Of a stretch of 24,000 nucleotides of DNA, positions 1-24,000 are shown in pieces. Below the pieces are notes generated by a model, which was not told where the DNA came from, ran no database searches, and saw only the letters and a list, made by a program, of their open reading frames with translations. Positions within the stretch are counted from its first letter, which is position 1; the number at the start of each line of letters is the position of its first letter. Origin of the DNA: an uncultured Propionibacteriaceae bacterium. Its GTDB lineage: Bacteria > Actinomycetota > Actinomycetes > Propionibacteriales > Propionibacteriaceae. The stretch covers positions 2,201 through 26,200 of the forward strand of contig CALKHV010000032.1 in NCBI GenBank assembly GCA_937988865.1, written 5' to 3'. A program made the translations under genes and the position numbers.

Positions 1-930
1 GCCTGGATCGGCACCGACGGCGCCGGGCACTTCGTGAAGATGGTGCACAACGGCATCGAGTACGCCGACATGCAGTTCATCGGCGAGGCGTACGAACTGC
101 TCAAGGGCGCCGGATTCTCGGCGGCCGAAGCCTCCGAGGTGTTCCAGACCTGGAACACCGGCGACCTCGACTCGTTCCTGATCGAGATCACGGCCGAGGT
201 CCTGGCCATGGTCGATCCGCGCACCGGTGCGCCGCTCATCGACGTCATCGTCGACGAGGCCGGCATGAAGGGTACGGGGACCTGGACCGTCCAGTCGGCC
301 CTGAACCTCGGGACGCCGGTCAACACCATCGCCGAGTCGGTCTTCGCGCGCGCACTGTCGGGCCACACCGAGCTTCGCGCCGCCGCGCAGGCGGCCCTGT
401 CGGGCCCCGACCGCACCGTGACGGTCGACGACCGCGACGCATTCGTCGAATCCATCCGGCAGGCGCTGTGGGCGTCCAAGGTCATCGCCTACGCGCAGGG
501 CCTGGACGAGATCCGCATGGCTGCTGCCGAGTACGGGTGGGAGATCGACGTGGCAAGCGTGGCGCGCATCTGGCGTGACGGCTGCATCATCCGTGCGAAG
601 CTGCTCGACCGCATCAGCAACGAGTACGCGGCCAACAACCTCGTCACGCTGCTGGAGGCCCCGTCCATCAGAGCTGGACTGGCGGACTCCCAGGACGGCT
701 GGCGCGAGGTCGTCGCAGTGGCGGCCCGGGCCGGCGTCCCGATCCCCGGATTCTCGGCGGCGCTCGCCTACTACGACATGGCGCGTGCCCCCAGGGTCAA
801 CGCAGCGCTCACCCAGGGCTTGCGGGACCAGTTCGGGTCACACACCTATCGCCGGATTGACGACGACGGCACCTGGCACATCCAGTGGTCAGGCGACCGC
901 TCCGAGGTAGCCTACGAGTCGACCCACTGA
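1..930 (+). CDS. gnd: 6-phosphogluconate dehydrogenase (decarboxylating), C-terminal ~310 codons; the 5' end lies upstream of the window
   Basis: Frame 1 is open from nt 1 (AWIGTDGAGHFVKMVHNGIEYADMQFIGEAYELLK...). This matches the conserved GHFVKMVHNGIEY core and the C-terminal domain of Gnd. Stop TGA at 928-930. GC-rich third codon positions. Confidence 0.93.
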   Translation, partial: AWIGTDGAGHFVKMVHNGIEYADMQFIGEAYELLKGAGFSAAEASEVFQTWNTGDLDSFLIEITAEVLAMVDPRTGAPLIDVIVDEAGMKGTGTWTVQSALNLGTPVNTIAESVFARALSGHTELRAAAQAALSGPDRTVTVDDRDAFVESIRQALWASKVIAYAQGLDEIRMAAAEYGWEIDVASVARIWRDGCIIRAKLLDRISNEYAANNLVTLLEAPSIRAGLADSQDGWREVVAVAARAGVPIPGFSAALAYYDMARAPRVNAALTQGLRDQFGSHTYRRIDDDGTWHIQWSGDRSEVAYESTH

Positions 931-964
931 CCCGACAGAACCACGTCATCCCGAGCAGTGGGCG

Positions 965-1810
965 TCAGCGCAGCCGGGTCAGCGTGACCTCGACGAACAT
1001 GTCGCAGGTCTCGCCCCCGACGAACAGGCCCCGCAGCGGCGACACGTCCGCGTAGTCGCGGCCCCGCCCCACCACGATGTGGTCGTCCCCGACGGTCCCC
1101 TCGTTGGTGGGGTCGAGGCCGCGCCAGCCGCCGTCCCAGTACTCCAGCCAGGCGTGCGACTGGCCCGAGGACGATTCGCCGGCTGCCTGCTCGGTGTCGG
1201 GCATGAGGTAGCCGGAGACGTACCGGGCCGGCACTCCCCCGCTGCGCAGGGCACCGATGAGCACGTGCGTGAGGTCCTGGCACACACCGGCGCCGGTGGC
1301 CCACGCGTCGCGGGCGCTCGAGTGCACATCGGTCACGCCGGGCAGGTACGTGACGCGGGACACCACGAGGTCGCGCGCCAGCAGGACGAAGTCACTGGGA
1401 CGCGCGGCCGCCGCGCGCAGGTCAGCAGCCATGGACGCCAATTCGTCGGCGGGGGTGACCAGGCGTCCGAGGTTGAGGTACTCGGCGTGCTCGCTCACGA
1501 CCTCGGGACGCGTGAACGCGTCCCAACCGACGTTGTCCCACGTCACTGGACGGTGGTCGATGATCACCTCGCTCGTCGAGACGAGGCGCAGGTGCTCGTG
1601 GCGCTCATGGAGTTCGAAGGCCGTGACGGCCGTGCCCCAGTAGTCGGTGAAGGTGTGCGTCCAGGCCGAGGGTGACACCTCGACACGGGAGTGGAGCACC
1701 TGCTGGTCGCTCGTGTTCATCGGGGTCATGCGGGCCTCGTTGTACGACGAGGACGCGCCCCCCCGGTAGCTGTAGCCGGTGCTGTGCACGACGCGGAGCG
1801 TGAGGCTCAC
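965..1810 (-). CDS. Transglutaminase-fold (papain-like Cys-His-Asp) protein with bacterial transglutaminase N-terminal domain; third gene of ATP-grasp module 1
   Basis: 281-aa ORF. Its GTG start overlaps the upstream stop (GTGA, 1807-1810). The N-terminus MSLTLRVVHSTGYSYRG fits the Bact_transglu_N pattern. The core carries Cys (GAGVCQDLTH), His (SHAWLEYW) and Asp (GLDPTN). Confidence 0.9.
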   Translation of the reverse strand: MSLTLRVVHSTGYSYRGGASSSYNEARMTPMNTSDQQVLHSRVEVSPSAWTHTFTDYWGTAVTAFELHERHEHLRLVSTSEVIIDHRPVTWDNVGWDAFTRPEVVSEHAEYLNLGRLVTPADELASMAADLRAAAARPSDFVLLARDLVVSRVTYLPGVTDVHSSARDAWATGAGVCQDLTHVLIGALRSGGVPARYVSGYLMPDTEQAAGESSSGQSHAWLEYWDGGWRGLDPTNEGTVGDDHIVVGRGRDYADVSPLRGLFVGGETCDMFVEVTLTRLR

Positions 1811-2730
1811 AGCGCTCCTCCCTTCCAGGTGGGTGACGCGGCACCCTCGAAGTAGCGCTCCGAGATGGCGGCGTCGAGGTCGACGCAGAGGTGCTGCAGC
1901 GCGGTCAGTCGCTCGGGCAGCGTCGACAACACCTCATCCATGCGCTGGTACTCCAGTTCGGCGCGGGCCTTGCCCAGCAGCCACACCGGCGTCCCCTCGG
2001 CCCTCGCACCCTCAACGCCCGGTTCGAGCGCGGTGAGGGCCTCCTCGACCGACCGCAGGGAGTGGACCACCGAGCCCGGGAACAACCCGTCCAGCAGCAG
2101 GAAGCCTGCGGCGTCGCGTCCGAGGGTCTCGGCGCCATAGGTGCGGCGATAGGCGTGGAGCGCACCCCTGGCGCGCAGCGCACTGGTCCACGCGCTGGGC
2201 CGGTTCGGCGTGCTCGCGGCGAGCATCATCGTTCTGGCCGTCATGTCGACCTGCTCCAGGCCCCGCCCCAACTCGAGGAAGAGCCACCCCTCGTCGTGGC
2301 TCATCGCGCTGTCGGCGGTGCCGTTGATGACCGCGCACCGTTCGCGAAGCAGGTTGAGCGCCGAACTCGGACGCATGAGCCGTAGCGAGGGGCCCGAACC
2401 TGCGTGCCAGGTGGTGTTGATGGCCTCCCACATCTCGGGGGGAACCGTCTCGCGGGCACGACGGGCTGCCTCGCGGGCACCTGCGATCGCCGACACCACC
2501 GAGGGGGACGCGAGGTCGTGCAGCAGGAGTTGGGCGATCTCGTCGCTCACCGAGTCCGAGGTGCTCGGGTAACCCATCACGCCCAGGAGGGTTTGGGCCG
2601 CGTCGTGCACGTCGACGGTCGGATCCTCCACCACGAGTTGCAGGTGCACGTCGAGGATGCGGCAGGTGCTCTCGGCGCGCTGGACGTAGCGTCCGATCCA
2701 GTACAGCGACTCGGCGATCCGGCTCAGCAT
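1807..2730 (-). CDS. Alpha-E domain protein (COG2307 type); second gene of module 1
   Basis: ATG at 2730 is preceded by GGAGGA (complement of 2737-2742) with a 6-nt spacer. MLSRIAESLYWIGRYVQRAE is the hallmark alpha-E N-terminus. The ORF-track start at 2898 adds an Ala/Gly/Pro-rich extension that lies inside the upstream gene and is not supported. Confidence 0.88.
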   Translation of the reverse strand: MLSRIAESLYWIGRYVQRAESTCRILDVHLQLVVEDPTVDVHDAAQTLLGVMGYPSTSDSVSDEIAQLLLHDLASPSVVSAIAGAREAARRARETVPPEMWEAINTTWHAGSGPSLRLMRPSSALNLLRERCAVINGTADSAMSHDEGWLFLELGRGLEQVDMTARTMMLAASTPNRPSAWTSALRARGALHAYRRTYGAETLGRDAAGFLLLDGLFPGSVVHSLRSVEEALTALEPGVEGARAEGTPVWLLGKARAELEYQRMDEVLSTLPERLTALQHLCVDLDAAISERYFEGAASPTWKGGAL

Positions 2731-4319
2731 GTCGAATCCTCCACTCCTGTCTGCCGCCGCGCCTGTTGCTGCTGCTGCGGCTGCTCGTGCGGTGCGAGGA
2801 TGGCCCGCACACCCTGTTGTCCCTGCGGCAGGGCCACGAAGCGGGCCGACACCGGTGGGGCCGGGGGCTGGACGTCCAGGTCGTCCGTGAGCACCCACGT
2901 GTCCTTCGACCCGCCGCCCTGGGAGGAGTTCACGATCAACTCACCTTCAGGGAGCGCGACCCGGGTCAGGCCGCCCGGCAGCACCCTCACCTCATCGCCG
3001 TTGTTGACGGCGAACGGACGCAGATCCACGTGCCTCGCTGCGAACGTGCCGTCGATCATCGTGGGCACGGTCGACAGCTGGACGACGGGTTGGGCGATCC
3101 AGCCGCGAGGGTCGTCGAGGATCCGCTGACGCAGCGCGTCCAGTTCGGTCCGGGTGGCCGCGGGACCGATGACGATTCCCTTGCCGCCCGAGCCATCCAC
3201 GGGTTTGACGACGAGTTCCGCCAGTCGATCGAGCACCTCTACCCGATGGTCCGGCTCCTCCAGACGCCAGGTGTCGACGCCGGGGAGGATCGGTTCCTCG
3301 GACAGGTAGTAGCGCACCAGGTCGGGCACGTAGGTGTAGACGAGCTTGTCGTCGGCCACTCCATTGCCGATGGCGTTCGCGATCGTGACGTTGTTGCGTC
3401 GCACCGCGTTCAACAGACCAGCGCTGCCCAACAGGGAGTCGCCGCGGAACTGGGTCGGGTCGAGGAACTCGTCGTCGACCCGTCGATAGATGACGTGCAC
3501 CGGCCACAGACCCTTCGTGGTGCGCACGGAGACGCGTCCGTTGCGGCACACGAGGTCGCGTCCCTCGACGAGTTCGACGCCCATCATCCGGGCCAGCAGG
3601 GCGTGCTCGAAGTAGGCGGAGTTGTGGACGCCGGGCGTCAGGACCACGATCGTCGGATCGCTGACACCGGGTGGCGCTGCGGCCGCCAGCGCCTCCCGCA
3701 ACATCAACGGGTAGTTCTGCACGGGCAGGATCTTGTGGCGATTGGCGACCTCGGGCAGCGCCGACGTGATCGCCCGGCGGTTGGTCATCACGTACGACAC
3801 ACCCGAGGGGACGCGGACGTTGTCCTCCAGGACGCGGAACGTGCCCTTGGCATCCCTGACGAGGTCGATGCCCGCCACGTGCACACGGACGCCGTTGGCC
3901 GGCTCGATCCCGGCGACCACCCGGTGGAAGTGGGGTGAACTGGTGACCACCTGCCGGGGCACCACCCCGTCGGCGAAGACCTCGCCCTGACCGTAGACGT
4001 CGGCCAGGAACCGCTCGAGCGCCCTGACTCGCTGGGCGACCCCCTGCTCGATGCGCGTCCACTCGGACGCCTTCAGGATGCGGGGCAGGATGTCGAGCGG
4101 GAACGGCGTCTCGAGACCCCCGATGTCGAAGGTGACACCCTGGTCGAAATACGTTCGCCGCAGGTATTCCGCCCTCGACCTCACCTCGTCGGCGGGCAAC
4201 CCGCGCAGGATCTCCTCCAGTTGGGCGTAGACCTCACGCACCTCACCGGACGCGGGGTCGACGAACATCTCGTCGAACGCGCCGGGTGCGGCGGCATAGT
4301 CGTCAAAGAGCGGGCTCAC
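2724..4319 (-). CDS. Circularly permuted type-2 ATP-grasp protein (COG2308 type), putative amide/peptide ligase; first gene of module 1
   Basis: 531-aa ORF with a GTG start at 4319. Family motifs present: RFLADVYG, VLEDNVRVPSGVSY, VVKPVDGSGGKGIVIG, LPGGLTRVA, NSSQGGGSKDTWVL. The stop overlaps the alpha-E start (ATGCTGA, 2724-2730). Confidence 0.9.
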   Translation of the reverse strand: MSPLFDDYAAAPGAFDEMFVDPASGEVREVYAQLEEILRGLPADEVRSRAEYLRRTYFDQGVTFDIGGLETPFPLDILPRILKASEWTRIEQGVAQRVRALERFLADVYGQGEVFADGVVPRQVVTSSPHFHRVVAGIEPANGVRVHVAGIDLVRDAKGTFRVLEDNVRVPSGVSYVMTNRRAITSALPEVANRHKILPVQNYPLMLREALAAAAPPGVSDPTIVVLTPGVHNSAYFEHALLARMMGVELVEGRDLVCRNGRVSVRTTKGLWPVHVIYRRVDDEFLDPTQFRGDSLLGSAGLLNAVRRNNVTIANAIGNGVADDKLVYTYVPDLVRYYLSEEPILPGVDTWRLEEPDHRVEVLDRLAELVVKPVDGSGGKGIVIGPAATRTELDALRQRILDDPRGWIAQPVVQLSTVPTMIDGTFAARHVDLRPFAVNNGDEVRVLPGGLTRVALPEGELIVNSSQGGGSKDTWVLTDDLDVQPPAPPVSARFVALPQGQQGVRAILAPHEQPQQQQQARRQTGVEDSTC

Positions 4320-4325
4320 ACTCGC

Positions 4326-4331
4326 ACATTA
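4326..4331 (-). promoter_or_regulatory. Candidate -10 hexamer TAATGT (TANNNT) 6 nt upstream of the GTG start at 4319; suggests a leaderless transcript for module 1
   Basis: The complement of 4326-4331 reads TAATGT. No Shine-Dalgarno sequence lies between it and the start codon. Spacing fits actinobacterial -10-to-TSS geometry. Confidence 0.35.
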
Positions 4332-4333
4332 GG

Positions 4334-4369
4334 CACGTCGTGTAACACACGTGTTTCGTCCACGAAACA
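4334..4369. promoter_or_regulatory. Cluster of overlapping dyad-symmetric elements (putative operator) between the two divergent ATP-grasp modules
   Basis: Four elements: CACGtCGTG (4334-4342); CGTGT-aac-ACACG (4339-4351); the perfect palindrome ACACGTGT (4347-4354); and the perfect inverted repeat TGTTTCG-tcca-CGAAACA (4352-4369). This is the locally least GC-rich stretch of the intergenic region. Confidence 0.45.
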
Positions 4370-4409
4370 GGGCTGAACTCGTGGGCGTCCCGGTGCCCGG
4401 GCTGCCGCG

Positions 4410-4415
4410 TATGCT
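4410..4415 (+). promoter_or_regulatory. Candidate -10 hexamer TATGCT 7 nt upstream of ATG 4423; suggests a leaderless start for module 2
   Basis: TATGCT matches TANNNT. No SD precedes any candidate start (4351 GTG, 4381 GTG, 4411 ATG, 4423 ATG). The same hexamer precedes marR. Confidence 0.3.
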
Positions 4416-4422
4416 GACCACG

Positions 4423-6912
4423 ATGGGCACAGACACCACGTCGCGGCCGGCATTCCCGCCCGACATCCAGCGCGCCGTCGACGAGTGGGGTCTCTCGGGC
4501 TCGCTGCGTCGACGCTCGACCATTCGCCGCTACGTCGAGGACGACGGCATCGTCGTCGGACGCCGGCCCTCAGGCGCGCCCCGCAGCCTTCAGGTCGATC
4601 CGCTCCCGGTGGTGCTCGACGCAGTCGAGTGGTCGGCCCTGGAAGCCGGCCTCGCGCAGCGCGCCCACCTGCTCGAACTCCTCCTGGCCGATGTCTACGG
4701 CCCCCGACACCTTCTGGAGCGCGGCACGATCCCCGCCGAACTCGTGCTCGGCCACCCGGGGTTCGTCCCCCAGGCCGACGGCATCCCGACGCGCGACGAA
4801 CTGGTCCTCACGGCTACCGACCTGGGCCGCGCGTCCGATGGCCGGTGGACGGTGCTCGGCGACCGGACGGAGGCCCCCACCGGTGCGGGCTACGCCATGG
4901 CTGTGCGTCGTGTCACGGCGAGGGCGCTCACGGCCACCCACCGATCAGCCGACCTGCGGCGACTGCGCGGCTTCTTCGACAGCTTGCGTGGCCGCCTGCT
5001 GGCGCTGGCCTCCGGCACGTCCGAGGTGTCGCGCGTCGTCCTGCTCGGTGAAGGTGGCGACGGAGAGTCAGCTTTCGACGACGCCTTCACCGCCATGCTC
5101 CTGGGCTTCCCCCTCGCCCGCGCGGACGACCTCGTCCTGGCGGACGGGCGTCTCTGGCTGCGCACCACCGCCGGACGCGAACCCCTCGACATCGTGGTGC
5201 GCCGCGTGGACGCTCGGGCCAGTGACCCGCTCGACCTCGACTCGCGCTCGTCCAACGGCGTCCCGGGGCTGGTGGAGGCCTCACGCCGGGGCATGGTGAC
5301 GGTCGTCAATCCCCTGGGCTCCGGCATCCTGGAGAATCCGGCACTCGGTGCCTTCTGGTCAGGGATCTCGCGCGACCTGCTCGACAGCGATCCCCTGATC
5401 GAGGCTCCGCAGACGTGGTGGTGCGGTGATCGCGCATCGTTGTCGCACGTGCTCGCCCACCTGCCCGAGTTGATGCTGTCACCCCTCGGCCCCACCAGGG
5501 AGCGTCCGAGGCTGCGGGGGTCAGAGCTGAGTGCGTCGCAACGCGATGTGCTCTCCAGGCGCATCGAGGCCGAACCCTGGGCCTGGTCCGGTCAGGAGGT
5601 CGTTCCTGCGTGGCTCACGCCGATCGTGACGTCCCGCGGACTGGTGGAGCGTCCGACAGTGGTGCGGACCTTCACCCTCGGCGGAGCCGGAAGCCCCGTC
5701 GTCATGCCCGGCGGGCTCGCCAGGGCTGCATCCGACGACCAGCGGGCGGGCGTGGGGACGCTCGAACAGTCCATTGCCAAGGACCTCTGGGTCCTGGGCT
5801 CGGCGGGGGTCAAGGAGGCCGTCGAGGAGTTCGCGTCGATCCGCGTCGCCAGCCCCTCGAGCCCTTCAACTCCCGATGAAGCGTCCGAACCCCGTCCCCG
5901 GGGGCTGGCGATCGCACTCTCGAACCGGTCGGCCGAGGACCTGTACTGGTTCGGACGTTACGCGGAACGGGCGGAGGCCACCGCGCGACTGCTGCTCGTG
6001 GCCGACGACCTCGTCGAAGACCACCTCAACCGCCCGGGAACCGCCGGCCACGAGGCCATGACCGTCGTGCTGGACGCGATCGACACCCTGACTGCCGTCC
6101 GCCGGGAGCGACTGTTGTCGACGAGTGACAACGGTCAACCGGATGCCGTCAGGGAACCCCTGAGCCACCTGCGCCGCCTCGTCTTCGACGCCGCCCGCCG
6201 CGGGACGATCCATCACGCGGTCAGTCGTGCCGGTCAGGCGGCGGGCGAGGTGCGCGACCTCCTGTCGTCCGACACCTGGATGGTCCTCAGCCGACTCGAG
6301 CGTCACCTCACCGACCCACCCCCCGACGAGGAGCGCCTTCAACCGGTTCTCCTGAGCGTGGTCGAGTCGCTCCTCGCCCTGGCCGGGATGAGCGCCGAGG
6401 GACTCGTGCGCGATGCCAGCTGGGCCTTCTTCGACGCAGGGCGCCGGATGGAACGCAGCCAGGAGACACTGCGGCTCTTGCGCGCGATGCTGGGGCAGGC
6501 CCGGCGTCCCAGAGTGGACGCGTTCGCCCTCGAGGCCACCCTCCGGACGACCGACAGCATCATTTCCCACCGTCGCCGGCTGGTCGACGGACGCGGACGA
6601 CGCCACGAACTCGAGATCGCCCTCGACCTGCTGCTGGTCGACCCCACCAACCCCCGCTCGGTCCTCTACCAGCTCACCCGACTGCAGTCCGACCTGGCGT
6701 ACGTGCCCGAGTCGTCACTGGGTGATGCCACGGCGTCACTCGTGACCCTCACGCGCTCGCTCGACCCGCGCCAACTCGCACTCGGCGAACGGGCGCGTCT
6801 GGTCGAGGCCCTGACCGCCGTCGAGAAGCGCCTCCGCGCCCTGTCCCAGCTCCTCGACAGCACCCACTTCACGCACCAGGTGCGGTCGCGCGTGGTGGTG
6901 GAAGGACTGTGA
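4423..6912 (+). CDS. Fusion protein: circularly permuted ATP-grasp-like domain + C-terminal alpha-E domain (module 2), joined by a Ser/Pro-rich linker
   Basis: The reading frame is open from 4351. The start is uncertain (4351/4381/4411/4423). I prefer 4423 because the palindromic operator occupies 4334-4369 and a TANNNT box lies at 4410-4415. The N-terminal ~480 aa are paralogous to the 531-aa ATP-grasp protein (LLADVYG, APTGAGYAMAVRR, VVRRVDA, MPGGLARAA, KDLWVL). The linker is ASPSSPSTPDEASEPRP. The C-terminal part, starting at AEDLYWFGRYAERAEATARLL, is paralogous to the alpha-E gene. Stop TGA at 6910-6912. Confidence 0.88.
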   Translation: MGTDTTSRPAFPPDIQRAVDEWGLSGSLRRRSTIRRYVEDDGIVVGRRPSGAPRSLQVDPLPVVLDAVEWSALEAGLAQRAHLLELLLADVYGPRHLLERGTIPAELVLGHPGFVPQADGIPTRDELVLTATDLGRASDGRWTVLGDRTEAPTGAGYAMAVRRVTARALTATHRSADLRRLRGFFDSLRGRLLALASGTSEVSRVVLLGEGGDGESAFDDAFTAMLLGFPLARADDLVLADGRLWLRTTAGREPLDIVVRRVDARASDPLDLDSRSSNGVPGLVEASRRGMVTVVNPLGSGILENPALGAFWSGISRDLLDSDPLIEAPQTWWCGDRASLSHVLAHLPELMLSPLGPTRERPRLRGSELSASQRDVLSRRIEAEPWAWSGQEVVPAWLTPIVTSRGLVERPTVVRTFTLGGAGSPVVMPGGLARAASDDQRAGVGTLEQSIAKDLWVLGSAGVKEAVEEFASIRVASPSSPSTPDEASEPRPRGLAIALSNRSAEDLYWFGRYAERAEATARLLLVADDLVEDHLNRPGTAGHEAMTVVLDAIDTLTAVRRERLLSTSDNGQPDAVREPLSHLRRLVFDAARRGTIHHAVSRAGQAAGEVRDLLSSDTWMVLSRLERHLTDPPPDEERLQPVLLSVVESLLALAGMSAEGLVRDASWAFFDAGRRMERSQETLRLLRAMLGQARRPRVDAFALEATLRTTDSIISHRRRLVDGRGRRHELEIALDLLLVDPTNPRSVLYQLTRLQSDLAYVPESSLGDATASLVTLTRSLDPRQLALGERARLVEALTAVEKRLRALSQLLDSTHFTHQVRSRVVVEGL

Positions 6913-7823
6913 GGGCTGCGTCCGAGAAGAACCACCAAACTCGTCGTTACAAGGTGAAACACCGCACCGACTACACCTATGACGAAGAGGTCACGGCCTC
7001 CTACGGCCGGGCTGTCCTGCGTCCACGCGACACTCCGACGCAGCGAGTCATCCGGCACCAGATCGAGGTGACGCCCACGCCCAACACACTCCTCGAGCAC
7101 GTCGACTTCTTCGGCAACTACAGCCACTACCTCGAGATCCACACTCCTCACCGGCAGCTCGACGTCACCAAGCACGCCGTCGTCAACGTGGCCACGCCCA
7201 TGACCGATCTGGCCCGCTTCGACCGCTGGACGGTCGGCGACGGTGCGGCCGCAGCGGCCGCGGCCCCCTACGACACCGCCCTGCGCGCCGCGTTCACCCT
7301 GCCCTCGGCGCTCGTCGACCAGGGTGACGCGGTCCGGCGATTCGCCGCCGAGGCCTTCCCGAGCGACGCCCCCCTCGGACGCGCACTCGACCACCTGGTG
7401 AGCTTCATCCACGCCGAGTTCCGCTACACCCCCGGCGCGACCACCGTCCACACGACACTGCCTGAACTCCTGGATGCACGGGCGGGCGTCTGCCAGGACT
7501 TCGCCCAGCTCGCCATCGGCTGCCTGCGCGCCCAGGGCTACGCAGCCCGCTACGTGAGTGGCTACCTCGAGACGCAGCCGCCGCCGGGCCAACCCAAACT
7601 CGAGGGCGCGGACGCCACCCACGCGTGGCTCGCCGTGATGCTCCCGGACGGGACGTGGCTCGATCTGGACCCCACGAACGACTGCGCGGCCGATTCCCGC
7701 TACGTCGTGACTGCCTGGGGACGCGACTACCGCGACGTGGCCCCCCTGAAAGGCGTGATCTACAGCGAGGGTGCGTCCAGTTCATTGAAAGTCTCGGTCG
7801 ACGTCACCCGACTCCCTGACTGA
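6909..7823 (+). CDS. Transglutaminase-fold protein with bacterial transglutaminase N-terminal domain (module 2 paralogue)
   Basis: The GTG start overlaps the upstream stop (GTGA, 6909-6912). RYKVKHRTDYTYDEEV fits the N-terminal domain pattern. Triad context: AGVCQDFAQLAIGCLRAQGYAARYVSGY, THAWLAV, LDLDPTN. Confidence 0.9.
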   Translation: MRAASEKNHQTRRYKVKHRTDYTYDEEVTASYGRAVLRPRDTPTQRVIRHQIEVTPTPNTLLEHVDFFGNYSHYLEIHTPHRQLDVTKHAVVNVATPMTDLARFDRWTVGDGAAAAAAAPYDTALRAAFTLPSALVDQGDAVRRFAAEAFPSDAPLGRALDHLVSFIHAEFRYTPGATTVHTTLPELLDARAGVCQDFAQLAIGCLRAQGYAARYVSGYLETQPPPGQPKLEGADATHAWLAVMLPDGTWLDLDPTNDCAADSRYVVTAWGRDYRDVAPLKGVIYSEGASSSLKVSVDVTRLPD

Positions 7824-7847
7824 TGCGTCTCATGGCACCATGGACGC

Positions 7848-8324
7848 ATGGAGCCCACCCTCGACCACGTCCTCGCCACGATCGACGCCCTGGTCGCATC
7901 CACCTGGCCCACCACCGAGGCCGAGCGCATCGCCTGGTTCACCGAGCACAACCTGCACCCCACCCGCGCGCTGGGTGACGACCCTGAATGGGGCACGGCC
8001 GTGCCCGGCTGGGGCGATGCGGCGATCACCTGGTCGAGCTTCGAGGACGAGTTCGTCGACGTCGGCTGGTTCCTGCACCCCGGCGCCGGCGAAGAGGTCC
8101 TCACGGCCGAGTTCGCGCAGCTCGCCACCGGGCTTGCCGAACGGTTCGGTGATCCGGTCGAGTACTCCGACCCCGACGAGCCGCTCGGCGGCGTGTGGCA
8201 GGACGGCGTCCATTCGATCCAGCTCTACGCCCACACCGAAGAGGGCGACTGCCTGCAGATCCACGTCGGCCTGACCGAACGTGAAGAGGCCCAGGCGATC
8301 GCGTCCGGGGAGTTCGGGGTCTGA
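7848..8324 (+). CDS. Hypothetical acidic, Trp-rich 158-aa protein; probably the last gene of the module-2 operon
   Basis: ATG lies 24 nt after the transglutaminase stop on the same strand. Third codon positions are strongly GC-rich in this frame. The overlapping alternative frame (7840..8274) gives Pro/Ser/Thr/Arg-rich nonsense. I recognise no family. Confidence 0.6.
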   Translation: MEPTLDHVLATIDALVASTWPTTEAERIAWFTEHNLHPTRALGDDPEWGTAVPGWGDAAITWSSFEDEFVDVGWFLHPGAGEEVLTAEFAQLATGLAERFGDPVEYSDPDEPLGGVWQDGVHSIQLYAHTEEGDCLQIHVGLTEREEAQAIASGEFGV

Positions 8325-8327
8325 GCT

Positions 8328-9191
8328 TCAGTCCACGATGAGCGGCTCCATGGCCGCTCGCGTCTCGTCGGGCAGCGCCATCGGACGTCCGCCGGGGTCG
8401 GCACACACCAGCACGGTCCTTGCTCGCGCCATGACCTTTCCACCGGCCAGCGGATCGGTGATCTCGCAGGCGATGACGGCCGACGAACTCCCCAGCCCCA
8501 CAGGTGCGGTCACGACGTCGTACGGCTCCAGCCTGTAGTCCATCTGGACGAGGTAGTCGACGTCCTGGCGGGCCACGAGCCACATGTACCGGGGTGCGTC
8601 CGAGGTCATGCCGAGTCGGGCCGTGGCCGGGTCGGCCTCGGTCGTCATGGCGATCCGGGCTTCCTGCACGTAGTCGAAGTAGCGGACGTTGTTGACATGG
8701 CCGTAGGAGTCGAGGTCGCTCCAGCGCACCTGCAGCGGGTGATGATGTCCGCGTCCTGACAGTGCCGGAGCCTCCAGCGGACGCATCGCCGGCAGGTCAC
8801 GCTGCACCGACATGAAGTGGTCGCGCTCCGACCGCGTCATGCGCCTCGGCGTCCCCGCGGTGAAGTCGAACGGGCACAGGATGGTCGTCGCACGGGCGCA
8901 CAACTCACCGTCGTGACGCAGCTCGTAACCGATGACGAACCGTGCCGCCCCGACCTCGGCCACCGCCAACTCGATCTCCATGGGCCGGTCGGAGTACGAG
9001 ATCGGACGCAGGTACTCGATCTGGTGGCCCACCACGACGACCCCACCCCCAAGCATGTGGTGGTTGGGGCCGTCCAGCAGGAATTGCGCGCGCGCCTCCT
9101 GCAGGTAGTCGACGTAGAGGGCGTTGTTGACGTGCCCCTGTGCGTCCATGTCGCCCCATCGGATCGGGGCGGTGAAGGTGTTCCTGGTCAC
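8328..9191 (-). CDS. Tandem (double) hotdog-fold acyl-CoA thioesterase, 4HBT/YbgC-like
   Basis: 287 aa with two internal repeats. Each repeat carries the 4HBT-type signature: RWGDMDAQGHVNNALYVDYLQEAR (aa 11-34) and RWSDLDSYGHVNNVRYFDYVQEAR (aa 156-179). The GTG start overlaps the fadD stop (GTGA, 9188-9191). Confidence 0.85.
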   Translation of the reverse strand: MTRNTFTAPIRWGDMDAQGHVNNALYVDYLQEARAQFLLDGPNHHMLGGGVVVVGHQIEYLRPISYSDRPMEIELAVAEVGAARFVIGYELRHDGELCARATTILCPFDFTAGTPRRMTRSERDHFMSVQRDLPAMRPLEAPALSGRGHHHPLQVRWSDLDSYGHVNNVRYFDYVQEARIAMTTEADPATARLGMTSDAPRYMWLVARQDVDYLVQMDYRLEPYDVVTAPVGLGSSSAVIACEITDPLAGGKVMARARTVLVCADPGGRPMALPDETRAAMEPLIVD

Positions 9192-11038
9192 TCGGACGCT
9201 TCGTCGTCGTACAGGGAGTCGACCGCGTCGGCGTAGGTCGCGGCGATGACGTTGCGACGCACCTTCATGTTGGGAGTCACCCCACCCTCATCGACGGTCA
9301 GCTCGTGGTCGAGGATGGCGAACCGCTTGACCGTCTCCCAGCGCTCGAGGTGGCTGTTGGCGCGGTCCATGAAACGTCCGATGGACGCGTGGATCTCGGG
9401 CAGCTGCGTCAGCTCCGCATAGCTGAGGTCTTTGTGGCCACGACGTTCGGCCCACTTCTCCAGGCTCACGGGGTCGAGCGTGACGAGGGCGACGATGTAC
9501 TTGCGTCCCTCGCCCAGTGCGACGGCCTGACTCACGTACGGGATGTTGGCCGAGATCGCCGATTCGACCTTCTGCGGGGCGACGTACTTGCCGCCCGAGG
9601 TCTTCATGAGGTCCTTCTTGCGGTCGGTGATCGTCAGGTAGCCGTCGGCGTCGAGGGACCCGATGTCGCCGGTGTGGAACCACCCGTCGGTGTAGGACTC
9701 GGCGTTCGCCTCGGGCGAGTTGTGGTAGCCGACTGTGATGGTCGGCCCCTTGAGGAGCAGTTCGCCGTCCTCGGCGATCTTCGCCTCGATGCCCGGAATG
9801 ACCGGTCCGACGGTGCCGAAGCGCGGCTTGGTCGGGACGTTGACGAAGGCGACGGCGGAGGTCTCGGTCATGCCGTACCCCTCCACGACGATGATCCCGG
9901 CCGAGTAGAACCACTCCTGAACCTGGCTCGACAACTTGGCCGAACCGGAGATGAAGAACTTGATGTTGCCGCCCATCTTCTCCTTGAGCTTGGAGAAGAC
10001 GATCTTGTCGGCGACCTTGTAGCGGGCGGCGAGGCTGCGGGGCATGGGTTGGCCGGCGAGGCGGTAGCTGCGGGACTCGCGTCCGACCGCGAACGCCCAA
10101 CGGGTGAGGCGACCCTTGATGCCGTCACGCGGAGCCGATGTCATCACGGCGTTGCGGACCTTCTCGAAGATGCGTGGCGCGCCACACATGAAGGTGGGGT
10201 GCACTTCTCCGAGGCCGGCCATGATGCGGTCCAGGCGTCCATCGACGGCGGTCGCGAAGCCGATGGCGATCTGGATCGAGACAAGGCACTTGCCGAAGAC
10301 GTGCGACAGCGGGAGCCACAGGTACTGCACGTCATCGAGTTCCAGGATGTCCAGCGCGTCGATGGCGACGCCCTCGTATGCCCAGGCCTCGTGGGTGAGT
10401 TCGACCCCCTTCGGACGTCCGGTGGTGCCCGAGGTGTAGATCAGGGTGCTGAGGTGGTCGCGCGTCGTTGCGTCGATGGCCTGCTCGACCGAGTCGGGAT
10501 GTTCCGCGAGGTGGGCGCGTCCGAGGGCCACGAACTCCGACCAGGTCAGGACGCGGGGATCAGGGTGATCACCCCTGCGGTCGTCGTCGATCAGGATGAT
10601 GTGGTGAATCTGGTCGTCGAGTTCGGACGCCGACTGCACCTTCGCCGCCTGAGCGCTGTTCTCGGCGACGAAGACGACGGACGCCGAGTCCTGCAGGATG
10701 TACACGACGTCGTCGACCTGGGTGTTGGGGTACACCGTGGTGGTGGCCCCGCCTGCGCAGGCGATCCCGAGGTCGGCGAGGATCCACTCCATCCTCGTGC
10801 TGGACGCGATGGCCACCCGTTGCTCGAGGGCCAGCCCGAGCGCGACGAAGCCGGCGGCGCACTCGTGGACCGCGGTCTGGGCCTGCGTCCACGTCATGGG
10901 CGTCCACGTGTTGGGGCCGTCGACGCGGTCGGGCACGAGGTAGGCAGTGGCGTGGGGAGTCAGGTGGACGCGACGTCGGAGCATGTCTCCGATGTTGTTG
11001 GCGCTCTGCGCCAGGATCTCAGCCTGTGTGGTGGCCAT
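9188..11038 (-). CDS. fadD: Long-chain fatty-acid--CoA ligase (AMP-forming acyl-CoA synthetase, FadD15-like size class)
   Basis: ATG at 11038 (MATTQAEIL...) is preceded by GAGGAG. AMP-binding motifs are present: LIYTSGTTGRPKGV, EGYGMTE, TGDIG, DRKKDLMKTSGGKYVAPQ. The ORF-track start at 11065 is 9 codons further upstream and lacks an SD. Confidence 0.9.
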   Translation of the reverse strand: MATTQAEILAQSANNIGDMLRRRVHLTPHATAYLVPDRVDGPNTWTPMTWTQAQTAVHECAAGFVALGLALEQRVAIASSTRMEWILADLGIACAGGATTTVYPNTQVDDVVYILQDSASVVFVAENSAQAAKVQSASELDDQIHHIILIDDDRRGDHPDPRVLTWSEFVALGRAHLAEHPDSVEQAIDATTRDHLSTLIYTSGTTGRPKGVELTHEAWAYEGVAIDALDILELDDVQYLWLPLSHVFGKCLVSIQIAIGFATAVDGRLDRIMAGLGEVHPTFMCGAPRIFEKVRNAVMTSAPRDGIKGRLTRWAFAVGRESRSYRLAGQPMPRSLAARYKVADKIVFSKLKEKMGGNIKFFISGSAKLSSQVQEWFYSAGIIVVEGYGMTETSAVAFVNVPTKPRFGTVGPVIPGIEAKIAEDGELLLKGPTITVGYHNSPEANAESYTDGWFHTGDIGSLDADGYLTITDRKKDLMKTSGGKYVAPQKVESAISANIPYVSQAVALGEGRKYIVALVTLDPVSLEKWAERRGHKDLSYAELTQLPEIHASIGRFMDRANSHLERWETVKRFAILDHELTVDEGGVTPNMKVRRNVIAATYADAVDSLYDDEASE

Positions 11039-11174
11039 GGGGGTGCTCCTCTTGGTCGATTGCACAGTCTATCGGTGACGGGCGTCCGAGCCTGTGGATG
11101 AACCGGCCAAAGGGTGGCACGCCGACTGGTCGGGAACTGACACGAGGGCCCGCAAATCCAATAATGGCGGACGT

Positions 11175-11180
11175 TATGCT
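11175..11180 (+). promoter_or_regulatory. Candidate -10 hexamer TATGCT 9 nt upstream of the marR ATG (leaderless or near-leaderless)
   Basis: TATGCT matches TANNNT and sits in the AT-richer tract ...aatccaataatggcggacgttatgcttgaagcaccATG. No SD is present. Confidence 0.3.
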
Positions 11181-11189
11181 TGAAGCACC

Positions 11190-11690
11190 ATGGCCACGAC
11201 CTCTCTGCCCGTATTCCAGCCCGGTGATCCCGCGACCGAATCGACGGACGTGCCGTGGTTGTCTGACGAGCAGCAAAGGGTATGGCGCGCCTGGCTCCTC
11301 GGCGTGGCGCGGATCGACGACTACCTCGACCGCGACCTCCGCGGCCGCGGCCTCGACATGGGTGAGTACGAGATCCTCGTGTGCCTGTCTGAGGCTCCTG
11401 CGCGGAGCATGCGCATGTCTGAGCTCGCCGATCTCGTGCACCAGTCGCGTTCACGCCTGACCCACACGATCACGCGCATGGAGCGCGACGGCTACATCGC
11501 CCGGTGCTGCGCGCCCGATGATGGGCGCGGCGTCAATGCGAGTCTCACCGATGACGGGTTCGCCCTGCTCGAAGATGCAGCGCCCAGTCACGTCCGCGCT
11601 GTGCGCCGCATCTTTGTGGACGCGGTCGACCCGCGCGATTTCGCCGCCATCGGACGCGCCATGGAGGCCGTCCTCGCGGTGGCAGACTGA
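11190..11690 (+). CDS. MarR family transcriptional regulator
   Basis: 166 aa with a typical MarR winged-helix core (EYEILVCLSEAPARSMRMSELADLVHQSRSRLTHTITRMERDGYIAR...DGRGVNASLTDDG). It is divergent from fadD and lies 4 nt upstream of the next gene. Confidence 0.88.
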   Translation: MATTSLPVFQPGDPATESTDVPWLSDEQQRVWRAWLLGVARIDDYLDRDLRGRGLDMGEYEILVCLSEAPARSMRMSELADLVHQSRSRLTHTITRMERDGYIARCCAPDDGRGVNASLTDDGFALLEDAAPSHVRAVRRIFVDAVDPRDFAAIGRAMEAVLAVAD

Positions 11691-11694
11691 TCGG

Positions 11695-14499
11695 GTGGAC
11701 CCGCTCGAGAGCTTCCTGACCAGTCTGGATGACGCCTCGTGCGTCGATACGTCCTCCCTCGCCAAGGCGCTCTACTCGACGGATGCGTCGCTCTACCGGG
11801 TCGTGCCCCAGGTGGTCGCACGTCCCCGGACGCGCGAGGAACTCATCGTCGTGGCCCGCGCGGCGCTCGCGGCCGGGCTTCCGGTCACCACCCGTGGGGC
11901 CGGGACAAGTTGCGCGGGCAACGCAGTGGGCACCGGACTCGTCATCGACGTGGGACGCCACCTCACCTCCATCCTCGCTCTTGACGCGGACGCCCGCACC
12001 GCGACCGTCGAGCCGGGCGTCGTGCAGGCGTCCCTGCAGGCCGCAGCGAAGCCGTTCGGGCTGCGTTTCGGACCCGATCCCTCGACCCACACCCGATGCA
12101 CCATCGGGGGGATGATCGGCAACAACGCGTGCGGTCCCCGCGCCCTGGGCTACGGACGCACCTCCGACAATGTGATCGCCCTCGAGATCCTGACCGGAAC
12201 CGGTGAGCTCGTGACGCTGGGGGGCGCAGACCTCGCGTCCCCCCTGCCTGCCCTGCGTGACCTCGTCGGCGCCAACCTGGGGACCATCCGCACCGGCTTC
12301 GGACGCTTCGGACGCCAGGTGTCGGGCTACTCGATGGAGCACCTGCTGCCCGAGCGCGGGTTCGACGTCGCCCGCTTCTTCGCGGGCACCGAGGGGACGC
12401 TGGGCATCATCGTCCAGGCCACGGTCCGCCTCGTCGCCGACGCCCCGATCGCGCTGATGGTCGCGCTGGGGTACCCGACGATGGCCGACGCGGCCGACGC
12501 CATGCCTGTGATCCTTCCCTTCCGCCCCACCGCCGTCGAGGGCATGGACCGGCGCATCGTCGACGTGGTGGCGCGACGGCGCGGGGAGTCGTCCGTGCCA
12601 CCACTCCCCCGCGGCGACGGCTGGGTGTTCGTCGAGGTCGTCGGTGACGATCCCGATGAGGTGCGTGGACGCGCGGACGCGATGCTCGCTGCGTCCGGGG
12701 CCCTGGAGGGTTGGGTGGTGGACGATCCCGATCGCGCGAAGGTGCTGTGGAAGATCCGCGAGGACGGCGCCGGCCTCGCCGGTGTCAGCCTCGAGAACCC
12801 CGCTTATCCGGGCTGGGAGGATGCTGCTGTTCCCCCCGAGAGGCTCGGGGCCTACCTTCGCGAGTTCGACGCGTTGCTCGACCGGTACGGCCTGCAGGGG
12901 CTTCCTTACGGACATTTCGGCGACGGTTGCGTCCACTGCAGGATCGACTTCCCGCTCGAGCGCGCCGGCGGTACGAGCACCTATCGAGCCTTCGTCGAGG
13001 ACGCAGCCGCTCTCGTGGCGAGCCACGGCGGTTCGATGTCGGGCGAGCACGGCGATGGACGGGCACGCTCGGCACTCCTCCCCGCGATGTACTCCCCGGC
13101 CGCCCTGTCACTGTTCGGGCAGGTCAAGTCGCTGTTCGACCCGTCCAACCTCCTGAATCCGGGCGTTCTCGTCGATCCACGACCGGTGGACGCCGACGTC
13201 CGCGTGGCCGCCACCATCGGATCGCCCCTGCGCACCAGCCATCCCGAGTTCGTGCGCGAGGTGCACCAGTGTTCGGGTGTCGGCAAGTGCCTCGCCGACT
13301 CGACCTCCGGTGGCGGAGTGATGTGTCCCAGCTTCCAGGCGACGCGGGACGAGAAGGACTCGACCCGCGGACGCGCGCGCGTCCTGCAGGAGATGGTGAA
13401 CGGCTCGCTCATCACCCAGGGATGGCGCTCCCCCGAGGTGCGCGAGGCCCTCGACCTCTGCCTGTCGTGCAAGGGCTGCTCACGTGACTGCCCGACCGGG
13501 GTCGACATGGCCGCCTACAAGTCGCGCGTCCTCTACGAGAGCCTGAAGGGTCGCGTACGTCCGGCGTCCCATTACGCCATGGGTTGGCTGCCACGCTGGG
13601 GACGCATGGTCGCGTCCGTGCCGGGGCTCGGCGCCGTGGCCAATCTGGGGACGCAGACACCCGGCCTGAAGCACGCCATCCGCTGGGCGGCCGGGGTCGA
13701 CCAGCGACGTCCGATGCCGAAGTTCAGACCGTTCGGTTCGGCCGCCCGTGACTACCGTCGCGGCGCGGACGCCGAGGTGGAGGTCGACGGGACGCGTCCG
13801 CCGGTCGCGATCTGGGTCGACTCGTTCACGCACGCCTTCGAGGGCGCCCAACTCCCGGCGCTGGTGTGGGCCCTGGCCGACGGCGGGTTCGAGCCCTTCG
13901 TCATCGAGGACACGGCGTGCTGTGGTCTCACCTGGATCACCACCGGCCAACTCGACGGTGCGCGAAGGCAACTCCAGGGTGCTGTGGAGGTTCTCGGCCC
14001 GATCGCCGAGGCGGGTATCCCGATCGTCGGCATGGAACCCAGTTGTCTGGCGGTGTGGCGCAGTGACGCCGCCGACCTGCTCCCGGACGAACCACGGGTC
14101 GCCACGATCGCCTCGGCCATCCGCACCCTGGCAGAACTTCTGGGCACGGTCGAGGAGTGGGACGCGCCCGACCTGACCGGACACACGATCATCGCCCAAC
14201 CCCATTGCCACCATGCGTCCGTGCTGGGATGGGCGGCCGACGCTGCCCTGTTGGCGCGCACGGGCGCTGAGGTCATCACACTCGGAGGGTGTTGCGGTCT
14301 CGCCGGGAACTTCGGGGTCGAGCGCGGGCACTACGAAGTGAGCGTCAAAGTGGCCGAGCACGACCTCCTGCCGGCCCTGCACGCCCACCCGGACGCGATC
14401 GTGCTGGCGGACGGATTCAGCTGCCGCAAGCAGGTCTCAGACCTCGAGGCCCGCGATTCGATGACGCTCGCCCAACTCCTGGCCGCCCACGGACGCTGA
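11695..14499 (+). CDS. FAD-binding oxidase fused to a 4Fe-4S dicluster and two CCG (cysteine-rich) domains; YdiJ / GlcD-GlcF fusion type 2-hydroxyacid dehydrogenase
   Basis: GTG at 11695 is the first start after the marR stop; the ORF-track start at 11518 would overlap marR by about 170 nt. N-terminal FAD_binding_4-like region (VTTRGAGTSCAGNAVG). Fe-S motifs: CSGVGKCLADSTSGGGVMCPS and CLSCKGCSRDCPTGVDM. Two CCG motifs: TACCGLTW and GGCCGLAGNFG. 934 aa. Confidence 0.85.
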   Translation: MDPLESFLTSLDDASCVDTSSLAKALYSTDASLYRVVPQVVARPRTREELIVVARAALAAGLPVTTRGAGTSCAGNAVGTGLVIDVGRHLTSILALDADARTATVEPGVVQASLQAAAKPFGLRFGPDPSTHTRCTIGGMIGNNACGPRALGYGRTSDNVIALEILTGTGELVTLGGADLASPLPALRDLVGANLGTIRTGFGRFGRQVSGYSMEHLLPERGFDVARFFAGTEGTLGIIVQATVRLVADAPIALMVALGYPTMADAADAMPVILPFRPTAVEGMDRRIVDVVARRRGESSVPPLPRGDGWVFVEVVGDDPDEVRGRADAMLAASGALEGWVVDDPDRAKVLWKIREDGAGLAGVSLENPAYPGWEDAAVPPERLGAYLREFDALLDRYGLQGLPYGHFGDGCVHCRIDFPLERAGGTSTYRAFVEDAAALVASHGGSMSGEHGDGRARSALLPAMYSPAALSLFGQVKSLFDPSNLLNPGVLVDPRPVDADVRVAATIGSPLRTSHPEFVREVHQCSGVGKCLADSTSGGGVMCPSFQATRDEKDSTRGRARVLQEMVNGSLITQGWRSPEVREALDLCLSCKGCSRDCPTGVDMAAYKSRVLYESLKGRVRPASHYAMGWLPRWGRMVASVPGLGAVANLGTQTPGLKHAIRWAAGVDQRRPMPKFRPFGSAARDYRRGADAEVEVDGTRPPVAIWVDSFTHAFEGAQLPALVWALADGGFEPFVIEDTACCGLTWITTGQLDGARRQLQGAVEVLGPIAEAGIPIVGMEPSCLAVWRSDAADLLPDEPRVATIASAIRTLAELLGTVEEWDAPDLTGHTIIAQPHCHHASVLGWAADAALLARTGAEVITLGGCCGLAGNFGVERGHYEVSVKVAEHDLLPALHAHPDAIVLADGFSCRKQVSDLEARDSMTLAQLLAAHGR

Positions 14500-15570
14500 T
14501 CAGCCGGTCAGGGAGGACGGCGACGCCGACCGCGCCTTCCTGACCACAGCGACGGACTGGATGGTCGCTGCCACCAGCGGCGGCGCAAGGACCATGCCGA
14601 TGAGACCCGCGACGGTGCCGCCGATCAGCGTGGCGAGCAGCACGACCACGGGGTGGATGCGCAGCGCTGAGCCGAGCGCCCAGGAACTGACCGCGCTCTG
14701 GATGGTGCCGTTGGAGATGACGAACACGACGGCGATGATCGCTGCGGTGCTTGCTCCGCCCGAGCCGAAGGCGATCAGAACCGCGAACGCGCCCGTGATC
14801 CAGGCGCCGAGGAACGGGATGAACGACAGCACGAAGTACAGGATGAAGATCGAGCCGGCCAACGGCACCCTCAGCAGCAGCAGCGGCACCATGAGGATGG
14901 GCGCGGTCACCAGGGTGGTGATCGAAACGCCCTTGAAGTAGCCGCGCAGCGACGTCTGCACGACACTGGCGACGTCTTCGGTGAGCTCCGCGTCCCACGA
15001 GGCGATCCGCGCCAGCCAGCCAGGAAAGTTGCGTCCGTCCCGGAGCACGAAGAAGAGGAAGAAGACCGAGAAGAAGGTGCCCATCCCGAACGCCAACGCG
15101 CCCGAGAAGGTACCGGACGCCAGGCCGACCAACCCCTGGGCGACGCGCGGGGCGTACTGCTCGACGTTCCCCCTCATGCGCTCGAGGAGCAGCGGGTCCA
15201 GGTCGAGCGTGCGTCCCCAGGCCACCAACGAGTCCCAGCCCGCCCACAACTGACGGTAGATCTGGGGCAACTCACTCAGGAAACCACGGACCACGACAGC
15301 GACCATCAACGCAGCGAGCGCGATCGCCACCAGCAGACCCACCACAGTGGCGAGGAGCCTGCTGAGGCCCCAGCCCTCGAGTCGAAGGACGAGGGGCTCC
15401 AGGACCACCCCCAGGATGACGGCGATGACCAACGGCACGACGATCCCGCTGATGGCTCCCAGTGCCGTCGACAGGATCACGAGCAGGGCCAGGACGCCGA
15501 TGGACGCCCAGCTTGCCCTCCCCATCCGGAGGAGACGAGCCGTCCGGTCCCGCTGGGGGGTGTCACTCAC
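14500..15570 (-). CDS. AI-2E family (PerM/YhhT-like) membrane transporter
   Basis: Polytopic hydrophobic protein with AI-2E-like segments (FFLFFVLRDG, SFIPFLGAWITGA). The start is uncertain. GTG at 15570 has GAGGA 4 nt upstream. The ORF-track GTG at 15654 and the ATG at 15525 both lack an SD. Its stop directly abuts the stop of the convergent oxidoreductase gene. Confidence 0.8.
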   Translation of the reverse strand: MSDTPQRDRTARLLRMGRASWASIGVLALLVILSTALGAISGIVVPLVIAVILGVVLEPLVLRLEGWGLSRLLATVVGLLVAIALAALMVAVVVRGFLSELPQIYRQLWAGWDSLVAWGRTLDLDPLLLERMRGNVEQYAPRVAQGLVGLASGTFSGALAFGMGTFFSVFFLFFVLRDGRNFPGWLARIASWDAELTEDVASVVQTSLRGYFKGVSITTLVTAPILMVPLLLLRVPLAGSIFILYFVLSFIPFLGAWITGAFAVLIAFGSGGASTAAIIAVVFVISNGTIQSAVSSWALGSALRIHPVVVLLATLIGGTVAGLIGMVLAPPLVAATIQSVAVVRKARSASPSSLTG

Positions 15571-15680
15571 GATGTCCTCGATTCGCCTGTGCGGCCCCGC
15601 TGCCGATGGGGAGGCGACAACAGTCCCGAGAGGGCCCCACCTGTGGGCGAACACTAGCAGTCGCGCCAGCGCGACCAGTG

Positions 15681-16409
15681 CTACCGAACCCGGCGCACTG
15701 AAGACTGGAGGCTGAGGTCGTTCCAGCGTCCCGGGTCGTCGAGCGTCGCCATGCCCACCTCGACGCCACCCCGACCCACGGACGCGACGCTGACGAGCAG
15801 CGACAGCGTCGGGTAGCCGTGGACGCGGTTGTCGCGGATGATGGCGCGATCATCAAGGGGACCCACCCCGGTGGACGCCGCCAGGACCGCCAGCCAGGCA
15901 TCCCACCACCGGCCATCCGGGCCGGGGGTGGTGGGGGCGGACGCGAAGGCGTCGAGCCAGGCCGCGACGCGCGCAGTCGCCGGGTCGTCCACGTCGTCGT
16001 GCGCGATCATGTGCGTCCCGGGGGCCAGGTCGACGACCCGTGGGGCGCCGCCCTCCCATGACGTGACGCGGACGCCGTCGGCGGTGACCTGCACGAGGTT
16101 GAAACCCAGTGTGGTCAGCGGATCAGGAAGGGCCCGCCCGGCGAGGGCGTCCAGGACGAGGGAACCGCGTGAGGTCACATCAGGCCCTTCAGCGCCACCG
16201 GCGCGGTTGAGCAGCACTGCCAGATTCGAGTCGTCGACGGCGAGCCAGGCGCCACCCGCGAGCTCGTCCAGAACCCCGCGGACCGCCGGCCGATCCGGCC
16301 ACCAGGCGCCCAACGAACGCCACGGACGCTGCGGGTCCTCGTCGCGTACGGCCAACACCCTGACGGGGCCGGCGCCCGGCTCCGGGACGCGGATCACGAC
16401 GGTGCACAT
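15681..16409 (-). CDS. NRDE / TANGO2-family protein (DUF833)
   Basis: 242 aa. N-terminal Met-Cys (MCTVVIRV...). Degenerate NRDE motif (LAVRDED). GGAWLAV and TSRGSLV motifs in the family-typical order. Confidence 0.75.
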   Translation of the reverse strand: MCTVVIRVPEPGAGPVRVLAVRDEDPQRPWRSLGAWWPDRPAVRGVLDELAGGAWLAVDDSNLAVLLNRAGGAEGPDVTSRGSLVLDALAGRALPDPLTTLGFNLVQVTADGVRVTSWEGGAPRVVDLAPGTHMIAHDDVDDPATARVAAWLDAFASAPTTPGPDGRWWDAWLAVLAASTGVGPLDDRAIIRDNRVHGYPTLSLLVSVASVGRGGVEVGMATLDDPGRWNDLSLQSSVRRVR

Positions 16410-16417
16410 GATCAGGA

Positions 16418-16423
16418 AGGGTA
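16418..16423 (-). promoter_or_regulatory. Candidate -10 hexamer TACCCT 8 nt upstream of the NRDE ATG
   Basis: The complement of 16418-16423 reads TACCCT (TANNNT). No SD lies before ATG 16409. Confidence 0.25.
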
Positions 16424-16456
16424 CTCACCCACGTCCACGATGGGACAATCGCACCC

Positions 16457-17665
16457 ATGGTCATCGTCGTTGGGGTCACGGGCGGTATCGCCGCCTACAA
16501 GGTCGTCCACCTCGTGCGGTTGTTCATCGGGGATGGGCACGAGGTGCACGTGGTCCCGACCGAGGACGCCCTGCGCTTTGTGGGACGCCCCACTTGGGAG
16601 GCGATCTCGAGGAACCCGGTCACGACGTCGGTGCACGACGACGTTCCCCAGGTTCGGCACGTGGCGCTCGGGCAACGGGCCAACCTCGTCGTCGTGGCGC
16701 CCGCGACGGCCAACACCATCGCGACCATGGCCGCCGGCCTGGCCGATGACCTGCTCGGGACGACGCTCCTCGCCACCAGCGCTCCCGTGTTGATCGCACC
16801 TGCGATGCACACCGAGATGTGGAATCACCCCGCGACCAGGGCGAACGTGGCGACCCTGCGGTCGCGCGGAGTCCATGTGGTCGGGCCGGACGACGGCCCA
16901 CTCACCGGCGGCGACTCGGGCCCGGGACGCATGAGTGAGCCGGAGGTGATCCACGAAGCTGCGCTCGCGCTGCTCACCACGCGAGCCGATCTGGCCGGCC
17001 TCACCGTGGCCGTGTCGGCGGGCGGCACGCGTGAGCCCATTGATCCCGTCCGCTACCTCGGGAACCGCTCAAGCGGACGGCAGGGGGTCGCGCTCGCCGT
17101 CGCGGCCGCCGAGCGGGGTGCCCACGTGCTGCTGGCCGCGGCCAACATCGACGGCGACATCCTGCGCGACGCCCAACGGCCCGGGGTTCACATCACGAAG
17201 GTGGGCTCCGCCGCGGACCTCTCGACGGTGATGCGGCGAGCCGCGGACATCGCGGACATCATCATCATGGCCGCGGCGGTCGCGGACTACCGCGTGGCTG
17301 AGATCTCGGACGGCAAGCTGACCAAGGAGTCCGGCGCGCCGCCGACCCTCACCCTCGTCGAGAACGAGGACATCGTCGCCGGTCTGGCGTCCCGTCGGCG
17401 TCCCGGCCAGACCATCGTCGCCTTCGCGGCCGAGACCGCTCGCGGTGACGAACTCCTCGAGCGTGGTCGTCGCAAGCGGAGCCGCAAGGGCGTCGACCTG
17501 CTCGCCGTGAACGAGGTCGGCTGGGAGAAAGGCTTCGAGGCGCCGGACAACCGATTGACCATCCTCGGCTCGGCCGACGAGATCGTCGCGGAAACCGCCG
17601 GGTCGAAGCGTCACGTCGCGGACGCGCTGCTGGACGCCGTGCTCGACACGCGCCGTTTGCCCTGA
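16457..17665 (+). CDS. coaBC: Bifunctional phosphopantothenoylcysteine decarboxylase / phosphopantothenate--cysteine ligase
   Basis: 402 aa. N-terminal flavoprotein domain (VGVTGGIAAYK, APATANTIA, PAMHTEMW, GDSGPGRM). C-terminal CoaB domain (SAGGTREPIDPVRYLGNRSSGRQG, MAAAVADYR, FAAET). Confidence 0.93.
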   Translation: MVIVVGVTGGIAAYKVVHLVRLFIGDGHEVHVVPTEDALRFVGRPTWEAISRNPVTTSVHDDVPQVRHVALGQRANLVVVAPATANTIATMAAGLADDLLGTTLLATSAPVLIAPAMHTEMWNHPATRANVATLRSRGVHVVGPDDGPLTGGDSGPGRMSEPEVIHEAALALLTTRADLAGLTVAVSAGGTREPIDPVRYLGNRSSGRQGVALAVAAAERGAHVLLAAANIDGDILRDAQRPGVHITKVGSAADLSTVMRRAADIADIIIMAAAVADYRVAEISDGKLTKESGAPPTLTLVENEDIVAGLASRRRPGQTIVAFAAETARGDELLERGRRKRSRKGVDLLAVNEVGWEKGFEAPDNRLTILGSADEIVAETAGSKRHVADALLDAVLDTRRLP

Positions 17666-17720
17666 AAGGAGCGCCTCGAGGCCCGGGTGCAGGGGGCGCC
17701 CGCGGCGTACGCTTGAGTCA

Positions 17721-18044
17721 TTGAAGTCCGGCCTCCTCGAGGAGGACGACCGCATCGAGTACGTGGAGACGGTCCCGGATCGTCGTATCGAGATCGCGAT
17801 GCAGCCGACCATGTCACTGGGCGAGACCAAGAGGGTCCACCGCGACACGGCCAGGTACACCCTGACCCACGAATTCGAGCCGGAGGCCAGCGGCACCAGG
17901 ATGACGTTGCGGGTGCAGGTGCATGACGTGCATGTCTCCGAACGCCTGATCGACCGTTTGGAGGGCAAGAGTGCCGAACGGTTGGTGCACCACCGCCTGC
18001 AACGGATCGCGAAGGCTGTCGAATCCTCGGCGTCCGACGCGTGA
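17721..18044 (+). CDS. Small hypothetical protein; possible N-terminally truncated SRPBCC-like fragment
   Basis: 107 codons from a TTG start with no SD. GC-rich third positions support coding. The pattern RIEYVETVPDRRIEIAM...TLTHEFEPEASGTRMTLRV resembles the middle and C-terminal parts of SRPBCC (polyketide cyclase/dehydrase-like) proteins, but about 40-50 N-terminal residues seem to be missing. Confidence 0.35.
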   Translation: MKSGLLEEDDRIEYVETVPDRRIEIAMQPTMSLGETKRVHRDTARYTLTHEFEPEASGTRMTLRVQVHDVHVSERLIDRLEGKSAERLVHHRLQRIAKAVESSASDA

Positions 18045-18061
18045 CCGGGACGAAGCAGCGC

Positions 18062-19798
18062 TCAGTCGACGTCGTTGCCTGCCACACGGTGGAATTCGGC
18101 CCGTCGTCGCGCCTGCTCGACCGGGTCGGGCACCGGAAGGGACGCGACGAGCTTGCGCGTGTAGTCGTGCTTCGGGTTCGAGAGCACTTCCGTCCCGGTC
18201 GCGACCTCCAGTAGCTCACCCTGGTAGAGGACGCCAATGCGGTGGGCCAGCATGTCGACCACAGCGAGGTCGTGACTGATGAACAGGCACGAGAATCCGA
18301 GGCGCTGCTGCAACTCCTTGAACAACTCGAGAACGGTGGCCTGCACCGACACGTCGAGAGCGCTCGTCGGCTCGTCCGCGACCAGCAGCTTGGGGTCGAG
18401 CACGAGCGCTCGCGCCAGGCTCACGCGCTGACGTTGCCCTCCGGAGAGCTCGTGGGGGAAGCGTCGGGCATAGGCCGCGGGCAGTTCGACGGCCTCCAGC
18501 ATCGCGGACACCTTCGCCCTGCGATCGGCGCTCGACAGGTTGCGGGCATGGATCTCGAGGGGCTCCTGGATGCACTCGCCGATCGTGAGCTGGGGATTGA
18601 AGCTCGTGGCCGGATCCTGGAAGACAAAGCCGATCTGCTTCCGGACGGGCTTGAAGTCACGTTCCCGGATGCCGCGCATCTCGTGACCCAGCACCTTGAG
18701 CGAACCTCCGGTGGTCGGCTCGAGGCCGGCGATCGCGCGTCCGATCGTGGTCTTGCCCGAACCCGACTCCCCCACCAGGCCGAACACCTCCCCAGCGTGG
18801 ATCGTGAAGTCGACGCCTCTGACCGCCGTGAACGCCGGCAGGCCGAGGCGTCCGGGATAGGTGATCTCAAGACCCGTGGCGACCACCACCGGCTCGCCGG
18901 CGAGGAGCTCGGCGTGCTGGGCCTCGGTCAACTTCGCGGACGCGGAGTTGCGCCCCACGTGGGGCACCGCAGCCAGTAGCGCCTTGGTGTACTCGTGCTG
19001 GGGACGCGCGAACAGTTCGGTGGCCCAGTTCCGCTCGACGATGCGTCCCTGGTACATGACGGCCACCGAGTCGGCGAGGTCGGCGACGACCCCCATGTTG
19101 TGCGTGATGAGCACGATGGACGTCCCGAACTGGTCACGGACGTCACGCATCAGCTGGAGGATTTCGGCCTGGACCGTCACGTCGAGCGCTGTGGTCGGTT
19201 CGTCCGCGACGATCAGCTCGGCGCCCATGGCCAGCGCCATGGCGATCATGATGCGCTGCTTCTGACCGCCCGAGAACTCGTGCGGGTAACGGTCGATGCG
19301 GTGCTCGGGGTCGGGCATGCCGACCTTCCGAAGGCTCTCCACCGCGCGCTCACGCAACTCGGCCTTCGACAGCTTCGGGTTGTGCGCGCGCAGGCCCTCG
19401 GCCATCTGCCACCAGATGGGGTAGACCGGATTCAGTGCGCTCGAGGGCTCCTGGAAGACCATCGACACGTCGCGTCCACGAATGGCCCGCATCTTCGCAC
19501 CCGACAGACCGACCACGTTCGTGCCCGAGACCAGGACGACGCCCTTGGCTGTGGCGGTCTCAGGCAGCAGGCCGAGGATGCTGCGAGCGGTCACCGTCTT
19601 GCCCGAGCCAGACTCACCCACGATCGCAAGGACCTCGCCAGGGTCGACGTAGAGACTGACCCCGTTGACGGCGGCCACGTCTCCGTGGTCGGTGGCGAAG
19701 GCCACGTCCAGATCGTCGATCTCGAGACGAGGCACACCTGAATAGTCGCGCAGGTGGGCCGGCGCCAGTTCGCGTCCGGGGACTGCGATGTCGCTCAT
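18062..19798 (-). CDS. ABC transporter ATP-binding protein, fused double ATPase (DppD/DppF-like)
   Basis: The start MSDIAVPG (ATG 19798) overlaps the permease stop (ATGA, 19795-19798). Two Walker A motifs (GESGSGKT twice) and two signature motifs (FSGGQKQR, LSGGQRQR). The 887-aa ORF-track version is an unsupported upstream extension through the permease gene. Confidence 0.92.
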   Translation of the reverse strand: MSDIAVPGRELAPAHLRDYSGVPRLEIDDLDVAFATDHGDVAAVNGVSLYVDPGEVLAIVGESGSGKTVTARSILGLLPETATAKGVVLVSGTNVVGLSGAKMRAIRGRDVSMVFQEPSSALNPVYPIWWQMAEGLRAHNPKLSKAELRERAVESLRKVGMPDPEHRIDRYPHEFSGGQKQRIMIAMALAMGAELIVADEPTTALDVTVQAEILQLMRDVRDQFGTSIVLITHNMGVVADLADSVAVMYQGRIVERNWATELFARPQHEYTKALLAAVPHVGRNSASAKLTEAQHAELLAGEPVVVATGLEITYPGRLGLPAFTAVRGVDFTIHAGEVFGLVGESGSGKTTIGRAIAGLEPTTGGSLKVLGHEMRGIRERDFKPVRKQIGFVFQDPATSFNPQLTIGECIQEPLEIHARNLSSADRRAKVSAMLEAVELPAAYARRFPHELSGGQRQRVSLARALVLDPKLLVADEPTSALDVSVQATVLELFKELQQRLGFSCLFISHDLAVVDMLAHRIGVLYQGELLEVATGTEVLSNPKHDYTRKLVASLPVPDPVEQARRRAEFHRVAGNDVD

Positions 19799-20769
19799 GC
19801 CGAGACCTCCTTCTTGCGTCGTCCGGTGGCCCTGCGCGTGCGCAGTCTCGGGTCGTTCAAGTCGTTCATCGACTCGCCCACCAGGGTGATCCCGAGGACG
19901 CTGAGCACGATGGCGAGGCCCGGGAACACGGCCGTCCACCACATGCCCGAGGTGACGTCGGCCATCGAGCGGTTCAGGTCGTAGCCCCACTCGGCGGCGC
20001 TGGTCGGCTCGATGCCGAAGCCGATGAAGCCCAGCCCGGCGAGGGTCAGGATCGCCTCGGACGCGTTGAGCGTGAAGATCAACGGCAGCGTCCGGGTGGC
20101 GTTGCGGAAGATGTGCCGGAACATGATGCGCCAGTGGGGTGCACCGACGACCTTGGCGGCCTCGACGAACGGTTCGGCCTTGAGCCGGATCGTCTCGGCG
20201 CGGATGACGCGGAAGTACTGCGGGATGAACACCACCGTGATGCTGATGGCGGCCGACAGGATGCCGCCCCAGGCACTCGACTGCCCCCCTGAGATGACGA
20301 TCGACATGACGATGGCCAGCAGGAGCGACGGGAAGGCGTAGATGGCGTCGGCGAGCATGACGAGGATGCGGTCGAGCCAGCCCCCGATGTAGCCCGACAC
20401 GAGACCGAGCAGGACGCCGAGGAACAGGGACGCGATGACGGCCGCGATGATGACCGCCACGGCGGTGCGCGTCCCCCAGATGACGCGGGACAGGACGTCG
20501 AAGCCGCTGACGGTCGTACCGAGCAGGTTCCTGGACGACGGGGCCTGCTGGGTCCCGAACGATCCCGCGGCGTCGGCGGTCTGGGCCCACGAGAAGGGGG
20601 CCAGCAACGGGGCGAAGATGGCTGTCACGAGCAGGATTCCGCTGAGCACAAGTCCGGTGATGAGCATGCCTCGCTGGAGGCCGACGGAGCGGCGGACGTC
20701 CGCGACGACCGGCAGTCGCTGCCACCAGGTCTCATCGGGGGTGTGAACGATGACGGGAATGTCGGTCAT
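19795..20769 (-). CDS. ABC transporter permease (DppC/OppC-like)
   Basis: 324 aa, multi-TM. N-terminal DppC-type region followed by a BPD-transporter core. Its start lies 1 nt after the upstream permease stop. Confidence 0.9.
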   Translation of the reverse strand: MTDIPVIVHTPDETWWQRLPVVADVRRSVGLQRGMLITGLVLSGILLVTAIFAPLLAPFSWAQTADAAGSFGTQQAPSSRNLLGTTVSGFDVLSRVIWGTRTAVAVIIAAVIASLFLGVLLGLVSGYIGGWLDRILVMLADAIYAFPSLLLAIVMSIVISGGQSSAWGGILSAAISITVVFIPQYFRVIRAETIRLKAEPFVEAAKVVGAPHWRIMFRHIFRNATRTLPLIFTLNASEAILTLAGLGFIGFGIEPTSAAEWGYDLNRSMADVTSGMWWTAVFPGLAIVLSVLGITLVGESMNDLNDPRLRTRRATGRRKKEVSA

Positions 20770-20770
20770 G

Positions 20771-21877
20771 TCAGTACCTCACTCGCGGGTCGATGAGGGC
20801 GGCCACCACGTCGACGACGAAGTTGCTGACCGCGACGATCACGGCGAGCATCATCACGATGCCCTGCACGGCAACGTAGTCACGACTCGACATGTACTGG
20901 GCGAGCATGAACCCGAGCCCCTTCCACTCGAAGGTGGTCTCGGTGAGCACGGCCCCGCCGAGCATCATCGCGATCTGCATGCCCATGACAGTGATCACCG
21001 GGATCAGGGCCGGACGCAGCGCGTGCTTGCGCACCAACCTCGTCTCGGCCACGCCTCGACTGCGCGCCGACTCGATGTACTGCTGCTCGAGCGTCCCGAT
21101 GAGGTTCGTGCGGACGAGGCGCAGGAAGATACCGCCCGTCAGCAGGCCGAGCGCGACGGCGGGGAGCACGGCGTGCGACACGACGTCGAGGATCAGCTCG
21201 ACATCACCCAGACGGATCGCGTCGAGCAGGTAGAAAGGTGACGGGTTCGCGATGGTGCCCATCTTCACCTCGCCCGCGGTTGAGATCCGGCCGGCGACCG
21301 GGAGCCAGCCCAGAGTGACCGAGAAGATGAGCTTGAGAAGGAGGCCGATGAAGAAGACGGGCGTGGCGTACCCGAGGATGGCGAGGACCCGCAACACGGC
21401 GTCCTGCCACTTGTCGCGACGATAGGCCGCGAGCATCCCCAGGGGGATGCCCAGGCTCAGCGCGACGAGGATGGCGTAGCCGACGAGTTCGGCGGTGGCC
21501 GATCCGTAAGTGGTCAGGACGGTCAGCACGGGGCGGTTGTCGCTGAAGGTGGTGCCGAAGTCACCGGTGAGGACGTTGCCCAGGTACTCCAGGTACTGCA
21601 CGATGATCGGACGGTCGTAGCCCGCCTCGTGGACGCGTTGGGCGAGTTGGTCGGGTGTGAGGCGTCCGCCCAGGGCGGCGGTGATCGGATCACCGGTGAT
21701 GCGCATGAGAAAGAAGACGACGGTCATCAGGATGAGGATCGTCGGAAAGATCAGCAGGAACCGCGTGAGGAGGTAGCGTCCGAGACCGCCCTTGCGCCGT
21801 CTCGACTGCACCTCGACCGGGACGCTCGGCTGTGCGTCCCTGGTCACGACCTGCGTGGCTTCGCCGACGTCGTTCAT
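20771..21877 (-). CDS. ABC transporter permease (DppB/OppB-like)
   Basis: ATG at 21877 (MNDVGEATQ...) is preceded by GAGAAGG. GRYLLTRFLLIFPTILILMTVVFFLMR is a typical DppB N-terminus. The ORF-track start at 22033 would run into the upstream SBP gene. Confidence 0.9.
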   Translation of the reverse strand: MNDVGEATQVVTRDAQPSVPVEVQSRRRKGGLGRYLLTRFLLIFPTILILMTVVFFLMRITGDPITAALGGRLTPDQLAQRVHEAGYDRPIIVQYLEYLGNVLTGDFGTTFSDNRPVLTVLTTYGSATAELVGYAILVALSLGIPLGMLAAYRRDKWQDAVLRVLAILGYATPVFFIGLLLKLIFSVTLGWLPVAGRISTAGEVKMGTIANPSPFYLLDAIRLGDVELILDVVSHAVLPAVALGLLTGGIFLRLVRTNLIGTLEQQYIESARSRGVAETRLVRKHALRPALIPVITVMGMQIAMMLGGAVLTETTFEWKGLGFMLAQYMSSRDYVAVQGIVMMLAVIVAVSNFVVDVVAALIDPRVRY

Positions 21878-21907
21878 CTGACCTTCTCGCCTGGATGTTC
21901 GTGAATC

Positions 21908-21942
21908 GCAGGACCGGCCGTCTGGATCGACGGCCGGCCTGC
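21908..21942 (-). terminator. Intercistronic GC-rich stem-loop between the binding-protein gene and the permease genes (partial terminator / mRNA stabiliser candidate)
   Basis: GCAGG(A)CCGGCCGTC - tggatc - GACGGCCGGCCTGC: 14 bp of pairing with one bulged A and a 6-nt loop. It sits 33 nt after the SBP stop. No U-tract follows on the minus strand. Confidence 0.45.
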
Positions 21943-21974
21943 GACGGGTGATTCGACTACGTGAGGATCGTGCG

Positions 21975-23591
21975 CTACTTGCTGATCGTGCCCAGTCGCA
22001 CCTTGAACGACGCGTCGAGTGTCTCGGAGACACCCTTCACGTCCTTGCCCGCCACGGCGAGCTGCTTGCCCTGCTGCATCGGCAGCGTCGGGAGCTCGTC
22101 CGCGACGATGTCCTGGATCTTGGTCAGGATCTCGAGACGCTTGGCCGCGTCACCCTCGGTGGCTTCGGCCGAGATCAGGGATTGAACCTCTGCGTTGTCG
22201 TAGTGGTTCACAAGGAAGTTGTCCTTGGTGAAGAACGGCGCAAGGTAGTTGTCAGGGTCGGAGTAGTCGGGGAACCAACCCAGCTGGTAGATGCCATAGG
22301 CATCTGCGGAACGCTGCTTGGAGTACTGCACCCACTCGGTCGACTGCAGGTCGACGGTGAAGAGTCCGCCATTCTCGATCTGGGTCTTGAGAGCGGCATA
22401 CTCATCGCCCGAGGAGGGACCGTAGTGGTCGGGGTTGTACTGCAGCTTCAGCGTGACCGGGGTGGTGACCCCGGCGGCCTCAAGGACAGCCTTCGCCTTG
22501 TCGAGGCTGGGCTTGCCGTTGCCGTCGCCGTAGAGGGTCTTGAGCTGGGTGCCGGCCGACACCTGGCCGTCGGGAACGACGCTGTACAGCGGGCTGTAGG
22601 TGCTCTTGAACACCGAGGTCGAGATGGCGTCACGGTCGATCAGATTGGCGATCGCCTGGCGGACAGCCTTGGCCTTGGCCGCGTCCTTCTCGGCCGTCTT
22701 GGCGCCGAAGGGCATGACGTCCATGTTGAACACGAGGTAGCGGATCTCCCCACCGGGGCCTTCGTGAACCGTGACCTTGTCGTTCTTGGCGAGCGACTCG
22801 ATGTCGGTCGCCGACAAGCTGCGGAGCGCGACGTCGATGTTGCCCTGTTCGACGTCCAGCTTCATGTTGTTGGCGTCGGCGTAGTACTTCACGTTGACGC
22901 CCGCAGTGGCGGGCTTGCCGAGCAGGCCCTGGTAGCCGTCGAAGGCCTTGTAGCTCACGAGCGTGTTCAGGGAGTAGCTCGTGATGTCGTACGGCCCCGC
23001 GAAGGGGTGCGCCGCAACGATCGCGTCATCGGCCATCTTCGCGTCCGCCGGAAAGGTCTCTTCGTCCACGATCGGGCCGGCGGGGCTGGTGAGGATCTGG
23101 GGCCAGATCTGGTCGTTGGCGTTCTTCAGGGTGAACACGATGGTGGTCGCGTCCGGTGCAGCTGTCGAGACGAGGTTGTAGAGCAGGGACGCAGGACCGT
23201 TGGGGTCCTTGATCGCGACCATGCGGTCGAAGCTGAACTTGACGTCAGAGCTGGTCAGGTCGTGGCCGTTGACGAACTTGAGGCCGCTCTTCAGCTTGAC
23301 GGTGTACTCGGTGGGCGTCGTGAACGACGCGGACTCGGCGATGTCCGACTCGGGCGTGGTGTCGGCGGCGCCCGGCTTGCTGTTCAGCAGGAAGGGATAC
23401 ACCTGGTTCATCACGAAGAATGAGCCGTTGTCGTAGCTGCCGGCCGGGTCGATGGACGTGACCTTGTCGGTGGTTCCGACGGTCAGTCCGGCAGCGGCGT
23501 CGTTGGAGTCTTCCTTGGTCTGGGCGCAGCCGGCGACCAGGAGGAAGGCGGCACCGACCACGAGGGCTCGGCGCAGCGTGGGGTGGGTCAT
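21975..23591 (-). CDS. ABC transporter substrate-binding lipoprotein, family 5 (peptide/nickel type)
   Basis: ATG at 23591 is preceded by AAGAAGGA. Signal peptide with lipobox: MTHPTLRRALVVGAAFLLVAGC. The length and sequence (e.g. GWFPDYSDPDNYL) are typical of SBP_bac_5. TAG stop at 21975-21977. Confidence 0.92.
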   Translation of the reverse strand: MTHPTLRRALVVGAAFLLVAGCAQTKEDSNDAAAGLTVGTTDKVTSIDPAGSYDNGSFFVMNQVYPFLLNSKPGAADTTPESDIAESASFTTPTEYTVKLKSGLKFVNGHDLTSSDVKFSFDRMVAIKDPNGPASLLYNLVSTAAPDATTIVFTLKNANDQIWPQILTSPAGPIVDEETFPADAKMADDAIVAAHPFAGPYDITSYSLNTLVSYKAFDGYQGLLGKPATAGVNVKYYADANNMKLDVEQGNIDVALRSLSATDIESLAKNDKVTVHEGPGGEIRYLVFNMDVMPFGAKTAEKDAAKAKAVRQAIANLIDRDAISTSVFKSTYSPLYSVVPDGQVSAGTQLKTLYGDGNGKPSLDKAKAVLEAAGVTTPVTLKLQYNPDHYGPSSGDEYAALKTQIENGGLFTVDLQSTEWVQYSKQRSADAYGIYQLGWFPDYSDPDNYLAPFFTKDNFLVNHYDNAEVQSLISAEATEGDAAKRLEILTKIQDIVADELPTLPMQQGKQLAVAGKDVKGVSETLDASFKVRLGTISK

Positions 23592-23741
23592 GAATCCTTC
23601 TTTCACTCGGGACACGGGGGGCGGCGTCAACCGAGACGCCCGTGCCGGGCATGGTGCTGAGAGTTTTTCACCTGGCGCTGGTCGGCGACGCGGCGTCCAC
23701 GCCCTCGACCAAAACGTGATGAACCCGTAACCGGCGTGGCG

Positions 23742-24000
23742 TCAGCCCCGGGTCAGACGGCGGTGCTTGGAGGCGTGCGGACGTGCGGCCTCGACGCCCA
23801 GTCGGGCCACCTTGTTCTCCTCGTAGTCGGCGAAGTTCCCCTCGAACCAGTTCCACACCGACTCATCCGCGTCCGTGCCCTCCCACGCAAGGATGTGCGT
23901 GGCGACGCGGTCGAGGAACCACCGGTCGTGGGAGATGACGACCGCGCACCCCGGGAAGTCGAGCAGGGCGTCCTCCAGCGACTGCAGCGTCTCGACGTCG
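23742..24000 (-). CDS. ettA: Energy-dependent translational throttle ABC-F protein, C-terminal 85 codons; the 5' end lies beyond the window
   Basis: Minus-strand translation: DVETLQSLEDALLDFPGCAVVISHDRWFLDRVATHILAWEG...NWFEGNFADYEENKVARLG...SKHRRLTRG*. This matches the conserved EttA C-terminus. The stop is the complement of 23742-23744. This frame was not listed in the ORF track because no start codon lies inside the window. Confidence 0.88.
   Translation of the reverse strand, partial: DVETLQSLEDALLDFPGCAVVISHDRWFLDRVATHILAWEGTDADESVWNWFEGNFADYEENKVARLGVEAARPHASKHRRLTRG

Follow-up and report, generated by a model that had tools for sequence, protein, structure and literature searches.

The window analysed here (the whole stretch of 24,000 nucleotides, from an uncultured Propionibacteriaceae bacterium) carries two anciently diverged versions of the circularly permuted (CP) ATP-grasp / Alpha-E / transglutaminase-fold gene set, a ‘split’ and a ‘fused’ module joined head-to-head across a short spacer. 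The family itself is already known and uncharacterised (COG2308/2307/1305, the ‘Anbu operon’ set, the Rv2411c/Rv2567 types); to this we add a clade-wide census of the head-to-head arrangement, a GlnR-type box at the promoter of the split module, and the loss of Lys/Arg from the fused ligase in a clade where DUF2126 is also absent. Drawing on these features of the sequence, we propose that the locus encodes an amide ligase/hydrolase system induced by nitrogen limitation, its fused module probably depending on the split ligase; to this reading we give about an even chance of being correct. The genes and their paralogy, the counts of arrangements, the conservation of promoters and box and the loss of the motif are observed, whereas binding by GlnR, nitrogen-limitation induction, an inactive fused ligase, cooperation between the modules and the chemistry are inferred.

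All five genes lie where the earlier note had placed them, three on the minus strand (split module) and two on the plus strand (fused module), and Pfam profile searches confirm every one of its domain calls. AG1 (2724..4319, minus strand; 531 aa) is a stand-alone CP-ATP-grasp ligase with an intact KPVDGSGGKG motif, which matches CP_ATPgrasp_2 (PF14403; E=2.9e-158) and CP_ATPgrasp_1 (PF04174; E=1.3e-144) and shares 67-77% identity with homologues from Propionibacteriales and Micrococcales. It also matches, at E=9e-149, the PDB entry 3N6X, a betaproteobacterial structural-genomics entry without an assigned function; its deposition title reads ‘putative glutathionylspermidine synthase’. Directly downstream of AG1 sits the stand-alone Alpha-E protein AE1 (1807..2730, minus strand; 307 aa), matching Pfam Alpha-E (PF04168) over its full length with E=4e-71 and carrying the GRY-ER motif, with W11, G13, R14, Y15 and R18 invariant in the alignment. 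Its AlphaFold2 model is all-helical (pLDDT 88), and a Foldseek search of the PDB returned no match. The third gene of the trio, TG1 (965..1810, minus strand; 281 aa), encodes a transglutaminase-fold protein with a Cys-His-Asp triad (Bact_transglu_N, PF08379, 1.9e-19; Transglut_core, PF01841, 1.4e-17).

Across the spacer, the fused gene (4423..6912, plus strand; open reading frame from 4351) places CP_ATPgrasp_2 (6.8e-110) and Alpha-E (5.3e-55) on a single chain, and so has the make-up of the fused type, an ATP-grasp plus Alpha-E protein of ~800-890 aa followed by a transglutaminase-fold gene; at least 1602 homologues were found at E<=1e-10 among 8000 candidates scored. That following gene, TG2 (6909..7823, plus strand; 304 aa), matches Bact_transglu_N (1.8e-24) and Transglut_core (3.9e-17), and among 80 genome loci nearly all have a gene of its type after the fused one. 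The overlaps described earlier can be read directly in the sequence: ATGCTGA at 2730..2724 (AG1/AE1), GTGA at 1810..1807 (AE1/TG1) and GTGA at 6909..6912 (fused/TG2). Both TG1 and TG2 retain the triad motifs GVCQD, HAWL (SHAWL in TG1) and LDPTN, as had been noted, and the sequence surrounding them can be aligned to 3ISR, a solved transglutaminase-like chain in the PDB. A small acidic open reading frame, ORF158 (7848..8324, plus strand), begins 25 nt 3' of TG2 and is called as a gene in public assemblies; it is a possible extra operon member, conserved only in the window organism and one clade locus (L085), with no match in Pfam or PADLOC, and it occupies the position of a third Transglut_core gene in other clade members.

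Between the modules, identity amounts to 29% for the ATP-grasp domains (E=1e-50), 26% for Alpha-E (E=5e-13) and 34% for TG1 against TG2 (E=5e-38). With identity of only 26-34%, the modules are ancient paralogues; the paralogy seen by eye in the earlier note is borne out, its quoted peptides being present, as is its point that these are not recent redundant duplicates.

The head-to-head pair was found in 8/9 loci of the window's narrow Propionibacteriaceae clade, with different flanking genes each time. The neighbourhood census that had been called for gives a divided answer. The head-to-head layout is limited to this narrow clade, occurring in none of 80 genome loci centred on a fused gene and in 1/80 metagenome loci centred on the ligase, the other 79 being without a fused gene within 7 kb; adjacency in other orientations is widespread, however, the two module types lying <=10 kb apart and non-divergent in 17/51 genomes from many phyla, many more than chance would give for genes that are roughly single-copy.

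These counts bear on an alternative that we consider possible, if on the unlikely side, in which the modules are independent paralogous systems with different substrates, made neighbours by rearrangement or joint transfer, the split module alone being nitrogen-regulated and the fused one separately controlled. Most Actinobacteria do keep the modules apart, as the 79 ligase-centred loci illustrate; in Nigerium massiliense they are on different contigs, and close relatives within the Propionibacteriales (L005-L012) lack an AG1 within 10 kb of the fused gene. Within the clade, one member (L086) carries a fused module alone, Lys-less and with no adjacent split module, which we count against dependence between the modules, and two loci (L091, L092) have transposase and integrase genes on the flanks of the pair. 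Set against this are the retention of the pair despite full turnover of its flanks, and the recurrence of adjacency in unrelated phyla.

The spacer is 103 nt long (4320-4422) and contains two back-to-back promoters, each predicted to be leaderless, so that the single shared control region claimed in the earlier note does not hold up: the conserved box stands at a fixed distance from the split promoter only. For the split module, the -10 hexamer TAATGT (4326..4331, minus strand) lies 6 nt from the GTG start; a TAnnnT element 6 or 7 nt from the start recurs in 7/7 clade loci and 40/50 related split modules, and all clade loci show the order start codon, 6-7 nt, TAnnnT, 10 nt, box. For the fused module, the hexamer TATGCT (4410..4415, plus strand) lies 7 nt from ATG 4423, and every clade relative has TA(g/a/c)nCT 7-9 nt 5' of the fused ATG. 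On this promoter geometry, together with an N-terminal alignment with a 73%-identical relative, we favour ATG 4423 (829 aa) as the probable start of the fused gene, over the GTG at 4351 of the longest open reading frame (853 aa) and the GTG at 4381 of the database gene calls (843 aa). The earlier note had drawn the boundary of the spacer at the same ATG. We suggest that the fused module uses its own leaderless, -10-only promoter; this element, and a box that is held in fixed geometry towards the split promoter alone, are what the independence of the two modules would lead one to expect.

The conserved element of the spacer is a direct repeat, GAAAC-n6-GnnACA, whose position is kept in clade relatives. 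In the window it reads CGAAAC-ACGTGT-GTTACA (4341..4358, minus strand), a GlnR-type box that conforms to the GlnR pattern Gn2AC-n6-GnAACA with AC-n9-AC, and whose promoter-proximal half-site lies 10 nt upstream of the split -10 hexamer, a spacing seen in 7/7 clade loci and 25/28 related strict-box loci. The box was scored with a position weight matrix (PWM) derived from GlnR ChIP-seq of M. smegmatis (52 sites); at 13.4 bits it outscores 20 of these experimental sites, whose median is 14.6 bits, and background matches of >=12 bits occur at 5.5e-5 per position. Nowhere else in the window is the clade pattern matched exactly. Beyond the clade, a match of >=10 bits stands upstream of 43/50 related split modules, versus about 2% expected, with the box at -38..-40 in 38/50 of these loci. 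The strict 16-mer occurs 53 times in 2.3 Mb of compared DNA, 45 times ahead of an AG1-type gene. Stand-alone split modules without a fused neighbour also have the box upstream, and the Arsenicicoccus piscis genome shows the same split-promoter/box architecture.

The palindrome that the earlier note had singled out, TGTTTCGT-cc-ACGAAACA (4352..4369, both strands), is present as an exact 8+2+8 inverted repeat and doubles as a further GlnR-type site that can be read from either strand (14.4 bits on the minus strand, 13.3 bits on the plus strand), its two readings and the box giving the three best PWM scores in the whole window; in the clade relatives, however, it is not conserved, being specific to the window, and it is the direct repeat that is kept instead. 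The distance from box to fused promoter varies from ~16 to 58 nt among relatives, which weakens the case for co-regulation of the fused module. In favour of our reading, some actinobacterial fused-type operons also have an upstream PWM match (5/30, versus a background of 0.6-2%).

When GlnR activates transcription, its sites in the activation complex lie on either side of the -35 element, the proximal one being downstream of it (PMC10235972), and the predicted geometry of the split promoter appears comparable. As we see it, the split genes AG1, AE1 and TG1 make up an ordinary operon of Actinobacteria, inherited vertically; its mRNA would be leaderless, and at its promoter the GlnR-type direct repeat takes the place of a -35 region. 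We therefore predict that GlnR would induce the split module when nitrogen is exhausted. Induction by GlnR, an OmpR-family regulator, would parallel the NtrC/sigma-54 control of homologous operons in Pseudomonas and Burkholderia: that of P. putida is strongly induced under nitrogen limitation in an NtrC-dependent manner (PMC3235984; PMC5666114), and the B. cenocepacia cluster, which includes a large transglutaminase protein, is sigma-54/NtrC-dependent under the same limitation (PMC5491218). Nitrogen is the expected signal because the homologous operon is nitrogen-limitation-induced in three proteobacteria. As at the GlnR-activated amtB and glnA promoters, the motif includes AC-n9-AC and the sites flank or replace the -35 element, and there one site is able to serve divergent genes; these promoters differ in having classically four sites, as against one conserved two-site box here (three half-sites in the window). 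Binding here is predicted, and the operon is not visible in published mycobacterial regulon lists. Specifically, Rv2409c-Rv2411c and Rv2566-Rv2567 are absent from the main text of the M. tuberculosis GlnR paper, and the M. smegmatis GlnR regulon tables contain no transglutaminase annotation (orthologues are not traceable there by gene number). The actinobacterial DNA compared contained none of the canonical GlnR targets amtB, glnA and glnB to set beside this promoter.

The repeat could also be the operator of another OmpR/PhoB-family regulator (MtrA, PhoP), or of a clade-specific one, responding to a signal other than nitrogen, which we think distinctly unlikely. An 11-nt-periodic direct repeat at -35 is generic for activators of the OmpR/PhoB type, MtrA has been reported to bind GlnR boxes in Streptomyces (in work referenced by PMC10704036), three related loci (L144, L146, L155) carry PHO-box-like GTTCAC-n5-GTTCAC repeats instead, and the silence of the mycobacterial regulon lists fits this reading as well. 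Yet the consensus, cGAAACa-n4-cGCAACA, is that of M. smegmatis GlnR with its critical AC-n9-AC included, this consensus ranks in the upper half of real GlnR ChIP-seq sites, and the induction of the proteobacterial operons argues for nitrogen.

Returning to the proposed dependence of the fused module on AG1, the fused ATP-grasp motif is degenerate, with LMLSPLGPTRER replacing LVVKPVDGSGGK, and its ‘LV(I/V)KP’ strand has Ser in the window (LMLSPL) at the position of Lys/Arg. This Lys/Arg is kept in 70/75 (93%) other fused proteins versus 1/9 in the window's clade. The catalytic role of the KP-strand Lys is general ATP-grasp knowledge, and does not derive from study of the fused family. The whole of that family is without the Gly-rich loop, yet is widely conserved, and ATP binding in it may therefore differ. 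A transglutaminase-DUF2126 gene lies upstream of the fused gene in 42/80 genome loci (tblastn with a DUF2126 query), and the same search found none at the window or any clade locus, within the locus DNA searched. In this clade, then, absence of DUF2126 and loss of Lys/Arg coincide with fixed adjacency to the split module, a coincidence that speaks against independent systems. The most economical reading may be that the fused protein of the AG2::AE2-TG2 module is a non-catalytic or altered ligase scaffold, working with, or dependent on, the active AG1. As for the earlier idea that the two modules work as one six-domain system, it keeps the backing of the retained pair, of adjacency across phyla and of the clade's Lys/Arg loss, and has lost that of a shared control element.

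The type-2 operon (M. tuberculosis Rv2566-Rv2567...Rv2569c type) resembles the fused module in its fused ATP-grasp and Alpha-E domains and the overlapping transglutaminase-fold gene that comes next; it differs in the upstream DUF2126 gene and in keeping the KP-strand Lys/Arg, both missing at the window locus, where a divergent split module is the partner. The earlier note held that no substrate or phenotype had been established, and the literature consulted agrees, save for one paper that ascribes nonspecific ‘serine protease’ activity to Rv2569c, an activity at odds with a transglutaminase fold. Similar in content is a five-gene ‘super-operon’ with the order AG1-AE1-[TGase-DUF2126]-fused-TG2, found for example in Acidimicrobiia (L015, L018), Pseudonocardiaceae (L027), Poribacteria (L074, L078) and Verrucomicrobia (L067), which likewise brings two ATP-grasp, two Alpha-E and two transglutaminase-fold domains into one neighbourhood. 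It differs in being co-directional (convergent in other genomes) and in having its first transglutaminase fused to DUF2126, and no GlnR-type box was found upstream of super-operons.

With regard to chemistry, ATP-dependent amide ligases are paired with hydrolases for the same kind of bond in glutathionylspermidine synthetase/amidase, whose hydrolase is a papain-like Cys amidase, and in Pup ligase/depupylase; the likeness is meant as an analogy rather than as membership at the sequence level, and neither has an Alpha-E counterpart. We envisage that the ligase would form an amide or isopeptide bond which the Cys-His-Asp hydrolases might cleave or transfer, the candidate substrate being a peptide, protein or amine and the purpose nitrogen scavenging or recycling. 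A ligase of the AG1 type from Yersinia does hydrolyse ATP (PMC6376114).

A related view, in the sense of Iyer and Aravind, is protein tagging and degradation, whereby the ligase adds a peptide or amino-acid tag that the transglutaminase-fold enzymes remove or process, two writer/eraser sets serving two tag types or target classes. We find this somewhat doubtful. The split trio is associated with the proteasome-like Anbu subunit in proteobacteria, induction on nitrogen starvation would fit amino-acid recycling, and a ligase set beside a Cys-hydrolase follows the logic of pupylation (PafA/Dop); on the other side, the Anbu gene is absent from the window (no proteasome-family match among its open reading frames or the L001 gene calls), work on the Yersinia operon detected neither an interaction among its proteins nor peptidase activity of Anbu (PMC6376114), no tag or target is established for the system, and the very high conservation of AG1 across phyla, down to its betaproteobacterial match, would equally fit a small universal metabolite.

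The Anbu operon of Pseudomonas, Yersinia and cyanobacteria shares with the window its first three genes, in the order ATP-grasp, Alpha-E, transglutaminase-like, and a function that is likewise undefined; nitrogen-limitation induction, known for P. putida, is only predicted here. It differs in possessing the Anbu gene and in NtrC/sigma-54 control, as opposed to predicted GlnR-type control of a leaderless sigma-A promoter, and the second, fused module joined head-to-head is a feature of the window. The Burkholderia cenocepacia cluster I35_5080-5083 (BCAM1233-1236) encodes DUF404/407 (CP-ATP-grasp), DUF403 (Alpha-E), a transglutaminase-like and a large transglutaminase-like protein; it is co-directional, has, as listed, this large protein rather than a fused ATP-grasp/Alpha-E protein, and is under a regulator not homologous to GlnR.

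Finally, the boldest form of our proposal is that the two modules have merged, in this clade, into an obligate hybrid machine. The active AG1, induced by GlnR, would serve a catalytically dead fused ATP-grasp/Alpha-E scaffold that has a Cys-hydrolase of its own, and the whole would place amide or isopeptide marks on proteins or peptides and remove them again, for nitrogen recycling during starvation. We hold this to be very unlikely as it stands; if true, Actinobacteria would have their own counterpart of the Anbu-linked system, in parallel to pupylation. The GlnR-type site, for its part, offers a concrete way into testing what these genes of unknown function do.

Pfam profile searches bear out all five genes and the domain assignments made for them in the earlier note. 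On the minus strand, the split module comprises a stand-alone circularly permuted (CP) ATP-grasp ligase (AG1, 4319..2724; E=2.9e-158), an Alpha-E protein (AE1, 2730..1807; E=4e-71) and a transglutaminase-fold protein with Bact_transglu_N and Transglut_core domains (TG1, 1810..965); on the plus strand, the fused module comprises a single CP-ATP-grasp and Alpha-E protein, likely starting at ATG 4423, and a second transglutaminase-fold protein (TG2, 6909..7823). The ATGCTGA, GTGA and GTGA gene overlaps can be read in the sequence as described, and the Cys, His and Asp motifs are kept in both TG1 and TG2. The paralogy of the two modules is also real, but with pairwise identities of 29% (ATP-grasp), 26% (Alpha-E) and 34% (transglutaminase-fold) it is ancient, and not the product of a recent duplication. 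At its C-terminus (window 2724-2880) AG1 has a low-complexity tail rich in Gln (HEQPQQQQQARRQTGVEDSTC), which lies past the region alignable with its homologue 3N6X in the PDB and is variable among relatives.

The GC content of the window is uniformly high (0.63-0.71) and its flanks carry housekeeping genes: gnd, a thioesterase/acyl-CoA-ligase pair, MarR, an FAD/Fe-S oxidase, CoaBC and an Opp transporter. No gene for the proteasome-like subunit Anbu was found among the window genes; a PADLOC search with six proteins of the locus gave no defence-system match, and an NCBIfam search gave no family above cut-off. Contigs from activated-sludge and other metagenomes also carry the fused protein's sequence, as does the MAG GCA_035904065.1; Propioniciclava and other Propionibacteriaceae are the closest named relatives. 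Downstream of TG2, at a distance of 25 nt, sits a 158-aa acidic ORF (ORF158, 7848-8324, plus strand), which has no Pfam or PADLOC match and is kept only in the window organism and a 73% relative, L085. In other clade members this position is taken by a third, Transglut_core-only gene (e.g. 10122-10946 in L087); ORF158 shares no similarity with it, ruling out that it is a remnant of that gene. Further along, a MarR-family regulator gene (11190-11690, plus strand) lies upstream of the gene for a 934-993-aa FAD-oxidase/4Fe-4S protein and points away from an AMP-binding acyl-CoA-ligase-like gene, itself overlapping a double hot-dog thioesterase gene (8328-11065, minus strand), and a TANGO2/NRDE-family gene (15681-16409, minus strand) adjoins an AI-2E-family transporter gene, opposite coaBC.

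The earlier note had read the adjacency of the two modules as functional, a reading that finds partial support; their linkage proves to be real and non-random, whilst the head-to-head layout itself belongs to a narrow clade. When one genome per species was searched for the fused gene, 80 loci from many phyla emerged, which were compared with 10-kb flanks. A TG2-type gene nearly always follows the fused gene, and in 42 of these 80 loci a large protein of ~1100-1250 aa (Bact_transglu_N, Transglut_core and DUF2126, a ‘putative amidoligase’) precedes it. For 51 loci the sequence spans 20 kb or more, and 17 of these have an AG1-type ligase with its own Alpha-E gene within 10 kb of the fused gene, co-directional or convergent in every case and divergent in none; ten loci carry a five-gene ‘super-operon’ (AG1, AE1, TGase-DUF2126, fused, TG2). 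The two module types thus recur in physical linkage across phyla. Centring the census on AG1 instead (the 80 closest metagenomic relatives, 58-73% identity), the order AG1-AE1-TG1 was found in all 80 loci wherever the contig was long enough, with the fused gene adjoining in only one, the closest (L093).

The head-to-head pair recurs in L085, L087/L088 (Propioniciclava sp.), L089, L090, L091 and L092, whose fused proteins are 52-73% identical, and its flanking genes differ in each. It is missing in L086, where the fused module has no adjacent AG1, and in the more distant Propionibacteriales Micropruina, Propionicimonas and Nocardioides; in Nigerium massiliense separate contigs carry the two modules. 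Being present in the closest relatives only, amid differing flanks, the layout is conserved yet clade-restricted. The pair in L091 has a Transposase_mut gene and three phage-integrase genes in tandem as neighbours (248-4445), and in L092 a DDE_3 transposase lies downstream of it (13102-13548), which suggests that the pair can move as a unit. TG1 of L092 is broken into two ORFs, a Bact_transglu_N part and a Transglut_core part (4506-5350), probably through frameshift or pseudogenisation.

In classical ATP-grasp enzymes a Lys or Arg, together with a Gly-rich loop, holds the ATP phosphates. AG1 retains ELVVKPVDGSGGKG, as does 3N6X; the Gly-rich loop is missing from every fused-type protein, in any phylum. 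The Lys or Arg of the ‘LV(I/V)KP’ strand, its presumed equivalent, is found in 70 of 75 fused proteins outside the clade, and the same position in all nine clade members is Ser, Ala or (once) Arg. The clade showing this residue loss is also the one without an adjacent DUF2126 gene, and in eight of its nine loci the split module adjoins. Taken together, these observations lead us to infer, with moderate confidence, that the clade's fused ligase domain is non-catalytic or altered, and reliant on AG1; L086 either weakens a strict dependence or has its AG1 elsewhere in the genome. The two modules are probably coupled in this clade.

Alignment of the clade spacers by eye reveals two back-to-back promoters of leaderless geometry. 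For AG1 (minus strand) the pattern is a start codon, 6-7 nt and TAnnnT (in the window TAATGT, 4331..4326), and for the fused gene (plus strand) TAnnCT, 7-9 nt and ATG (in the window TATGCT, 4410-4415, and ATG 4423). Both this geometry and the N-terminal alignment with a relative of 73% identity point to ATG 4423 as the probable true start, giving a protein of 829 aa. An Rfam scan of 800-8500 found no RNA family, neither riboswitch nor leader, which fits leaderless starts, and a sigma-70 consensus scan of the spacer gave no match, as expected for -10-only actinobacterial promoters. A terminator-like hairpin at 4339-4351 was discounted, as it belongs to the box region and has no gene end after it.

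The control region had been described as shared and palindromic; what is conserved within it is a direct repeat, GAAAC-n6-G(A/T/C)(A/T)AC(A), serving the split promoter and located upstream of the AG1 -10 hexamer at a distance of exactly 10 nt; in the window it occupies 4358..4341 on the minus strand and reads CGAAAC-ACGTGT-GTTACA. The repeat matches the published box of the nitrogen-starvation regulator GlnR in S. coelicolor (gTnAc-n6-GaAAc) and M. smegmatis (t/gTAAC-n6-Gc/aAAC, alternatively Gn2AC-n6-GnAACA with a critical AC-n9-AC), and is therefore a predicted, GlnR-type site. The palindrome (4352-4369) is not conserved among clade spacers; in the window alone it supplies a third half-site, facing the same side of the helix, and also makes a 13.3-bit site oriented toward the fused gene. 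We scored sites with a position weight matrix built from the 52 distinct sites found for GlnR by ChIP-seq/MEME in M. smegmatis (PMC3662644, Additional file 8), which themselves score 2.0-19.8 bits (median 14.6), against a background of 5.5e-5 matches of at least 12 bits per position in 2.3 Mb of compared DNA. With this matrix the clade boxes reach 12.4-16.3 bits and the window box 13.4, and the top three matches of the entire 24-kb window all fall at 4341-4369. An 11.0-bit match at 10139-10156 (minus strand), within the AMP-binding gene, is probably due to chance.

The box also occurs beyond the clade. We examined 50 related AG1 genes that have a clean start and whose upstream sequence spans at least 150 nt: 43 show an upstream match of at least 10 bits (~2% expected), and in 38 of these the match lies between -38 and -40 relative to the start codon. 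The consensus reads cGAAACacc.ccGcAACa-n9-tAg..T-n6-ATG; across all compared DNA, 45 of 53 occurrences of the strict 16-mer lie upstream of AG1-type genes, and the named genome of Arsenicicoccus piscis has the same box and promoter architecture. This geometry agrees with the cryo-EM GlnR transcription-activation complex, in which GlnR sites lie around the -35 element, the proximal one just downstream of it (PMC10235972). In three loci (L144, L146 and L155) the AG1 promoters carry GTTCAC-n5-GTTCAC direct repeats in place of the GAAAC/GCAAC box; these resemble PhoP PHO boxes, hinting at a regulator swap or GlnR/PhoP interplay.

Matches also occur upstream of the first gene in 5 of 30 actinobacterial fused-type operons (0.6-2% background): in Nocardioides L007 (6446, 15.7 bits) and L080 (6626, 13.2 bits, at -40), the uncultured actinomycete L073 (6450, 13.4 bits) and Rhodococcus L053 and L055 (9745), in each case just upstream. 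These operons are DUF2126-containing or stand-alone, with matches of 10-16 bits. No GlnR-type box was found upstream of AG1 genes inside super-operons of other phyla, and tblastn with AmtB, GlnA and GlnB found no canonical GlnR target in the actinobacterial loci for same-lineage comparison. We saw no sign of the trio operon (COG2308/COG2307/COG1305) in GlnR ChIP-seq and regulon tables for M. smegmatis and M. tuberculosis; the box may therefore be confined to Propionibacteriales, Micrococcales and related groups.

In nitrogen-limited P. putida the homologous operon ranks with the genes showing the strongest induction (PMC3235984, PMC5666114, PMC6376114), the B. cenocepacia cluster (DUF404/407, DUF403, transglutaminase-like, large transglutaminase-like) depends on sigma-54/NtrC (PMC5491218), and a CP_ATPgrasp_1 gene of Bradyrhizobium is listed with a sigma-54 promoter upstream. 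Whereas these proteobacterial homologues use NtrC/sigma-54, the Actinobacteria studied here carry a GlnR-type box, and the two regulators are non-homologous; the box would thus be a convergent recruitment of the operon into a nitrogen-limitation regulon, of which we found no report in the literature searched. Such convergent membership would argue strongly for a role of the system in the response to nitrogen limitation.

Prior functional work includes a negative test of Rv2411c and Rv2567 as GABA-trehalose synthetase, and a Yersinia AG1-type ligase that hydrolyses ATP, with no partner interactions or Anbu activity detected (PMC6376114). For Rv2569c a ‘serine protease’ activity has been reported that Cys-protease inhibitors leave unaffected; it is at odds with the Cys-His-Asp fold, and we do not take it as defining the system. 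The predicted structure of Alpha-E is confidently modelled and all-helical, and a search with this model found no structural relative in the PDB. We propose an ATP-dependent amide ligase system, predicted to be induced under nitrogen limitation and paired with papain-like Cys hydrolases or transferases. Its target would be an amide or isopeptide bond and its purpose to scavenge or recycle nitrogen, and the candidate substrate would be either a protein, as in tagging, or else a small amine or peptide.

To our knowledge the trio, with or without Anbu, is among the most widespread conserved bacterial neighbourhoods lacking a known substrate, more than 15 years after its description. The gene family is thus already known, and uncharacterised; what is new here is the divergent, DUF2126-less, Lys-less configuration, together with the GlnR-box/leaderless promoter. 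The box predicts when the actinobacterial operon is on, and ties it, via a non-homologous regulator, to proteobacterial nitrogen-starvation induction; the natural variant, a fused module minus its DUF2126 neighbour and ATP-grasp residue and locked to the split module, provides a genetic test of module cooperation. Should either prediction fail, the locus would be two known uncharacterised operons, neighbours by happenstance. The locus opens a long-standing question, that of the system's function, to experiment.

Follow-up and report, generated by a model that had tools for sequence, protein, structure and literature searches.

Genes of two divergent operons

The circularly permuted ATP-grasp / Alpha-E / transglutaminase system is represented in the window (the whole stretch of 24,000 nucleotides that was analysed) by two operons that point away from each other. 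On the minus strand, ATP-grasp and Alpha-E are encoded separately, and on the plus strand they are fused in one polypeptide:

965–1810, minus strand: transglutaminase-like protein of the standalone operon, 281 aa, with Cys177-His219-Asp233
1807–2730, minus strand: standalone Alpha-E protein, called as 307 aa, overlapping the ATP-grasp gene by 7 nt
2724–4319, minus strand: standalone circularly permuted ATP-grasp protein, 531 aa, with the complete signature (Pfam E 2.9e-158; 3n6x E 9e-149)
4351–6912, plus strand: fused circularly permuted ATP-grasp + Alpha-E protein, longest ORF 853 aa
4606–5730, plus strand: ATP-grasp domain of the fused protein, predicted to retain the fold, catalytic signature absent
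5920–6870, plus strand: Alpha-E domain of the fused protein, ER motifs intact (R536-Y-A-E539-R540 and E701-R702) and lying in invariant columns
6909–7823, plus strand: transglutaminase-like protein, 304 aa, overlapping the fused gene by 4 nt, triad Cys195-His238-Asp254

Public gene calls begin the fused gene at 4381, giving a product of 843 aa. The longest ORF of the standalone Alpha-E gene extends to 2898. Within the fused protein, Pfam finds CP_ATPgrasp_2 at residues 86–460 (E 6.8e-110) and Alpha-E at residues 524–840 (E 5.3e-55). With the two family profiles, CP_ATPgrasp_1 (PF04174) and CP_ATPgrasp_2 (PF14403), the fused protein scores 368 bits in one case and 253 in the other, where 32 and 23 would suffice; the standalone protein scores 527 and 482 bits. 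Both partner transglutaminases retain their catalytic triads. A 158-aa ORF past the plus-strand transglutaminase was dropped as a component of the system, as it matches no family and none of the 80 related loci has a counterpart.

The system is widespread, occurring in Mycobacterium tuberculosis as Rv2411c-2409c and Rv2566-2569c and in the Anbu operons of proteobacteria, which respond to nitrogen limitation. The minus-strand operon of the window has the three domains in the order of this known system (COG2308-COG2307-COG1305, the 'Anbu operon' of proteobacteria and cyanobacteria), and its ATP-grasp protein is a close homologue of 3n6x. It differs in that no Anbu (Ntn-hydrolase) gene is present in the window or its 10 kb flanks. 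The plus-strand operon instead uses the fused, apparently inactive version of the ATP-grasp. Its protein carries both domains, ATP-grasp and Alpha-E, on a single chain within the range of about 800–900 aa that is characteristic of the fused class, and matches the Rv2567 type (from the Rv2566-Rv2567-Rv2569c region of M. tuberculosis) in its length, its two domains and the small transglutaminase downstream. We take Rv2567 to be the fused member and Rv2411c the standalone member in that organism. Both were chosen as ATP-binding-domain candidates, and both turned out not to make GABA-trehalose (bioRxiv 10.64898/2026.04.15.718621). For the system as a whole, the predicted role is peptide ligation or tagging, with a transglutaminase-fold peptidase (PMC3495828, PMC5666114, PMC6376114).

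Catalytic motifs of the two paralogues

The standalone ATP-grasp has an E-x-N motif followed by an Arg and a Pro-[Ser/Gly] turn, two putative phosphate-binding lysines and a Gly-rich loop:

3801–3830, minus strand: LEDNVRVPSG, the E-x-N-x-R-x-P-[SG] motif (E165, N167, R169)
3345–3362, minus strand: GVADDK (D323, D324, K325), invariant among the standalone class
3165–3212, minus strand: VVKPVDGSGGKGIVIG, K372 and the Gly-rich loop
2889–2930, minus strand: NSSQGGGSKDTWVL, a C-terminal Gly-rich loop, invariant among the standalone class

This signature is invariant in 119–120 of 120 close homologues, and each of the 20 standalone sequences examined (the window's own copy and 19 taken from fetched loci) has it too. 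Weak matches to classical profiles (ATPgrasp_ST, YheCD, ATP-grasp_3, GSH-S_ATP and MptN) fall exactly on the lysine and its loop. When this fragment was scanned in isolation against Pfam, the weak matches (E 0.0075–0.1) were consistent, none being individually significant, and only this fragment gave them. The isolated E-x-N fragment matched no classical ATP-grasp family in Pfam, and a HMMER profile of the standalone class, compared with every PDB sequence at an E limit of 10, returned 3n6x alone. The sequence-only reading had considered the standalone protein catalytically competent. That view fits the full signature, the match to 3n6x and the fact that the standalone ATP-grasp of the Yersinia bercovieri Anbu operon, which is of the same type, releases phosphate from ATP (PMC6376114).

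The fused paralogue appeared in the same reading to have lost these signatures. The three motif pairs quoted in support are all present, running from LGDRTEAPTG to LMLSPLGPTRERPRLRG at 4855–5520 on the plus strand, opposite the complements of 3801–3830 and 3165–3212, with GTLEQSIAKDLWVL and NSSQGGGSKDTWVL found in the translations. The altered positions of the fused protein are the following:

4852–4893, plus strand: VLGDRTEAPTGAGY, against VLEDNVRVPSGVSY in the standalone protein; E165 becomes G170, N167 becomes R172, R169 becomes E174
5332–5340, plus strand: E328-N329-P330, against D323-D324-K325
5470–5520, plus strand: LMLSPLGPTRERPRLRG, against LVVKPVDGSGGKGIVIG; S377 stands in place of K372, and the Gly-rich loop has given way to another sequence
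5656–5673, plus strand: T-V437-V-R439-T-F, against V-D432-L-R434-P-F; an invariant Asp becomes hydrophobic, the Arg is retained
5755–5796, plus strand: GTLEQSIAKDLWVL, against NSSQGGGSKDTWVL; the SSQGGG loop is lost, K477-D478-x-W480 retained

The fused domain thus departs from the pattern of a Mg2+-binding E-x-N with its Arg and Pro-[Ser/Gly] turn, having G170-D-R172-T-E174 in that place, although D171, P176, G178 and Y181 persist around the loss. It departs equally from the pattern of two phosphate-binding lysines and a Gly-rich loop, with P330, S377 and, where the standalone protein reads GSGGKG, PTRERP.

The pairing of motifs, made originally by eye, comes out the same by four methods: BLASTP (431 aligned columns, 29% of them identical, 4 gaps, E 1e-50), HMMER with PDB 3n6x as the reference for both paralogues (gapless across the motifs), MAFFT alignments with orthologues, and the HMM-HMM comparison that had been proposed as a check, in which hhalign aligns the standalone and fused profiles with a probability of 100% (E 5e-118). 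On either side of the motifs stand residues invariant in both classes (D166/D171, P171/P176, G173/G178, Y176/Y181 and L-V-x-K-P).

Roles were assigned to residues by motif, by spacing and by analogy with glutathione synthetase. The spacing E165-K325-K372 in the standalone protein resembles E144-K305-K364 in the human enzyme, whose E-x-N residues we take to be E144 and N146. In glutathione synthetase, Lys305 and Lys364 bind phosphates, the G-loop serves to close the site, and two Mg2+ ions are coordinated by acidic residues (PMC2845819). By its spacing, K325 would be the equivalent of Lys305 (PMC2845819), and it is likely the first phosphate-binding lysine. D432 (HVDLRPF) was considered as a third Mg ligand. 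When spacing to E165 is judged by the example of DdlB, of biotin carboxylase and of the yeast glutathione synthetase (Asp130/Glu146, PMC2845819), D152 is the better candidate, and D152 is retained among the fused class.

The fold of the fused protein is predicted to be kept. Its AlphaFold model (pLDDT 83, pTM 0.81) finds 3n6x in Foldseek with a target-normalised TM of 0.77 (E 2e-24, rmsd 3.2, 411 columns), so the permuted ATP-grasp fold appears intact in the model. The next matches are eukaryotic glutathione synthetases, at a TM of about 0.65. These share the permuted fold with the fused protein at a sequence identity of only 11–14%, and they possess what the fused protein lacks: an E-x-N in the N-terminal part, two lysines and a G-loop. 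The Foldseek neighbours include glutathione-synthetase-like nematode proteins, named 'effectors' by their depositors.

Conservation and neighbours of the fused class

Genome loci were retrieved with an alignment of the closer fused homologues, and 80 were compared. The E-x-N motif occurs in none of 120 close fused homologues, neither E nor N being found at the motif positions, and in none of the 80 fused genes from these loci, which span about nine phyla. All 19 standalone paralogues from the same loci retain EDN-R-K-SGG-G. A contrast this consistent is not due to chance. Among 150 fused representatives (50% clustering), the E position is mostly A, S or G, followed by D-R, and the consensus over the region reads [A/S/G]-D-R-T-Q-A-P-S-G. 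What is E-D-N-x-R in the standalone class is therefore x-D-R-x-Q in the fused class, and the window's copy follows suit with G-D-R-T-E, having E for Q. The same substitutions appear in orthologues from Actinomycetota, Proteobacteria, Bacteroidota, Planctomycetota, Acidobacteria, Verrucomicrobia, Chloroflexota and Poribacteria.

Whether the loss was class-wide or confined to one lineage had been left as a question, and the answer differs by motif. Loss of E-x-N is a property of the class. Loss of the lysine in VVKP is not: that position is K or R in about 85% of the fused class, and the window's copy, with S377, differs here too from the Rv2567 type. Further changes that had not been remarked are also class-wide, namely R169 to E174 (consensus Q), D323-D324-K325 to E328-N329-P330, and D432 to V437. 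Of 81 fused sequences, 66 have P where every standalone protein has K325. The position of D432 is hydrophobic in the fused class, and the region of the Gly-rich loop is hypervariable, with indels. The earlier observation was correct and understated.

The fused and standalone proteins separate in 50 of 50 bootstraps, with the window's copy on the fused side, and the fused class, present in at least 598 genomes, has by this evidence a single, old origin. The ATP-grasp domain has 48 positions that are invariant or nearly so in both classes, and a set of about 29 specific to the fused class reaches at least 85% conservation. The class-specific conserved residues include R172, Q/E174, E328, E416 and W356-W357-C358-G359.

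In about 75 of the 80 loci the next gene after the fused one encodes the small transglutaminase, as it does in the window. The most frequent extra partner is a transglutaminase-DUF2126 amidoligase gene, immediately upstream in 29–34 of the 60 loci with enough upstream sequence. This gene, which about half of Rv2567-type loci carry, is absent from the window and from 10 kb on either side; the window has instead the divergent standalone operon. The presence of an active and an inactive paralogue in one cluster had been thought unusual. It is not, since 15 of the 43 loci with complete flanks have such a pair, usually co-directional, and about half of the loci carry the upstream amidoligase gene; only the divergent orientation seen in the window is rare. 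Because some two thirds of the fully flanked loci have no standalone gene nearby, the proposal that the fused protein specifically regulates an adjacent standalone ligase is weakened.

A probable conserved pseudo-enzyme and its possible roles

The fused domain is very probably dead as an ATP-dependent ligase, because E-x-N, the Arg that follows, the first lysine and the Gly-rich loop are lost. The loss is common to the whole class, which argues for a conserved pseudo-enzyme, and purifying selection together with invariant residues peculiar to the class argues for a functional one rather than a decaying gene. Our preferred reading, which we consider probable on this comparative evidence, is that the fused ATP-grasp is such a pseudo-enzyme, with a non-catalytic binding role coupled to the adjacent transglutaminase.

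According to this model, an ancient monophyletic class arose in which ATP-grasp was fused to Alpha-E, the fold being retained while the residues for Mg-ATP and the acyl-phosphate were lost: class-wide the metal-binding E and N of E-x-N, the Arg that stands two positions beyond that Asn, the first of the phosphate-binding lysines and the Gly-rich loop, and in the window's lineage the second lysine as well. The Alpha-E domain, together with the surface kept on the substrate side, would bind a substrate or partner, and gene context suggests that what is bound may be coupled to the neighbouring Cys-His-Asp transglutaminase-like enzyme. Ligase chemistry would be supplied by true ligases, here the standalone paralogue and in many other genomes the transglutaminase-DUF2126 amidoligase. 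A role as scaffold, adaptor or regulator, read purely from gene context, is plausible.

The fused ATP-grasp had been called degenerate. Simple decay does not fit its pocket, since other residues have become conserved at the former catalytic positions: Arg in place of the Asn (about 90% of the class), Gln in place of the Arg (about 90%), E328 (91%) and E416 (86%). To judge from these residues, remodelling describes the pocket better than mere decay, and a changed ligand or chemistry becomes possible; different invariant residues at these positions are one of the outcomes that the sequence-only reading had itself named as counting against its claim. Perhaps, then, the remodelled site is still an enzyme or a ligand sensor, one that needs no Mg2+ to bind a nucleotide, a phosphorylated compound or a carboxylate and that performs another reaction or serves as an allosteric switch. 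The K or R usual at the VVKP position would suit such a site, as would the invariance or near-invariance in the class of D157, D171, Q415, R439, R458, K477 and D478, and the nematode 'effectors' among the structural neighbours presumably have an altered function too. However, the domain has neither the Gly-rich loop nor the first lysine, on which every ATP-grasp enzyme relies to hold the phosphates, and the loop region is free in length and sequence; the second lysine has been lost repeatedly, in the window's copy among others, with the gene retained; and we know of no precedent for Mg-free ATP-grasp catalysis. We regard this possibility as unlikely.

No more probable, in our estimation, is that the fused class is an ancient 'reader' or adaptor whose pocket (D-R-x-Q, E328, E416) recognises the substrate or ligated product of the true ligases (standalone ATP-grasp or DUF2126) and presents it to the transglutaminase-like protein dedicated to it, a peptidase or cross-linker. 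If so, a bacterial peptide-tagging pathway tied to nitrogen limitation would acquire a writer/reader/eraser logic.

Decay of a redundant paralogue towards a pseudogene in this organism only might seem to be indicated by the window's copy, which is more degenerate than the class consensus (S for K/R at 377, E for Q at 174, and Q473 for the usual Gly). It is refuted by the same substitutions in orthologues across phyla and by the many class-invariant residues, and the ORF is intact at 853 aa with a confident model; we give it very little credence. Still less can be said for an alignment artefact that hides the real catalytic residues elsewhere in the fused sequence, since the four methods agree gaplessly at motifs with invariant residues on both sides, and no E-x-N or K...GxGGxG pattern occurs elsewhere in the fused-class consensus.

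The preferred reading, a conserved pseudo-enzyme with a binding role, resembles other pairs of pseudo-enzyme and active paralogue (pseudokinases, inactive transglutaminase-like domains in ciliary proteins) in its logic only: the fold is retained, catalytic residues are lost, selection is purifying and the gene lies beside active relatives. Aravind's group made the same argument for inactive transglutaminase-like domains (PMC3495828). The finding reveals no new kind of system, and the kind of fused pseudo-ligase described here has probably been recognised already. Inactive versions of the circularly permuted ATP-grasp family were reportedly noted by Iyer et al. in 2009, and the Pfam description of CP_ATPgrasp_1 speaks of a family 'present both as catalytically active and inactive versions'.

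If the fused paralogue is incapable of standard ATP-grasp chemistry, then ligase activity would be the wrong target in Rv2567-like proteins, which may be better examined for binding to, or regulation of, the adjacent transglutaminases and the true ligases. R172, Q/E174, E328, E416 and W356-W357-C358-G359 would be direct targets for mutagenesis.

Two divergent operons of one system

The window holds two divergent operons, both belonging to the same ATP-grasp / Alpha-E / transglutaminase system.

Genes of the system in the window
965-1810, minus strand: transglutaminase-like protein, 281 aa, third gene of its operon
1807-2730, minus strand: Alpha-E protein, 307 aa by public gene calls, second gene
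2724-4319, minus strand: standalone circularly permuted ATP-grasp, 531 aa, first gene
4351-6912, plus strand: fused ATP-grasp + Alpha-E protein, 853 aa (843 aa from 4381 in the gene calls); Pfam ATP-grasp at residues 86-460, Alpha-E at residues 524-840
6909-7823, plus strand: transglutaminase-like protein, 304 aa, second gene of its operon

The genes overlap by 7 nt (2724-2730) and 4 nt (1807-1810) on the minus strand and by 4 nt (6909-6912) on the plus strand, which suggests that translation is coupled across the ATP-grasp, Alpha-E protein and transglutaminase, and likewise between the fused protein and the transglutaminase that follows it. The operons lie 31 nt apart when the longest ORFs are taken and 61 nt apart by the public gene calls, so both promoters have to fit inside or overlap positions 4320-4380. 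Both transglutaminases carry the Cys-His-Asp triad.

At its C-terminus (residues ~480-531; 2724-2880, minus strand), the standalone ATP-grasp extends about 50 residues past the end of its homologue of known structure, 3n6x (Mfla_0391), and the extension includes a Gln-rich run, HEQPQQQQQARRQ. The plus-strand transglutaminase is followed, 24 nt on and in the same orientation, by a 158-aa ORF (7848-8324, plus strand) that public assemblies annotate as a gene; no Pfam family matches it, and none of 80 related loci has an equivalent. The remaining genes are housekeeping genes unrelated to the system: 6-phosphogluconate dehydrogenase, a thioesterase, an acyl-CoA synthetase-like enzyme, an FAD/Fe-S oxidase, CoaBC, and a peptide ABC transporter. 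A MarR-family regulator (public gene calls) adjoins the acyl-CoA synthetase-like and double hot-dog thioesterase genes (11190-11690, plus strand, and 9188-11065, minus strand); together these look like a small unit of their own, with no connection to the pseudo-ligase finding. G+C content is about 69%, and the closest named relatives are Propionibacteriales, e.g., Propioniciclava, Micropruina, and Nocardioides.

Residues lost, kept and gained in the fused class

The sequence-only reading took the fused paralogue for a candidate pseudo-ligase that lacks E-x-N, the Lys, and the Gly-rich loop. The peptides it quoted are all present, correctly placed, in the window's translation. The paralogues align over 431 columns with 29% identity and 4 gaps (E 1e-50), and both align to 3n6x with their motifs gap-free (E 9e-149 for the standalone, 1.7e-43 for the fused protein). 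A profile-profile comparison (22 standalone and 34 fused sequences), the check that the sequence-only reading had called for, gave a probability of 100% (E 5e-118) and these pairings: VLEDNlRvPSGVSY with V..DRTQaPSGaGY, GVADDK with GvLENP, LVvKpaneSGGyGm with LVIKpi.r......, and RHVDLRPF with R..vLRtF (standalone first). The correspondence of the motifs is thus secure. Domains were compared position by position, 20 standalone against 81 fused.

Residues invariant in the standalone class and their fused counterparts (standalone numbering first, window fused residue second)
E165, G170: A/S/G in the fused class
N167, R172: R in 90%
R169, E174: Q in 90%
D323-D324-K325, E328-N329-P330: E / N / P; K325 is P in 66/81
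S377-G378-G379-x-G381, T382-R383-E384-x-P386: hypervariable, with indels
D432, V437: hydrophobic
N464-S-S-Q467 and G469-G470, G469-T-L-E472 and S474-I475: without standalone-type conservation

The Gly-rich loop is lost class-wide, but K372 is not: it is replaced by S377 in the window, yet the position is K or R in ~85% of the fused class, and the loss is confined to the window lineage and some relatives. Both classes share D152/D157, R155/R160, D166/D171, Q410/Q415, R434/R439, R453/R458, K472/K477, D473/D478, and ~40 further positions. Conserved positions specific to the fused class include R172, Q174, G180, E239, E328, W356-W357-x-G359, and E416. In the window, the Trp-Trp-Cys-Gly motif (W356-W357-C358-G359; 5416-5427, plus strand) belongs to these: it varies little or not at all among fused sequences (W357 and G359 in 100%) but is not conserved in the standalone class, the window's standalone copy reading WRLE; it may mark a functional site specific to the fused class.

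E-x-N-x-R-x-P-[S/G] is the classical ATP-grasp strand for Mg binding and catalysis, exemplified by E288/N290/R292 of biotin carboxylase and E270/N272 of DdlB. K372 would be the classical Lys, and GSGGxG the Gly-rich loop that goes with it. The standalone protein matches classical profiles (ATPgrasp_ST, ATPgrasp_YheCD, ATP-grasp_3, GSH-S_ATP, NCBIfam MptN) only below threshold, and exactly there; the corresponding fused fragment matches no classical ATP-grasp profile, even sub-threshold. After 3n6x, the next structural neighbours of the fused model are eukaryotic glutathione synthetases, which share its permutation. E165-K325-K372 are 160 and 47 residues apart, close to the 161 and 59 of human E144-K305-K364. 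Judged by spacing, the third metal ligand is likely D152, which is retained across the fused class, and not D432. Glutathione synthetase grips the phosphates with Lys305 and Lys364 (human numbering) and covers them with its G-loop; its two Mg2+ are bound by acidic residues (PMC2845819).

The fused ORF is uninterrupted, its AlphaFold model is confident (pLDDT 83, pTM 0.81, most of the ATP-grasp domain >90) and matches 3n6x with a TM of 0.77, and numerous residues are invariant from phylum to phylum. The long ORF starts with 33 residues that are predicted to be disordered (pLDDT <50). The intact ORF, the model, the invariant residues, and the class's own conserved positions show that the gene is not decaying but is held by purifying selection to an altered function. 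"Degenerate", as the fused domain had been called, is therefore half right: the phosphate-binding loop varies freely, but the former metal site is filled by conserved Arg and Gln.

Extent of the loss and gene neighbourhood

The loss is class-wide, not peculiar to one lineage. The 120 top-scoring database homologues of the fused protein, 43-100% identical to it, include none with E or N at the E-x-N positions, and in 119 of them the Asn position is R or K. The [A/S/G]-D-R pattern recurs when clusters formed at 50% identity are sampled by 150 representatives (32-53% identity). A genome scan confirmed at least 598 fused loci, of which 80 were kept, from Actinomycetota, Gamma-, Beta- and Deltaproteobacteria, Bacteroidota, Planctomycetota, Acidobacteria, Verrucomicrobia, Chloroflexota, and Poribacteria; E-x-N is absent from the fused genes of all 80, one having Glu without Asn. 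A few of these orthologues deviate from the class signature at the E-x-N-x-R positions: L076:9854-12451 (E-D-R-N, Glu retained and Asn gone), L063:9875-12445 (N-D-F-K), and L069:9902-12430 (N-D-R-D). All 19 standalone paralogues in the 80 loci read E-D-N-[R/G]-K-x-S-G-G-G-Q-D-R-R-Q-G-G-G-K-D, and the signature is invariant in the closest 120 standalone homologues. Neighbour-joining separates the ATP-grasp domains into two clean groups, fused and standalone (bootstrap support 50/50). Mean identity is 58% among standalone sequences and 48% among fused ones, but 34% when one class is compared with the other. The loss was therefore a single event, and it preceded the spread of the fused class over bacterial phyla.

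A small transglutaminase lies directly downstream of the fused gene in ~75/80 loci. Upstream, 29-34 of the 60 loci with enough sequence have a gene of ~1,100-1,200 aa that joins a transglutaminase domain to DUF2126, a "putative amidoligase" (e.g., L011:6176-9742, L047:6247-9654, L060:6427-9798, L001:6107-9862); it is absent from the window and 10 kb either side. The pairing of active and inactive paralogues in one cluster had been thought unusual. It is instead a recurrent feature of the system, since 15/43 fully flanked loci have the standalone ATP-grasp and Alpha-E genes no more than 8-10 kb from the fused gene, mostly co-directionally, in a five-gene cluster of ATP-grasp, Alpha-E, transglutaminase-DUF2126, fused protein, and small transglutaminase. 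One locus (L055) has a divergent arrangement resembling that of the window, which stands out only by its head-to-head orientation and the missing DUF2126 gene.

A possible role for the fused protein

The fused protein belongs to a known, widespread class, whose Mycobacterium tuberculosis member is Rv2567; the standalone counterpart there is Rv2411c. The Pfam text for CP_ATPgrasp_1, which cites Iyer et al. 2009, reportedly describes the family as "present both as catalytically active and inactive versions" and also names [quoted passage not shown]. On the strength of that text we take inactive versions as already recognised, probably since 2009. Iyer et al. 2009 reportedly describes the three-gene system through comparative genomics; in the other literature searched, no discussion of the fused class was found. 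Comparative genomics is also the basis of the description by Valas and Bourne (2008; PMC3235984), and the proposed role is ligation and removal of peptide tags, with the transglutaminase fold as peptidase (PMC3495828, PMC5666114). The sole biochemistry found is that the standalone ATP-grasp of the Yersinia bercovieri Anbu operon releases phosphate from ATP (PMC6376114). In Burkholderia cenocepacia, nitrogen limitation switches the cluster on through NtrC and sigma-54 (PMC5491218). Rv2411c and Rv2567 were both expressed in one study, and neither made GABA-trehalose (bioRxiv 10.64898/2026.04.15.718621).

The fused protein, then, has kept its fold, is under purifying selection, has lost the Mg/ATP signature class-wide, and is tightly linked to a transglutaminase bearing its triad. 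The observation behind the sequence-only reading is confirmed and extended; its interpretation is supported only in part. The ATP-grasp domain is very probably dead for canonical ligation and would be incapable of forming an acyl-phosphate. An adaptor role has perhaps an even chance: the ATP-grasp and Alpha-E domains would bind a substrate, product, or partner non-catalytically and couple what they bind to the transglutaminase-like enzyme; the chemistry would come from true ligases, namely the standalone paralogue in the window and DUF2126 in other genomes. The main rival, a pocket re-purposed to bind a different ligand or to catalyse a Mg-independent reaction, seems rather unlikely. For Rv2567-like proteins, the practical use of the finding is to steer experiments to binding and regulation, away from ligase assays.
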